Notes under the pieces: generated by a model | The model's database searches: none | The model's input: only the letters and a program-made list of their open reading frames with translations | Told to the model about the DNA's origin: nothing | Shown here: piece by piece, positions 1 to 64,000 of the stretch | How positions within the stretch are numbered: position 1 is the stretch's first letter | Layout: every line of letters starts with the position of its first letter | IMG/VR virus record: IMGVR_UViG_3300027797_000014 | Strand: one strand, 5' to 3' | Source of the DNA: an uncultured virus (IMG/VR IMGVR_UViG_3300027797_000014) | Taxonomy: Duplodnaviria; Heunggongvirae; Uroviricota; Caudoviricetes | DNA: 64,000 bases | Position numbers and translations under genes: made by a program

Positions 1-853
1 TGCAAATGGCGGTACCATTTCTAATAAAGGTGTTCAATGGAGTGCAACTCAAAATTTTGCAAGTATAATAGGAAGCACCTCTAATGGAACTGGTACAGGT
101 AACTATACAAGCACTTTGTCTCCACTTGTAGCTAATACTCAATATTGGGTTAGGGCTTATGTTGTAAATGAAGTAGGTACGGGATATGGTCAACCAATAA
201 GTTTCATATCAGCACAAACAACAGTACTTAGTGCTTTTGATTACATTATTGTAACTTATCAATATGCACCACCTACTGGTCAAGATTATGATTTAGATAC
301 ACTTACTACTTTTAGATATCCAACTAGCACATTAGCTGGAACTTTATCTAACAATACAACTGGATTTATACCAGGAACAGGGGTTGTTGGTTGTGGAACA
401 CCATTACCAAGTAATGTAATACCTAATGGAGCCAATATGAATACATCTTATCTTTATTGGGGTGGGGATGATAATCAACAATCAGTTGATGGTACTTATG
501 GTGAATCAGTTGTTATAAACTTTAAAAATCTTGAAAACAGTGGTATTTTAACTTCAACTAGTGTTATAGCAGAATTATATGCTGGCTGGCATAGTGGAAC
601 AACTGCATATCCAATATCTGTAAAATATGAAACATTTATTGGAGGTACTATTTCATATGAAGTAGTTGCTGGAGTTCCAACAAATAGATTAGTGAGCAAT
701 GGTACAGTTGTAGCAGCGGCAACAATTTCAAATCCAATAAATATTATTAGTGGAAATTGTTCTCAAGGTGTAAGTGTAAAAAGAAATGTGGCTGAAATAT
801 CTTATAATACAACTACAGATATAGCAAGTATAGCATTTTTAGCATATTCATAA
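1..853 (+). CDS. Structural/surface protein with fibronectin type III-like domain, 5' truncated by the window edge
   Basis: The frame is open from position 2 (ANGGTISNKGVQWS...GTGNYTSTLSPLVANTQYWVRAYVVNEVGTGYG), a typical FN3 C-terminal pattern. The track's TTG start at 116 is therefore not the real start. Confidence 0.6.
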   Translation, partial: ANGGTISNKGVQWSATQNFASIIGSTSNGTGTGNYTSTLSPLVANTQYWVRAYVVNEVGTGYGQPISFISAQTTVLSAFDYIIVTYQYAPPTGQDYDLDTLTTFRYPTSTLAGTLSNNTTGFIPGTGVVGCGTPLPSNVIPNGANMNTSYLYWGGDDNQQSVDGTYGESVVINFKNLENSGILTSTSVIAELYAGWHSGTTAYPISVKYETFIGGTISYEVVAGVPTNRLVSNGTVVAAATISNPINIISGNCSQGVSVKRNVAEISYNTTTDIASIAFLAYS

Positions 854-886
854 TAAATAAAATAGTAATTTAATTAAAATATAAAG

Positions 887-1447
887 ATGGCATGTAATTG
901 TACAAAATGTAGTAGTAAATGTGGTTGTGCTGATACAGCATTAACAAACCCATGTACATATACTGACTGTAGTGTTGGTAGTGAAAGATGTGATGATATA
1001 CAATGTGCAGAATGCGTTAGCTATTGTGGAACCTCTTTTCAAATAGGTAATCCCGGTACTTTATTGCAAATAGCTAAAGGTGAAAGACTTGATTCTATTA
1101 TCCAAAAATTTGCTATGATACTATCTAATGGTTTAGGAGCATGTACATCTAATGATATACAGCATGATCCATTCAATGTATATGCAGGTGTTATTACAAA
1201 AAATACAGTATCAGTATTATGGAATGGAACTTGGAGTGGAAGTACAGGTGTTAATATTTATTATAATACACAAGTTGCTCCTGGCTCATGGGTTTTAGCT
1301 AATGCGGTACCAATTGTACCAACTGTGTTTAATTATACAATAACAAATCTTTCAGCTAGTACAGCATATAAAGTAAAAGTAGTAAGTGTTGGTAACTCAT
1401 CAGCATGTAAACCAATTGAAATACTATTTTCTACACTAGCGTTATAA
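887..1447 (+). CDS. Cys-rich N-terminus plus FN3-like domain protein (probable virion decoration)
   Basis: Dense N-terminal cysteines (CNCTKCSSKCGC...). C-terminal VSVLW...YTITNLSASTAYKVKVVS matches an FN3 pattern. Confidence 0.55.
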   Translation: MACNCTKCSSKCGCADTALTNPCTYTDCSVGSERCDDIQCAECVSYCGTSFQIGNPGTLLQIAKGERLDSIIQKFAMILSNGLGACTSNDIQHDPFNVYAGVITKNTVSVLWNGTWSGSTGVNIYYNTQVAPGSWVLANAVPIVPTVFNYTITNLSASTAYKVKVVSVGNSSACKPIEILFSTLAL

Positions 1448-1501
1448 CATTAAAAAAAACAACAATAGTGGCGGTTTGTTGGTTTTCTGTCACAGGCGTT
1501 G

Positions 1502-1535
1502 AAAGAGGCTGGGGAAACTCAGTCTCTTTTTTTTT
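1502..1535 (+). terminator. Rho-independent terminator
   Basis: AGAGGCTGGG-GAAA-CTCAGTCTCT stem-loop followed by a long T run, downstream of the 887-1447 ORF. Confidence 0.8.
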
Positions 1536-1599
1536 AAAATCAACCTTGGATATTATAAAAAAAAATTTACATTTACATAATTAATTTAAAAAAGATTCT

Positions 1600-2805
1600 A
1601 TGAGTTATTTAAAAAATAAAATACTTGAGTCATTAAAATGGAAAAAATCACCAGCTTATTGTGCATCAAGACTAGGAATATCAGAAGAAGAATATATTAA
1701 AGTTAAAGATCAGATTCTGGGTAATTTTAAAAAAGTATATAAAAAACAAAATTCTAATATTACTGAATCTGTAGATTTAGAAAAAGGCCAATCAACAATT
1801 TCAGGTTCTTTTACATATGAACCAAAAACTGCAGAACAGATAATTAAACTTTTAAAAATTGATACAAAGGTTTGGAAGTTATCACAATATTGGAATAAAC
1901 AAATGGGTGACCATTGGAGAGTTTCAGCTTTAATAACTAAAATTAAAGAAAATACCAAAGAAGATTTATTAGTAAATTTATTAAACAATTGGAAACCAAA
2001 GGTTTATAAAACACCCAGTATAAATAAATCACATAACTCTAATAAAACAGATGTATGCGGAGTAATATCTTTACAGGATATTCATTTTGGAAAGCAAGGA
2101 AATGAAACTATTGATAAAGATTTTGAAGACACAATAAAAAACTTATTAAATAAAGGTACTGCATCACATAACATTAAAGTGTTGTACTTTGTAGTGGGTG
2201 GTGACTTAATCAATATGGATACTTTTGCTGGCACAACAACAAGTGGAACACCTCTTGATAACTGTATGTCTGCAACAGATGCATATATGCAAGCTTTTGA
2301 TGCAATGCATTGGGCTGTGAATTATATAAAAAATTACTGTGAAGAACTTGTAATAGTATATGTTCCGGGTAATCATGATAGATTATCTTCTCACCATCTG
2401 GTACATGCCCTATCTAAATCTATTTATAATGATGGAGATATAACATGGGATATAAAGTATGAAGAAAGAAAAGTACATGTATGGCATAATAATTTTAATG
2501 CATTTGAGCATGGGGATAAAACAAGTAAAAACAATCCTTTGATATATGCATCAGAATACCCCAAAGAGTGGGGTAGAACAACAAACAGGACTTTATATAA
2601 GGGTCACATCCATACTGATAAGAAAGTTGAATACATGACATCTAATGAGACGGCAGGGTTTATAGAAAAGACACTTCCCAGTTTATGTAAAACAGACTAT
2701 TATCATTATAGTAATAAATATACAGGTAATAGAAGATCAGGTAAATTAGAATTGCAAGATCCAATTCTAGGCATTATATGTGAATTAACTCATCAATCAG
2801 TATAA
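1600..2805 (+). CDS. Calcineurin-like metallophosphoesterase with possible N-terminal HTH
   Basis: All five metal-binding motifs in order: DIHFG, GGDLIN, GNHD, HGD, GHIH. Confidence 0.85.
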   Translation: MSYLKNKILESLKWKKSPAYCASRLGISEEEYIKVKDQILGNFKKVYKKQNSNITESVDLEKGQSTISGSFTYEPKTAEQIIKLLKIDTKVWKLSQYWNKQMGDHWRVSALITKIKENTKEDLLVNLLNNWKPKVYKTPSINKSHNSNKTDVCGVISLQDIHFGKQGNETIDKDFEDTIKNLLNKGTASHNIKVLYFVVGGDLINMDTFAGTTTSGTPLDNCMSATDAYMQAFDAMHWAVNYIKNYCEELVIVYVPGNHDRLSSHHLVHALSKSIYNDGDITWDIKYEERKVHVWHNNFNAFEHGDKTSKNNPLIYASEYPKEWGRTTNRTLYKGHIHTDKKVEYMTSNETAGFIEKTLPSLCKTDYYHYSNKYTGNRRSGKLELQDPILGIICELTHQSV

Positions 2806-2839
2806 AGAAGCAACTTAAATTTCATTAAGTGGTCTTTTT

Positions 2840-2850
2840 TTTGTAAATTA
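2840..2850 (+). promoter_or_regulatory. Candidate phage promoter motif (TTTGTAAATTA variant)
   Basis: One-mismatch copy of TTTGTATATTA, which also lies upstream of genes at 15206, 45955 and 46741. Confidence 0.4.
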
Positions 2851-2863
2851 TAAATATAAGTGT

Positions 2864-3430
2864 ATGATAAACAATTTTAGAAAACCAGATTTAAAGGCAC
2901 CAAGATATAGAGAAAAAAGATTAGGTATATTAAATGAAGAAACAATAAAAGAATTTAAAGAAAAAAAACCTTTATATTCTAATATAGATAATGATAAATT
3001 AAAAAAGATAATAAAGCTTTATAATACAAATTTATGGGAAGCAGTAATTAAAAATAGAGATGGTGTAGAGTTACCTGATTCATTAGGATATTTGTTTATA
3101 GGCACATGTCCTTCTTCTAAAACGGTAAATACAAATTATGCACTATCTAAAGAATATGGTAAAGTATTACAAAACAAGAATTGGGAAACTGATGGAAACT
3201 TAGGTAAGATATTTTATACTAACTGGTCAACAAAATATAGATTTAAAAATAGAGAATTATGGAGATTTGTAGCTTGCAGAGAATTTAAAAGAGCAGTAGC
3301 TAAAACTTACCCAGAAAGCTGGACTAAGTATGTGGTGATGAAAAACAAATATAGAGTGGCTCATTTATATGATGTAAATACAGAAGAAACCAAAAAGGAA
3401 TTAGAATTATATAATGAATTTGAAACATAA
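2864..3430 (+). CDS. IHF/HU-like protein of the crAss-like structural module
   Basis: LKKIIKLYNTNLWEAVIKNRDGVELPDSLGYLFIG resembles the HU/IHF helix-helix-strand core. Its position before ring/tail genes matches crAss-like gene order. Confidence 0.55.
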   Translation: MINNFRKPDLKAPRYREKRLGILNEETIKEFKEKKPLYSNIDNDKLKKIIKLYNTNLWEAVIKNRDGVELPDSLGYLFIGTCPSSKTVNTNYALSKEYGKVLQNKNWETDGNLGKIFYTNWSTKYRFKNRELWRFVACREFKRAVAKTYPESWTKYVVMKNKYRVAHLYDVNTEETKKELELYNEFET

Positions 3431-3435
3431 ACAAA

Positions 3436-4113
3436 ATGTCACAGATAATAATAGCAGAAGCAGTATCAAGAATAAGAGGTCAGGTTAAAGCTGAGGTTCA
3501 AGATTCTTTTGTAACAGATAGATATATTTACAGTTTAATAGAAAAGTTTTCTCAAGTTTTAATGAGAAGACAAGACTCATTAAATAAATTAATGAAATTC
3601 AATTCTGTATGGTCAACTCTTCCATATGTAGAATTAATTGATGTTGATAAAGTAGAAGCAGGTTGTTCTGGAATAACTAGTGGATGTACAATCAAACGTA
3701 CAAAACTTAAGTTACCTTCAATGATTGAAGGTTATTGGGGACCACTTATTAGGACCATAAGTTCTATAGATGGTTCACAAGAACTTCAAGCAACATATCC
3801 TGGAATATATACATCCATGACTAAAACAACATCTTTTAAATATAATAGAGTAAAATATTTTTGGTGGTTAAATGGTTATATTTATTCACCTAATATTGAA
3901 TGGGATGCTATCAAAGTTGAGGGTGTATTTAATGAAGATATTACAAAATGGAATTGTGATGAAAAAGATGATTGTACTCCCAGATATAAACAACCAATTT
4001 ATGTACCTGAAGCAATGTTTGCAGAAATTGAATCTCAAATCATAAACATTATGATGAATACAATGAAGGTACCAAGTGAAGATTCTGATAATAAACAAAA
4101 CATAAATAGATAA
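3436..4113 (+). CDS. Putative tail ring / head-tail structural protein
   Basis: Size and position between the IHF-like gene and the tail genes; stop overlaps the next start (TAATG). Confidence 0.45.
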   Translation: MSQIIIAEAVSRIRGQVKAEVQDSFVTDRYIYSLIEKFSQVLMRRQDSLNKLMKFNSVWSTLPYVELIDVDKVEAGCSGITSGCTIKRTKLKLPSMIEGYWGPLIRTISSIDGSQELQATYPGIYTSMTKTTSFKYNRVKYFWWLNGYIYSPNIEWDAIKVEGVFNEDITKWNCDEKDDCTPRYKQPIYVPEAMFAEIESQIINIMMNTMKVPSEDSDNKQNINR

Positions 4114-5054
4114 TGAGCGTATCACATAAATATAGAACATTCACTCAATTATATGAAGACGTTGCTGTTGACTTTGCATCTTACTCATTAGAAGGATTGA
4201 TTGAACCTCAGCAATTAATTAAAGTAGCTACTAGAATTAATTATGAACTTGGTTTAAAAATACATAGAACTAAGGAAACTATAATTGATGTAGAACATGG
4301 TAGAGCTCAATTACCTAGAGATTTTGCATATATTAATTATGCATTTCTTTGTGGTGAGTATCATATCAATGCATCAATGCCATCAGGTACACACGTTGAA
4401 ACTTTTAATGATGTGCCTTACGTACCTGCACCTGGAGAAGTTGCTACATGCAGTACAGGAACAGGATGTGCTGATGTATGTGTAGTTCAAACATGTGATG
4501 ATAAAAATAGTTATCAATTAGTTCAAAGGATTTCTCCAAATCAATATAGAACTTATAGTACTTGGACTGAATTAAAAATTCAAGATATAAATCAAAAGAG
4601 TTGTTTTTGTCCTGATTTGGCAGCACAAGCTCCAGACATTGCGCAAATAGTTGATGGTTTTTTAATGACTAATTTTACTAGTGGTAGAGTTTATATTAGT
4701 TATCAAGGGGCTATGGAATCACCTGATGGAGATTTATTAGTTCTTGATCAACCTCTTTGTAATGAATATTATGAATATGCATTGAAACAAAGGATATTAG
4801 AAAACATGATTTGGCAAGGTGAACAAATGGCTCCTCAATTACAATTGGTTGAAGCACGTTTAAGACCTGCAAGAAATAATGCATTATCATTTGTAAATAC
4901 ACCAGATTTTGCTGAAATGCAAAAAGTCTTTATAATGAACAGAAGAGCTCAATATCATAATTATTATAATATGTTTATGAGTCATGCTCCATATAACCCA
5001 AGACTTCATAAAGGTATTAATACATCAAGCAGTATTAATAACCCTACACATTAA
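4113..5054 (+). CDS. Putative tail tubular/ring protein with Cys-rich insertion
   Basis: RAQLPRDF and VYISYQGAMESPDGDLLVLD...YYEYALK segments resemble crAss-like tail tubular proteins; lies directly before the muzzle-type gene. Confidence 0.55.
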   Translation: MSVSHKYRTFTQLYEDVAVDFASYSLEGLIEPQQLIKVATRINYELGLKIHRTKETIIDVEHGRAQLPRDFAYINYAFLCGEYHINASMPSGTHVETFNDVPYVPAPGEVATCSTGTGCADVCVVQTCDDKNSYQLVQRISPNQYRTYSTWTELKIQDINQKSCFCPDLAAQAPDIAQIVDGFLMTNFTSGRVYISYQGAMESPDGDLLVLDQPLCNEYYEYALKQRILENMIWQGEQMAPQLQLVEARLRPARNNALSFVNTPDFAEMQKVFIMNRRAQYHNYYNMFMSHAPYNPRLHKGINTSSSINNPTH

Positions 5055-5072
5055 TAAAAGAATTAAATAATT

Positions 5073-8000
5073 ATGGCACAGCAAAATGAAAATCCTGGGA
5101 CATCTTCTGTAAATACTAATTCATTCATTAAAGGAATGAATAAAGATATTACGCAGGCAATGGAACCAAAAGAAAGTTGGTGGCATGCGCGTAATGCAAT
5201 GAATAATTCTACTGATGGAGATCTTGGTGTAATAGGTAATGAACCATCAAACTTACAATGTGGTGTAATTCCATATACAATTATTGGTGCTATACATAGA
5301 TATGCTGATCAGTGGATCATATATTCTACTGATGATATAAATTCAGAAATTGGTTTATTTGATGACAGTGAATGTAAGTATGAAGTTATTGTAAATGATC
5401 CTTGTTTAAATTTTAATAGAAAATATTTAATAGTTGGTGCAGCTAAAGAGAATTTTGATTGTACTTGGCAAGTATATTGGGATGATGGAAACAATCCTTC
5501 ACGCTCATTAAACATTAATAAAGTACCGTGGATTCAAACTGTATCTTCTGCACCTGGTGATCCTTGTGTTACTTTTGCTGATACAAAACAATTAAATTGT
5601 GAGAAAATAAGATTAGCTCCTTTAGTTGATACACCTTGTATTACTTTAAGTAAATCAATAGATGGTGGTATGTTACAAAATGGAGCATATCAAGCATTTG
5701 TTGCTTATACAGAAAATGAACAAAAGGTAACTGATTACATTGGTATTTCTAATGTTCAAACATTATGGTCACATGCCGGTACAGGGGGATCATTAAATCT
5801 TAAACTAAGTAATTTAGATAAAGATTATGATTACTATGAGTTAGTATTATTAGTTAGAAATCAAGGTCAGATATATGCTAAACGTATAGGTCTATATAGT
5901 ACACAACAACAAGATATTAACATTGATTATATTGATGATACATTAGTTGCTGTTAGTTTAAAAACAATACCTCAAAGAAGTCCTGCTTATGAAAAATCAA
6001 ATGCAATGTATGTTGTAAATGATTGGTTAATTAGACAAGGACCTGTGAGTCAATTTGATTTTAACTATCAACCAATAGCAAATGATATTAAAGTTAATTG
6101 GGTAGCAAATCAGATAGATGCTAGTTATTATCATTTAGGTGGTAATAAATTGGGATTCTTAAGAGATGAACAATATGCATTCTTTATTAGATGGATTTAT
6201 AACACAGGAGAAAGATCTTCTTCTTATCATATTCCAGGAAGAGCACCAAGGCCATTTACAACCCCTTCAGGGACATATCTAGAAACAGATATTATATATG
6301 GTGCTAATGTTTTAGACACGGCTGGAGATCCTTTATATAAGGTTTATAATACAGGAACAATTACATCATCAGGTTTAAATGAAGTTCAGCCAGATGGTTC
6401 ATTAGTTATTGCTAGAGGTGAAATGGGATATTGGGAATCAACTGAAAGATATCCTTCTAATAGACCAGACATTTGGGGTGACCTTTGTGGCAAGCCTATT
6501 AGACATCACAAGTTTCCCACTGAAGAAGTAGGGGGTGCAAATTCACCATTACATATAAGTACAACAAACGGAGATTTAATTAATGTCTTGGGTGTTGAAT
6601 TTAAAAATATTGGAAGACCAAAATATAATGATGGAACATATATACCAAATGTTGTTGGTTATGAAATATTAAGAGGATCTAGAGCAGGTGCCAAATCTAT
6701 TTTAGCAAAAGGATTATTTAGAAATATGCGTAAGTATACTATACCTAACGCAGAAAATTTAATAGGTGGTAATGTTCAAGGTTTATATCCTAACTATCCA
6801 TACAATGATTTAAGACCAGATGTTTATTTTCATGATGGTGCTGCTAATAGCATTCATAGAACAAATGGTTGTAATAGTTTTACTGAATCAATAATTAGTT
6901 TTAAACCATTGGGTTCAGCTCCGGCTATAGCAGGTGATCCTTCTGGATATTCTAAAAAAGTATTTACTTTTTCATCACCAGATCTAATGTTTACTAAGCC
7001 TTTTCTTAATGCTTATGAAACTAGACTTTATGGATATTTAAGTGGTAATCAATCAGGTGCTTTTAAAGCATCAGAAGATCATCCTCAATTTAAGTTACTA
7101 AGAAATGGTTCAGCAATAATAGCCTCAATTGTAGGTTTGGGTTATGCTATTGCTCAAATTCAAGGAGAAAGAGGAAGCACAAGATCATCAGGAACTTCTG
7201 GAGGGTGGATGGCAGATGATTTTGTTTTAGCTTTCGGTTCAGGTGCTTCAACAGGTGTTGTTGGAGTAGTGGGTGCTGGACCAAATTTTCTTTCAAATTC
7301 AGGTGGTGCTGCAATTAATGCAGGTATTATTGCTACTCTTTCAAATTTATATGAAAGTGGTGATAACGCTTTGGCTTTTCTTGATTTATGGGATGGTGGT
7401 CTAGGTATAGAACTTGCAGGTCAAGCATTTTCTACAGCCTCTAATACAGTAGGTATAGCTCCTGCAGGAATAAGTGGAGAATATGTAATTACTAATACTC
7501 AAAATACACCTCTTTCTCAATTACCAATAGCAATTACAGCATTTGTTACATTTTTTACATCAGCGGCAAATATTGCTATTGGTGGCAATGAAATAATAGA
7601 GTTAATTTATAATTTGGTTAACAAATCAGATTTTGTATTTAAATATAATTCAGCAGGATTTTTTAATCAATTTACAAAAATTAACACAGGATTATTTAGA
7701 ATTAAAAATACAGATTCAAATTATTTAGGTCAATCATTTCAATCATTTGATGGTGGTAAGTATAAAATAAATAATTTATTTAGACCATCTACTGTAGCTG
7801 TTTCTTTAACTGATGCTATAGCAGAACCAAGTGTAGTTGATACATCAAGATTTACAATTGGGGGAATGGTTAATGCTGATGGTACAACCACTGAATTTTC
7901 TGATGAATATTTAACTAATCCAACAGCTAAACAAAAAACATCTATATCTGCTTATTATGGTGCTCTTAAGTTTAATTTTGATAATCAGTATGGTCAACTA

Positions 8001-11000
8001 GATGGTATTAAGCAAGTTCAAATGAGAGGTTGTGTAGAATATTTAGATCCTACTAAACCTGATGCTTTTAAATATTCTAGTTCAGCTATATTTAGTGGTG
8101 ATATATTTATTACTAGATATACTGAAAAAGTTATTATGCCAATATTTGCTCAATATTTATTAGGGCAACCAGATGAATTTACATATGATTATTCTCAACA
8201 TACTAATATTCCATATCCAAGATTTTGGTTAAACTCCCAAAAATTTGACATGACTAAGTTGGGTAGAAGAATAGCAAGTTTTGGTATTAATTTTAATGAA
8301 AATGAATTAGATGCTTTGTTACCTAATGATTTATTTTATTTAGATAGAGGTAATGATAGTTGTGCTAATATTATTGCTACCATAATTGGTGAAAGTGATC
8401 CTAATCCAATGTTTGCTATGAGATACGCATATATGTATTGTCATTCAAATGGTATATTAGATTTCTTTGTTGAGTCTGAAGTTAATTTAGCAAATAGAGA
8501 TTGGGAAGATAGAGCTGATGCAAGAATATATGATGTATATGATTATAATGATTTAGATGAATTATTTCATGCACAAATAGAAAAGAAAGACAACTTCTAT
8601 AAATATGATGAATCATTAAGTCCATCTAAATTTGTAACACAGTTGGGTAGTTTTGGTGAGATTCAAGCAAGATACTATGATCCATATACTGCAGAAAATT
8701 GTTATGTTAGTTATCCAAAGAGATTAATCTATTCATTACAAGCACAGAAAGAATCTAAGAAAGATTTTTGGAGAGTGTTCTTGCCATTTAATTATCAAGA
8801 CTTTAAAAACAAAGTAAGTGTAATTAAACCTATTAATAAAAATGGTGCTCTTATATTCTTTCCTTATTTGTCACCTCAAATGTTTCAGGGAATAGATGAG
8901 TTAAGAACACAGTTAGATACTAAACTTACTATTGGTGATGGAGGATTATTTAGTCAACCATTCCAAAATGTTGTCAATTCAGATTTATCAAATGAATATG
9001 GTTCATGTGAAAGTTTAAGAAGTGTTATGAATACACCTGTAGGTTTGTTTTTTATATCTCAAGCTCAAGGTAAAATATTCCACTTTACTGGACAAACATT
9101 AGATCCAATATCTAATGCTGGAATGAAATGGTGGTTTAATAAATACTTACCATCTCAACTTGTTAAACAATATCCTCAATTAGAATTTTCACCACTATCT
9201 GATAATCCTGTAGTTGGTGTTGGTTGTCAAACAATCTATGATCCTAATGATGATATAGTTTACTTTATGAAAAAAGACTATAGAGTTAAGGCTGAATATA
9301 TTGCTAGTATTACATATACTGAAAATAGAGGATTTGCTTTATTAGGAAACCCTATTACATTAGGTGACCCAATATTTTTTGAAGATTGTTCTTGGACTGT
9401 AAGTTATGATCCCAAAGCTAAAGCTTGGATATCATTTCATGATTGGCATCCAGAATTTGCATTGCCTAGTATTAATCATTTCTTTACTACTAAGACAATG
9501 GTTACAACTATTCCACAATGTCCTCCGGGTTATATATATAATGCTAGTAATGGATTATGTGAACAATCAATTAATATTAGTGAACGTGCTATTATTACAG
9601 TAGATCAAGTTAACTCTACTATTACTGGTGGACCTGAAGATTGTTTGGTGGATATTATTGTTGCAATGGATACATCAGGCTCTACTGATTCAGAGGGACG
9701 CAAAGAAGCTCAATTAGCATGGTTAGATGCATTTTTAAAAGACTCTAATATAACTGCACCAATGGCTGCAGGTAAAATGCAGATAGGCTTTACATCATGG
9801 AGTTCTGGTAATATAAATTATAATATACCAAATCCATTGGGTGGTACTTGGTCAATGAGTAATACAGTTACCCCAAGTCAAGTTGCTGCCTGGTATAATA
9901 GTAACTGGCAAAGTGGAGGTACAAATGTTTATTTGGGTATGTCTAGTGGACAAACCAGATTAAATGCAAAGTCAACAAGTAAATTGGGTGACAGAAGTGC
10001 ACAACCTTCTTTTAGACAAATTTTAATATTAGTTACTGATACAACAAGTAATCCTGGTAATATAGGCTGTCCTTTTCAAGGCACAGGTGTTTCACCAAGT
10101 TCTACTGGTCCAGCTAATCAATTAGTATATGCATTGTATTGTGGTGCAACTAGTGCTGTACCAACTAATCCTGCTGTATTAACAAATATATCTTGTACAC
10201 CGGGACCTGTAAACGTTGATGGATATCAGTTTGGAATTAATGCTGCTGTACCTGCAACGTTTACTGCTGTAGCAGCAGCTATTGCGGGATCTGTTTGTTC
10301 AATTCCATTTGTTTGTACTTGTCCTACAGGTTATACAAAAGTGTTTTATGATTTACTGACAGCTACTTATTCTTCACCGACTGGTATATGTGATGATATT
10401 AAACCACCAATTTGTAGAAAAGTAACATGTACATGTCCAGTTTCTCCTGTAGGTACAACAACTACAACAACAGGAAACTGTGATGATGTTTATTTAGTTG
10501 GTAATCCTACCTATGCAAATCCAAATCCACAGATTTGTAATTTTTATAAATATGAATCTACACCGGCTAATTTTAAAGTTGGTTCATTCTGGAAACATAA
10601 TGTAAGGTGTGATAGTTTTGCTAATTTTTATGGTACTGATTATCCATGGGAAGTAGAATTGGTTTCTAATACAGGACAAATGGTTAATACCGTTAGAAGT
10701 ATGGAATACCAATTAGAAAACTATGTGTATAAAGGGGACATGGGATTTGCTTGTAATGATGATAGATGGGAAGATTTAGACTTTAACTTTGACCAATCAA
10801 TCATTTATAATAATGAACAAGTATCTGGGTTATTGTTATTAACTCCAACACCATATAACAATCCTATATTAGAATTGAGTTATCCTATTATCAATCTGAA
10901 TAGTATGAATATACTATGTTCTAAAGTAGAACAGAAATATAGATTCAATCAGTTCTATGATATTACTAATGATAGAGGAGAATTTACAAATGCTGAACAA

Positions 11001-11195
11001 GCAATATGGGAAACACAACCAAATGGATATATCAAAGTTTTAAATACTATAAACTTAAATTATAATAAAGCTCCATTACAACACAAGAAGTTTAGACATT
11101 ACTATACCAATGTTATTTTAAGAAGGGTTAAATCAGAAAATAGAAAGATGTTATTGAGATTGAATAACACTAAATTACTTTTATCAATGAGATAA
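5073..11195 (+). CDS. Tail muzzle / tail stabilization protein (crAss-like) with vWA insertion
   Basis: 2040 aa. N-terminal FIKGMNKD...GNEPSN, internal PIRHHKFP and WTVSYDPKAKAWISFHDWHP, C-terminal KKFRHYY...L fit the beta-propeller-rich muzzle family. DTSGS MIDAS motif at 9669-9683. Confidence 0.7.
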   Translation: MAQQNENPGTSSVNTNSFIKGMNKDITQAMEPKESWWHARNAMNNSTDGDLGVIGNEPSNLQCGVIPYTIIGAIHRYADQWIIYSTDDINSEIGLFDDSECKYEVIVNDPCLNFNRKYLIVGAAKENFDCTWQVYWDDGNNPSRSLNINKVPWIQTVSSAPGDPCVTFADTKQLNCEKIRLAPLVDTPCITLSKSIDGGMLQNGAYQAFVAYTENEQKVTDYIGISNVQTLWSHAGTGGSLNLKLSNLDKDYDYYELVLLVRNQGQIYAKRIGLYSTQQQDINIDYIDDTLVAVSLKTIPQRSPAYEKSNAMYVVNDWLIRQGPVSQFDFNYQPIANDIKVNWVANQIDASYYHLGGNKLGFLRDEQYAFFIRWIYNTGERSSSYHIPGRAPRPFTTPSGTYLETDIIYGANVLDTAGDPLYKVYNTGTITSSGLNEVQPDGSLVIARGEMGYWESTERYPSNRPDIWGDLCGKPIRHHKFPTEEVGGANSPLHISTTNGDLINVLGVEFKNIGRPKYNDGTYIPNVVGYEILRGSRAGAKSILAKGLFRNMRKYTIPNAENLIGGNVQGLYPNYPYNDLRPDVYFHDGAANSIHRTNGCNSFTESIISFKPLGSAPAIAGDPSGYSKKVFTFSSPDLMFTKPFLNAYETRLYGYLSGNQSGAFKASEDHPQFKLLRNGSAIIASIVGLGYAIAQIQGERGSTRSSGTSGGWMADDFVLAFGSGASTGVVGVVGAGPNFLSNSGGAAINAGIIATLSNLYESGDNALAFLDLWDGGLGIELAGQAFSTASNTVGIAPAGISGEYVITNTQNTPLSQLPIAITAFVTFFTSAANIAIGGNEIIELIYNLVNKSDFVFKYNSAGFFNQFTKINTGLFRIKNTDSNYLGQSFQSFDGGKYKINNLFRPSTVAVSLTDAIAEPSVVDTSRFTIGGMVNADGTTTEFSDEYLTNPTAKQKTSISAYYGALKFNFDNQYGQLDGIKQVQMRGCVEYLDPTKPDAFKYSSSAIFSGDIFITRYTEKVIMPIFAQYLLGQPDEFTYDYSQHTNIPYPRFWLNSQKFDMTKLGRRIASFGINFNENELDALLPNDLFYLDRGNDSCANIIATIIGESDPNPMFAMRYAYMYCHSNGILDFFVESEVNLANRDWEDRADARIYDVYDYNDLDELFHAQIEKKDNFYKYDESLSPSKFVTQLGSFGEIQARYYDPYTAENCYVSYPKRLIYSLQAQKESKKDFWRVFLPFNYQDFKNKVSVIKPINKNGALIFFPYLSPQMFQGIDELRTQLDTKLTIGDGGLFSQPFQNVVNSDLSNEYGSCESLRSVMNTPVGLFFISQAQGKIFHFTGQTLDPISNAGMKWWFNKYLPSQLVKQYPQLEFSPLSDNPVVGVGCQTIYDPNDDIVYFMKKDYRVKAEYIASITYTENRGFALLGNPITLGDPIFFEDCSWTVSYDPKAKAWISFHDWHPEFALPSINHFFTTKTMVTTIPQCPPGYIYNASNGLCEQSINISERAIITVDQVNSTITGGPEDCLVDIIVAMDTSGSTDSEGRKEAQLAWLDAFLKDSNITAPMAAGKMQIGFTSWSSGNINYNIPNPLGGTWSMSNTVTPSQVAAWYNSNWQSGGTNVYLGMSSGQTRLNAKSTSKLGDRSAQPSFRQILILVTDTTSNPGNIGCPFQGTGVSPSSTGPANQLVYALYCGATSAVPTNPAVLTNISCTPGPVNVDGYQFGINAAVPATFTAVAAAIAGSVCSIPFVCTCPTGYTKVFYDLLTATYSSPTGICDDIKPPICRKVTCTCPVSPVGTTTTTTGNCDDVYLVGNPTYANPNPQICNFYKYESTPANFKVGSFWKHNVRCDSFANFYGTDYPWEVELVSNTGQMVNTVRSMEYQLENYVYKGDMGFACNDDRWEDLDFNFDQSIIYNNEQVSGLLLLTPTPYNNPILELSYPIINLNSMNILCSKVEQKYRFNQFYDITNDRGEFTNAEQAIWETQPNGYIKVLNTINLNYNKAPLQHKKFRHYYTNVILRRVKSENRKMLLRLNNTKLLLSMR

Positions 11196-14100
11196 TGAAT
11201 AAGAAAATACAACATAAAGAACTAAGAGGTTTACCCGGTGGTCCAAATGAAATGCCTGTTTATGTTACAGGAGTATTTTCTACAGAAGGATTTAGGATAG
11301 ACAGCCCAGATGTTAATAATTATGAAAACATTATTCCATCTGGATCTATTACTATGAAAGAAAGAGATGGTAGTCCTTTAAGAAAGGGACCAATTCATGG
11401 TATAGATAATTTGGGTAATGAACAGGTAATGTATCCTGGATATGATTATGAATTTCCAGGAACAGAAGTAAAAGAAACATTACTTGCTAAAATGGGTGGT
11501 GGCTTATTAGATAAAACTATTAAGTGTGGTAACTGTGGTTGGGAATGGAAAGCTGCTGATGGTGGTTCTGATATTTATAATTGTCATAAGTGTCCTGGTA
11601 AAGGTGTAGTAAAAGCACAACCAGGTTATGAAGTTCCTAAAATGTATCCTGCACCAAGTCTAGAACTTCAGAAAAAAATACAAAGTTTTGTAGCACAAGA
11701 AGATGCTAAAAAGAAAGCTATAATAAAAGAACAAGAGGAATTAAAGAAGCAAGTTAAAGATAAACCTGTAATTGCAACTCTAAAGCCTAATTATAACAAT
11801 GCATTTAATACTGATATTTCAGGACCATATGGTAATGGATATACTCAGGAACAACAAAGGTATTTTGAAAGTAAAAATATTCCCCCTCATTTGTGGGATT
11901 CGTCAGAAGAAAAAAAACAATGGGATGCAGAAAAGAAAAGATTAGCGGAAGAAGCAATAGTACAAAGAAGAAAGGATGTTCAACAACAAGCCATTAAAGA
12001 TCTTAATGCTGGAAATTTTACAACAGCAAGAGCTGAAAATCTTGGTAATGCTTTTAGATTATTTCCAGAAGATGCAGATAGTTTTATTGATAATTATATA
12101 AACCCTTTCCAAATGGTGGGAAGTATGGCTGGCAACTTAGGTAGACATTTTGCAAGTGATGCTGGTCCATTAGATTTAAAAGCTCTTGCATTAGATGTAG
12201 CTGCTCCATTAGCTGTTGGTGCAATTGGAGGATTGGGAGCTAAATCAACAGGTAAATTTGCAAATAACATTCTTAATCCATTAGCTGGAACAGGAAGATA
12301 TTTAACAACAAAAACTCCTTTAAAAAATGCTTATAAGTTAAATCCTTTGGCAGCAAAAGAAAAGGATGTGGATATGTTATGGAGATGGGAAGCTGATCAA
12401 ATACCTGCAGCTTTACTTGCAAAAAATGCAGTACCTTCAAAATATACTGGTAGATGGTTTCAAAAAGGAGAACCTCATGAGATTATAGATTATCTTAGAT
12501 CAAGACCTGGACCCGGAACATTAAAAGGACTTGCTTTACCTAAAGGTGTAGCAACTTTACCATCAGATGCAGCAAAATTTACTGGTTCTGAGTCATTAAA
12601 AAATATTGAAAGAATTGTTCCTTCAGACGCTTTAAAAAATACAACAGATTTTAGATTAGAAAATAATCCTTTTAGTGAAATAGATAATCCCAATTTTCTT
12701 GAAGATTTTAAATATTTAAATCCATTATTTAATAATGCTAAAATTAAACCAAATTGGTTAGATGGGTATGCTACAAAAAAATTAAATGTAGGAGATATAG
12801 CAAACAACTTAGGTGGTAAGTATTTACCAAATGCATATAAATTTAATCCTTTTGCATTTAAACCTAAGAGTGACGCATATTATAGACAAATTGGAGAACC
12901 CGGTTATTTGAATGCAATACAAGAAGGTAAAGTTTTATCAAAAGGTCAAAAAGAATTTTTAGCAAATAATCCTGAATTTAATTATTGGGATGAATATAAT
13001 GAGTATATTGATTATGCTAATAGAAATGGAGGACTATATCTTAGAAAGCCAACAACTGCACCATTTTTTCAAAAAGGAGAATTATTTTTTCCACCATCTA
13101 ATAAGACAGGATTTGGAAGAGGTAAAACAGCACAGTCAGACGTAAAGTATTTACTTGAAGGAAAATTACCGGATCAAGCAATAATACCAAGATATAGAGA
13201 TCAACCATTAAGTAAAGAAGTATTTTATGGTCCAAATGGTGGTACAGGAGTTTTAGATTCTAGATATAGTGATTTATCAAATTTTGAAATATATCAACAG
13301 GATTGGTTAAGAGGATACAAAAAAAAACAAGATGGTGGAGAACAAGAGTTTGTTAGACCTCCTGACTTACCTATATTGCCTAGTGATGCTGGTACTTTTA
13401 ATAACTGGCTTTATGAAAAAGCAGATAAAAGACAGAAGCGTTTACAGGCAGAGTTTGATGTTAAAGATGCAGCAGATAAAGAAGGACGTTACATTAATAA
13501 GGCTAAGTATTTTGATTTGCTTACTACAGAGTTCTATGGACCTGATAGACCTTATGAAGAACTAACTGAGGATGAACAAACAAACATTAACAATATTCAT
13601 AAAAATAGAAAAGCTAGTATACAAAATATTAATTTAGTATCCTCTGACTTATCTAAATATGGTATCAAGGCAGGATATGATCCTAACTTACATACAATGT
13701 ATGTTCCTGAAGTTCCTACAGATAGAGGTGTACTTTCTCATGAGTTTTCTCATATGGGTGATCAAGCAATATTTGAAGAAGGTGTTAATCCTGGAGTAGG
13801 TACATACTTTACAGAACAACTTACCAATTCTATTTATCCAAAACAAAGCCCTGATTTCTTAAATCAACCTTCTAGTCTTAAGAAAAATAAGACTGTAGGA
13901 GAGAACATAGAAGAGGGTTTTAATGAAGCAGACTATTTACAAGATCCTTCTGAAGTAAAGGCAAGACTTCGTGCATTAAGAGATTCTTCAATTCAACAAG
14001 GATACAAGTTACTAGAACCCGGTTATAACATTAATAAATACAAAGAAGGGTTTAATAAAGAGGAGAAGAAGCAGTATGAACAACTTAAGAAGTCTGGTTT

Positions 14101-15175
14101 ATCTGATGATAAAATAAATGAGATGATGTACTTGTTTGCTAAGAATAATCAAACACAACCCACAATGGGAAAGAACGGTGTTGAAGTTATAGCACAAAAT
14201 GGTGGAGAAGAAACTTCTTGGAGTGATTACTTAAATCCTATGAACTGGGGTGTTAGTAATAGAGATGATGCAGGTACATTTAAACAAGCGTTTAGAGCAG
14301 CACGTATTGACGGTGATTCTGATTTCTTATATCAAGGAAAAAGATATTCTACAGAGTTAAAAGCTACACCATCAGCACCCGCTAAACCAAAAGGAATAAC
14401 ACCAGAACTTTTAATAAGACAAGCCTATAGAGAATCTGCATTTAATCCTAATGCTGTTTCTCCAGCAGGTTATAAAGGTTTAGGACAAATTGGAGATGGT
14501 GTAATTAAAGATTACAAAAAGGCAAACAATATTACAGGTAGTGTTGATCCTTTTAATATGAAACAAAACTCTGAAGTTCAAAAGTATTCAATGAATGAAT
14601 TATACAATTCAAGTTTTATTAATAAACCAGGACAATCAGAACAAGTAAGATTAGCAAAAACTTTAGCTGCATATAATTGGGGTAGAACTAATGTTATTAA
14701 TTTATTGAATGATTTAAAAGAAGATGGTGTTGATATTTATAATAGTTTAGACTGGATTAGCAAATTACCAGATGAACCAAAAAAATATATTAATGATATA
14801 CTATTACAAAAAAATACTACCTTTAACACTGATTTTTCTAAGGCATTAGGTAATCAAAAGAATCTACCAATAAAACGTTTATATGGTTTTAGAGATGGTG
14901 GTGAATCAAAACCAGGGCCATTAATGCAGTCTTATAACAGACTTCCAATGGAAAAGAAAATGGGAGGTGCTATTGTTAATAAAAAACAATTTGGTGGCCA
15001 ATTAAATTCTGGTAACATTACTATGTATAAAGATTATATAAAAGGTAATATTGAAAATGAAACAGAAGCAATAAAAAACTATGATAAGTTAAATAGGATT
15101 TATTATAGTAAAGCAAAAGAACTAGGAATGAGTGCTGCAAATTACATAATGACGTATATTGTAGGCAACTCTTAA
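11195..15175 (+). CDS. Modular virion cargo protein: Zn ribbon, two ART-like cassettes, zincin (HEFSH), lytic transglycosylase
   Basis: CGNC...CHKC; VLSHEFSH at ~13730-13753; SLT motifs QAYRESAFNPNAVSPAGYKGLGQ and LAAYNWG at ~14400-14690. Confidence 0.7.
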   Translation: MNKKIQHKELRGLPGGPNEMPVYVTGVFSTEGFRIDSPDVNNYENIIPSGSITMKERDGSPLRKGPIHGIDNLGNEQVMYPGYDYEFPGTEVKETLLAKMGGGLLDKTIKCGNCGWEWKAADGGSDIYNCHKCPGKGVVKAQPGYEVPKMYPAPSLELQKKIQSFVAQEDAKKKAIIKEQEELKKQVKDKPVIATLKPNYNNAFNTDISGPYGNGYTQEQQRYFESKNIPPHLWDSSEEKKQWDAEKKRLAEEAIVQRRKDVQQQAIKDLNAGNFTTARAENLGNAFRLFPEDADSFIDNYINPFQMVGSMAGNLGRHFASDAGPLDLKALALDVAAPLAVGAIGGLGAKSTGKFANNILNPLAGTGRYLTTKTPLKNAYKLNPLAAKEKDVDMLWRWEADQIPAALLAKNAVPSKYTGRWFQKGEPHEIIDYLRSRPGPGTLKGLALPKGVATLPSDAAKFTGSESLKNIERIVPSDALKNTTDFRLENNPFSEIDNPNFLEDFKYLNPLFNNAKIKPNWLDGYATKKLNVGDIANNLGGKYLPNAYKFNPFAFKPKSDAYYRQIGEPGYLNAIQEGKVLSKGQKEFLANNPEFNYWDEYNEYIDYANRNGGLYLRKPTTAPFFQKGELFFPPSNKTGFGRGKTAQSDVKYLLEGKLPDQAIIPRYRDQPLSKEVFYGPNGGTGVLDSRYSDLSNFEIYQQDWLRGYKKKQDGGEQEFVRPPDLPILPSDAGTFNNWLYEKADKRQKRLQAEFDVKDAADKEGRYINKAKYFDLLTTEFYGPDRPYEELTEDEQTNINNIHKNRKASIQNINLVSSDLSKYGIKAGYDPNLHTMYVPEVPTDRGVLSHEFSHMGDQAIFEEGVNPGVGTYFTEQLTNSIYPKQSPDFLNQPSSLKKNKTVGENIEEGFNEADYLQDPSEVKARLRALRDSSIQQGYKLLEPGYNINKYKEGFNKEEKKQYEQLKKSGLSDDKINEMMYLFAKNNQTQPTMGKNGVEVIAQNGGEETSWSDYLNPMNWGVSNRDDAGTFKQAFRAARIDGDSDFLYQGKRYSTELKATPSAPAKPKGITPELLIRQAYRESAFNPNAVSPAGYKGLGQIGDGVIKDYKKANNITGSVDPFNMKQNSEVQKYSMNELYNSSFINKPGQSEQVRLAKTLAAYNWGRTNVINLLNDLKEDGVDIYNSLDWISKLPDEPKKYINDILLQKNTTFNTDFSKALGNQKNLPIKRLYGFRDGGESKPGPLMQSYNRLPMEKKMGGAIVNKKQFGGQLNSGNITMYKDYIKGNIENETEAIKNYDKLNRIYYSKAKELGMSAANYIMTYIVGNS

Positions 15176-15205
15176 ACTTTAAAAATTAGTAAATCTATTG
15201 ATTTA

Positions 15206-15216
15206 TTTGTATATTA
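15206..15216 (+). promoter_or_regulatory. Candidate phage promoter motif TTTGTATATTA
   Basis: Identical 11-mer in three intergenic regions, each upstream of a + strand gene. Confidence 0.5.
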
Positions 15217-15235
15217 ATAATATAATGTAAGCACC

Positions 15236-17680
15236 GTGAAAGTAAACAAAATAAGTTTAAAGCAAGAGGGAGGACAAACTGTTGAACAAGTTGAGGCACA
15301 ACCACAACAACAATCAATAGATCCCGCTGTACAACAAATTTCAGATTATATTTCTCAAGCAATTAGTCAAGGACAAAATGCTGCAGAAGTTGTTATGTCT
15401 TTAATTCAACAACAAGTTGATCAACAAACTATTGGTCAAGCTTTGATGATGAATGGTTTTGAAGAAAATGACATCATGTCTTTGTTTGAACAAATGAGTC
15501 AAGGACAAGAAGAAGTTTCTAATGAACCAGGAAGTCCTGATGATTTAAATAATAATCCTCAAGAAATTTCTAGAAATGAAAGCTTGGAAGCTGCTGAGAT
15601 GTCAGAAGAAGAAATGCAAGATCCTGGAATGGAAATGGGTAAATCAGGGATAGAAATTAAATCTGAGAATGAAGGCAAGTTTACTAGATGGGCTCAAGCA
15701 CGTGGTATGTCTGTACAAGAAGCTGCAAGTAAAGTTATGTCTAATACAGATGAGTATCCACCAGCTGTAGTTAAGATGGCAAACTTTGCTAAGAATGCTG
15801 CTGGTTGGAAAAAACAAGATGGTGGTGGAACAGATCCTATTAATAGTCAAGTTAATTCTGGAATTAATAAAAGTAATAAATTTGAAAGAGGTACAAGAAT
15901 AATAGATCAGTATGCTCCTCAATTAAATATGAAACCTGATACATCATATATGTATCAATCTGATAATGGACCTCAATTTTATTCTAGTACTAAAAAAAAT
16001 CCTGCTACAGATAAACCTTATTTTGAATATACTAATGGTAATAATACTAGTACAAACATGTCTAGTGATTCTACCAACATGTATATGAATAGAATAAAAG
16101 AGTTAGCTGGTTATCAAATGGGTGGTGTTCCTCAAGGTAAAGTAGCAGCAGTTAATAATGTATCTGCTGGTAATAAAGATATGAATTGGCAAAGTGCTCC
16201 ATTGTATATGAACCCAATGGCATTTGAATCAAATGATAATTTTAGTTTAGGTAAAGCTGCTGCTGTTATTGGTGGTGGTTATAAAGAATTTTTAAGTGGT
16301 GCAGATGAAAATAAAGATGGTATCAAAGATGGTTTCTTTAGAGATGGTAAGAAAAAAGCAGGTATAAGAGATGCAACTAAAGGTGATTATTATAATTATA
16401 AAGTTACTCAAGATGCTAATGATACAAATAAATATGTGTCAGATAATACAGATTTATTTAATGCTTCAAAAAATAAAGGTAACTTAAGAACAGTTGATCA
16501 ATATAATAAAGATGTATTAGATAACTCAAGATTTAATTATAATACGGCTACAAATAGTTATGATGGTATTCAAAGCAGTAGACCAATAGATGAAAGAATT
16601 TATAATTCAGATAATAATAAAAATGCTTTAGCGGGTAAAGATTATAATTATTTAAAGAGTATGGATAAAGCTACCAAAGATATGATTACTGGTACTAAAG
16701 ATGATCCACAAGGAACTACACTTGGTATTGATGATAAAGGTCAAGCTTCATCTTATGCACCAGGTGCAGATAATCCATATGAATATAATACTTATATGGG
16801 TATTAATAAACTGGGAGTTAATCAAAACTCAATCATACCTACTGGAAATAATGGTCAACCTACTGCCGGTATGTTTAATACACAACCTACAAATACACCT
16901 CCAAGGATTCCGCAAAAATCATTTAATGAGTGGAAAACGTATGATGCTGTAAGAAATCAAAGTAAAAGTCCAAGTGATCTTTCATCTGAATATAGTAAAT
17001 ATCTCAATGAAGACTATCTTAAAGAAGAATATAGATATGGTGGAGATCTAATGCAAGTTGGTGGTGAACCAATGTCTAAAGATGAATGGATGAATGCAAA
17101 TGGAAGAGGTTTAATGGGACAAGAATCAATTGATGAAAATGATTATCAAAAATATGCAACTTCAATAAAACCACCAGTTGCAACTCAAACACGTTTTACA
17201 CCTTCAACAAGTTTACCATCATTTGCACCTTCCAGTTCATTTTTAGGAAAAACTCCAAGTACGCCAGCTGTACCAGCTGCACCAACTTTTGAACCACCAA
17301 AAGTAGAGAGAACAAATAATATTGAAGGTGGTTTTAATAGATTTATGGATAGTCCGGGTATGCAAGGTTATACAAAATTGTCTAACTTTGCAGTGCAAGG
17401 TGCGGATCTAGTTAATGATTATTTTAGGGATAAAAGTATTAATCAAGCAAAAGAAGATAACTTTAATAAGTTAGGTGCTGATTATCAATATGCTACTGCA
17501 GAAGATCCTTTCAATAAAAGAGGACTGTGGGATATTAATACAGGAACTGCAGGAAGTGAAGGAGATAGAACAACCGGTTTATATTTGAGTAAATACGGTG
17601 GTGAAAACAATACTGTAAATGTTGATTCAAATTTATTAGCAAAATTAATTGCAGCGGGAGCTGACATTGAAATATTATAA
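15236..17680 (+). CDS. Putative internal virion (cargo) protein, low complexity, multiple xGG motifs
   Basis: GTG start; Q/E-rich N-terminus; IEIKSENEGKFTRWA...ANFAKNAAGWK module that I recognise from crAss-like virion proteins; DENKDG Ca-loop-like segment. Confidence 0.55.
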   Translation: MKVNKISLKQEGGQTVEQVEAQPQQQSIDPAVQQISDYISQAISQGQNAAEVVMSLIQQQVDQQTIGQALMMNGFEENDIMSLFEQMSQGQEEVSNEPGSPDDLNNNPQEISRNESLEAAEMSEEEMQDPGMEMGKSGIEIKSENEGKFTRWAQARGMSVQEAASKVMSNTDEYPPAVVKMANFAKNAAGWKKQDGGGTDPINSQVNSGINKSNKFERGTRIIDQYAPQLNMKPDTSYMYQSDNGPQFYSSTKKNPATDKPYFEYTNGNNTSTNMSSDSTNMYMNRIKELAGYQMGGVPQGKVAAVNNVSAGNKDMNWQSAPLYMNPMAFESNDNFSLGKAAAVIGGGYKEFLSGADENKDGIKDGFFRDGKKKAGIRDATKGDYYNYKVTQDANDTNKYVSDNTDLFNASKNKGNLRTVDQYNKDVLDNSRFNYNTATNSYDGIQSSRPIDERIYNSDNNKNALAGKDYNYLKSMDKATKDMITGTKDDPQGTTLGIDDKGQASSYAPGADNPYEYNTYMGINKLGVNQNSIIPTGNNGQPTAGMFNTQPTNTPPRIPQKSFNEWKTYDAVRNQSKSPSDLSSEYSKYLNEDYLKEEYRYGGDLMQVGGEPMSKDEWMNANGRGLMGQESIDENDYQKYATSIKPPVATQTRFTPSTSLPSFAPSSSFLGKTPSTPAVPAAPTFEPPKVERTNNIEGGFNRFMDSPGMQGYTKLSNFAVQGADLVNDYFRDKSINQAKEDNFNKLGADYQYATAEDPFNKRGLWDINTGTAGSEGDRTTGLYLSKYGGENNTVNVDSNLLAKLIAAGADIEIL

Positions 17681-17682
17681 CT

Positions 17683-20205
17683 ATGGCAAAAATTAAAATA
17701 AATAGTTTACCTGCAGGCTTTAAATTAGTTAATGGTAAAATAGAAGAAGATCAAATGATGAGAGAAGGTGGCTATGTAACTGGTGATCAAGCTGGTTATG
17801 GATTAGTTACTCTACCTCAAGAGTATTACAATAATGCTAATTTTAATACTACAAGAGATGAATCTGTTAGATACAGTTTATCTGGCGTACCCAGAGACAA
17901 AGCAAACATTGAAGCTGAAGGTGGTGAAACAGTATTAACTGATTTAAACAATGACAATCAATTTGGTCTGTACAATATTACAGGACCAAGACACTCTAAA
18001 GGTGGTGTGCCAATGTTTTTACCAGAACAATCTTTTATCTATTCTGATACAGATAAAATGAGATTTAATCAAGAAGAGCTTGCTGAGTATGGTATAGAAA
18101 CTAAATTAAAAATGACTCCTGCTCAAGTATCTAAAAGATATGATCTTAATAAATATTATGGTACTATGCAAGATCAATTTGCTGATGAGATAACTGCACG
18201 TAGTTCTGAACTTATGTTAAAGAAAAACATGATGGGTTTATCTAAATTAGCATTTGGTCAAGAACTTAAAAAGAAATTTGAAGATGGGGTGCCTTTAGCA
18301 GCTCATCCATACTTAGTTTCTATTGGAGAAGACCCTATAGACTTTACTGCAAAAATGGAAAACATTACTAAGAAACAAGCTCAGATGAAAGCCTTTGCTG
18401 CTTTATCTCCTGATCAACAACAACAGTTATTACAGTTGCAGGAAATGATGGCTCAGATGGATGAACAACAACCTCAACAAGAACAATCTTTTGAAGATCC
18501 TGGTATGCAACAACAACAATTAGCTATGGCTGATGAAGATGTTATGGCTATGGGTATGCCTGAAGATGGTATGGCAAGATATGGTAGAGAAATAGCTAAG
18601 TACCAAGTTAAAGGTGAAACTCCTACTAATCCTTTTAAACCTGGTACTGAGAATTATGCAAAAGCACAAGAGATGATTGACTCTGGTAAATATGAAATGG
18701 TTAAAGGTGATGTTGTAAAGGGTCAACAGATGTATCAATTTAGAGAAATTAAAACTGAAGATCCAAAATTTAAAGCAGATAGAGAAGCTCAATTAAAAAA
18801 AGAAAAGATTTCTGGTCAAAATCAAAAAGGGCAGGGTTCTGTATCTATTTATGGTGAAGTTATTGCTGGTCAAGAAAAAGCAATAAATGAAAGCCCTATT
18901 GGTATTTATAAGTCTGGTAGATTATCAGCAGGTAATAGACCCGCACTTCAAAATAAAACTGGTAAAGCATATGGTTCTGCAGATATAAAAACTCCAGAAT
19001 CAAAAGCAGATTTTATGGATAGATGGAGTGATGTTGCTGCAACAATACCCGGATTTGATTTTGATAAAGCACCCGATGATCCTCAATGGGCGCAGTTTCA
19101 AACAAAAGCTGAAGATGTTAGAAGAAAAGAACATATTGCAGCATTTGGTAATGATAAAGATTATGAACCATATTGGAAAAAACCAGGTGATAAAGGTTAT
19201 GTTAGGGGTCAAGGCTTTGATAGTAAACTAGGATTGCATACTTATAATGCTCCACGTTTTAGACTTAATCCTGTAAAATCTAATGATGTTGAATTAGGTC
19301 TTGATATTCCAGAACCAGAACCAGATCCAAAAAAACCTTTAGAAACTTCTCAACTTCAAGAATATATACAACCTCAACCAGAATGGTGGAGACAAGATGT
19401 AAATAATTTAAATGCATTAAATTTAATTGATGATAATTTATATTTACCATGGGCACCAGATGCTGCACCAGCTAAAATAGATTATGTATTAGATGACTGG
19501 AGAAGTAATGCTAATGCAAATTTATCAGCTGCAAATACTATGGCTCAAGCATTAGGTGCTGCAGGTGGACCACAAGCTGTGGCTAATTCAAATATTCAAG
19601 GTACTGCAATGGATGGAATTGCTCAAGGTATTAATAGAGTTAATACTAATAACGTTGGTATAATGAATCAGGTAGCTCCAATGCAAGCTCAATTAAATAT
19701 GCAAGTTGATGCAATCAATCAAGGTAGAAACATGAAGGTTTATGATGATACCCAAAAGACTTTGCAAAATAGTGATAACTTTCAGAATTGGAAGATTGGC
19801 AAACAAGCTGAACTATTTAATACTGCACTTACTAATAGAGCTAACACATATAACTTAAATTCAACATTTGATCACTATGCTATAGATCCAACATCAGGAG
19901 GTGGTATTAATTATACAAATTCAAGAGCTTATGAAAAAGTTGGACCACAACCAGATAGACAAAAGGCTTTTCTAGATGCATATACTACATTAAGAAAAAA
20001 CTTACCAAAAGATCAAACAGTTGATAAAGGTATAATGGAAATGTATATGGGTATGGCCCCTAATGAAAATCCTAATATAACCAATGCACAAGCAGAATTA
20101 CAAAGAAGAGGTTTACCTCAAGTTGGTCCATTGTCTCAAAATAAAAGAGGAAAAGAAATAAAAAGAATGATAGTACCATTCTACACAGGAAAGATGGGAG
20201 CATAA
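17683..20205 (+). CDS. Putative internal virion (cargo) protein
   Basis: NIEAEGGETV...GPRHSKGGVP...FIYSD domain typical of crAss-like cargo proteins; Q/N/A-rich helical C-terminal half; located upstream of the RNAP block. Confidence 0.6.
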   Translation: MAKIKINSLPAGFKLVNGKIEEDQMMREGGYVTGDQAGYGLVTLPQEYYNNANFNTTRDESVRYSLSGVPRDKANIEAEGGETVLTDLNNDNQFGLYNITGPRHSKGGVPMFLPEQSFIYSDTDKMRFNQEELAEYGIETKLKMTPAQVSKRYDLNKYYGTMQDQFADEITARSSELMLKKNMMGLSKLAFGQELKKKFEDGVPLAAHPYLVSIGEDPIDFTAKMENITKKQAQMKAFAALSPDQQQQLLQLQEMMAQMDEQQPQQEQSFEDPGMQQQQLAMADEDVMAMGMPEDGMARYGREIAKYQVKGETPTNPFKPGTENYAKAQEMIDSGKYEMVKGDVVKGQQMYQFREIKTEDPKFKADREAQLKKEKISGQNQKGQGSVSIYGEVIAGQEKAINESPIGIYKSGRLSAGNRPALQNKTGKAYGSADIKTPESKADFMDRWSDVAATIPGFDFDKAPDDPQWAQFQTKAEDVRRKEHIAAFGNDKDYEPYWKKPGDKGYVRGQGFDSKLGLHTYNAPRFRLNPVKSNDVELGLDIPEPEPDPKKPLETSQLQEYIQPQPEWWRQDVNNLNALNLIDDNLYLPWAPDAAPAKIDYVLDDWRSNANANLSAANTMAQALGAAGGPQAVANSNIQGTAMDGIAQGINRVNTNNVGIMNQVAPMQAQLNMQVDAINQGRNMKVYDDTQKTLQNSDNFQNWKIGKQAELFNTALTNRANTYNLNSTFDHYAIDPTSGGGINYTNSRAYEKVGPQPDRQKAFLDAYTTLRKNLPKDQTVDKGIMEMYMGMAPNENPNITNAQAELQRRGLPQVGPLSQNKRGKEIKRMIVPFYTGKMGA

Positions 20206-20264
20206 ACTTTAAAAGTTTTATGATTTATCTTGTTAAACTTAATAAATTTTAGTAATTTACAATT

Positions 20265-23200
20265 ATGGCAACATACGTACCAGGAGTAGAAACATACTTA
20301 CCAGACATCAAACCATTTACACCAGACTATAAATTTTTGTCTGCTGTACTTGATGTTAGAACAGATAAGTATAATACCAATTGGAAGGCAACTAATGACC
20401 TTTACAATAAAGTTGTTTATGCGGATTTGTCCAGAACAGATACCAAAGAACAAAGAGATCAATATATAAATCAAATAACTCCATCTTTAGAGAAAATCTC
20501 AGGGATGGATTTATCAATGGTACAAAATGCTGACTCTGCTAAAGCAGTGTTTGCTCCATTCTTTGAAGATGATTTAATAGTCAGTGATATGATGCATACT
20601 TCTAACTTTAGAAAAGAAATGGATTATGCAAATAGACTTATGGGTTCTCCAGATGATGAGATGAGGGGTAGATATTCAGTTGATGGAGTAAAGGGTTTAC
20701 AATATCATATGGAAGATTTTGTAAACGCTTCTGCTGATAAAGCAATGAAAATGGGTTTACCTAAATTTATTGAAAATGCTAACATAATGGAGATGTCTCA
20801 GAAAATTTTAGGTGAAATGAAACCACCTCTAAAAATGAGGGTTGATCATTTTGGTTTAAATCCTAATAAAACAGTTAATACTGAATGGGTTATTACAGAA
20901 CAAAATGGTAATTTAGTTACAGGTGCAGCATTACAATATATTCAGAAAGCTTTATTAGATGATCCTAGAATACAAAGACACTATCAGAATCAAGCTTTTG
21001 TAAGAGGTAGAGATTTTGCTGCAGAAGGTATAGCTAGAGGTGATTTTGCAACTAAAGAAGAAGGTCAAAATGCTTGGGCATCTGAAACTATTAAAAGAAT
21101 AAATCAACAAAATGAATATTATTTAAAGAAAGACATTAAAGCTTTAGAAACTGCTGAAGATGTAAATGTTAGATGGGATAACTATCAAAAAAGTAATGGT
21201 ATTGTTCCAGGATCAGATGATGAAAAAGCAATGCTTGGTGAACGTTCATCTTATGAAGCAACTAAAGCTGCATTAGATGCAAAGGTAAATATTCAAAAAA
21301 TAGCTAATGCTCCTGTAAAAGATTTTGAAGGCACATTAAATAAAGCTTATAGTCTTTTGATGCATAATAATATATCAAAAGAAATGCAAGCAGCTGCTCA
21401 AGAGTATGGTGCTAGAGATATGGAGTATACTATGAAAGTTAATGAGTATGCTAAACAACAAAAGCAGTTTCAATTTGATATGGGTAAAATTGCACAACAA
21501 CATATAAATGCAAAAGAGTTGGCTGCTATTAAAAAGAAAGATGATTTAGATTTGGCAGCAGCAAAAGGTGAACTTGTATCTCAAAATCCTTTATTAAATA
21601 TATTAACAGGTGGTGGAGCTGAAGCTGGTGGTGCTGCAAATGCTGACTTTCCAGTAGATAAATATGGAAAACCAGATCCAAATGTAGATGTAGTTGATCA
21701 TTTAACTGATCAATATGTTTTACCAAGAACTGCAGCTAGAGATTTAGAACTTGATGCTGCAACTAGTATATTAACATTTTTAAAACCTGTTGGAGATAAA
21801 GATCTTAGTGGTAATGCTACTCAAAAGTATACAATAAAAGTAGCGGGTACAAATTATACTGGATCAATTGATCAAATAAAAAAGAAACTTGGTACAAAAA
21901 CTGAAAAAGGTGGATATTTATATTGGGAAGATATAGATGCTTTATATCAAGAACAATCTAAAATATTAAATGACCCAAAACAAATGGGAAGTAAGTACCC
22001 TGGTTTAGCAAATAGTAAAATGTATAATGATTTGTATGAAAAAATATATTCACCTAAAGGTATTAACACAACAATTGAAGTACTTGATAGAACATATGAA
22101 ACTGTAATTAATAAGTATAAAAATATACATGATCAATCTGTAGTATTGGTTCAAGGTGAAGATGCCAACGTTAAAGCTTCAATGCAAGAGGGTGGCATGC
22201 CAGGAATATATAAAACATTACCTAGTGGTTTACATAGACAATTAACTAAACCTGAATACATTGCTAATGTAGTAGAACTTATTAAACAAGGAAAAGTTAA
22301 AAATATAGATTTAATTGGATGGGATACTGGTACAAGTAGTAGTAATTATATGCACACTGTTAAAAAAGGTACAGGTCAATATTATACCACTAGAGATGGT
22401 GAAGGAGGTAGTATAACAAAAGAAAGACAGACAACTGTAACTGAATTAGATATGGCTGCTATTGAAGCTGAAGCAGGACATGTATATGATAAAATTAAAA
22501 TAAAAACTAATGCTGCTGCAACAGGCCGTCTTGGTGATAAGTATGATACGGGAACTTTTAAAGGTACGTTAGCTGGAAGATCGGGTGCAACTGATATGTT
22601 TATATCACCAGTTTATAAAGCACCTATAGATCCTTTAAGTAATACATCAGAAGGTCAAACTACTTTAGCTCAAATGATAACTCAAAAAAAGATGTTAGAT
22701 GCACAAGGTGGTGGATATACAATGGTTCTTGGTAATTTATCAGATAAAAAAGACAAAGCATCTATAGCTACTGATGCATTGGCTACTAAAGCATATAATG
22801 CTTATATAGCTGATATGACAACATGGTTGGGTAATCCTAAGCGTAGTAATACAGCGGGTATTGCACCAAGAGCAAACATTATATATTCTGGTACATTAGG
22901 TGCTGCTGGTGAAGGTAATAAAACTACAGCTGGTTATACTATTGATGGATTTAATGAATGGTTATCAAGTAAAGTTAAAGGTTCAGCAACAGAAGCAACT
23001 GGTGCTGCAGGAGAATATGGTTTATTTAGTAAACCCGAAGTAGATGCATTGAGAAGTGGAATTAGTATGGTGTTTGATAAAAAACAAGATATAAATCCTA
23101 GAGCAGAACGCAATCAATATTATTCAAATGTATTATCAGCTGTTGAAGCTAGTCCTGATAAATTTGCAGAGTATACTTATCCTGGAATAGATGGTATGAC

Positions 23201-23456
23201 ACCAACTGCAACATATAGAATTGTAAAAACAGGAACAGATCAGTTTTATGCTACATATAAGTATAATACTTATCAACCTAATGGTACATATCTTGAAAGT
23301 GATTGGAAACAAGTTCCAATACAAACTGGTAATTTTAATGTAGCTCAGGCAGTTGATGCACAAGTAGAAAAATTACAACTAGAATTTGAACAAATAAAAA
23401 AAGCGTCCACAGAAGATTATAATAGAAATTCTGCTGTTAAAGGTAGAAAAAACTAA
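20265..23456 (+). CDS. Large ejected/cargo protein (first of three giant genes)
   Basis: 1063 aa, helical/coiled-coil, immediately upstream of the virion RNAP as in crAss-like phages. Confidence 0.55.
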   Translation: MATYVPGVETYLPDIKPFTPDYKFLSAVLDVRTDKYNTNWKATNDLYNKVVYADLSRTDTKEQRDQYINQITPSLEKISGMDLSMVQNADSAKAVFAPFFEDDLIVSDMMHTSNFRKEMDYANRLMGSPDDEMRGRYSVDGVKGLQYHMEDFVNASADKAMKMGLPKFIENANIMEMSQKILGEMKPPLKMRVDHFGLNPNKTVNTEWVITEQNGNLVTGAALQYIQKALLDDPRIQRHYQNQAFVRGRDFAAEGIARGDFATKEEGQNAWASETIKRINQQNEYYLKKDIKALETAEDVNVRWDNYQKSNGIVPGSDDEKAMLGERSSYEATKAALDAKVNIQKIANAPVKDFEGTLNKAYSLLMHNNISKEMQAAAQEYGARDMEYTMKVNEYAKQQKQFQFDMGKIAQQHINAKELAAIKKKDDLDLAAAKGELVSQNPLLNILTGGGAEAGGAANADFPVDKYGKPDPNVDVVDHLTDQYVLPRTAARDLELDAATSILTFLKPVGDKDLSGNATQKYTIKVAGTNYTGSIDQIKKKLGTKTEKGGYLYWEDIDALYQEQSKILNDPKQMGSKYPGLANSKMYNDLYEKIYSPKGINTTIEVLDRTYETVINKYKNIHDQSVVLVQGEDANVKASMQEGGMPGIYKTLPSGLHRQLTKPEYIANVVELIKQGKVKNIDLIGWDTGTSSSNYMHTVKKGTGQYYTTRDGEGGSITKERQTTVTELDMAAIEAEAGHVYDKIKIKTNAAATGRLGDKYDTGTFKGTLAGRSGATDMFISPVYKAPIDPLSNTSEGQTTLAQMITQKKMLDAQGGGYTMVLGNLSDKKDKASIATDALATKAYNAYIADMTTWLGNPKRSNTAGIAPRANIIYSGTLGAAGEGNKTTAGYTIDGFNEWLSSKVKGSATEATGAAGEYGLFSKPEVDALRSGISMVFDKKQDINPRAERNQYYSNVLSAVEASPDKFAEYTYPGIDGMTPTATYRIVKTGTDQFYATYKYNTYQPNGTYLESDWKQVPIQTGNFNVAQAVDAQVEKLQLEFEQIKKASTEDYNRNSAVKGRKN

Positions 23457-23497
23457 AAAATCACTAGATTTACAAAAAATAATTCAGGTACTAATAC

Positions 23498-26400
23498 ATG
23501 GAAAATCCAATTGAAAATAATAGTTTAAACCAAACAATTTTAAATAATCAAGTTACAGAAAGTGTTATCCCAAAAGATAATTCATTTCAACCTGTAATGG
23601 ATATGTTTGATAGTGAAGAAAACAATGTTCTGATGAGCAGAATAGATTTAGCTCAATTGCAACAACTTGATGCATTAAAACCAATGATTGATAGTACCGG
23701 AATTAGATCTAATGGAAATGCTGCTGCAAGAAGACCCACACTATCTTCTAATACATTTGATCCTGTTCTTCAACAAAATCCACCAAACTTAAAAGAACCC
23801 GGTGGAATTGAAAGATCTATAGAACAATCATTGAATGAAGCTTTTCAAGAAAGTCAAGGAAATATAAAGCCCGGAACTGGTGTAGCTGCACCCGCATTTG
23901 CTAGTATGGTTCAAAGTAATTTCAAACGTTATTATGAGCATCCTGAATTTCAAAAATTAGGATGGAAACCATATGCAGATAATGAAGCATATTATAATGC
24001 TAACTCAACCATCTATGATGATATGAGTAGAATGTGGGGTCAGTTTGGAAGTTTAGTGGGAACAGGATTTGTTGGTGGATATAGAGACATTGGTGACATG
24101 TTTAGTGGTGAATCAATGGTGGCAGATTTAAAATCTGCAAATGAGTTTGAAGATGCTATGGCAATTGGTAGTTCAACTAGAGGTGGTGCTTTGGGTTTTA
24201 CAAATAATTTATTATTAAACTCAGCATATACAGTAGGAATTATTAGTTCTATTGCAGTAGAAGAATTGGCATTAGCTGCATTAGAAGTAGGAACATTTGG
24301 TGGAGCAACACCACTTGTAGCTGGAAGAAGCGTACTTAATGCAGCAAGATTAGCTGAATTAGCAAAAAATGTAGGTAAAGCAACTTCTATTGGTAGAATG
24401 TATAGTTCAGGAAGAACTATGATGAATACTTTAAAAGGTATTGATGCAGCAAAAGATTTTTGGACAGCTAGTAAAATTGGAGGTAAAGCTTTTGCTGGTA
24501 TTTTTGCTCCTGAAACTATAGCCGCTGTTAATAGATTGCACACTACAGAAGTAGTTGCTCAAAATTTAAACAATATGGCTAAAGCATCTGAGTATGCTGG
24601 AGCATTTTATAGAGATGCTAGAGCTTTAAATTTAGCATTATCAGAAAGCAGACTTGAAGGAGGTATGGTCTATAATCAATTGATTAAAGACGGTATGGAT
24701 ATTAAATTTGCTGAAAACAATGGTAGTCCCGTAACAACAGAACAAGTTGCAGATATTCAAAACAATGCACATAAAGCTGCATTTGCAACTACAATGACAA
24801 ACATGCCTATAATATACATAACTAATAAATTAGTTTTAGGTAATTCATTGGGAGGTTTTAATAAATCATTAGGTAGAATATTTAATGAACAAGCAAAAGG
24901 TATTGGAAGTAGAATTATTAAAACTGCACAAACAGTTGGAAAAGATGGTGTAAAATCATTATCTCCATTTAAAGATGCTGGTACAGGACTTAAAGGATTA
25001 GCTACAACACTTGGTAATGCCGGAGTTAAAGGTAACTTATCTAAGTTAGGTCAAGGTTCATTAAGGTATTTTGCAGCAAACTTAGGAGAGGGTATACAAG
25101 AACTTTCTCAAGAAGCTATTTCTGCAGGTACTAAAAACTATTACACTTCTGTATTAAAAGATCCAATGAATGGAGGATCTGAATTATTTAATGCTTCTGT
25201 TAATGCTGGAATAGGTCAACAATTTTCATCTCAAGGATTTGAAACATTTATGTCAGGATTTTTAATGGGTGGTATAGTTTCTGGGCCACAAAAATTATTT
25301 TTCCAAGGTGTACCTGCTTTATATCAAAGGGTTTCTAATCCAGAAAAATATGCTCAGTATAAACAAAATAAAGAAGACTATGTTAAATCTGTAGTTGATA
25401 CTTATAATGCTGTTTGGAATGAACAAGCACAAGATCCTAATTCAATTTTTGATCCTAAGAGATATAATTTTTTATTACAAAAAGCTGCAGCTCAAGGAAA
25501 GACATTAGCATCTATTGCTTATAATCAATTTGATTTTATTGATGAAACTGACTTTGCTAAGTTTCAACAGATCCATACTGTATTAACTACAGGTGGTGCT
25601 GCATTATTTCAAGATCAGTTAACTGATTATATGAAAATGTCTGATGAAGATTTAGCTACGGCTTTTCCATCAAGTAAAGCAGATGTTAAAAACGGAAAGA
25701 TTAGAGAACGTCTTCAAAGTATGGTCAATCAAATTGATAAAACTGAAGAAGTATATAGTCAATCAAAAGATAGAAATCCAAATCCATTTACACCTGAATC
25801 TTATGAAAAAGGTTCAAGACAATGGACAGAAGAAACACTTAAGAAAATTGCATTTGAACATGCAAGATATCTTTACATGTTTACCCAAGATGGATTTACT
25901 AGAGCATTAGAAAGATCAAATAGCATATATCAAAATTTAGCAGCTGAACCATTGTTTGAAAAAATGGCAGCTAGTGATTTAACAGTATTATTGGATCAAG
26001 ATTCTATTGATAAAGAAATACAAATGTTAACTGAAGAGGCTATTATTTTATCAGGAGATAAAATCAATGAAACTAAAGTAAAAGAAAAAACAGAAAAAAT
26101 AGAAAGATTATCTGCATTCAAAAACATATTGCTAGAGAATCAAAATAAAGATGGTTCTTTTAATAAAAAGAAAATAGGATTACTTAGAAAAGAGTTTGAA
26201 AACTATGTTAAATACATGGCTCAAGCATCAGGTACTTTTGTAAATAAAGATAATATTGATGCTGCGTTAAAACAAATTATAGATTATACAGCATTAAAAG
26301 GTAGAGCTAAAGTATATGATAAAGCAATTGAGTATTTGAATGATCCTCAAAAGTTTGATGTTATATTTCAAAGAACAGCTGAAGTATTACAAGAACAATA

Positions 26401-29400
26401 CAAAAACAGAAAATCAATATTTGAACAACAAGTACGTGATTATACTGAGGTAATTGAAAGAACTGAATTAGCAAATCAAATTGCAAAAGCCGGTTTTATT
26501 CCTGCAGTTGATGAAATGAAAATGTTTTTAGAAACTGGAGATAGCAAATATTTAAAAACATTTTATAATCAAAAAGGAGAGCAACTATCTGCTTATGATA
26601 AGCAAGATCTAGAAGATATTCAAGCATTGCTAAATGACTATGAACAAACTAGACCTGATAAAAAAGTAGAAGAAGTTAAAGATGAGGAAGAAGTAGCAGA
26701 AGAAGGTAGATCTAATGTAGATGATATATTAGGTAATATAAATATTGAAGTATCAGTTAAAGATTCAGTTGTATTAGATAATACAATGAAAAAAGCTTAT
26801 GCTAAATATGCAGCTAAACAAACCGCAGCTGGTAAAAAACCAATTACTTTAGATAAATGGATCAATAGTGAAGATGGTAAAAATCATAGAACAGCATTTA
26901 TTGCTGTTAAGAAAATCTGGATTGACAATGATACATTGATAAATCCAAATAATCCACTTACTGAAGCAGAAATTCAAAGTGAATCTAAATTAATACCATG
27001 GTTGCAAAGTCAAGAAGGTAAAACAAATGATTTAGTACAGAATGTTGTTAATGCATTAGGATTAACAATTGATGATGTTACAGGTCAAACAGAGTTATTG
27101 CCTAGTGAAGGTGAAGCTGTTGAAGGTAACAAGAATATAACAATAGTTAAAAAAGGTAATGCTGTTTCATTAATTGAATTAAAGACTGTTGACTCAGAAG
27201 GAAATATAAGCACTTCATACCAACTGGTTGATCAATATAAGCAACCATTAGATGAAGAAACATTAAATAGATTTGGTGTTCCTGCATTTGGTATTTTTAT
27301 TGAGGGTGACAAAGTTAAAGCATTATCTATACAAAAAGCTATTGATGGTGCAGCACCGGATATTACTCCATTTATTTTTGATGATGTACAGTTAAACTAT
27401 GGTCAACTTGTATATGATCAAACAGGAAAAGAATTTATTGTAGTAAGTCAACCAAAACAAATTGGCACTGAACGCAAATTATTATTAGTACCATCTGATG
27501 AAATTAGTCCTTCAATAGAAGAAACTAAAAAAGCTACAATACCCGTTAAACCTGGTGAATTTAAAGCATCATTTAGTATTCAAGATCTAGATCTTAAAGT
27601 ACTACCACAAAGTGTTAGTAGATTGAATATAAATGAACCTATTCAACCTTATGCATACAGAAATAAAGATGCTGTTACTAACCAATGGTTAGAAAGTCAG
27701 GAACAAGCAACTGCAAGATATAACTTAGTTATGTCAGTATTGTCTCCTGAAGATTTAAATGGATTAGAATTAGTTGTTACATTAGATCCTGAAGGTGGAT
27801 TAAACAATGGGTATTTAATTATTCCTGGTTTTAAAGAAGCAAATCCATATATTCAAACAATAACTGCAAAATACTCTGTAGGAATTAGAACTTCTAATCC
27901 TATTGTACAAGCTAAGATTGATGCTGCTATTGAAAAGAATGGTTTAAATAAAAGCAATGCATCAAATGGTGTTTTTGGTTTTATGCAAAATACCAATTTT
28001 ACAATTACTAATTCTCAAGGTACTGTTATTAATCCAGCTACCATGACTACAGATGAATATAAAAATATAATTTATACTCCTGCAGGAATGGAAGTAAGTC
28101 TTGAAGAAGATTTAAAACGTGCTCAAAATAACTTTGCTTTAAATAATTTATTGAGTTCTGTATTACCTGAGTTAGTAGCAAATAATCCTGATGGAGTTAT
28201 TGCACTTTCTAAATTGCCAAATGGTTTATCTTTTATTTCTAAACCAGGGGTAACAATGTATGATAAATCTCCAAAGCCATTAGCAGATTTACAATTTAGT
28301 GCTGCTGATGAAAATGGTAATTATTTAATCTATCAATTAGAAAATAACAAAGGGGGAGCAAGAACTAAAGTTGCTATATCTAATCTTGAAGGTGAAGAAA
28401 GAAGACAATTAATAGATAGAGTTGAAGAGAGTTTAACCAAACAAGGATTGTTAGATGGTATTACAAGTTTAACTGATGCTTATGTTGCTGTTGTATTATT
28501 ACCTGATGGAACATATGCCTTAGCAAATTTAAAGGCTAAGTCTATTGATTTGAATGCTAAATTTCTTGAATTAATAAATAGAGCTGAAACAACTCTATCT
28601 GATAATCCTGAAGCTAATGCTGAAAAATTTGATAAAAGATTTAACGTTGACTATAATAAAGGACTAAGAAGTGAATTATTTATTAGTGCTAAACCAGGAT
28701 ATAGACTTTCTTTACAAGTAAGTCCATGGGGTAAAATTGAATTAGAAATTTCTGACTCAAACAATAAGCAAATAGGTATAGTTAGATTAAATAAATCTGA
28801 GATTTCAAATAAAGATTTATCAGTTGATGATAAACTTAAATTACTATTAGATAAATTTAATGAATTACCTGGAGTAGTTGCTGCTGATGTAAATCTTACA
28901 GCTGCAAACTTTAGAGCTTCATACTCTAGAGAAGCGGGTGTTCAAGAGATACTTGATAAGACAACTACACAAGTTGCTCCACAAGTAGTATCTAATAATG
29001 CAATTCAATTGTCTGCAGATTCTTCTGCTATTCAAGCTGCTAAAAATATTCCTGTAGTTCAACAAAGTGCGTTTGTTGCATCAGAAGAAGTTTTAGATGT
29101 AGTTACTGATGAAGTATATAATAATTTTATAGATAATAATATTGTACCAGATAATATTCTTAATAATATTGCAGATAAAGTAATTAAACGTATAGATTTA
29201 TCAGAAAAAGAAATAGCAATATTTAATGGAAAGACATCTGAAATAAATGATATAATTAAAGATATTGCATCCAATGAAGTAACTCCAGAAGAAGTTGCAG
29301 ATACATTTGATACAGATAGTATAAATCCTGAAGACATTAATATAGATGATACTAATTTATTAAGAAATTCTATTAGATTAAGTATTCTAGAAAGTATTAA

Positions 29401-32400
29401 ACAAGAACTAGAAACGCTTAAAGCAGAACTTACTAAAGGATTAACTGGAGCAGCTAAAATTAAAGCTGTAAAAGAAAGTAAAAAGTATCAAGATCTTTTA
29501 GATAACAGAAAAAGATTAGAAAAAGAAGCTAATAAGATAGTTTCTATTGAAGATGCTATTGCTGATGCTGAAGACATTGATGTATTTACAGCATGGGCTT
29601 CAGGAAATCTTCCAGATTTTATTACAATAGATGATATTGAAAGACTAGGTAATAATCTTAAAGCTGGAGGAGTACGTGTTGGTGCATTTGTATTAAACCT
29701 TAATAATATTGGTGGAGGATTAACTGTTAATGGTACATTGTTTACTGGAGCTAAATCTCCGTTTAAATATCATGAAGCATTCCACGGTGTATTCAGAATG
29801 TTATTATCTGATACTGAAATTAAAAAATATTTAGCAATTGCTAGAAAAGAAGTAAGGGCAAAACTAAGAGCAGAAGGTAAAAGCTTTAAAGCCGAATTAG
29901 AAAGATTCAAAAATTCAGCTAATACTTATTCTGATATGAGTCCTGAAAGATTAGAACAAGAATACTATGAAGAATATTTAGCTGATGAATTTGAAAAATT
30001 TAAAGCAAACGCAAAGTCAACTCAGACAGATTCTACTGTCAAGTCTTTATTCACTAGAATTATGGAGTGGATTAAGTCTGTATTCAAATCCTTTACTAAG
30101 AATGAATTACTTACTTTATTTGAAAACATTGATTCTGGCAAGTTTAAAAATGCGTCAATAAATTCAAATCAGTTTGTTACTAGTTTAATGACTGGTGTAT
30201 CATTAGAAGCAAATGCTTTATTACCATATGATACAGAACAGAATGCCAACAATAAAGTTGGGTACTATTTCTTAGATAGTGCTATTGCTGAACCTTTAGT
30301 TTCAAGTATAGCTGCTATGTATATACAAGAAATTGCAAAAGTAAAAGATCCAAATGTTAAACGCGGGGACATACTTGAAAACGTTATAGATGATTTTGCT
30401 GCTTTATATGATGAAGAAACTGAAGCAAATCAAAAACTTTCAGATGAACAGAAAAAATTCTTACCTCAAATAAGTGAAGTATTTTATAATTTCTCTGATG
30501 AACTAAAGGCTGAAGTATACAAAGTATTAAACATTATAACTAAACAAACTCAAGAAGAAGAATATAACAATGAGTATTTTGAGGAGGAAGTTGGTTTAAG
30601 AAATGTAGAGCAATATAATATGGATGCTTCTATGATTGGTGGATTTGGTTCTTTATCTGAAGGATTAAGAAGTTACTTAGCTACAACAACAATAGAGGAA
30701 ACAGATTACTTTGGTAATAAAGAATTAAAGCCAGGAGTAAAACTAATTGTTCCAATTAACTTTGTATCTGCTTATAATGGGTTATTAAAAGCTGTTAAGA
30801 ATATTGATGATCCTAAAAAGATGTTACAGAACATGTACTTCTTTGGACTAGATAATCCTCAGACTGGTGCCGTTGTAACAAGATTACTACAAGACTTTGG
30901 TATATCTGAAGAAACATTATTAGAGTCAGGTCCATTACCTACTAAGATTAAAAATGCTGCTTTATTTCAATCTGTTGTAAAAGGATTTACAACATTTAGA
31001 GTAGACTACTTATTTGTACAAAGAGATAATGCCGGTGCAGTATTAATTTATTCTGCTGCACAAAGAGATGATATTAATTCACAACTAGAATCATGGTCTC
31101 AAGCTTGGGGACAAGCTGAAAAGAAAATTAAATCTGATGTTAAAGTTAAAAATGAAACTATCAAAACATTAGAAGATTTTGCAAGTTATTTAAAACCTAG
31201 TGATACAAAACTTACTGATCCAAAATTATCTGAGTTATCTTCTAAGTATTCACAAGATATTTTTAGACTTACAGGTATTAAATTAAGTAAACAGTTTATT
31301 GCATTTAGTATTGCATCATCAAGAAATAATCCTACAGTTGCACAAGCAGCATTATTAAATGCTAATTCTGAACAAACACCTATAAGCTATGGTGATATTC
31401 TTGAAATAAATAAATTAATTCAACAGGGTAATGACATCTTTAGTGAAGGAAAAGATGGAGCTGATTCTAGACTTAGAACATTAGCAATTCAAAATGCACC
31501 CTTTGATGAAACAATTGGAGCATCTGTATTTAAAAACCCTGAAGGTAACTTAGTATATGCACATCAATTACCAACGTATCATTTAAAAAGAATACAAGAG
31601 TTAAATGACATGTCTGAACTAGAACGCCTTATTGAATCTGATCCTTACTTAGCAAATAACTTCTTATTGAATAGTGAGGCATTTAGACAAATGTCTGCAG
31701 AAAATAGACAAAAGGTATTAAGAATAGCAGGAAGTAGTGTTGGTAAAATTAATAATACAGAAGAAGAACTTAATGATAAAATATCAGGTGTATCTAATAA
31801 ATCAACTTATGGTAATTATACACCACAAGAATTTGCACTAAGTATAATTAATACTTACACCGCTTTATTAAATACTAAAAGTAACAAGGTTGATTATGTA
31901 GAATATTATGATAATATACTTGAGAAAAATGTTAAGTCTGCATTAGCACCAGTATTGCTAAGAGTATTAGAAGCATCAAATACAGGAGATTTAATGTATA
32001 TGCCTGTAATTAAAGCAGTTAAGTTTAATAAACCGGGTGGTAAAGTTGTATTAACTGATGAAGTTATTGATGCATTTGTTAACAGAATTGAAACTGAGTA
32101 TGATAGAATTAGAAGAGAGTCAAATCCTGAAACTAAAACTGAAGAAACTCAACTTGGTTACAACACTGATAATGGTAGAGCATTTCAATTAATAAATACT
32201 GGTTTATTACTTACTCCAGAACTAAAAAGTTCTTTAGAAGAAATTGCAAAACGTGAGGATGCACCTTCATTAAAAGATGCTTTAAAAGAATTAAATGTAA
32301 CTAATAATGCTTTTAGAACTGTTGTTAATACACAGTTAGAAAGTCAATATGATGTATTCTCTAAAGGTTTGGTAGATTTAAAAATAGAAGAACAATTAGG

Positions 32401-35400
32401 TAAAAGTATAACAGAAGGTTTAGCTACTACAGAAAAAGCTGATCAAAACTTAATTGAGTCTGCAGAATTACTTAATCTTACTTATGATAAAGAATATAAC
32501 TTAAAACAAATATTCTTTAATGACTGGATAAATACAGCATCTATAAATGATGTTCTTTTGGGTGACCAAGCTGTAACATTAAAAGATGGAGTTGATGCCG
32601 TTAAAAGAGCTAAGATGCAGAATGCTGCATACTATAGTGCGTATACTTCTATATCTGCAGAAGATTTAGGTGTAATGCATACTGTTGATGATATTAGTTT
32701 GGTTTCTTTAGAAGAACCGGTGGGTATTTCTGCTTTAACAGGGAAGAATATTGATAGATCAGATGCTCAGATGTGGATGACTACAAAAGCATTTAGATAT
32801 ATGTGGTTTGGATTTGGTAAACTTAATCCTGCTCAGGCAAAACTTATTGATAGGATTGAAGCTGGTGAAGATATATCTTCTGAAGAGTTATTTGGTCAAG
32901 ATGGTTATGTTGATATGGGAAGCATGCTTAACTCTAAAAAGTTAGTATATGGTGATGGTAAAACATTTATCAAGATGTCTGCTTTTGTATTGACCCCACA
33001 ACTTACATCTAATAAAGTAGTAGATGAAAATGGAAATGTAACTTTTGTAGCTAAAGAAAATAAAGTTGACTTACATAATTTAAGAGTTAAACTTGAAGCT
33101 ATTGAGAAAACTAAAGATACAATTAGTATAGCCGCACCATTAAGTGCACTTAAAATGTTAAAGCAACGTGTAAATCCACTTAGTGATTTGGGTAATACTA
33201 ACTCATTTACAAATGGACATACTACATTAAGTGCAAAATACATGGGTCTCCAAGTATTAACACCATCAAATAAGACAGAAGTTATTGATCCAACACAAGT
33301 AAAGAACATTGTTACTTCTGAACAAAAAGATAGTGTATATGTAGAAGCTTTAGGAATGACAGTAGGTCAAATCAGAACTGCATACAATCTTGCTACTTCT
33401 GCTAAAGTTGAATTAAAATATAAAAACAAAAGAAACTTAATTTTTAGTTTTGAAAAAGGAATGCAAGAACTTGCAATCTCCAAACAAAACAACAAAATAA
33501 CTCCAAACTTAATGGCATTCTTAAGATATGCTACTGAGGGTCTTAAAGCATCTCAAGCAAGTAGTAACTTGTTAGAGTTCTTTTCAATTCAAGATGGAGA
33601 ACAAAAATATGATTTAAATAATCCTATTACATTAAATAAATTTGAACAGTTGTTCTTAAGTTATTTAAGTAAAGGAGTACTTGCAGAAAAAGCACCAGGT
33701 CATGCTGTAGCTTTAGTATCTGATTTTGGTACCAAAGTTTATAGAAGAGTATTTAGTGTAGACGAAAATGGTGTGCCAGATAGATCTGAGATCATTAGAG
33801 AAAATGTTTGGAATAATATGGCCAACAAACCTACATTAGGTGAGTATGATACATTATCAGTTACACTTAAAGATAACAAAGAAGGTGTAGTTATCCTTGA
33901 CCGTTTAAGAGCTGGTGTAAAAGAATATGATAAAGACGGTAAGTTCACAGGTGAAAGATATACTGAGATGCTTATGCCGGCTCACTTTAAATCTATAATG
34001 GATTTAGTTGAGAATACTGATTCAGCTTTCCCTGATATATTATCAAAAATGTTTGCTGTACGTATTCCATCTCAAGATAATCACTCAACAATAAATGTTA
34101 AACATGTTGACTTTTTACCTGCATTCTATGGTTCATCTGCAATGTTTGCTCAAGAACTTATTGAGATATCAGGAGCGGATTTTGATATTGATAAAGTTTA
34201 CATGCAAATTAAAGAGTTCTATGAAGACAAGGGTAAATTCTATGAGTATGGTAAACAAACTACAGATGAAGGTAAATATACAGATTACTTAAAGTATGTA
34301 TCTGAAAAAGTTAAAGTGCCGGGAACAACTTATGCTGAAGCATTAGAAATGTATAAAAATGATTTCCAAGCTGCAAGTATAGAAAATTCTGTAACAGATA
34401 TAGAAGAAGAAATAGCTTCAGATGCGGGATTATCAGAAGATGGTATCAAAGCTTTACAAATTTTAGGATTACCTATTACAAAAGAGCAGTACTTAGAATA
34501 TAAAAAGAAATTCCGTGAGCCATATGAAGCTCCAATGAATAATGCAATACTAGATTACAAATATGCCTTAATGGGTAATACAGGTGTAACAGAAACAACA
34601 AATGCAAATGAAACACCAATTTCATATACAGCTGCTAGTTTACAGATATTACAAGATTCATTAAAAGAATTAGAAGAAGTATTACCGGGATTACTTGAAC
34701 GTTCAAGAGAAGATAATATTGATATCAATAATATTATTGGTAAAATTAAAGCATTCACAAATAACAAAGGTGCTGCTATTGGTGCAATTGTATTACCTAA
34801 CTTATACTTAAGTTTATTAACTGAGTATGGTATCACAATAAATGATAAGGGGCCAAAGATTAGTGTTAATGGTATAACTTATGATGACTTTGGAGTAACT
34901 AGAGAACAACTAGCAAATGGTTTACAAGGATTACGTAAACAAGATATTATTTCATCATTGATTACAATGGCTACAGATAATGCTAAAGAACGTCTTGTTG
35001 CTAAACTTGGTTTAAATAGACATGCTCTTGGTGTAGTAGCTAATTTAACTGCCCTGGGTGTACCTATTAAAACATCTTTATTGTTGATCAACAATCCAAT
35101 GATACAAGATATATATTCTGAAGCACTAAACAAAAAAGATAAATTAGATCCTGGTGTTACTCAATTAACTAAAAATAAAATATTAAATTTATTAGTAGAA
35201 CAAAAAGTTATTGTAGAAGATCAACTTAAACAAGAATTAGATGAATTAGGAATTGATTATAAATCATATGGATCTATTACTGATAACTTTTTAATAGATG
35301 CTTTTAACAATCCACAAGAAGTTACAAGCAAAGAAAAGATTGCAATGTTAACTTTATTTTTAGATGCTGTAAAAGTTAAAGATTTTACAAGTAACATGTC

Positions 35401-37096
35401 AGCTATTGCAGGTTTAACAAATGGTTTGGGTAAAGATATTTCAGCAGTAAATGAAAAAGTTTTACAGATTGATAAACTATTTGATGAAAAAGCAATGATG
35501 AATCTTAAGCCAATATATAAAAGCAAAACTTGGCAATCAAAATATCTTGAAATATTTAATCAAATCAAAAATGAATTGTTACCGGTTACATTTTTAACAG
35601 CAAGTAAAAACTTTCAATCAATTTTAAATGAAGTGTATGAAAATATAAATACTACTTCAAATGATTTTAATGAGGAAGTAAGATCTAAGATATCAAAAGA
35701 TTTATTATCATATTTAACAATTAAAGCATATCAGGAAAACAAATTAAAAAATGATTCACAATCTGTGGCTACTTTAAGTAATGAATTGATCTATCCTGGA
35801 GGAGATTATTTATCAATTAATGATATTATTGATAGATTACGTACTACAGAAGCAGGTCAAAATAATTTCTTTTTAGATAACTTTGCAATAAGTCAAAAAG
35901 CAAGTGACTCTGATAATCAAAGTGGTTTGAATTTAGTTAATGCTAATACATTCAGAAGTTTAAATGCTGGACAGAAAGTAGATTTACAAAATTCATTTGC
36001 TAAACTATATGGTTCTTTAGAAACTAAGAATGATGCTTTATCTATAATTAACTACATAATGGTTAAAGATGGATTACAATTGGGATACCAGTCTTTATTA
36101 GAAGCTGTTAGTCCTTTTGTAATGGATGGATATCTAAGTCAAATTGAAACAGCAAATGCTGCATTAAGAAGTGATGATGAGGCAAAGGTTAAAGAAGTCT
36201 TTGGTTTAAACACTGAAGAATTAAAATCTGACTTTGTTAATAATTATTTGTTATCAAATATAAGTGGTCCTTTATTATATACATTCAATGAGAAAGCTAT
36301 AAATAAAGCAATTACTATTAAAAGAGAAAACAATATTCCAAATGAAGTTAAAATTGATTGGAATAAAATTAATGGTGGTGTTCCTAAACGTTTTATCAGA
36401 TTAAAAGGTAAAGATACATATGGTAATTTATTTTATAAAACTTTTATATCTATATCAGAACCTAAGTTAACAACTCAAATTTATAATGTAATAGAAACAA
36501 AAGGTTCTAATCAACAAAATCCAATTGGATTTATGTTTGGTGAAAGACCTACATATAAAGCTGTAAGACAGTCAATTAAAACTAAAAACGCAACTACAAC
36601 TCAAGATGCATATGTGGACAGTATAAACTTTGAAGGAGAAGAAAACTATGCTCTATCAAAAGATGAAATGATTCAGCTGGGTGCTTTGAAAGATGAGAAT
36701 GCTGACATTGAAGCAAATGAGTTTGGTGTTAACATTAATGGTAACAACATTGCTAACATAAGTGCAATGGAGGCATTGCTTACTGCTGAACCAAAAGAAA
36801 AAGCAGAGACGGTTGAGTCAGACATTACTGAAATTGGTGAAGCAATAACACTTGGTGATTCAATAAGTGATCTTGAAAGAGAATTGTATGATGAATTTGA
36901 AGCTGAAATGAAAAATGATTATTCTACAATTGAGAATTTCTGGGATGCTAACATTCAAAAAAACTCAGAAGCTAAAGAAAACCTAAGACTAAATAATAAT
37001 GTATTATCTTTGGAAGATCTTATAGATATGTATAATAATGGTATCTATAAAAATCAAGAAGAATTTATTGAACAAATAAAACAATGTAATTTATAA
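23498..37096 (+). CDS. Virion-packaged single-chain (two-barrel) DNA-dependent RNA polymerase with zincin-like domain
   Basis: 4532 aa; catalytic GADFDIDK at ~34172-34195 preceded by RIPSQDNHS; HEAFH at 29771-29785 with downstream EEYLADEF. This is the hallmark architecture of crAss-like virion RNAPs. Confidence 0.9.
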   Translation: MENPIENNSLNQTILNNQVTESVIPKDNSFQPVMDMFDSEENNVLMSRIDLAQLQQLDALKPMIDSTGIRSNGNAAARRPTLSSNTFDPVLQQNPPNLKEPGGIERSIEQSLNEAFQESQGNIKPGTGVAAPAFASMVQSNFKRYYEHPEFQKLGWKPYADNEAYYNANSTIYDDMSRMWGQFGSLVGTGFVGGYRDIGDMFSGESMVADLKSANEFEDAMAIGSSTRGGALGFTNNLLLNSAYTVGIISSIAVEELALAALEVGTFGGATPLVAGRSVLNAARLAELAKNVGKATSIGRMYSSGRTMMNTLKGIDAAKDFWTASKIGGKAFAGIFAPETIAAVNRLHTTEVVAQNLNNMAKASEYAGAFYRDARALNLALSESRLEGGMVYNQLIKDGMDIKFAENNGSPVTTEQVADIQNNAHKAAFATTMTNMPIIYITNKLVLGNSLGGFNKSLGRIFNEQAKGIGSRIIKTAQTVGKDGVKSLSPFKDAGTGLKGLATTLGNAGVKGNLSKLGQGSLRYFAANLGEGIQELSQEAISAGTKNYYTSVLKDPMNGGSELFNASVNAGIGQQFSSQGFETFMSGFLMGGIVSGPQKLFFQGVPALYQRVSNPEKYAQYKQNKEDYVKSVVDTYNAVWNEQAQDPNSIFDPKRYNFLLQKAAAQGKTLASIAYNQFDFIDETDFAKFQQIHTVLTTGGAALFQDQLTDYMKMSDEDLATAFPSSKADVKNGKIRERLQSMVNQIDKTEEVYSQSKDRNPNPFTPESYEKGSRQWTEETLKKIAFEHARYLYMFTQDGFTRALERSNSIYQNLAAEPLFEKMAASDLTVLLDQDSIDKEIQMLTEEAIILSGDKINETKVKEKTEKIERLSAFKNILLENQNKDGSFNKKKIGLLRKEFENYVKYMAQASGTFVNKDNIDAALKQIIDYTALKGRAKVYDKAIEYLNDPQKFDVIFQRTAEVLQEQYKNRKSIFEQQVRDYTEVIERTELANQIAKAGFIPAVDEMKMFLETGDSKYLKTFYNQKGEQLSAYDKQDLEDIQALLNDYEQTRPDKKVEEVKDEEEVAEEGRSNVDDILGNINIEVSVKDSVVLDNTMKKAYAKYAAKQTAAGKKPITLDKWINSEDGKNHRTAFIAVKKIWIDNDTLINPNNPLTEAEIQSESKLIPWLQSQEGKTNDLVQNVVNALGLTIDDVTGQTELLPSEGEAVEGNKNITIVKKGNAVSLIELKTVDSEGNISTSYQLVDQYKQPLDEETLNRFGVPAFGIFIEGDKVKALSIQKAIDGAAPDITPFIFDDVQLNYGQLVYDQTGKEFIVVSQPKQIGTERKLLLVPSDEISPSIEETKKATIPVKPGEFKASFSIQDLDLKVLPQSVSRLNINEPIQPYAYRNKDAVTNQWLESQEQATARYNLVMSVLSPEDLNGLELVVTLDPEGGLNNGYLIIPGFKEANPYIQTITAKYSVGIRTSNPIVQAKIDAAIEKNGLNKSNASNGVFGFMQNTNFTITNSQGTVINPATMTTDEYKNIIYTPAGMEVSLEEDLKRAQNNFALNNLLSSVLPELVANNPDGVIALSKLPNGLSFISKPGVTMYDKSPKPLADLQFSAADENGNYLIYQLENNKGGARTKVAISNLEGEERRQLIDRVEESLTKQGLLDGITSLTDAYVAVVLLPDGTYALANLKAKSIDLNAKFLELINRAETTLSDNPEANAEKFDKRFNVDYNKGLRSELFISAKPGYRLSLQVSPWGKIELEISDSNNKQIGIVRLNKSEISNKDLSVDDKLKLLLDKFNELPGVVAADVNLTAANFRASYSREAGVQEILDKTTTQVAPQVVSNNAIQLSADSSAIQAAKNIPVVQQSAFVASEEVLDVVTDEVYNNFIDNNIVPDNILNNIADKVIKRIDLSEKEIAIFNGKTSEINDIIKDIASNEVTPEEVADTFDTDSINPEDINIDDTNLLRNSIRLSILESIKQELETLKAELTKGLTGAAKIKAVKESKKYQDLLDNRKRLEKEANKIVSIEDAIADAEDIDVFTAWASGNLPDFITIDDIERLGNNLKAGGVRVGAFVLNLNNIGGGLTVNGTLFTGAKSPFKYHEAFHGVFRMLLSDTEIKKYLAIARKEVRAKLRAEGKSFKAELERFKNSANTYSDMSPERLEQEYYEEYLADEFEKFKANAKSTQTDSTVKSLFTRIMEWIKSVFKSFTKNELLTLFENIDSGKFKNASINSNQFVTSLMTGVSLEANALLPYDTEQNANNKVGYYFLDSAIAEPLVSSIAAMYIQEIAKVKDPNVKRGDILENVIDDFAALYDEETEANQKLSDEQKKFLPQISEVFYNFSDELKAEVYKVLNIITKQTQEEEYNNEYFEEEVGLRNVEQYNMDASMIGGFGSLSEGLRSYLATTTIEETDYFGNKELKPGVKLIVPINFVSAYNGLLKAVKNIDDPKKMLQNMYFFGLDNPQTGAVVTRLLQDFGISEETLLESGPLPTKIKNAALFQSVVKGFTTFRVDYLFVQRDNAGAVLIYSAAQRDDINSQLESWSQAWGQAEKKIKSDVKVKNETIKTLEDFASYLKPSDTKLTDPKLSELSSKYSQDIFRLTGIKLSKQFIAFSIASSRNNPTVAQAALLNANSEQTPISYGDILEINKLIQQGNDIFSEGKDGADSRLRTLAIQNAPFDETIGASVFKNPEGNLVYAHQLPTYHLKRIQELNDMSELERLIESDPYLANNFLLNSEAFRQMSAENRQKVLRIAGSSVGKINNTEEELNDKISGVSNKSTYGNYTPQEFALSIINTYTALLNTKSNKVDYVEYYDNILEKNVKSALAPVLLRVLEASNTGDLMYMPVIKAVKFNKPGGKVVLTDEVIDAFVNRIETEYDRIRRESNPETKTEETQLGYNTDNGRAFQLINTGLLLTPELKSSLEEIAKREDAPSLKDALKELNVTNNAFRTVVNTQLESQYDVFSKGLVDLKIEEQLGKSITEGLATTEKADQNLIESAELLNLTYDKEYNLKQIFFNDWINTASINDVLLGDQAVTLKDGVDAVKRAKMQNAAYYSAYTSISAEDLGVMHTVDDISLVSLEEPVGISALTGKNIDRSDAQMWMTTKAFRYMWFGFGKLNPAQAKLIDRIEAGEDISSEELFGQDGYVDMGSMLNSKKLVYGDGKTFIKMSAFVLTPQLTSNKVVDENGNVTFVAKENKVDLHNLRVKLEAIEKTKDTISIAAPLSALKMLKQRVNPLSDLGNTNSFTNGHTTLSAKYMGLQVLTPSNKTEVIDPTQVKNIVTSEQKDSVYVEALGMTVGQIRTAYNLATSAKVELKYKNKRNLIFSFEKGMQELAISKQNNKITPNLMAFLRYATEGLKASQASSNLLEFFSIQDGEQKYDLNNPITLNKFEQLFLSYLSKGVLAEKAPGHAVALVSDFGTKVYRRVFSVDENGVPDRSEIIRENVWNNMANKPTLGEYDTLSVTLKDNKEGVVILDRLRAGVKEYDKDGKFTGERYTEMLMPAHFKSIMDLVENTDSAFPDILSKMFAVRIPSQDNHSTINVKHVDFLPAFYGSSAMFAQELIEISGADFDIDKVYMQIKEFYEDKGKFYEYGKQTTDEGKYTDYLKYVSEKVKVPGTTYAEALEMYKNDFQAASIENSVTDIEEEIASDAGLSEDGIKALQILGLPITKEQYLEYKKKFREPYEAPMNNAILDYKYALMGNTGVTETTNANETPISYTAASLQILQDSLKELEEVLPGLLERSREDNIDINNIIGKIKAFTNNKGAAIGAIVLPNLYLSLLTEYGITINDKGPKISVNGITYDDFGVTREQLANGLQGLRKQDIISSLITMATDNAKERLVAKLGLNRHALGVVANLTALGVPIKTSLLLINNPMIQDIYSEALNKKDKLDPGVTQLTKNKILNLLVEQKVIVEDQLKQELDELGIDYKSYGSITDNFLIDAFNNPQEVTSKEKIAMLTLFLDAVKVKDFTSNMSAIAGLTNGLGKDISAVNEKVLQIDKLFDEKAMMNLKPIYKSKTWQSKYLEIFNQIKNELLPVTFLTASKNFQSILNEVYENINTTSNDFNEEVRSKISKDLLSYLTIKAYQENKLKNDSQSVATLSNELIYPGGDYLSINDIIDRLRTTEAGQNNFFLDNFAISQKASDSDNQSGLNLVNANTFRSLNAGQKVDLQNSFAKLYGSLETKNDALSIINYIMVKDGLQLGYQSLLEAVSPFVMDGYLSQIETANAALRSDDEAKVKEVFGLNTEELKSDFVNNYLLSNISGPLLYTFNEKAINKAITIKRENNIPNEVKIDWNKINGGVPKRFIRLKGKDTYGNLFYKTFISISEPKLTTQIYNVIETKGSNQQNPIGFMFGERPTYKAVRQSIKTKNATTTQDAYVDSINFEGEENYALSKDEMIQLGALKDENADIEANEFGVNINGNNIANISAMEALLTAEPKEKAETVESDITEIGEAITLGDSISDLERELYDEFEAEMKNDYSTIENFWDANIQKNSEAKENLRLNNNVLSLEDLIDMYNNGIYKNQEEFIEQIKQCNL

Positions 37097-37102
37097 TAAG
37101 CT

Positions 37103-40100
37103 ATGGCAAAATGTCCTAACAAAAATACACCGGAATATAAAGCTTTACAAAAAGTTTATAAAAGTGAAATTGCAACAAATAATATTATTAATAGTTGGCA
37201 AGATGCAAACAGCACAGATGTTTTTCCTACTGTGGTTGAAGCACAACAATTTGCTAAATATAATAAAGTAGCTTTTGCACTAAAACAAAAAAGCTTTGCT
37301 GAGAGTTTATTAAATAATTTAAGAGATAAAAAACTTATTCATACTGAATTTGGGTTAAGCTTAATTAATGTTACTAATCCTGATCTTTTTTATATTGATA
37401 GAGTTTATGATAAAGCAGTTGTAGAAAGTAACCGTAATAAAATTATTGAATACTTAAAGGCAAATAATATTCCTTTGGATTCTGTTTCAATTATAGCAAC
37501 TGATAAAACATATAAAATAGAAGTAAACCAAAACATGTTTACTGCAAAAGATATGTTGGAATCATCTAGATCTTGGGATACACCAAGAGCCAAAGCTGTT
37601 GTTATGCATTTAAAAAGAATGTTTCCTCAAATACAAGTTAAAATGCTTAGTGTTGCTGATGCAGAAACTCTTTATAATTCAATACCTCAGTGGCAAAAAA
37701 GTAAAGTTAAATTTAGAGAAATAAATTCTTTTTTTGTAGATGGTATTGCTTACTTAGTTAAAGGGAGAGTTACAAATGAAACTGCAATTGAGGAAATGTT
37801 GCATCCATTTATTGATGCAATTAAAGTAGATAACCCAGAATTGTTTAATACTTTATTAGCAGAAGCTAAGTTAAACTTCCCAGAAATGGTTCAGTCTATT
37901 ACTGAAGCTTATAATAATAATAGAAACTTTAGCCAACTAGAAAGAGATCTTGAGATAGTAACTCAAGCATTGTCTAGACATTTTAATAATGAGTATGAAA
38001 AAACTCCAACCAAAAAATTCTTAGATAAAATAAAAGAAGCACTGGACTGGTTTTTAAATGTTATTAATAATTTAAATGAATACATGACAGGTAAACCATT
38101 ATCTGTAAAAGACATTAATAACAAAACTAACTTTACTGATATTGCTAAACTTTTAAATACAGAAGGTATACGCTTTAAACTTGAGAGTAGAGCAAATGCT
38201 AAAGTAAGATATTCACTATCTCCTGAGAAACAAAAGATAGTAGACAAAGCTTTAGATAAATCTAATAGTATACAGCAAGAGATAATTAAAAAATTATTTC
38301 ATGTTGCTGTAAGTTCAAAAGAAGAGATAGATTCATTGTCTGCAAACTTAAGTGACACTGCTTCTGCAAATACAATTGTGGTTCTTAATAAAGAAGATCA
38401 TACATATGTAGATATTACTAACCGTGAAATCTATAAATCTGTTACTACAGCAATTAAAGGCCAACTTGCTAATGAAGAAGATGTACAACTTAACTTAGCA
38501 ATTGGTAATGATGTAGATGCTTTATTAGATGCAATTATATCAGAGCAATCATTTGAGGAAGCATTTCCTAAAATGAAAGTTTTGAATGAAGAACTAGCTG
38601 GAAGAATGTTTGACATGTTAGAAGAACAGATTACTCAGTTAATTCCTCAAGGTGCCGTTGGTATTTCACAAGTAGTTGTATTTGATGAAGCAACAAGGCT
38701 TGCTGGTACAGCTGACTTAGTTGTTATTGATAAGAACGGTAAGATTAGAATTGTTGATTTAAAGACAAGTAAAAATTCTATTTATGATAGAACTTTTGTT
38801 GATGCTGTTAAAAACAAAATACCGGGTAGAACTCAGGGTACTAAATATGAGTTAAAAGAATATGAGTTAAAAGAGGACATGCCTGCTTTAGATGCAAAAG
38901 GAAATCCTATTTTAAATGCTGATGGCTCACCAAAAATATATCTTGGTAGTGATCTTAAAAAAATTCATGGTGTTAATAAGCTATCAACTATAGCTCAACA
39001 CAATCTTCAAGTAAACCTTTACAGACGCATGTTTGAAAACATGGGTTACACTGTGTATGAAGGTGATGGCGGTGCAATTACATTTCACATACAAGCAGAT
39101 ATAACTGGTGTAGGAAAACAACAAGTATTTAATAATAACTTTAGATTAGATGGTAGAGTTGAACATCCTATATCTGAAAACTTATTGTACATCAATATGC
39201 TTGTCCCATCTGTAATGAATAATACAGAAAAGGAAAGTCTTGATAGAGCAATTGGTAATGCAGAAGATGCTATCTACCGTGGTGATAAAGATGTTGATGC
39301 AATGGAAAAAATTGCTGATACAATAGAAGCTCAACAGTATCCGGAGTATAATACTATTTTTGATGCGTTGCAAAACTATAGTGTTGCTTTAGTAGAGCAA
39401 GATAAAGCATTGGATAAACTTAAGAATAATGTTTATAGAGACAAAACTAAAGCACAAACACGTGATGATATTGCAAGTACGTTAGCATACATTGCTAGTA
39501 ATATAAATACCGGGCCAATAGCAAGATCTCAAACTTATACTAATTTGTTAAGAGCTTCTTTAAATCAAATGCAAAAATTTACTGCATATGTTGAAGATCC
39601 AGCTAATGTAAACAAACCTGAGTATATTACATATGCATTAAACTTTAATAGATTCCTAAGTACATTTGAAGCTTTGTATTCAATTAAAGATTCAAAAGAA
39701 CTTAATGCTACGCAAAGAACATTGGTTCTTCAAATGCAACTTGAACAAAATAAACTTTTAGGTGTAAATGGTAAAGAAGGTTTAATTAATGATGCTATCA
39801 TAAATTATGTAAAAGAAATTATTAGAACTAGATCAAACAAAGATTTTGGTGGTAAGGGTAGTGGTTTTACAGAAGAAATGCTAGACGATCTTTTAGTTAT
39901 AGCTCCAGATATTGCAATGGACGCATTAAATGTCCAAGATATGGCTACTCAAAAAGATACCATACTTGCTGTAATGGACAAAATATATAAAAGTCAAAAA
40001 CAAAAACTTTTAGATAAAATAGAAGAAAGAGAAAATGTAATTAGAAATGCAGGTGAGCAATTATTAAAACTTTCAGGAAATAAAGATCTTCAAAGTCTTT

Positions 40101-42883
40101 ATGATTTTATGTTAGAATATGATAAGGATGGACAATTTACAGGGTTTTATACTCAAAAAATTGGTCAACAATATTACAACATGCAACAGTCATTAAGAAG
40201 TGAGCTTTATGATGACAATGGTAATCCATATGAATACAGAGATGTAAGTAATCTAGATAAAGCAAAACCAGAAGATATTAAATACAATATTGAGTTAGCT
40301 AAAAAGAAAGCTGCATTTAGTAAATTCTTTCAAGCTGAATCAACAGATGCTGATGGTAACTTTATTGATGGTGAATATCACAGATATACTGATGAGTTTA
40401 TAAACGCAAGAAATAGGTATGAATTTTGGGTACCATCTAAGAATAAACAATATGGAACTTGGTATAGAAAGCCAAGAATCTCAGATAGAGATTATGCAGT
40501 GTATGAAGCTAAGTATTATAACTTTGGTACATATACTAAAGCTTTAAGAACTAATGGTGAGCCAACAGGAGCAATTGCAAAAGAACAAGTATTACGTTCT
40601 CCAAAAGTTCAATTTAGAGTAGCTAGAGAAATTTCAGGATCTGGTGAAAACATGACCAGTAAAAAGTATCAAGCAATAATGGATCCTACTAAAACAGATG
40701 CATTAAGTATTGCTCAAAGAAACTTTTATAACATGTTCATAAAGTATTATGAAACTGAATTATTAAATAAATTACCACAAGGCATTAAAGATCAGATGTC
40801 AGGCCGTGTTCCTATTGTTAAAAATAATGTTTTAGATACATTAAAGAATCAACCAAACATTGTTTCTAAAATGTATGCTAGTACAGTTAGATCTATTAAA
40901 AACTTTACTCAAGAAACAGCAACTCAAAAAAATGTTTTACTTGATGAGCAGGGTAATTTTGTTAATTCACTTCCTATATTCTATACCGGTAAAGTAAGAG
41001 TTGATGAAGATCTTGCAAATGTTGAAACAGAAATAACAGCATTACAAGATAAAAAGAAAAAAGGAACAATTGGTCCTGAACAATATAAACAAGAATTAGC
41101 ATTACTTAATGGTAAAGCAGCACAACTTAGAAGTCAACCTTCATTAGGAGAACTTAATAAAGATATGACTTCTGGTTTACTCAAATTTAGTGCAATGGCT
41201 GAACATTATGAGGTAATGGGTGAAATTGAAGATACTCTTACTGCCATGGTTAAAGTTATTGAAAATAGAACTTATACACCAGCAGATCCAGCAATAATTA
41301 CAGGAACAAGAATTGATAGTAAATTTAAAAAAGTAGGAACAATAAAAGGTTCTGATTCTAATGCTTTAAGAAGAGCAAAGAAATACATGTCAATGATTTA
41401 CTATGACAATGAACTTGCAACAAAAGGTATGATTGATAAAATTGCTGATGAACTTATTGGTCTATCTTCATTATCTTATGTAGCGTTTAACCCATTTGGT
41501 AACCTAAATAACTATGTTATGGGTAGAATTAACAATGGTATTGAAATGTTAGGTAGCAGATACTTTAGTAAACAAGACTATGCTAGAGCATCTAAAGAAT
41601 ATAATGTTCAAGGTATCCCTGGATTATTATCTAGAACAAGCACCGCCTTAACTGATCTTGCTGATATTGCAACATTGGGAAAAACAGGATTAAAAAAATC
41701 TACTTATGATGCAGATAAAGCTAATAGTAAATATGAAGCATTTGTAGACATGTTTAGAATGATGGATAAAGCTACAGATATCCGTGAAAATAATTCTGAA
41801 TTAGATAGCAAATCTATTTGGTCTAGATTTAAAGAATGGGGTTATGTAATACAAGATGCTGCGGAATATAATGTACAAACTAAAGTTGGAATGGCTATAC
41901 TTATGGGTGTTACAGTTAAAAATAGTACAACAGGTGAAACACTATCTCTTTATGATGCATTTCAATACAATTCAGAAACACATAAAAATGAATTAATGTC
42001 TGGTTATGATACTATTGTAAATAAAAATGGTAGTGAACAACCATATACTGATCAGTTTAGATATGATTTAAGAAATGAAATTAGAGAAGTGAATAAACAA
42101 ATTCATGGTAACTATGCTAAAGAAGATAGAATGGTTATTCAAGGTCATACTATTGGTAACTTAGCAACACAATTTCACAAGTGGATTGCACCCGCAATTA
42201 GATCTAGATTTAGAAGAGAATACTTTGATGAAAATTTAGGATGGATTGAAGGTAGATATAGATCCTTTTTTAAATTCTTAAATCATGCTAAAGGTGAAAT
42301 GGTTAGGGGTAATTTTAACATAAATCCTGCCAAGTACAATGAAAGTTTTAAAGAGGCATACGGCTTTACAGGTGATGGTGGTAATATAGATCAAAGAGCT
42401 GAAGATAAACTTAGAGGTTTTTATAGAACAACGGGTGAGCTAGGTATTATGTTAAGTGTTGTTGTATTAAATTCATTATTATCCGGTGTGCTTTCTAATG
42501 ATGATGATGATGATGAATTAACTAAAAGACTTAAAAATCTTGTAAGACTTCAGGGAGATAGAACATATAAAGAAATGGTATTGTTTACAATTGCACTTCC
42601 AGAGAGTCAACAACAACTATATTCAATGATGAAATCTCCAATTGCAACTACAAGAACTTTAGGTGAATTAGGTGAAGCTTTAGAATTAACTTATATGACA
42701 CCATTAGCTTATATATATGAAAGTAAAGATGAATTTTATGCTGACAAAGATTTTGTATATCAAAACAAACCCAACAAGGGTCAATTAAAATTGTACAAAA
42801 ACTGGGCAGATGTTATTCCTATTTTGTACTCAATACAGAAGTGGGATAATATGATTAAAGCACAAGACTTCTATATCAAGTAA
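37103..42883 (+). CDS. Large ejected/cargo protein with PD-(D/E)XK nuclease-like domain
   Basis: 1926 aa, downstream of the RNAP; AGTADLVVIDKNGKIRIVDLKTS...QHNLQVNLY; degenerate zincin EEMLHP; C-terminal HGNY...QFHKW...EGRY region. Confidence 0.7.
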   Translation: MAKCPNKNTPEYKALQKVYKSEIATNNIINSWQDANSTDVFPTVVEAQQFAKYNKVAFALKQKSFAESLLNNLRDKKLIHTEFGLSLINVTNPDLFYIDRVYDKAVVESNRNKIIEYLKANNIPLDSVSIIATDKTYKIEVNQNMFTAKDMLESSRSWDTPRAKAVVMHLKRMFPQIQVKMLSVADAETLYNSIPQWQKSKVKFREINSFFVDGIAYLVKGRVTNETAIEEMLHPFIDAIKVDNPELFNTLLAEAKLNFPEMVQSITEAYNNNRNFSQLERDLEIVTQALSRHFNNEYEKTPTKKFLDKIKEALDWFLNVINNLNEYMTGKPLSVKDINNKTNFTDIAKLLNTEGIRFKLESRANAKVRYSLSPEKQKIVDKALDKSNSIQQEIIKKLFHVAVSSKEEIDSLSANLSDTASANTIVVLNKEDHTYVDITNREIYKSVTTAIKGQLANEEDVQLNLAIGNDVDALLDAIISEQSFEEAFPKMKVLNEELAGRMFDMLEEQITQLIPQGAVGISQVVVFDEATRLAGTADLVVIDKNGKIRIVDLKTSKNSIYDRTFVDAVKNKIPGRTQGTKYELKEYELKEDMPALDAKGNPILNADGSPKIYLGSDLKKIHGVNKLSTIAQHNLQVNLYRRMFENMGYTVYEGDGGAITFHIQADITGVGKQQVFNNNFRLDGRVEHPISENLLYINMLVPSVMNNTEKESLDRAIGNAEDAIYRGDKDVDAMEKIADTIEAQQYPEYNTIFDALQNYSVALVEQDKALDKLKNNVYRDKTKAQTRDDIASTLAYIASNINTGPIARSQTYTNLLRASLNQMQKFTAYVEDPANVNKPEYITYALNFNRFLSTFEALYSIKDSKELNATQRTLVLQMQLEQNKLLGVNGKEGLINDAIINYVKEIIRTRSNKDFGGKGSGFTEEMLDDLLVIAPDIAMDALNVQDMATQKDTILAVMDKIYKSQKQKLLDKIEERENVIRNAGEQLLKLSGNKDLQSLYDFMLEYDKDGQFTGFYTQKIGQQYYNMQQSLRSELYDDNGNPYEYRDVSNLDKAKPEDIKYNIELAKKKAAFSKFFQAESTDADGNFIDGEYHRYTDEFINARNRYEFWVPSKNKQYGTWYRKPRISDRDYAVYEAKYYNFGTYTKALRTNGEPTGAIAKEQVLRSPKVQFRVAREISGSGENMTSKKYQAIMDPTKTDALSIAQRNFYNMFIKYYETELLNKLPQGIKDQMSGRVPIVKNNVLDTLKNQPNIVSKMYASTVRSIKNFTQETATQKNVLLDEQGNFVNSLPIFYTGKVRVDEDLANVETEITALQDKKKKGTIGPEQYKQELALLNGKAAQLRSQPSLGELNKDMTSGLLKFSAMAEHYEVMGEIEDTLTAMVKVIENRTYTPADPAIITGTRIDSKFKKVGTIKGSDSNALRRAKKYMSMIYYDNELATKGMIDKIADELIGLSSLSYVAFNPFGNLNNYVMGRINNGIEMLGSRYFSKQDYARASKEYNVQGIPGLLSRTSTALTDLADIATLGKTGLKKSTYDADKANSKYEAFVDMFRMMDKATDIRENNSELDSKSIWSRFKEWGYVIQDAAEYNVQTKVGMAILMGVTVKNSTTGETLSLYDAFQYNSETHKNELMSGYDTIVNKNGSEQPYTDQFRYDLRNEIREVNKQIHGNYAKEDRMVIQGHTIGNLATQFHKWIAPAIRSRFRREYFDENLGWIEGRYRSFFKFLNHAKGEMVRGNFNINPAKYNESFKEAYGFTGDGGNIDQRAEDKLRGFYRTTGELGIMLSVVVLNSLLSGVLSNDDDDDELTKRLKNLVRLQGDRTYKEMVLFTIALPESQQQLYSMMKSPIATTRTLGELGEALELTYMTPLAYIYESKDEFYADKDFVYQNKPNKGQLKLYKNWADVIPILYSIQKWDNMIKAQDFYIK

Positions 42884-42885
42884 TT

Positions 42886-43021
42886 ATATGCAATTGCATA
42901 TTGCAATACGCAATAAGGCTAATGTATATGCAAAAACATATAATGTGTAATAAAACCATCATTAAACCCTAAAATGGGACTTAATGATGGCTTTATCATA
43001 CATTAAATAAACCTATAGGTT
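42886..43021. repeat. Inverted-repeat cluster / probable bidirectional terminator at a convergent junction
   Basis: 16 bp palindrome ATATGCAATTGCATAT (42886-42901); long hairpin 42941-43005 with perfect CCATCATTAA/TTAATGATGG arms; AACCTATAGGTT (43010-43021). Confidence 0.7.
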
Positions 43022-43025
43022 GATT

Positions 43026-44675
43026 TTATCCTTCACAACTTGCACAATCCAAAATGTTTCTAGCAAATTCTTGAGCTGAACTTTGACTAAATTGATAGTA
43101 CAAAGTTTTAACTCCTTGTTCATGCGCATACAGATACAGTTGATTAATATCTTTAGCTGGAACAGACGGATGAATCATTAAGTTAAGTGACTGTGACTGA
43201 TCAATAAACTTTTGTCTTTGAGCCGCCTGCAAGATTAACTCTTTAGGGGTGATCTCAATGAATGACTTGAATACTGTTTTTGTAGGAAAATCTAAGTGTT
43301 GAACTGAGCCATCCTTTTTCAAGATGCTTTTCCATACTTCCGGGGTATTCATACCATACTTATCCAACTCACACTCTAGGAAAGGATTCTTATAGATAGT
43401 CTTAGACTTGGCCAGATCTTTAATAAAGTAATTAGATTTGATTGGTTCAATCCCCATACTCACTTGTCCTAAGATGAATGAGCTTGATTTAGTAGGAGCA
43501 ATTGCAATCAATGTTGAATTGGCATAACCTTTTCTAATTGACTCAACACCCTTAGAATCATGCAACCATTTAGAGGCCGCCTCACTTTTATCTTTAAGTG
43601 TTTTAAAGATCTGAGAGTTTAACATTTTAGCTTCCAATGAATCAAAATCAATCAATTTAGATTGAAACAGTGAATGGTATCCTAAAACACCCAAACCAAT
43701 TGCTCTGTGTTGACTTGCAAATCTATATGCTCTTTTCATACCGGGCATTACAGCAGCCTTCTTAATAAACTCATCCATTACAGCATTTAAGAATAATGTG
43801 TAAGTTTCAATAGCGTCTGTGTTTTTCATCTCTTCCCAGTGCAACAGGTTGATAGATCCTAAGCAACAAACAAATGAGTTGAATGAATCCGTTGGTAACT
43901 GAATCTCAGAACATAAATTGCTAGCAGTAATTTCAAGGCCCAATTCTTTATAAGGAGTATTGTTATTTGAATTGTCCTTGAACATAATGTATGGAAAACC
44001 AAACTCATTACGTCTTTGAATTACCTTGGCCCATATTTTACGTTTGTCCCCATCACCAGCTTTCATTTCTTCTAGCCACTTGTCAGTTACTGTAACACCA
44101 TATTGTAGATTTTGTATTGGGTTTCCCTCAGTACCAATATCTAAGAACTCTAAGGCATCTAAATGCTCTAATGGTAACCATACAGCACATGCTCCTCTTC
44201 TTGCTTCAGATTGCTTGCATACGTCTACAGTGGTATCATAAAGTTTAGCATAGTGTATTGGTCCATCTGCATGGCCCCCGGTTGAAATAACAGCACCTCT
44301 TGGTCTGATATTACCTAAGTAAACACTTGTCCCTCCGCCATACTTTGACATCAAACCAATCTCACGGCCACCATTTAGGATACTATCTAATGAATCATCT
44401 ACATTAGAACCATAACAACTAATAGGTAAACCTTTTTGTTTACCAAAGTTAATCCACACAGGGGTAGATAAACTATAAAACCCTTTGGCCATGTACTCCT
44501 CAAACTTTTGAGCAAAACCATCAATCTTTAAATACTTTTCAGCAATTGTTGAAATGTCTTTAATTCTCTGTTCAGGTGTTTCTGTTATATAACCTCTTGA
44601 TAAAAAGGTGCGGCTATCTTCATTAAGCCAATAATATTTTTTATACTCCATGTGTTTGTTATTAAAATAAATCAT
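43026..44675 (-). CDS. nrdA: Ribonucleotide reductase class I large subunit, no ATP cone
   Basis: LPISC, GGGT, ASNLCSEI, APTKSSS, KTLYY and C-terminal CASC. The true start may be the downstream MEYKKYYW. Confidence 0.95.
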   Translation of the reverse strand: MIYFNNKHMEYKKYYWLNEDSRTFLSRGYITETPEQRIKDISTIAEKYLKIDGFAQKFEEYMAKGFYSLSTPVWINFGKQKGLPISCYGSNVDDSLDSILNGGREIGLMSKYGGGTSVYLGNIRPRGAVISTGGHADGPIHYAKLYDTTVDVCKQSEARRGACAVWLPLEHLDALEFLDIGTEGNPIQNLQYGVTVTDKWLEEMKAGDGDKRKIWAKVIQRRNEFGFPYIMFKDNSNNNTPYKELGLEITASNLCSEIQLPTDSFNSFVCCLGSINLLHWEEMKNTDAIETYTLFLNAVMDEFIKKAAVMPGMKRAYRFASQHRAIGLGVLGYHSLFQSKLIDFDSLEAKMLNSQIFKTLKDKSEAASKWLHDSKGVESIRKGYANSTLIAIAPTKSSSFILGQVSMGIEPIKSNYFIKDLAKSKTIYKNPFLECELDKYGMNTPEVWKSILKKDGSVQHLDFPTKTVFKSFIEITPKELILQAAQRQKFIDQSQSLNLMIHPSVPAKDINQLYLYAHEQGVKTLYYQFSQSSAQEFARNILDCASCEG

Positions 44676-45642
44676 CTTCTGTTATACTCTTTCCTTTTTT
44701 GTTGTAATCAATTGATTTTTTATAGAAGAAATCACCCTCTTTTGTTGAAAGAATTTCAATGTTAAACCACTGAGTTTTTTCAAGTAGTTCATTATCAACA
44801 TCAAACAAGGCTTTCATACCTATGTTTTGTAGTGAATTATTGAATCTGTCTTTGATAAAGTGTTGAATTGTTTCTTTAGATAGAAAAGATAACTCTCCTT
44901 TTTCAAAGATCCAGTCTAGTATTTTGCACTCAGCTTCATAAGCTTTCTGACATGCAGAATCTATAAGTTCCTCAAACTCAGCGTCAAACCATTCAGGATT
45001 TTCTTTTTTAATGATGTTTATCAGTTCAGCTCCAAAGTTTCCGTGGATTTCTTCTTCTTTACTTGTTGCCTCAACCACATTTGAAATACCTTTAAATAGG
45101 TTTTTCTCTTTGTTAAAAGACATCATGATTAAGAATTGGCTAAACAAACTGACATGCTCAATAAACAATGAAAATAAAAGTACTGATTTAGTGTACATTT
45201 TATTGTCTTTGCTTCTGGTACCATCTAGGTATTTGGTAAGATATGCTATCCTGTCTTTAATAGCCGGGATTTCTACTACATGTTGGAACTCTTTTTCAAG
45301 GCCCAAGATTCTAAGTAGTTGTGCATAAGCATCTTTGTGTCTTACTTCTGATTCAGCAAACGTCATACCTACATCACCAATTTCAGTGATTGGCATTCTT
45401 TTGTAAAGGTCTGCCCAAAAGGTTTTGACATTAACCTCAATTTGAGCAATTGCTAGCATAGATCTTTTGATTACTTCTCTTTCTTTAGAGTCAATTGTGA
45501 TCTTAAAGTCTTGGATATCTTCAGTAAAATTAAACTCAGTGTGTATCCAATATGAGTGTCTAATTGCATCTTTATATGCTAATAACTGGGGGTATTCATA
45601 CGGCAATATGTTTACCCGTGGTAAAAAAATGTTTTTGTTCAT
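44662..45642 (-). CDS. nrdB: Ribonucleotide reductase class I small subunit (class Id-like)
   Basis: QIEVNVK, ESEVRHKDAY (ExxH plus Tyr), IEHVSLFSQF, KEEEIH and C-terminal DFF. Confidence 0.95.
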   Translation of the reverse strand: MNKNIFLPRVNILPYEYPQLLAYKDAIRHSYWIHTEFNFTEDIQDFKITIDSKEREVIKRSMLAIAQIEVNVKTFWADLYKRMPITEIGDVGMTFAESEVRHKDAYAQLLRILGLEKEFQHVVEIPAIKDRIAYLTKYLDGTRSKDNKMYTKSVLLFSLFIEHVSLFSQFLIMMSFNKEKNLFKGISNVVEATSKEEEIHGNFGAELINIIKKENPEWFDAEFEELIDSACQKAYEAECKILDWIFEKGELSFLSKETIQHFIKDRFNNSLQNIGMKALFDVDNELLEKTQWFNIEILSTKEGDFFYKKSIDYNKKGKSITEDDLF

Positions 45643-45719
45643 AAAATTGTATTTTTGAGTTTTAAAGTTCTAAAAAAGAACTTGGTGGTATATATAATTT
45701 ACTAAAAATAAAAGACTTT

Positions 45720-45914
45720 TTAGTTACTGGGATGCATGTTTGCATAACTAATTGTAAAAAAAATGAAGCCCACTTCTATTCCTGTGACTTGACGGTATCT
45801 TTCATCCTCACACAATACCTCACAGTTAATAAGTTTGAGTCCAAGTATTGGCTCTGTTGGTAGAAACTCTACGTTAAATCTGTTTTTAAAGATTAATGGG
45901 TTGACTTTATTCAT
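45720..45914 (-). CDS. Hypothetical protein, 64 aa
   Basis: ATG with an A-rich leader; fills the intergenic space co-directionally with nrdB. Confidence 0.6.
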   Translation of the reverse strand: MNKVNPLIFKNRFNVEFLPTEPILGLKLINCEVLCEDERYRQVTGIEVGFIFFTISYANMHPSN

Positions 45915-45954
45915 AATGATTTTTTGGTTTAAAAAGTTAATTTGTAAAATTATT

Positions 45955-45965
45955 TTTGTATATTA
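45955..45965 (+). promoter_or_regulatory. Candidate phage promoter motif TTTGTATATTA
   Basis: Located at the divergent junction that opens the + strand lysis/tail block. Confidence 0.5.
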
Positions 45966-46018
45966 TAAGGGTATAGCCAATGAAATAACCTGGCAAATAT
46001 AAGATATATATATTTATA

Positions 46019-46405
46019 ATGAAAAGTAGGATACTTAATATTTTCAGTTATTATGATACTGAACCAATGGAAATACTTATTGGTATAATTTGGCTTATCA
46101 TACTACCAATTATATGGTGCTTTGAGTTCTCTTGTAACTTATTTATCATAATCCCAAGTATCTTATTGGGTTTATCTATGATTAAAGCAACTTGTTCTCA
46201 TCCAGTCAAAGTAAGAAAAACTTTAGCTTATGGATCATTCATCTTTTCAATCTTTGTAATCTTAGCATTTGTATTTAAAGGAGCAATGTTTAATCCTACA
46301 CATTGGTTGTGGTTTTTACCATCAGTTATATCTTTTTTAAATTTAGTAGCAATGACATCAAAATATTATAGAACACAAAAACAATGCAGCAATGACATCA
46401 TATGA
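46019..46405 (+). CDS. Four-TM membrane protein (lysis-module candidate)
   Basis: Four hydrophobic segments; overlaps the start of the next gene. Confidence 0.6.
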   Translation: MKSRILNIFSYYDTEPMEILIGIIWLIILPIIWCFEFSCNLFIIIPSILLGLSMIKATCSHPVKVRKTLAYGSFIFSIFVILAFVFKGAMFNPTHWLWFLPSVISFLNLVAMTSKYYRTQKQCSNDII

Positions 46406-46706
46406 TAATGTAACAACCGTATTAGTCACAATGATGACTGTTCTATTCTCCGCAGGAGCATGGAAATTTTATGAAAGAAGAATAAAGTTAAAAACTGACT
46501 TAGAACGAGAAGATAGAACTGATCACAATATGTATAGAGATGATTTAAGAGATAGAGTCAAAAGACTTGAGCAATTATTAACAGATAGTGCTATTGAAAA
46601 AGATTTGATGAGAGATCAGATCCTTTCACTTACAAAAGAAGTAAGTACGCTACACGTTAAAGTTGAGTATTTAGAAAAAGAAAATCAAAGACTTAAGAAT
46701 ATATAG
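46392..46706 (+). CDS. Single-TM plus coiled-coil protein (holin-like)
   Basis: N-terminal VLVTMMTVLFSAGAW followed by heptad repeats. Confidence 0.5.
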   Translation: MTSYDNVTTVLVTMMTVLFSAGAWKFYERRIKLKTDLEREDRTDHNMYRDDLRDRVKRLEQLLTDSAIEKDLMRDQILSLTKEVSTLHVKVEYLEKENQRLKNI

Positions 46707-46740
46707 ACTAATATCATTTATTTGCTTATATAGATAAGAA

Positions 46741-46751
46741 TTTGTATATTA
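46741..46751 (+). promoter_or_regulatory. Candidate phage promoter motif TTTGTATATTA
   Basis: Third identical copy, with an upstream TTTG at 46721. Confidence 0.5.
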
Positions 46752-46783
46752 TGTATAGGTAATGTTAACTAAAATAATAAATT

Positions 46784-47020
46784 ATGTTTAAAGAAGTATT
46801 ATATGCAATATGGACTTTTTCACTAGAAAAAGGATATAATTGGGTTTTATCTAAGACAACAATTGATGAAAAAGCAATTGAGGCAATTGATGAAATTAAA
46901 GTAAGAAGTGTGTTGGTTAAAAAAGAACTTAAAGATGTTGTTGATGCAGTTAAAGGTGTACCAACCAAACCAAAAAAAAAATATTACAGACCCAAAACCA
47001 AAACAGAAACCAAAAAATAA
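46784..47020 (+). CDS. Hypothetical protein with basic tail
   Basis: ATG with an A-rich leader; tightly packed operon. Confidence 0.65.
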   Translation: MFKEVLYAIWTFSLEKGYNWVLSKTTIDEKAIEAIDEIKVRSVLVKKELKDVVDAVKGVPTKPKKKYYRPKTKTETKK

Positions 47021-47022
47021 TT

Positions 47023-47352
47023 ATGGTTAATTTATATAAACTATATAGATTTTTTAGACAACAGTGGCTGGGTGGTATATTAATTATAGTTTGGTTTATT
47101 TCTGTATTTATATATCAAATTAAAAAAAAAGAGTTAGTTGAAAAAGCATATGTTTTAGAGGCTAAAGTTAAAGAATTAGAAAAAAAAGCAAATGCTGAAT
47201 TAAAAAGTGTAGATAGTTTTAAAACTATTGATACACTTATAGTAACTAGAATTAAAATAATCAAACAAAAAGAATATGAAAAAATACGCATTATTGATTC
47301 CCTTCCTGTTAGTGGGCTTCAAAGCTATTTCACAGAACGTTACCCAAAGTAA
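47023..47352 (+). CDS. Putative inner-membrane spanin (Rz-like)
   Basis: N-terminal TM (WLGGILIIVWFISVFIY) plus coiled coil; 3' end overlaps the next gene by 77 nt. Confidence 0.5.
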   Translation: MVNLYKLYRFFRQQWLGGILIIVWFISVFIYQIKKKELVEKAYVLEAKVKELEKKANAELKSVDSFKTIDTLIVTRIKIIKQKEYEKIRIIDSLPVSGLQSYFTERYPK

Positions 47353-47752
47353 AGACTCTGTTGTTATTCTTTCTGAAAGACAAGCTAGAGCAGTTGCTAC
47401 TGATTTAGTAAAATATGATTTTTTAAGAAATATTTCAAATGAACAAGAAAAAAGAATCTTTAACTTTGAAAATACAGTTGTAGCATTAGAAAATACAATA
47501 AAAATAAAAGATAGTATTATTTTTATTCAAAGGGATTACATTAGTGCACAGAATAAAGTTTTAAGTATAAGACCTAAACCACAATTCCATGGTTATCTTG
47601 GAGTTCAAAGTTCAGGATTTACAATTAATACACCTTTATTTTCTGGAAGAATACTTTTAGAATGTAAAAAAGTTAATTTTGGTATTCAATATATAGGAAT
47701 GCCAACCATTAATAATCAATATGGATTACTTGTAGAATATAAATTATTTTAA
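47276..47752 (+). CDS. Putative outer-membrane spanin-like protein (signal peptide, coiled coil, C-terminal beta strands)
   Basis: Signal peptide without a lipobox; ends YGLLVEYKLF; overlaps the Rz-like gene. Confidence 0.45.
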   Translation: MKKYALLIPFLLVGFKAISQNVTQSKDSVVILSERQARAVATDLVKYDFLRNISNEQEKRIFNFENTVVALENTIKIKDSIIFIQRDYISAQNKVLSIRPKPQFHGYLGVQSSGFTINTPLFSGRILLECKKVNFGIQYIGMPTINNQYGLLVEYKLF

Positions 47753-47756
47753 AACA

Positions 47757-47900
47757 ATGGCAGCTAAAACAAAAACACAAACCACAACATTTAAACCTAC
47801 TGCAAAAGTAAGTAGACCCGGTGTACATGCTAAGACTAAAACGTCTAAGATTAAGACATCAAAGTTATATAAGAAAAAATATAAAGGACAAGGTAAATAA
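47757..47900 (+). CDS. Small basic protein, 47 aa, ending YKKKYKGQGK (not in the ORF track)
   Basis: Translated by hand: MAAKTKTQTTTFKPTAKVSRPGVHAKTKTSKIKTSKLYKKKYKGQGK; fits exactly between its neighbours. Confidence 0.75.
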   Translation: MAAKTKTQTTTFKPTAKVSRPGVHAKTKTSKIKTSKLYKKKYKGQGK

Positions 47901-47901
47901 T

Positions 47902-48048
47902 ATGGAAGACTGGACATTAAAAATTGAATTTCACTGGCCACATGATAGATTTGCATTGGGCTGGGAATACATTGCTGCTGATAGAACATATCAGTATAGG
48001 ACTATAAAAATTTATTTCTTATTTACTACATTTACATTAGATTATTAA
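47902..48048 (+). CDS. Hypothetical protein, 48 aa (start corrected from 47821)
   Basis: ATG 1 nt after the previous stop; MEDWTLKIEFHWPHDRFALGWEY... Confidence 0.65.
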   Translation: MEDWTLKIEFHWPHDRFALGWEYIAADRTYQYRTIKIYFLFTTFTLDY

Positions 48049-48052
48049 AATT

Positions 48053-48325
48053 ATGAAAGCTCAAGGTTTACAACAAGGTAAGATATCTAAACAAAGCGTA
48101 AAGCTATTGTGTAGAACAGGGGGAGAATTAGATGATGCTATGCAAGGATCTATGGTTGAAAAAATGAGAAAAGGTGGTGATGCTATGAGATATGCATCTA
48201 ATGCTGATGGTTCAAGAAAGAAACAAGCATATAAAATGGGTGGTTATATTCAATCAGAAACAAAAAAATATAGAGGTGGTGGTGTACCAACAGCATTTAT
48301 TTATTCTGGGTCATCTAAAAAATAA
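48053..48325 (+). CDS. Small basic protein with four xGG motifs
   Basis: CRTGG, MRKGG, YKMGG, YRGGG. Confidence 0.7.
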   Translation: MKAQGLQQGKISKQSVKLLCRTGGELDDAMQGSMVEKMRKGGDAMRYASNADGSRKKQAYKMGGYIQSETKKYRGGGVPTAFIYSGSSKK

Positions 48326-48330
48326 AAAAT

Positions 48331-48927
48331 ATGAATATTTTAACTGACATATTAAGTTTAATTAAAAGGGGTGTATTTGTTAAGACTGCATCACCTGAAG
48401 ATGTTATTGTACTTGGTGTAAATGAACAACCAGATATGACTGGCGTAGCTTCACCTATACCATACAAATCTGTTAAGCTTATTAAAGTTAAAGATCTTAA
48501 GATTGCTCCGGCATTTTGTGATAATGTAAATGCTCCAACTACACCGGCAGCAGGAACAGGTCAAGTATTTCAAAAACAAATTATTGATCCTATAACCAAT
48601 GTATGTACAAATTACTTTAGATCTCTAAAGTCACTAAGTACTAACTTAACCATTAATGAATCAGTAGATGATAATTATGTTGAGCTTACCACTACAGGTG
48701 AACCTAATTTAGCAAGTAATCTTGGTACAGGTACTGGTTTATATGCTAGTAAAACTGGTGAGACACTTAATTTTAAATCATTAAAAGGTACAGGTGTATC
48801 AATAAGTCAATCAGGAACAGAAGTTACACTCAATCATGCAACTAAAATCATATTAACTGCGCCTAATAATACTTTATGGGAAGTGACTATAAGTAATAGT
48901 GGTGGTATTATAACTACACAAGTATAA
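48331..48927 (+). CDS. Putative tail fibre-associated/structural protein
   Basis: NLGTGTGLYASKTGETLNFKSLKG fibre-like repeat; N-terminus loosely resembles that of 50005-52377. Confidence 0.5.
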   Translation: MNILTDILSLIKRGVFVKTASPEDVIVLGVNEQPDMTGVASPIPYKSVKLIKVKDLKIAPAFCDNVNAPTTPAAGTGQVFQKQIIDPITNVCTNYFRSLKSLSTNLTINESVDDNYVELTTTGEPNLASNLGTGTGLYASKTGETLNFKSLKGTGVSISQSGTEVTLNHATKIILTAPNNTLWEVTISNSGGIITTQV

Positions 48928-48929
48928 AA

Positions 48930-49160
48930 ATGGAAACTAAAAGATCAAAATATAGAGATTTAATGATGCTAATTACTGGTGTAATTGGCCTTGGTTCTTT
49001 TGTATTTACAATCTATGCTGTTGTATATATACCTACTGTAAAAGATAATGATTTATTTGTGCAATTAATGGGTATGATACAAGGTGTAGTTATAAGTAAT
49101 ATATTTGCATATTATTACGGAACTAGTGCTGAACATTCTGATAAAAATAATAACCAATAA
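48930..49160 (+). CDS. Putative two-TM holin
   Basis: Two TM helices ending IFAYYYGTS, similar to the YYFGSS motif of small phage holins, then a polar tail. Confidence 0.55.
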   Translation: METKRSKYRDLMMLITGVIGLGSFVFTIYAVVYIPTVKDNDLFVQLMGMIQGVVISNIFAYYYGTSAEHSDKNNNQ

Positions 49161-49162
49161 AT

Positions 49163-49399
49163 ATGAAAATCATGATAAATAAAGAAGGTAAAGCAGAAGA
49201 ACGCAAATGGCAAATTCAATCTGCACTAAGTACTCTACAAAGAGCAGAAGAAATTAAGAATGATACATCTTTAATGAGAGATGTTAAAAAGGCTGCGGGT
49301 CTTGAAGCTAAAAGATTACAAACATTAGCTAATGGTGGTAGTATTATGTCAGCACCAAAAAAAATGGCAGTTAAAAAAGTAATAACTAAAAAGAAATAA
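49163..49399 (+). CDS. Hypothetical basic protein
   Basis: ORF in a tightly packed operon; LANGG motif followed by a K-rich tail. Confidence 0.65.
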   Translation: MKIMINKEGKAEERKWQIQSALSTLQRAEEIKNDTSLMRDVKKAAGLEAKRLQTLANGGSIMSAPKKMAVKKVITKKK

Positions 49400-49401
49400 T
49401 A

Positions 49402-49650
49402 ATGAAAAGTCCAAAAACAGGTATCTCTTTTCCTATGCAAGGATTAGAATACCAAAGAGAAACAACAAATGGATATTATGATCCAACTTCTATACCTGCA
49501 GCTATTCAACGAAAAAAGAATCAAGCTCAAGTATTGAGAAGTATCAAGAAAGCAAAAGATGGAATTAACATTCCTAGGTCAAGTACAAGAGCAAATGAAC
49601 CTGTTCAATCAGCTGCTTTTAAAAGTGGTTATAGAACTAATAAAAAATAA
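49402..49650 (+). CDS. Hypothetical basic protein
   Basis: ORF in a tightly packed operon. Confidence 0.6.
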   Translation: MKSPKTGISFPMQGLEYQRETTNGYYDPTSIPAAIQRKKNQAQVLRSIKKAKDGINIPRSSTRANEPVQSAAFKSGYRTNKK

Positions 49651-49655
49651 ATAAC

Positions 49656-50000
49656 ATGGCAACTATAGTAGCACAAAAAATTTTACAGTCAGGGTTAATC
49701 CCTACTTACTCTGCAGCAGCAGCTGGTGGAGATAAACTTGCCAATACTGGAGTACAATATTTTCATGTAAAAAATGCTAGTGGTGTTACTATAACTGCAA
49801 ATGTAGTGCCTGTAGTAACTGTATACATAGATCCTGTATTAGGAAAACTAGTTAAGGAAACTGCAAGTTTAGTATTACCAGCCGGGCAATCAGGATTTTT
49901 AGGACCATTTGAAACGGGTGCCTTTAATGATACACAAGGATTTATTACAATAACTTGTACAGCTATTACTTCAGTGACTTTAGCTGCACTTTATATTTAA
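49656..50000 (+). CDS. Small beta-rich structural protein
   Basis: AAAAGGDK...VKNASG...FLGPF pattern typical of small phage virion proteins. Confidence 0.5.
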   Translation: MATIVAQKILQSGLIPTYSAAAAGGDKLANTGVQYFHVKNASGVTITANVVPVVTVYIDPVLGKLVKETASLVLPAGQSGFLGPFETGAFNDTQGFITITCTAITSVTLAALYI

Positions 50001-50004
50001 AATT

Positions 50005-52377
50005 ATGAGCACTTTCATACAAGAGGCATTAGGATTATTAAATAGGAACCAAAAAAAAACAACTTTAGATAAAACTAAAGATTGGTTTGAGTTTGGTAAA
50101 CTATATCAAACAAGTAGTTTAAATAATAAGTCAGGATATACTCCTAAAATGGACCCTTTTGTAATTAAATGGGGTGATTTTATTTGTCAAGCTACAGAAG
50201 ATATGACAAGAACTTTGCCTGGGCAAGGTAATCTTGGTTATATTCCTGTATATACTGATCCGTCAGGTAGTTGTAATTGGGATACTTTAAAAGATTCCAT
50301 CATTACACAAAATTCACTTAATACTATTATTAATGTTTCTGGTTCATTACAAGTACTTGCAGATGTTCAAATCTCAGGTGGAGATTTAACTGCAACTACA
50401 GCAACGTTTAATCTTTTAAATACTGCCCCGGTATCTATTATTAATTTTGGAAGTACCACTACTAATATAGAAGTGGGTGGTGCAGCTACAGTTGTTAATA
50501 TTAATGGAACTGCAGAAAGTACAAATTGTACTACAGGAGCATTAGTAGTTGACGGTGGTGTTGGTATTGCTAAAAACTTAAATGTTTGTGGTGAATTATC
50601 AGTTACTGGTGCAGCATTTTTAAATGGAAATGTTTCATTAGGTAATAATATTTCTGATATTGTTAGATTATATGGAACACTTTATGATAATGCCGGCAAT
50701 GGACCTTTGGTTAATCAAGTTTTAGTTGGTCAAGGTGGTGGCCAAGCTTTTTGGCAGAATGATGATGTTACTGAAGCATTAACATATGGTTCTATTTGGA
50801 GAGGTAACTCTTCAAATCTAAAAGAACAATTATCAATTGGTGCTTCAGGTACTGTATTAATTTCTGATGGAACAACTTTAAACTGGACTCCCGCACCTTG
50901 GATTACATCTTTTAATGTTGCTGGTAATATTGGAACTGGCTTACTTAGTATAACTGAAGGAAATACACTTTCTATTTTAGGTGGAACTGGTATAAGCACA
51001 TCAACAACTGCTACAGATACTGTTACTATTAATCATTTAGATTACGGTACTGCAGGTACGTATACATATCCTTCTTCAATTACAACAAATGCCCAAGGTC
51101 ACATAACAGCAATTACATCTGGTACTGCCGGTGGTAGTGTAACTGCAAATAACGGTCTTACTATGAGTACTGCAACTAACGTTCAGTTAGGTGGTACTTT
51201 AGCACAAGGAACTACAATTCAAACTCAAACTTTTGATATTAATTTACAAGGTACAAGCGCATTTCCAATATTGAATGTTAATCAATTAGGTACAAGCTCA
51301 GGAAGTGCTGCTATCAAAGGAACTTCAGCTGGTGGTTATGCTGGATATTTTGAAGGATTTGGTGATTCACTTGCAGCTGTATATGCTAATATTAGTAATA
51401 TTACATATCCAACTATTAAAATTATTCATTCTGCTGGTGGTATTCCGGGAAGATTTGAACGTTTAGGTGCTAATAATACAGGTATAGGTACTGTATTAGG
51501 TTTATACAATGCATGTAATACTGGTCCCGGTGCTGTTGGTTTAGGGGCCGGTATTAACTTTAATATTGAAGATGGCAGTTCATTCTCTGTTTCTGCTGGT
51601 TCTATTGCTTATGATTGGACTTCATTCTCTGGAGGTAATACATCAAGATTTAGTATAACAACTAATCTTGCGGGTACAATAGCAAACAAACTTGAAGTAG
51701 CTGGTTCTGGTCAATTAAAGTTAAATAACTATGGTGTAAATACTTTTACAGGAACACCTACATATTTGTTAGCTACAACATCTACCGGAAATATTATTGA
51801 AACTGCTATTCCTAGTGGTTTAATGAGTAGTTTTAATGTTAGTGGTGATACTGGTTCTCCAGATACAATAACTAATGGTGAAACTCTTTCAATTGCCGGA
51901 GGCACTGGCTTATCATCAGTTGCAACTTCAGGATCTGGTGTTACTTTAAATTTAGATAATACTGCTGTTGTAGCAGGTACATATAATAATGCAACTCTTA
52001 CTGTTGATGCGCAAGGTAGAATTACTAATGCAATTGAAAATGGTGCTGAACCTAAAAAACTTGTATTTTTAGTTAGTCAAAGTGGGGTAGCGGGTGCAGA
52101 TCCAACACCAGTATCTATACAATCTACTTTAGGTTTTAGTGTTGTATTAGATTATGTTAGTGTTGGTGTATATACAATAACTTGTCTTCAACCTGTTTTT
52201 ACACTTAATAAAACTGCAGTATTTATTACACCCAATGTAAATCTTGAAACACCTTATTGTGCTGCTATTCAAAGAACAAATAGTACAACATTAACTTTTG
52301 CTTCTTATAATATGGCAGGTACATATCAAAATGGTTTATTTGATTTGGCTACTATAAGAGTTGAAGTATACATTTAA
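50005..52377 (+). CDS. Tail fibre / spike protein
   Basis: G/T/S/N-rich; TTGALVVDGGVGIAKNLNV; duplicated SFNVxG...GxTLSIxGGTG and AGTY...T(T/V)xAQGxIT repeats. Confidence 0.75.
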   Translation: MSTFIQEALGLLNRNQKKTTLDKTKDWFEFGKLYQTSSLNNKSGYTPKMDPFVIKWGDFICQATEDMTRTLPGQGNLGYIPVYTDPSGSCNWDTLKDSIITQNSLNTIINVSGSLQVLADVQISGGDLTATTATFNLLNTAPVSIINFGSTTTNIEVGGAATVVNINGTAESTNCTTGALVVDGGVGIAKNLNVCGELSVTGAAFLNGNVSLGNNISDIVRLYGTLYDNAGNGPLVNQVLVGQGGGQAFWQNDDVTEALTYGSIWRGNSSNLKEQLSIGASGTVLISDGTTLNWTPAPWITSFNVAGNIGTGLLSITEGNTLSILGGTGISTSTTATDTVTINHLDYGTAGTYTYPSSITTNAQGHITAITSGTAGGSVTANNGLTMSTATNVQLGGTLAQGTTIQTQTFDINLQGTSAFPILNVNQLGTSSGSAAIKGTSAGGYAGYFEGFGDSLAAVYANISNITYPTIKIIHSAGGIPGRFERLGANNTGIGTVLGLYNACNTGPGAVGLGAGINFNIEDGSSFSVSAGSIAYDWTSFSGGNTSRFSITTNLAGTIANKLEVAGSGQLKLNNYGVNTFTGTPTYLLATTSTGNIIETAIPSGLMSSFNVSGDTGSPDTITNGETLSIAGGTGLSSVATSGSGVTLNLDNTAVVAGTYNNATLTVDAQGRITNAIENGAEPKKLVFLVSQSGVAGADPTPVSIQSTLGFSVVLDYVSVGVYTITCLQPVFTLNKTAVFITPNVNLETPYCAAIQRTNSTTLTFASYNMAGTYQNGLFDLATIRVEVYI

Positions 52378-52395
52378 TAAATAAAAATAAACAAT

Positions 52396-52560
52396 ATGAA
52401 AAAATATCAAATAGGTGGAAGCATGCAATCACGCACAAGTGATGAATTAAATCCTAACAAAATGAAAAGTAAAGTTGCACCTAACCCCGGTTTTGTGCCA
52501 TCTGGTTCAATGAGTCAGATGAAAAAAGGTGGTCAAGTTAAAAAATCAAAAAAATACTAA
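52396..52560 (+). CDS. Small basic protein, 54 aa, with two xGG motifs (not in the ORF track)
   Basis: Translated by hand: MKKYQIGGSMQSRTSDELNPNKMKSKVAPNPGFVPSGSMSQMKKGGQVKKSKKY. Confidence 0.75.
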   Translation: MKKYQIGGSMQSRTSDELNPNKMKSKVAPNPGFVPSGSMSQMKKGGQVKKSKKY

Positions 52561-52562
52561 AC

Positions 52563-52991
52563 ATGGAAAAACTAACTTTTAATGAAATGCTTCAAGCTGC
52601 TGTAGAAGCAGTAAAGCAAGAATCAAAAACAGCTGAATTATATCAAGCATTCACAGGTGAAAAAATGAATGCAATGCAAGTTATATTCAAAGGTGATTTA
52701 AAATATCCTTCTTATGTAGTCCTTGTTGATTCATTGGGTGATACAACTGTAAAAGGTATGCCTTCACCTTATATGGAAGATTTAGTTATTAGACTTCCTT
52801 TAGAGATGACTCAAGAAGAATCTGAAGCAGCTTTAGTTGCAGCGGGTTATGATCAAAGATGGAATAGTATAACGCTTAGAGCTCCATTATATAAAATAGT
52901 ATATCCCCCATTGTACATCTATGAAGTTGAACATGTTGGATTTATTGCTGTAGACTCTACAGATTCTACTAATGTTTTCCCTTTATCTTAA
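52563..52991 (+). CDS. Hypothetical acidic protein
   Basis: 142 aa ORF starting 2 nt after the previous stop. Confidence 0.7.
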   Translation: MEKLTFNEMLQAAVEAVKQESKTAELYQAFTGEKMNAMQVIFKGDLKYPSYVVLVDSLGDTTVKGMPSPYMEDLVIRLPLEMTQEESEAALVAAGYDQRWNSITLRAPLYKIVYPPLYIYEVEHVGFIAVDSTDSTNVFPLS

Positions 52992-53007
52992 ATTTTAAAA
53001 ATCAATT

Positions 53008-53661
53008 ATGAAAAAACTATTATTATTTGCAGTAACAATCACAATGTTAATTGGCTGCGTAAAGCAACAAGATGATCTTGATGAAAGAGAATCAGGTGTA
53101 CTAAGAATCCACAAAGGTAAATTTGCTTTTTGTGGTGCTTCTGGTGCAGTGCCAACAGGTAAAAAGATTGTTATTCAAGGTGTAACCTATGATGAAGGTT
53201 GTGCTATTTGTCCTGTATTAGATGGTCCTTCAATTTCTAACCTAGCTATGTATGGTAGTGGTGGAACCTGGGGTGACTTTAATGTAAGAAACAGTTTCAA
53301 AACTCCTGATGGAACAGATAGTACTGTTTGGTCTTTGTTTTGGTATTTTGATGCTGCTGATAGTGTTCCTCAATTTAATCCAGAAACTAAAGAATGGGAA
53401 TTGTTGCCACCAAATAATAGAGCATTTGTAGTAAATACTGATTCACCTGAAACAAGTGAAAGTAATATGTTTTGCATGCCAGCAGTAGTGTTTGATACAA
53501 CCTCAACGGGTATTGTATTAGCTAGATGCTATGGGCCCTTAAATGAAGCAGCTGTACCATTACGTAAAGCAGTTCCTGTAAAGTCAGGAATGAAATCAAT
53601 TACAGCAGCTAAAGTTGGTGCTCCCTATCCTGTAGGTACACCTATTCCTGTAAAAGAGTAA
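53008..53661 (+). CDS. Lipoprotein, Cys-rich
   Basis: MKKLLLFAVTITMLIG-C lipobox followed by KQQDDLDE. Confidence 0.75.
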   Translation: MKKLLLFAVTITMLIGCVKQQDDLDERESGVLRIHKGKFAFCGASGAVPTGKKIVIQGVTYDEGCAICPVLDGPSISNLAMYGSGGTWGDFNVRNSFKTPDGTDSTVWSLFWYFDAADSVPQFNPETKEWELLPPNNRAFVVNTDSPETSESNMFCMPAVVFDTTSTGIVLARCYGPLNEAAVPLRKAVPVKSGMKSITAAKVGAPYPVGTPIPVKE

Positions 53662-53954
53662 TGACCGTTATAAAAAGTAATAATGACCGTTATAATGCAC
53701 AAATAACTTAATTTTGTGCATTATAAGACACATTATCTTGAATTAGTTTAAAATTATGTTAGTATTTGTACTTATAGTGCAATATACAGCACAATAATAA
53801 ACTTATAACCCGCCAAATGTACCTATTTTTGTATAGTTTTGGCGAGTTATAACACATTTGGTATAATACTAATTGGTATAATTATTTTGGGCATAATGAC
53901 TAATATAATGGTTATTATGCCCATTTTTTATATAATCTAACCAATATATTGGTT
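53659..53954. repeat. Array of hairpins and short direct repeats at a convergent junction
   Basis: TAATGACCGTTATAA twice (53659-53673, 53681-53695); inverted repeats 53690-53726, 53803-53852, 53888-53923; palindrome 53939-53954. Confidence 0.8.
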
Positions 53955-54079
53955 TTTTTATCTTTTGGTTTACATCTATCACAATACAAGTCTTTTGTCA
54001 AACCTGTACTTATAATAACCGTACAATTATGACAAAGTGTAGCACCAAGGCCGCCATTAAGTTTATGTATTGGTTTCAT
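53915..54079 (-). CDS. Small Zn-finger protein, 54 aa (not in the ORF track)
   Basis: MKPIHKLNGGLGATLCHNC...LYCDRC...; start overlaps the upstream stop (ATGA). Confidence 0.7.
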   Translation of the reverse strand: MKPIHKLNGGLGATLCHNCTVIISTGLTKDLYCDRCKPKDKKTNILVRLYKKWA

Positions 54080-54552
54080 AATCTTTTTTTAATTACATAA
54101 CTATGATTCCAAGTTGATTTTTTGGTTTCCATATCTATCCATGGCCATGTTTTTTTAGCTTTACGTATATCCTTATCAGCATAATGTTTCCACCATAATA
54201 TCATTTCCCAATATTTATCATCTTTATTATCTGGTGAACGCCAATGTATTGCAAACTGCCAATTAAAAAAGAATATCATAAATGATGGAGCCCATTCAAA
54301 TCTAGGAGAATCAAATTTATCTTTCCATCCTAAATCATTAGAATGAAAAGCAATTGGCCAACCATATGATATTTCATAACCAAATAGTTTAAAAGCTTTA
54401 CATCTTAAAAATCTAGGTTTTTCTTTTCTTATTGTTAAAATAGTAGAATTAAAATACCATGGTTGAAAATATGGTGTACCATAAACTATTTTGCCTAAAT
54501 AATACTTCTTTACTGGAGGTACAAAAACCCCTTTAAAATCATTTATTTTCAT
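54076..54552 (-). CDS. Hypothetical Trp-rich phage protein
   Basis: 158 aa ORF overlapping both neighbours. Confidence 0.7.
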   Translation of the reverse strand: MKINDFKGVFVPPVKKYYLGKIVYGTPYFQPWYFNSTILTIRKEKPRFLRCKAFKLFGYEISYGWPIAFHSNDLGWKDKFDSPRFEWAPSFMIFFFNWQFAIHWRSPDNKDDKYWEMILWWKHYADKDIRKAKKTWPWIDMETKKSTWNHSYVIKKRL

Positions 54553-54727
54553 CTTTTATTTCTTTTTCAGTTAATATATAAAAAGCAGTCAAAATTTCAT
54601 TCCAGTGTTCAGCCAGCTTAAAATCTAAATCTACTAGATATAAACATTGTAATATATGTTTTTCTGCGTCAGCTTTACCCAACTTAATAAAAATTTGTTT
54701 TGCTTTTTCTTCAGTTGTTATACTCAT
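54539..54727 (-). CDS. Hypothetical protein, 62 aa
   Basis: ORF in an operon. Confidence 0.6.
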   Translation of the reverse strand: MSITTEEKAKQIFIKLGKADAEKHILQCLYLVDLDFKLAEHWNEILTAFYILTEKEIKDENK

Positions 54728-54730
54728 TTT

Positions 54731-54778
54731 TTAAAAGGTAAAGGGGATGGTTTTATCCACCCCCTGTTGGTTTACCTA
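54731..54778 (-). terminator. Terminator-like GC-rich hairpin
   Basis: Minus strand AGGTAA..AGGGGGTGG-ATAAAA-CCATCCCCTTTACCT-TTT. Confidence 0.5.
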
Positions 54779-54783
54779 CATAA

Positions 54784-54855
54784 TTATTTTGGATCATTTG
54801 TTATGCACAAATAAAAGCATATAAAAGCAAATATAGCTGCTAACAAAGTCCACAT
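54784..54855 (-). CDS. Possible 23 aa hydrophobic peptide
   Basis: MWTLLAAIFAFICFYLCITNDPK; ATG 2 nt after the upstream stop. Confidence 0.45.
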   Translation of the reverse strand: MWTLLAAIFAFICFYLCITNDPK

Positions 54856-54857
54856 AA

Positions 54858-55766
54858 TTAATCTTTGACTAGATATATATCTTGTACTAATCTAGAGTGT
54901 GTTACATCTTCATCTATTTGAATGGCATTTTCATTCCATTCTTGCATAGTAATGTTTAAACTTGCATCTTGAGTTGTATCAAATTCAGATAAATCTAAGT
55001 CATCATTCATTGTAATGTTCATCTTTGATAATACTCTGGCTGTCATGAAATCATGAAAGTTTTGACTATCAGATAACCAATCTCTTGGATGGGCCTTTTT
55101 CAATGCATGTGTAACGTGGTTATAGAATGTCCAAGCATTTTCTTGATCACATTGGTAATCATATGATGGTTTCTCTAACTCAGCTTTAACACAAGACATT
55201 TGTGCAGCATCAAGGATATCTTCATTGATATAAAGCCTTCCAGCAATCTCAGCCTGCTCTTGTAATGATAAATTAGTATTTCTCATTGCATCTCTATCAT
55301 TAAGGATACGTTTGTAATACTTTTCACCATTCTTGATCTGATTAGAAATTTGCATTCTAATATCATGATCAGCAGAACCAGTATGCTTTCTTCTAAAGTT
55401 CATCATGTCACCGGCCACCATACCATTATGGCAAACCATAACATATGCACCTATTGCACATTGAAAACGTGTGCTCTTATCATAAGAGTTTGTCCAGGCA
55501 AACATCATCCCCAACTCTTTTTCCTCCATAATGGTGGGATCAACAGTGTTGATTGGTAAGATATGATATATGCCTTGTGCTACATTGGCATCCATATTTG
55601 CTCTATATAATTCCTTTTGAATAATAAAACCGCTATCTGCTAGCAGTTGTTTTGTGTTATCTATCACTTGTTTATGTGATATAACTGTATAACTTTTACC
55701 ATGATTTGGTAAGGGTGCGTTTTCTAGGTAATTCCTAGTTGTTTCTTTTGGTTTATTATAACCCAT
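54858..55766 (-). CDS. DUF932/DUF945-like protein
   Basis: YTVISH, NSYDKS, VCHNGMV, RKHTG and AWTFYNHVTHALK motifs. Confidence 0.65.
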   Translation of the reverse strand: MGYNKPKETTRNYLENAPLPNHGKSYTVISHKQVIDNTKQLLADSGFIIQKELYRANMDANVAQGIYHILPINTVDPTIMEEKELGMMFAWTNSYDKSTRFQCAIGAYVMVCHNGMVAGDMMNFRRKHTGSADHDIRMQISNQIKNGEKYYKRILNDRDAMRNTNLSLQEQAEIAGRLYINEDILDAAQMSCVKAELEKPSYDYQCDQENAWTFYNHVTHALKKAHPRDWLSDSQNFHDFMTARVLSKMNITMNDDLDLSEFDTTQDASLNITMQEWNENAIQIDEDVTHSRLVQDIYLVKD

Positions 55767-55785
55767 AGTATTAAACTTTTAAAGT

Positions 55786-55817
55786 GTAAATGTACAAAAA
55801 ATGTTTAGATAAACAAA
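55786..55817 (-). promoter_or_regulatory. Bacteroidota sigma-A-like promoter candidate
   Basis: Minus strand TTTG...TACATTTA, close to the -33 TTTG / -7 TAnnTTTG consensus, upstream of 55766. Confidence 0.4.
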
Positions 55818-55826
55818 ATATAAATA

Positions 55827-56191
55827 TTAATTATTTACATTTAGTGCATTTGTGAGTGTATAGGCATTAGAAGTACCACTTCCTAAAAAGGTATTTGTAC
55901 CATTTGTAGTACGAGTACCAAGTAATGAATTTCCAAAGATAACTCCGGTGTTGCCAGTAGTAATACTAGCATTGGAAAACACAGGAGTACTTAAAAATTT
56001 CTGATTACAATTTGTACATTGTCAGGATTTGTGGCATATTCTTCAGGAATTTCTCTTGTGATTTTAAATACAAGGTCTTTTTCTGATTTAGCTAATACTG
56101 TGGTTGGTTCAATGATGATTTTTGAATCTACATAAACACCATCTTTGTCATTTTCATGCAGAATTACTGCATATTGGAATAAATTTTTCAT
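55827..56191 (-). CDS. 66 aa protein (56191-55991) with a probable -1 frameshift extension of 55 aa to a stop at 55827-55829
   Basis: A_AAT_TTT heptamer directly before the TAA, 5 nt spacer, hairpin, and an open -1 frame without an ATG. Confidence 0.65.
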
Positions 56192-56202
56192 TGTTATTTG
56201 GT

Positions 56203-56505
56203 TTAATTGTTTTTTACAAATTGTCCATTAACCATTTTACCGGTTCTCTTACTAATTACTTTGTATGCTGACTCAAGGCATTCCTCCAAGGTTAATCCTT
56301 GCATTTTACATTGAATAATTAATGTAACTACAATGTCCCCAATAGCATCAATGATCTCAGGACGATTGTCCTCTCTAATAGCAGTGTATAATTCATTAAC
56401 TTCTTCCTGTGTTTTATCACATTGTCTAAGTGTTGTGGCATTAGCTAAAATACCTTTTTCTTCTGCCCACGCTTCTACTGCGCATTCTAATTCAAAATAA
56501 TCCAT
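56203..56505 (-). CDS. MazG-like nucleotide pyrophosphohydrolase
   Basis: WAEEKGI...KTQEEVNEL...DAIGD...AYKVISKRTGKMVNGQFVK. Confidence 0.8.
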   Translation of the reverse strand: MDYFELECAVEAWAEEKGILANATTLRQCDKTQEEVNELYTAIREDNRPEIIDAIGDIVVTLIIQCKMQGLTLEECLESAYKVISKRTGKMVNGQFVKNN

Positions 56506-56524
56506 GTTTTTTTCTTTTTTTTAA

Positions 56525-56938
56525 TTAATCAGGTACAATAATATTATTAATACCTCTGTATTCCAACTCTTTTGCAATAATTTGTTCCATCCAAGATGCC
56601 ATTCTACCTGACATATTTTTAATGATGTTTACAAGATGATCATTAGACATTTCTGCTACTGATTTATATGATAAAGGTGATTTACCATCTTTACCTCTGT
56701 TGCCCCAATAAGAAAAATCCCGGTTAACAAGATGATCTTCTGATAAATATACAGTAAAACTTGTATCAACTAAATCAAGGTTTACACCTCCATAACGTTG
56801 ATAATTGTTACCTCCATCTACCATTGTTTTATTAGGACAACTGCATGTTTTATAATCATGCCCATAATAAGAAGTTAATATCTCCTTACATTCTTTACAC
56901 TGAACTCTGTTTAGGATTATTTGTTCTAGTCCATTCAT
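56525..56938 (-). CDS. Zn-binding phage protein
   Basis: CKEC...HDYKTCSC...VDGG pattern. Confidence 0.65.
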   Translation of the reverse strand: MNGLEQIILNRVQCKECKEILTSYYGHDYKTCSCPNKTMVDGGNNYQRYGGVNLDLVDTSFTVYLSEDHLVNRDFSYWGNRGKDGKSPLSYKSVAEMSNDHLVNIIKNMSGRMASWMEQIIAKELEYRGINNIIVPD

Positions 56939-56940
56939 AA

Positions 56941-57099
56941 TTAGTTTAGTTTAATTCTATAACCCCATTTAGATGCGGCCATATACTCTTCAAAATAACA
57001 ATCCTGCCAGTAATAAATCATTTGACCAGCTTTGCGGTCATAAAAACCTACTCTTGTGGTTTTGACCATTGTAAATCTACTTATTAAATTTTTTATCAT
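56941..57099 (-). CDS. Hypothetical protein, 52 aa (not in the ORF track)
   Basis: MIKNLISRFTMVKTTRVGFYDRKAGQMIYYWQDCYFEEYMAASKWGYRIKLN; fills the gap exactly. Confidence 0.65.
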   Translation of the reverse strand: MIKNLISRFTMVKTTRVGFYDRKAGQMIYYWQDCYFEEYMAASKWGYRIKLN

Positions 57100-57104
57100 A
57101 ATAT

Positions 57105-57527
57105 TTATCTATCACATTCAACAAAGGATTCCGGATACATTTTCAATGCCTCAAGGTATCTTTCTACAAAAGGAATAAAGTGAACATATAAACCCCATCC
57201 ATTTGGTGAATCAAAGGTTCTGTAGTGTTCTGGTCTTGCTAGCATATCTTGTAAACCTTTTTCAATAATAAGAATTATTTCATATGCTTTTACAGGATTT
57301 TCTTCTTCAAACTTATACTCAGCATCATAATCATCTTCAGAAATATTATATCCTTCTTTTAATTGATAAGGTCTCCAAAGAGCTTTATATATTCCGGCTG
57401 CTGCAGCCATTGTTCCCAAGTTATGGGTTATGTTAGATGAATACAAAGATTCTCTTTTTGGTTCTAAAGTTTTACCTCCGTCATAACTGACGTGATAATT
57501 TCTGTACAAAGTTACGTCTAAACTCAT
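57105..57527 (-). CDS. Conserved-looking hypothetical phage protein
   Basis: MSLDV...NITHNL..MA...PNGWG pattern. Confidence 0.7.
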   Translation of the reverse strand: MSLDVTLYRNYHVSYDGGKTLEPKRESLYSSNITHNLGTMAAAAGIYKALWRPYQLKEGYNISEDDYDAEYKFEEENPVKAYEIILIIEKGLQDMLARPEHYRTFDSPNGWGLYVHFIPFVERYLEALKMYPESFVECDR

Positions 57528-58183
57528 ATTAATTTTTCTTCAATTAAAACTTCTCTAACTTTTTTTACAAGTTCTTCCATGGTGCCATCATTGATGATTT
57601 CATAGTCAAATACAGCTTTATCAAGAGCTGTTTCTGATGAATGTAATTTTGCAGTATTTTTACTTTTTTCAACAGGTCTTGTTACTCTAATGGTTATACC
57701 GTGTCTTTTTTCTACAGCATCTAGTTCATTAGGAAATCTTATGTCTGTAATAATCCAGTTGGGATATTCTTTTACATACTCTTCATCTTCTACTTTACGT
57801 CTAGATTCTTTGTAATCAACAAACAAAGCATTAACCCATACATTTTTATGTAAACCTTCACGCATTGCTTCTGTACCAAGTTTTTGAAGAAATTCTCTTA
57901 CACTCATCATAACATTAAACTGCATGTCAGCAAATGGTGGTATTGCATTAAGGGGTACATCTTGTACTGTTCCCCATTCAACATCTAAAAGATTTGTTTT
58001 AAATTCTTGGTCTTCAAATTTCTTTACAGGAATGCCTGTAAGCATTGAAGCAATTTGTTTCAGTTTGCCTCCAAACTTTTTAATTTCAAAAAATTGATTT
58101 TTGTTTGTTAAAAGCAATTTTTGAATTATTGTACCAACTGTATCTTTGCCGGCACCTATTTTTCCATTTATTCCTATTATCAT
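57524..58183 (-). CDS. Deoxynucleoside monophosphate kinase
   Basis: P-loop GKIGAGKDT, REFLQKLGTE, IITDIRFPNE, HSSE. Confidence 0.88.
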   Translation of the reverse strand: MIIGINGKIGAGKDTVGTIIQKLLLTNKNQFFEIKKFGGKLKQIASMLTGIPVKKFEDQEFKTNLLDVEWGTVQDVPLNAIPPFADMQFNVMMSVREFLQKLGTEAMREGLHKNVWVNALFVDYKESRRKVEDEEYVKEYPNWIITDIRFPNELDAVEKRHGITIRVTRPVEKSKNTAKLHSSETALDKAVFDYEIINDGTMEELVKKVREVLIEEKLI

Positions 58184-58473
58184 TGTGGTGGTTTTTTAAA
58201 TTTTGGACTACAACCTAATAATATACCTCTTGATGTAGCTTCTTTACGCCACTTGGGTATTTTTAGGTCTTTCAAATGTCTCATGACAATCTCTTCATAT
58301 ACGTCTGGATCAATTAAATAATCATTGTATGGAATAATCTTTTGACCCCGCTCATTTAATTCTGCAGATTCAAGTAAATAATTCCAACTCACAGATGGTT
58401 CTGACACAGCATACAGTTCTGTATATATGCTGGTCACAACATCTTCTATTTTTTTATCTATTGCTTTAGTCAT
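58180..58473 (-). CDS. Hypothetical protein
   Basis: ORF coupled to the kinase gene by an ATGA overlap. Confidence 0.65.
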   Translation of the reverse strand: MTKAIDKKIEDVVTSIYTELYAVSEPSVSWNYLLESAELNERGQKIIPYNDYLIDPDVYEEIVMRHLKDLKIPKWRKEATSRGILLGCSPKFKKPPQ

Positions 58474-58477
58474 AACT

Positions 58478-60469
58478 TTAAAATAATCTCAATTGATTTG
58501 ATGATACAGTTAAAATATTGTTTATTTCATTTTCAACAGCCTGAATATAATAACCTTTATCAATGTTGTATGAATCCCATTTAGGTTCCATTTTCATTTT
58601 ATTAAAGATTGTTTGTATCCATTTACCTGCTTCTAACTGTATTTCTCTTTTGTCAACTTGGTTAACTTTTATAATTTTAACTCCTCCTTTAGATACATAA
58701 TATCTATTAATTTTTTGAAGTTTATCTTCTACAAAATCACCTTCTTTAATAGATCTGGCCACACATTTCCAATCACCATTAGATTTACTTCCAATACAAT
58801 AATCAAGTATGTTTTTGTTTTGCTCTAAATATTCTTCAGGAAGAACATTGTGCACAAAATACTGATAAATTGCTTTTGGTATAACCAACTTAGATTTGTT
58901 TTTGTGTAGCTGTAAATTATGAAAATCAAATCTACCCTTCAACTTTACAGATGCATAACTAAACTTATCATTTTCCACTTTAAATAAATAATGCGGGTCT
59001 GATTGTTTGATTTCTCTCCATTTAGTAATGTTAACTTCTTTATAGTTATTAATACCAATGTAATTATTTACATCTCCTAGTACCAATTTTTGGTATTGAT
59101 CATGTTCCAAAGACAAATTAGTGGTTTCCTCCCATTCTTTGCAGATAAGCATATAGTCATCATAATGCTTTCTAGGTATCAATGTTTCAACACCATCTGT
59201 ATTATGTAATAATGCAACTGCACCGGGGATTCTTTCCATAATTTGCTCATAAAGCATCATCAAACTCAATTGACCATTAATTGTGATTCTCATACACAAC
59301 TCAGGATCATAAAAGAAGCTGTTTTCATCATTGCTAAGACCAAAAGTAGAGTTAAGTATAATCTTGTATACATAATTCATTGGATTGCTCTTAGGGATCT
59401 TCTTACGCTCTTCAAAGAACCATTCATATTGATCACAGAACGCATCACTAGGAAAGTGTCCTGGAGACCATCTATTTCTGATTGCAAGATTAGGGTAAAA
59501 ACTGGTAACATCTGAAGAAACTATAATCATATCTTCAGTGCTTTCATAAACACCTTTATTTCTTGCACCATGCACACCACCTAAACCAAAATCTGTTTTC
59601 ACATTTTTATAGTTAACGCTGTACTTGAAACTACCTTTAAGATTCTTCCCATTTATTTCTAATGCATTAAATCTTTGTAGTAAAGTACTAAATTCATTAG
59701 AGCTAAACTTGATGTAAGGTAATATGATGTCTTTGATTTTAATAATATCTCTGGGTGTTCTTAGATCCCTCAATTCTTTTTTAGGAATATTTAGTTTTTT
59801 AGATAAATAGTATCCAAAAATTTCTTTACTAATTCTTGGTTCTGATGCACTAAATAGATTGATATCATATGTTTTGGTTAACTCTTTTCTTAAACCTACC
59901 TGTGATTTAGATCTGTTATATATTTCTTTAGTTGACCTTACATCATTAATACAGTATTCTAGTATTGTATCAATCTCCTCTTTTGTAGTTATTGCTGACT
60001 CATGGTGAATAGGCATTTCAAGAATGTTATCCCAATCCATGCTATATTGGATCCATTTCAAACTAGAACGCTTTGCTGGGTTGTCCCAGTGATGCATTTT
60101 AAAGATATCTATTTGACCAATTGACATTTTCCATGGAGAATAATCAGCAAATTCCTTTTTGTGGCTTTTTTCTATAGCTCTTTGTGCACATCTATAAATA
60201 ATATTTGCAATTTCACAACCTGTAAAATCACGCCAATCATTATAATTGTCCAATATAAAATGTGTTATTTGAGCATCAAAAGCTAACCCATTGTAAGATA
60301 TATGCCACTCTTTGTTGGCTATATTTGTATTTAAAAAACTTACAAACTCATCCAGATCATTTTGCAGGTCATGAATAACAAAGACTTTTGTTTCCATAGT
60401 CTTATAATCTTCAAATACACCTGTAAAACAATTAGATAATGTTTCATAATCCATCACCCAATGCTTCAT
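58478..60469 (-). CDS. polB: Family B DNA polymerase (crAss-like) with 3'-5' exonuclease
   Basis: Exo motifs DYET, YNGLAFD, YCINDV; polymerase motifs SDVTSFYPN, KIILNSTFG, NTDG. Confidence 0.9.
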   Translation of the reverse strand: MKHWVMDYETLSNCFTGVFEDYKTMETKVFVIHDLQNDLDEFVSFLNTNIANKEWHISYNGLAFDAQITHFILDNYNDWRDFTGCEIANIIYRCAQRAIEKSHKKEFADYSPWKMSIGQIDIFKMHHWDNPAKRSSLKWIQYSMDWDNILEMPIHHESAITTKEEIDTILEYCINDVRSTKEIYNRSKSQVGLRKELTKTYDINLFSASEPRISKEIFGYYLSKKLNIPKKELRDLRTPRDIIKIKDIILPYIKFSSNEFSTLLQRFNALEINGKNLKGSFKYSVNYKNVKTDFGLGGVHGARNKGVYESTEDMIIVSSDVTSFYPNLAIRNRWSPGHFPSDAFCDQYEWFFEERKKIPKSNPMNYVYKIILNSTFGLSNDENSFFYDPELCMRITINGQLSLMMLYEQIMERIPGAVALLHNTDGVETLIPRKHYDDYMLICKEWEETTNLSLEHDQYQKLVLGDVNNYIGINNYKEVNITKWREIKQSDPHYLFKVENDKFSYASVKLKGRFDFHNLQLHKNKSKLVIPKAIYQYFVHNVLPEEYLEQNKNILDYCIGSKSNGDWKCVARSIKEGDFVEDKLQKINRYYVSKGGVKIIKVNQVDKREIQLEAGKWIQTIFNKMKMEPKWDSYNIDKGYYIQAVENEINNILTVSSNQLRLF

Positions 60470-60540
60470 ATTTTATTTATTAGAGCAAAAAAAAAGACAT
60501 ACGCTAATACATCTTCTTTTTTAATTAATGATTTATTAGA

Positions 60541-60957
60541 TTAAGCTGACAATATGATGCTAGATTTTTTTGTTTTTTTGGTATCAACAAAAAATGCTTT
60601 ATAATCAAATGTAGATGCATTAATAGCAAACAAATGAATGAACTGCTCAATATCTAAAGCATCAGCTAAATAAAACTCAGAAAAAGTATCCACTAATCTT
60701 CTTTCTTCTTTAACTGTTTTACCAGTCTGTGGATTTGGATTTTTTAGTCTAATAGGTTGACCATCCTCATCTAGTTTTGCAACCATGTGATAGGATTGTT
60801 TCATTACCTTGCTAATTACAGCTAAAATGCCTGACGCAGGGTCATACATAGCTTCAACATATGGTGAGTCATTACTCACAGGAATCATGGTAAAAGATTT
60901 GGCATTTCTGAAACTAGATGTTACCAGCATCATGTTCTGCCCAATTGTTTGTGACAT
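60541..60957 (-). CDS. Hypothetical protein
   Basis: 138 aa ORF with its own promoter candidate. Confidence 0.7.
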   Translation of the reverse strand: MSQTIGQNMMLVTSSFRNAKSFTMIPVSNDSPYVEAMYDPASGILAVISKVMKQSYHMVAKLDEDGQPIRLKNPNPQTGKTVKEERRLVDTFSEFYLADALDIEQFIHLFAINASTFDYKAFFVDTKKTKKSSIILSA

Positions 60958-60967
60958 ATTATTGGTT

Positions 60968-61549
60968 TTAATTTTTCAAAGATATAGAACTATTTTTGAT
61001 TTTCTCACAAAATAGTTCACTTTTTTTAAAGTAAAGAGTCTCTTTATCTAAATCTGGGATACTGCAAACTTCAAAAACCTCTTCAATTTGTTTTAAAGGA
61101 ACATCTAAGGCTTCTGCATAAAGTTTATGTGCTGAATTAGGAGATAAAAACAAATTAATGTATTCTGAAATATTACCTTTATTACCAAAAAAATCTAAGA
61201 TTATGATTTTTGTATCTAAAGTAAACTTAGAATACTGTCCATCAAGAAATCTTTTAAAATCTGATTTATATTGGGTAAAATCAAAGATGAATACGTGTCT
61301 ATTTTCATCAATCTGTACGTATTCATAAAACAATGGGTGCTTTTTGAGATATGAATTGCAGAACAATTCAAACTTTTCAGTTGTACCTACATTGTACTCA
61401 CACAAAAACTTATTTTCATTAACAGTAATCACGTGCTCCCAGCAGACATAAGTCTGCACGGGAACAAATGATAAACCTGATCTAAACCTTAATAAAGGAT
61501 AAAGAAATACTTTGCTTTTTTGAAAATAATCAGTGTATACACCCTTCAT
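60968..61549 (-). CDS. Hypothetical protein of the replication module
   Basis: 193 aa ORF; FLYPLL and F..GQYSKF segments. Confidence 0.7.
   Translation of the reverse strand: MKGVYTDYFQKSKVFLYPLLRFRSGLSFVPVQTYVCWEHVITVNENKFLCEYNVGTTEKFELFCNSYLKKHPLFYEYVQIDENRHVFIFDFTQYKSDFKRFLDGQYSKFTLDTKIIILDFFGNKGNISEYINLFLSPNSAHKLYAEALDVPLKQIEEVFEVCSIPDLDKETLYFKKSELFCEKIKNSSISLKN
60977..61011 (-). promoter_or_regulatory. Bacteroidota sigma-A promoter (-33 TTTG / -7 TATCTTTG)
   Basis: Perfect TAnnTTTG at 60984-60977 with TTTG at 61011-61008, ~20 nt upstream of the ATG at 60957. Confidence 0.55.
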
Positions 61550-61551
61550 AC

Positions 61552-62556
61552 TTATAATTTAATGTTTCCTAGAAGGAAATCATATGGTAAAGAATAATTT
61601 TTTTTTGTATAATGATAACTAGCTCTTTCAATCACATCTTCTAAAGCAACAGCCCAACCGTTTAATGTTTCATCTGTTACATCAAAAACATATACTTGAT
61701 TGTACTTATCTACAACAACAAATTTAAACAAAATATTGTATTCTTGTTCAGTTTCAGCCAAATTTGCAAAAACTAATTTGCAATATATAGCTGCTTGTAA
61801 CCAATAATTATAAAAATCAATGGTTTCTTTGAAGTCTGAAATAGTTTTACTTGTTGTCTTGAGGTCACAGATTGTGACCGTCTTTGTAGAGTGATTAATT
61901 TTATAATAATCCAAGTAACCATGAAGGCCAAAAGGCTTATCTAATAAATCAGATGTTAAGTACTTTTCTGCATGTGTTTCAATAGGGTCTAACTCAAAAT
62001 CAGTTTGAACATCTTCAAACAAAGCCATTACGTCTTTGTTACTTTTAATGTTTTCAGCCTGATCTTTACATTTTGCTAGCGTATCTCCATCAATTGCATC
62101 TTTACTGCTATTTTTTAGATATTCCCAGTAAGACTCATTATCTGCAGTTTGAATTTTTTCTAACCTTGCATCATCTAACTTAAGTGTTTGATATAAGTTC
62201 TGGTCAATCAATACCTGTAATATTTCTTGTTGAAATGTAGGGTCTTGACTTAATAAACTTGAGTCACGGTTAGTTGTAGTATTATACAATGCAGTTAATA
62301 CTTTGATATTACTATCTGCAGGAAGCTTACCAGGTAAGATGTTAAACTTATCATTAAGTTTATCCTCTTCAAATAGGAGACAATGAATCAATTTACCTTC
62401 AACTAAGTGTTTGTCAGTTCTGATCTCACGGTCTTCTAAAATATAATCCTTATAAAATAAGGAAGGTGAAAACAATAGTTTATTCAGTGATGAATAACTA
62501 AATTTAAAGTTTTCATTTGCATAAAACTTTTCTTCTTTTGTTAAATCTGTATACAT
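61552..62556 (-). CDS. PD-(D/E)XK exonuclease (DUF3799/RecE-like)
   Basis: SYSSL, GKLIHCLLFE, GYLD, DLKTT, YWLQAAIY. Confidence 0.8.
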   Translation of the reverse strand: MYTDLTKEEKFYANENFKFSYSSLNKLLFSPSLFYKDYILEDREIRTDKHLVEGKLIHCLLFEEDKLNDKFNILPGKLPADSNIKVLTALYNTTTNRDSSLLSQDPTFQQEILQVLIDQNLYQTLKLDDARLEKIQTADNESYWEYLKNSSKDAIDGDTLAKCKDQAENIKSNKDVMALFEDVQTDFELDPIETHAEKYLTSDLLDKPFGLHGYLDYYKINHSTKTVTICDLKTTSKTISDFKETIDFYNYWLQAAIYCKLVFANLAETEQEYNILFKFVVVDKYNQVYVFDVTDETLNGWAVALEDVIERASYHYTKKNYSLPYDFLLGNIKL

Positions 62557-63707
62557 TCTTTTTTTTCTATTATTGAGTTTTTATATTTGTCTACTAAGTA
62601 AATAGATTCTAGATCTATTGAGAATACATTATTTTTACAACCAAAAGTATTTCTAATTACTGAATCATACATTTTTTTGATTGTTTTTTTTACAATAAAA
62701 TCTGTCATTTTATTTTCAACTTCTAATAATGTAATATACTGATCATAAGCCCACTGACGGTTATTGTCTTTACTACCGGAAAACTTCTCAAGTCTTTTAC
62801 GTAATGTTTTTACATTGATGTTATTCCAGTTGTTAGTGTCTTTGAACCAATCATAATACCAAAAGAATAAATAGCTGACAATATCAAAAGACTCTTCAAC
62901 ATTGCAATTAGCTAGCATTTCTACGGCTAAAGTTCTGTTGTCTCTGTCTTCACTTGTAATCATTTTTAATACCTGATCAAATTGATCCTCACTTATTACA
63001 GCTAAATCTTCTGATATGATTTTATTGATTTCAACATCTCTTACAATTAATGCTGTTGCACTACGTAAATTATCATAAATAGCAACATTATCACCTTTAA
63101 TAATCATATCTTTATTACCTTGACGGTCATAAGTAGATAATTTACTAGTAATATCATCTCCTACGGGTGATTTATATGTATATTGTTTAACAATATTGAT
63201 TCTAATGTAAGAATCTTTTTCTATTACAGATAAAATATCCTTACATTTATCTAATCCAGACTCAGTTAACTGATCGTTTTGTTTTAAAGCAGTAAATACT
63301 TCAAACATTTGAGCATATGTAATTGAATTTCCCCAATCAAGTGTAAGTAAATTAGCAATTAATTTATCTGACACAATATGTATATCTGCACTATCAGCAT
63401 CTCTAATGATTTTTACATTAAATTTTGTTTTAAGCAGATCTACCTTTTGTCTTGGTAATTCTAAATTTGGATATCTATATATTTTTTTATCTTGTAGATC
63501 AATTGTTTTATTTAAACTGGTTATATTCAGTAGATCAAGTTCTTTATCATTGGGATACCAATTTTCTGATCTACCAAAATAATAACCATCTTCTTCTAAA
63601 TTAAAACATTGAACACCCAGTCTTTCTTTTCCGTTAGACCAGGTTGAATGCTCAGTTGAAACTGTTATTTGTAGTTTATAATGTTTTTTTTGATTTTTAT
63701 TTTGCAT
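62541..63707 (-). CDS. Hypothetical protein, 388 aa
   Basis: Long ORF overlapping both neighbours. Confidence 0.7.
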   Translation of the reverse strand: MQNKNQKKHYKLQITVSTEHSTWSNGKERLGVQCFNLEEDGYYFGRSENWYPNDKELDLLNITSLNKTIDLQDKKIYRYPNLELPRQKVDLLKTKFNVKIIRDADSADIHIVSDKLIANLLTLDWGNSITYAQMFEVFTALKQNDQLTESGLDKCKDILSVIEKDSYIRINIVKQYTYKSPVGDDITSKLSTYDRQGNKDMIIKGDNVAIYDNLRSATALIVRDVEINKIISEDLAVISEDQFDQVLKMITSEDRDNRTLAVEMLANCNVEESFDIVSYLFFWYYDWFKDTNNWNNINVKTLRKRLEKFSGSKDNNRQWAYDQYITLLEVENKMTDFIVKKTIKKMYDSVIRNTFGCKNNVFSIDLESIYLVDKYKNSIIEKKECIQI

Positions 63708-64000
63708 ATTTTAAATATTCTGGTTTTACTTGTACTTTAAATACATACAAGTCTCTGTTACTAATGTGAATTTCTTTTCTAACAATTGGTTCTAAATATT
63801 TAAAACTTGTTGAATTAAGCTTTTCATTTACTTCTAACCAAAGAATCATATCATGTGCACTCTTTCTAGAGAATCTATTAAATTCAGATTGTTCTAACCA
63901 ATACTGGACATCTTTATCTCTTCTAAAGTGATACATATAACGTTCTGCTTTTTGTGCAAACTCCCATAGTAAATGATAGTTTTGTAAGTAATCAATTGTT
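63697..64000 (-). CDS. Hypothetical protein, 5' truncated by the window edge
   Basis: The frame stays open to the window end (TIDYLQNYHLLWEFAQKAERYMYHF...). Confidence 0.65.
   Translation of the reverse strand, partial: TIDYLQNYHLLWEFAQKAERYMYHFRRDKDVQYWLEQSEFNRFSRKSAHDMILWLEVNEKLNSTSFKYLEPIVRKEIHISNRDLYVFKVQVKPEYLKYAK

Follow-up and report, generated by a model that had tools for sequence, protein, structure and literature searches.

The three genes that follow the muzzle protein gene of this crAss-like phage are strings of cassettes that are exchanged at a short glycine motif. Whole cassettes are gained and lost at the motif among orthologues, and homology breaks off there. The motif takes the form (M/F/Y/K/A)-(Q/K/R)-x-G-(G), and the reading of it as a cleavage mark, with the cut falling inside Gly-Gly or immediately behind it, has in our judgement an even chance of being correct; it would then be a protease recognition site with the role in crAss-like C1-type cargo that L/I-x-E has in T4-like phages.

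Judged by its sequence, the phage is crAss-like. The Pfam profiles CrAss_Ring_2, CrAss_Ring_1 and crAss_MUZ all score over cut-off, and the muzzle gene and several ring protein genes precede the cargo genes. The giant RNA polymerase gene encodes DFDID, of the form DFDxD, at residue 3561 of a 4532-aa protein. The crAss-type major capsid protein is absent from the source record, an 81-kb fragment, and is found in a complete relative, G005 (Crass_capsid, E 6e-30). Going by gene position and the data on crAss001, the products of the three genes after the muzzle gene are probably carried in the particle. The genes lie as follows in the window (the whole stretch of 64,000 nucleotides that was analysed).

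5073..11195, plus strand: muzzle protein gene (Pfam crAss_MUZ E 1.7e-26), a mark of crAss-like phages; 0 matches to the motif weight matrix described below
11195..15175, plus strand: 1326-aa modular cargo-position protein; orthologues of 539-2141 aa have differing cassettes between motif copies
15236..17680, plus strand: 814-aa modular cargo-position protein; GG copies at 15260, 15812, 16112, 17030, 17051 and 17588, G-K-S-G at 15638
17683..20205, plus strand: 840-aa C1-like cargo protein (orthologue comparison, predicted structure)

The 2980 aa encoded by the three genes contain 14 copies of the pattern [QKR]-x-G-G, compared with a shuffle mean of 3.74 (maximum 11; 0/2000 shuffles at or above the observed count), and all 16 peptides from which the earlier note had described its recurrence in three adjacent genes are present. 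The other ORFs are at background: neither the 23 other plus-strand ORFs (9 copies against 8.06 shuffled, 126/301) nor the 43 minus-strand ORFs (5 against 3.02, 50/301) are enriched. Bare GG is weakly raised in the three genes (29 against 20.8, 89/2000), so the signal is carried by the residues that precede it. The three tiny basic ORFs said to be dominated by the motif, at 48053, 49163 and 52396, together hold 6 copies against 0.78 shuffled (0/2000); this is borne out by the ORFs at 48053 and 52396, while the one at 49163 has L-A-N-G-G alone and no [QKR]xGG.

48053..48325, plus strand: basic protein of 90 aa; four copies of the motif
52396..52560, plus strand: basic protein of 54 aa; two copies of the motif, of which one is N-terminal

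A motif weight matrix, trained solely on 106 sites from five distant relatives, gives 10 matches in the three genes (null 0.89, maximum 5 among 300) and a single one in the next three genes, which include the RNA polymerase (null 1.14); by this measure neither the C2-position gene nor the RNA polymerase genes are enriched. The idea of a general capsid-packaging signal is thereby weakened, the homologues of the RNA polymerases being packaged in crAss001. The same results speak against a possible but less favoured alternative, in which the motif would stay uncut and serve as a docking handle that attaches to scaffold, capsid, portal or the C1 domain itself, each module and tiny basic protein being tethered in the head during assembly and handed on at ejection. 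The RNA polymerase and C2-position genes are unenriched although their crAss001 counterparts sit in virions. Also against docking, the motif region of the predicted model (25-30) scores below 50 in pLDDT and does not appear to pack on the domain to which it belongs. Against cleavage, the capsid protein, portal and presumed scaffold of G005 lack the motif (0 weight-matrix matches); in T4 the capsid and scaffold classes are cut, the portal excepted.

The arrangement of cassettes is clearest in the first of the three genes.

11486..11500, plus strand: motif A-K-M-G-G, its second Gly 9 residues ahead of the first Zn-ribbon Cys
11525..11593, plus strand: Zn-ribbon cassette, residues 111-133, common to non-crAss phages, where it is flanked by [ILVMF]-x-E
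11615..11626, plus strand: motif variant A-Q-x-G; homology to six relatives ends at its Gly
11627..13324, plus strand: variable cassette with two similar-bordered units, putatively ART-like (cassette comparison)
13325..13339, plus strand: motif K-Q-D-G-G (residue mapping)
13340..14167, plus strand: cassette with HExxH (zincin-type) at residue 849, unaligned in 11 orthologues
14168..14206, plus strand: tandem motifs G-K-N-G and A-Q-N-G-G (residue mapping)
14381..14704, plus strand: lytic transglycosylase (SLT) domain (Pfam PF01464 E 2.2e-10)
14888..14998, plus strand: motifs F-R-D-G-G, K-K-M-G-G and K-Q-F-G-G; in three relatives an inserted cassette of 60-75 aa separates the second from the third

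Alignment of homologues shows that modules do swap at the motif, and orthologue gain and loss of cassettes directly supports the view of modular cargo with the motif at its joints. Of the domains whose boundaries the copies were said to mark, the SLT domain and the Zn ribbon (a weak profile match, E 0.016) are supported. The two putative ART-like units (approximately residues 378-525 and 546-708) have no motif between them and no meaningful Pfam or NCBIfam match. The putative zincin is named from the HEFSH motif at residue 849, with no profile match; as its cassette is unaligned in 11 orthologues, it is not a constant part of the protein. One of the 14 copies, N-R-N-G-G at residues 609-613, is internal to a module, probably by chance.

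Since exchange is precise at the motif, it might be a translated DNA recombination site that shuffles cassettes; we consider this very improbable and rejected it on codon use. Over 127 copies each of the four Gly codons appears at about its background frequency (GGT 87 and 78/127 against 1624/2737), GG is encoded by 11 different codon pairs and the codon at x is free; no conserved inverted repeat was seen at the 25 longest junctions examined. As the motif codons vary freely, the constraint lies in the protein. The stop in homology at the motif, and the 17-37 nt of loose DNA similarity that the copies have in common, would also fit a flexible hinge or unfolding break, spread by cassette recombination, which lets modules thread singly through the tail. 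Some unfolding of the cargo is required, as its path has constrictions of less than 50 Å (PMC10172136). This explanation is unlikely: a hinge needs neither the preferred Q/K/R at -2 and bulky residue at -3 nor copies in proteins of 54-90 aa and at protein ends, and it gives no reason to expect a switch to L/I-x-E where an S77 protease is present.

That switch speaks, indirectly, for the cleavage mark. T4 gp21 cleaves after L/I-X-E (PMC9026906), and Alt has cut sites at ITE-6 and LTE-619 (PMC5694885); by analogy with T4, L/I-x-E would be cut in these uncultured phages also. Zn-ribbon loci number 563 in all; 74 distinct contexts were compared, 16 of GG type (crAss-type) and 58 others; the sequences are related, so these counts are not independent. 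At position -9 from the Zn-ribbon Cys, Gly is present in 16/16 GG-type contexts and Glu in 51/58 of the others, and [ILVMF]-x-E flanks the ribbon in 49/58 non-crAss contexts, compared with a background of 2% of sites. There is an ambiguity of a single residue in this register, the distance from the GG end to the Cys being 8 residues in 12/16 contexts and 7 in 4/16. Among the 49 records searched, the crAss muzzle is present in 15/15 of GG type and 0/34 others, while a T4-type S77 protease is present in 7/34 non-GG records (2/2 near-complete) and in 0/15 GG-type records (4 near-complete); [ILV]xE stands exactly at -9 in 5 of the 7 S77-positive records. A tether requires neither copies at both ends of each cassette nor this one-residue register with L/I-x-E.

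A second cassette, with 78 contexts, gives a similar picture. In 12 it starts as a protein, Met-[SG]-L-x-x-W-F; in 8, [ILVMF]xE is followed by x-L-x-x-W-F; and in 15, motif-G is followed by G-L-x-x-W-F. These starts align, so that the G/G bond falls at the same point as the natural start and the T4-type site. A further 17/78 contexts have G-G-L without the motif prefix, and there the glycines may, from the sequence, belong to the cassette's own module. A BLAST search for further cassettes common to the L/I-x-E phages was dominated by the Zn ribbon.

The other two cargo genes can be compared with crAss001 gp45 (C1).

15650..15808, plus strand: basic module homologous to crAss001 gp45 residues 376-423 (BLASTP E 4e-5)
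15827..16111, plus strand: cassette of ~95 aa; in five relatives the motif copies on either side of it are separated by 6 aa
17683..17772, plus strand: N-terminal leader (K-I-K-I-x-x-L-P ...) closing with M-R-E-G-G (homologue comparison)
17851..18288, plus strand: domain with a predicted structure that is weakly alignable to the part of crAss001 gp45 bound to the portal (7QOG_M, rank 3 of 48161)
18574..18585, plus strand: motif variant A-R-Y-G; A298 and G301 are invariant in 11 orthologues

The motif lies within the first 45 aa in 84/114 leader-bearing homologues, compared with 6.9 in random windows. In both the 814-aa protein and gp45 it stands directly after the basic module, which in the archaeal virus vir520 is a stand-alone 112-aa gene without the motif. 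The cargo here resembles C1 in its position after the muzzle, in one common module and in carrying the motif, but three genes with enzyme cassettes occupy the C1 position. The portal-bound fold may be shared too, on a weak match (7QOG_M (VIA): Z 4.6, rmsd 3.9, 100/126 residues aligned). Searches for homology of the domain to gp45 425-552 by Pfam, BLAST, hhalign and Foldseek (PDB) gave no match, and the 840-aa and 1063-aa proteins have no direct sequence link to crAss001 gp45 or gp46.

The motif count of gp45 is 5, compared with a null of 1.29 (28/3000); in DAC15 gene 59, where the copies are degenerate, the strict pattern is not significant (2 against 0.9, 694/3000). The resolved pieces of gp45, 214-245 and 425-552, lie ~420 Å apart, and the protein is treated as one stretched chain in a paper whose main text has 'protease' and 'cleav' 0 times (PMC10172136). 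The two pieces fall between different motif copies (206, 260; 424, 559). None of the four gp45 mass-spectrometry peptides named in the text of the crAss001 paper spans a copy; most tryptic peptides across a copy would be 28-65 aa long, so this absence says little. The portal-bound model is stated to start at residue 425 and so includes A-F-G-G (425-428) of the copy at 424-428, as the docking handle would have it; such a start would be expected if the site is uncut, or if the cut lies ahead of the glycines.

The earlier proposal of cutting at xGG is therefore upheld in part: the register match with T4-type sites and natural N-termini speaks for it, while one crAss001 site looks uncut and the search for a protease was empty. 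Among crAss-like relatives, S77 was found in 0/15 GG-type records, S78 in 0/5 and a ClpP-type protease in 0/3 complete ones, which favours docking. The S74 tail chaperone was the only protease-related Pfam match among 43 G005 late proteins, and a general Pfam search of 38 window proteins and the same 43 gave no cysteine or JAB di-glycine protease. For the conserved gene that follows the capsid gene, the confident half of the predicted structure resembles RecA C-terminal and SAP/CARD-like folds (Z at most 7.7) and not a protease; the model has a pLDDT of 56 with the first 190 residues poorly predicted, so the gene may nonetheless encode one, and an Atlas search with it returned hypothetical clusters alone. 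The sole constant protease-like feature seen is a candidate in the RNA polymerase polyprotein gene (23498-37096):

29771..29785, plus strand: HExxH motif in the 4532-aa RNA polymerase polyprotein

A zincin domain has been noted for phi14:2 gp65 (bioRxiv 10.1101/2020.03.07.982082). The protease acting at the cleavage mark might thus be this zincin, a diverged phage enzyme or a host peptidase. The cargo proteins would enter the prohead as precursors, and the leader and joints would be cut during assembly or ejection, freeing singly the transglycosylase, peptidoglycan-binding, metallopeptidase and small basic and Zn-binding modules. A domain inserted between two copies would be freed in turn, so the motif would permit free swapping of cargo.

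Adenovirus, ASFV and ubiquitin-like systems offer an analogy in their di-glycine proteases. By the comparisons made here, processing by T4 gp21 (MEROPS S77) appears the nearer one. In the accounts of PMC9026906 and PMC5694885, T4 has a short basic N-terminal leader, the capsid targeting sequence, closed by a site of 3-5 residues, as here, and gp21 processes internal proteins, Alt and core proteins. Repeated sites in core-like proteins are a further likeness, as is the equal position of the two kinds of site in the common cassette. In contrast with those accounts, Gly replaces Glu at the presumed cut, an S77 gene was not found and the capsid and scaffold are unmarked; the sites here part functional modules inside polyproteins, whereas those of T4 mainly remove propeptides. 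P22 gp7, as treated in PMC8402733, is a podovirus ejection protein with a removable leader beside K-G-G, cut by the host protease OpdA so that a phage protease is unnecessary; it differs in its single site, the cut ahead of the glycines, the dispensable leader and, in that account, the lack of a repeated junction motif. The same source also lends support to docking: mature gp7 retains an N-terminal K-G-G-K-G after the OpdA cut, its residues 21-154 bind procapsids, and the P22 scaffold recruits ejection proteins.

The motif extends to a non-crAss 63-kb phage, on small basic and ejection-position proteins (12 against a null of 4.7, maximum 13 among 500). This phage has no S77 or ClpP match, a further point for docking, and its 219-aa protein has no usable Atlas match. 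Tentatively, and with rather less confidence than in the cleavage mark itself, we suggest that Crassvirales, cultured gut members included, and at least one unrelated podovirus group use an undescribed glycine-directed code; cargo polyproteins would be cut into enzymes and basic peptides by a protease, possibly the host's, and one cassette pool would cross phage orders by a swap of flanking sites (x-G-G, L/I-x-E, start codon). A literature search, weak on subscription journals, found no paper describing the motif. To our knowledge, crassviruses are thought to assemble without proteolysis. If the suggestion is true, gp45 in the crAss001 virion would be pieces and not one chain threaded 420 Å through the portal. 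A common cut mark would change the model of crassvirus assembly and C1, point to a new protease and explain the free swapping of cell-wall and anti-host enzymes, and in annotation it would be a simple rule for splitting cargo genes into domains. A docking peptide would instead offer a compact means of getting proteins into the heads of crassviruses.

The cargo also resembles the polyvalent proteins of phages and conjugative elements, which are packaged, multidomain and combine lysozyme, zincin metallopeptidase and other domains, with autoproteolysis proposed (PMC5512222). It differs in that the zincin cassette is optional and in its junction peptide, which is not described in the sections of that paper on these proteins; 'crAss' and 'glycine' are absent from its main text. 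As in those proteins, several unrelated enzymatic domains occur in one variable phage polypeptide, with profile matches to SLT, LysM, YkuD, PG-binding, SET and DUF6973 spread over the orthologues.

The [QKR]-x-G-G motif is real, acts at the protein level and is conserved across Crassvirales. The earlier note had reported it from three adjacent genes, and all the peptides listed there were found; the three genes hold 14 copies of [QKR]xGG against a shuffle mean of 3.74 (0/2000 shuffles reach the count). The three tiny basic ORFs, which the motif was said to dominate, hold six copies between them (0.78 expected, 0/2000), although the one at 49163 lacks the strict motif. Among the other ORFs, 23 on the plus strand and 43 on the minus strand, its count does not rise above chance. 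A weight matrix, trained on five distant relatives only, gives 10 matches in the three genes (null 0.89); the muzzle gene has none and the three genes that follow have one (null 1.14). The 18 matches of the whole record comprise these 10, five in three tiny basic ORFs, one in the C2-position gene and two in replication genes. The consensus of 127 copies from 34 genes, (K/M/F/A/Y)-(Q/K/R/A)-x-G-G, with E as a frequent next residue and A-Q-x-G as a variant form, is a description and not a test, since the copies were selected by pattern.

The window is a section of an 81-kb phage fragment, and Crassvirales Pfam models match two of its ring genes and its muzzle gene. The genes concerned are:

5073-11195, muzzle gene, with an optional insert of ~200 aa (residues 1520-1729, vWA-like by eye; absent in relatives G003, G004 and G014) whose borders lack the motif
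from 11195 (1326 aa), 15236 (814 aa) and 17683 (840 aa), the three motif genes
20265-23456, C2-position gene, 1063 aa
23498-37096, polymerase polyprotein, 4532 aa, containing DFDID
37103-42883, protein of 1926 aa whose gene follows that of the RNA polymerase, with a PD-(D/E)XK nuclease-like domain at residues 471-562
43026-45642, minus strand, genes for both ribonucleotide reductase subunits (large and small), separating the polymerase genes from a second late cluster (lysis-like, tiny basic and fibre genes)
48053, 49163 and 52396, the tiny basic ORFs
49402-49650, 82-aa basic ORF with a matrix match, K-A-K-D-G; a better candidate than the ORF at 49163

The labels 'C2-position' and 'scaffold' are our assumptions, from gene position or general background. 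The C2-position gene has one good copy, M-Q-E-G-G at 22182 (V-K-E-G-G in the complete crAss-like relative G005); neither enrichment at family level nor a BLAST link to crAss001 gp46 was found. The three motif genes directly follow the muzzle gene, as does the gene of cargo protein C1 (gp45) in crAss001, according to the accessible text of PMC10172136; from gene position and this analogy, the three proteins would be packaged and ejected. The 1926-aa protein is possibly a packaged nuclease.

The suggestion that modules are exchanged at the motif is borne out by alignment of homologues. Eleven orthologues of gene 11195 (539-2141 aa) differ by whole motif-bounded cassettes, which include LysM and YkuD, peptidoglycan-binding, SET and DUF6973 domains. 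Of the internal alignment ends, 52 of 102 in the gene 11195 family (null 11.3, maximum 28) and 19 of 63 in the gene 15236 family (null 7.0, maximum 16) fall ≤6 aa from a motif glycine, the window's own proteins giving 7/12 and 3/10, respectively; these ends are non-independent and the pattern was chosen after inspection. Gene 15236 has a ~95-aa cassette between two motif copies which, in five relatives, are only 6 aa apart. In a base-level comparison with six relatives, homology ends at the A-Q-x-G glycine, with x and the synonymous positions free. Codon use within the motif equals background, and therefore the constraint acts on the peptide; that the motif is a DNA site is very improbable.

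Not every module boundary bears the motif. The units called ART-like in the earlier note have borders of their own, and no profile support for ART was found. These two tandem units (12326-13324) each start with N-A-Y-K-x-N-P, end with W-L-x-G-Y and are preceded by a hydrophobic glycine-rich stretch; similar borders recur in orthologues, and the units may form an additional inner tier of exchangeable tips, resembling polymorphic toxins.

Cassettes common to crAss-like and other phages allow the motif to be compared with T4-type sites. The Zn-ribbon cassette was confirmed at 563 loci by a profile scan. Its best 80 loci and two earlier ones yielded 74 distinct contexts; sorting by eye classed 16 of them as GG-type and 58 as others. 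All 16 GG-type contexts have Gly at position -9, counted from the first Cys, where 51/58 others have Glu, 49/58 as part of [ILVMF]xE (background 2%). On the downstream side, both Glu and the motif glycine cluster at +9 to +11. In family searches of 49 Zn-ribbon records (long ones preferred), a crAss muzzle was found in 15/15 GG-type records against 0/34 others, and an S77 protease in 0/15 against 7/34, both near-complete others included and most of the 27 negatives being short fragments. Five of the seven S77-positive records have [ILV]xE exactly at -9 and one at -11; one has no upstream site. Another cassette, also small and basic, was compared in 78 contexts, taken from the first 80 of >120 matches and two earlier loci: its start is Met-[SG]-L in 12 contexts, directly follows [ILVMF]xE in 8 and coincides with the motif's second glycine in 15; in 8 more [ILVMF]xE lies 5-12 aa upstream; 17 show G-G-L without the motif prefix and 4 fit nothing. 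Together, the two registers place a functional module boundary within or just after G-G.

T4 gp21 cleaves after L/I-X-E (PMC9026906 and PMC5694885, in the parts available). The crAss-like motif would work like the T4 targeting-and-cleavage signal. We give its being a processing site an even chance, and it is the match of registers counted above that tips the reading towards cutting. It does not belong to the T4 system: no S77 or L/I-x-E was found with it, and a matrix scan of G005 found no motif in capsid, portal or presumed scaffold. Aquatic phages with a T4-type protease (L059, L060, L064-L138) encode proteins of 200-1000 aa resembling module strings split by L/I-x-E, and have Zn-ribbon, small basic and ferritin-like modules in common with crAss-like phages. 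The polyvalent-protein concept, as outlined in the accessible part of PMC5512222, fits the architecture of the motif genes but not the junction peptide.

Against cutting, searches of complete crAss-like relatives for S77, S78 and ClpP-type genes found none. HExxH in the polymerase polyprotein, with polymerase or peptidoglycan as suggested target (available text of bioRxiv 10.1101/2020.03.07.982082), is the one protease-like feature that is constant; gene 11195 has an HExxH cassette too, but an optional one. For the conserved gene that follows the capsid gene, the confident half of the predicted structure does not resemble a protease. That the motif is instead an uncut docking handle is a weaker prospect than processing, and that it is a hinge is improbable. 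The portal-bound gp45 model, stated as 425-552, takes in A-F-G-G of a motif copy, although its exact first residue is uncertain because the chain in 7QOG has 126 residues. None of the four gp45 peptides that the text of PMC10172136 names crosses a motif copy, but tryptic peptides that would span one are mostly long; semi-tryptic peptides have served as proof of such cleavage sites (PMC10052503, in part). In P22, host OpdA removes the gp7 leader, leaving K-G-G-K-G, and ejection proteins are recruited by scaffold (PMC8402733, accessible text). A protease passage was not found in the available part of the 2023 Crassvirales review (PMC10136315), nor a description of the motif in the literature searched; subscription papers and some supplements, which may hold deciding peptide maps, lay beyond its reach.

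Comparisons of the motif with adenovirus, ASFV and ubiquitin are general background. Among 50%-identity representatives, 1840 are related to the 840-aa protein at E ≤ 0.001. Of the best 150, 114 open with the leader K/R-V/I/L-K/R/N-V/I/L. In 84 of these 114 the motif occurs within 45 residues of the start, against 6.9 for random windows, a count that leaves out 36 leaderless relatives, many of them fragments. The predicted model of residues 1-240 has pLDDT 81, with the motif region <50. This model aligns weakly with the gp45 portal-bound domain (7QOG_M; rank 3/48161, Z 4.6, 100 residues), a link found neither by sequence methods nor by Foldseek. Gene 15236 and gp45 have a basic module in common (E 4e-5), followed in both by the motif. 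Gene 49 of jaberico, a cultured gut crassvirus, has six copies against 0.36 (0/3000), crAss001 gp45 five against 1.29 (28/3000) and DAC15 gene 59 two against 0.9, which is not significant; gp46-type genes of cultured gut crassviruses have none in this count. The modelled crAss001 portal barrel (L023 portal gene, 644-3064) stops at residue 739, adjoining G-G 740-741; this Q-S-E-G-G is a poor match and may be chance.

Outside Crassvirales, the motif occurs in a complete 63-kb phage (L266-L267, G062), in which a search lacking a positive control found no muzzle match. There it is borne by ejection-position proteins and by small basic ones encoded close to terminase and portal. Its 53 ORFs hold 12 copies against 4.7, a modest enrichment since the null maximum of 500 shuffles is 13. 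No S77 or ClpP match was found in this phage, which speaks either for docking or for an enzyme of the host. A GroES co-chaperonin gene lies in the head module both here (L266, 10084-10542) and in a crAss-like relative (L026, 11057-11335).
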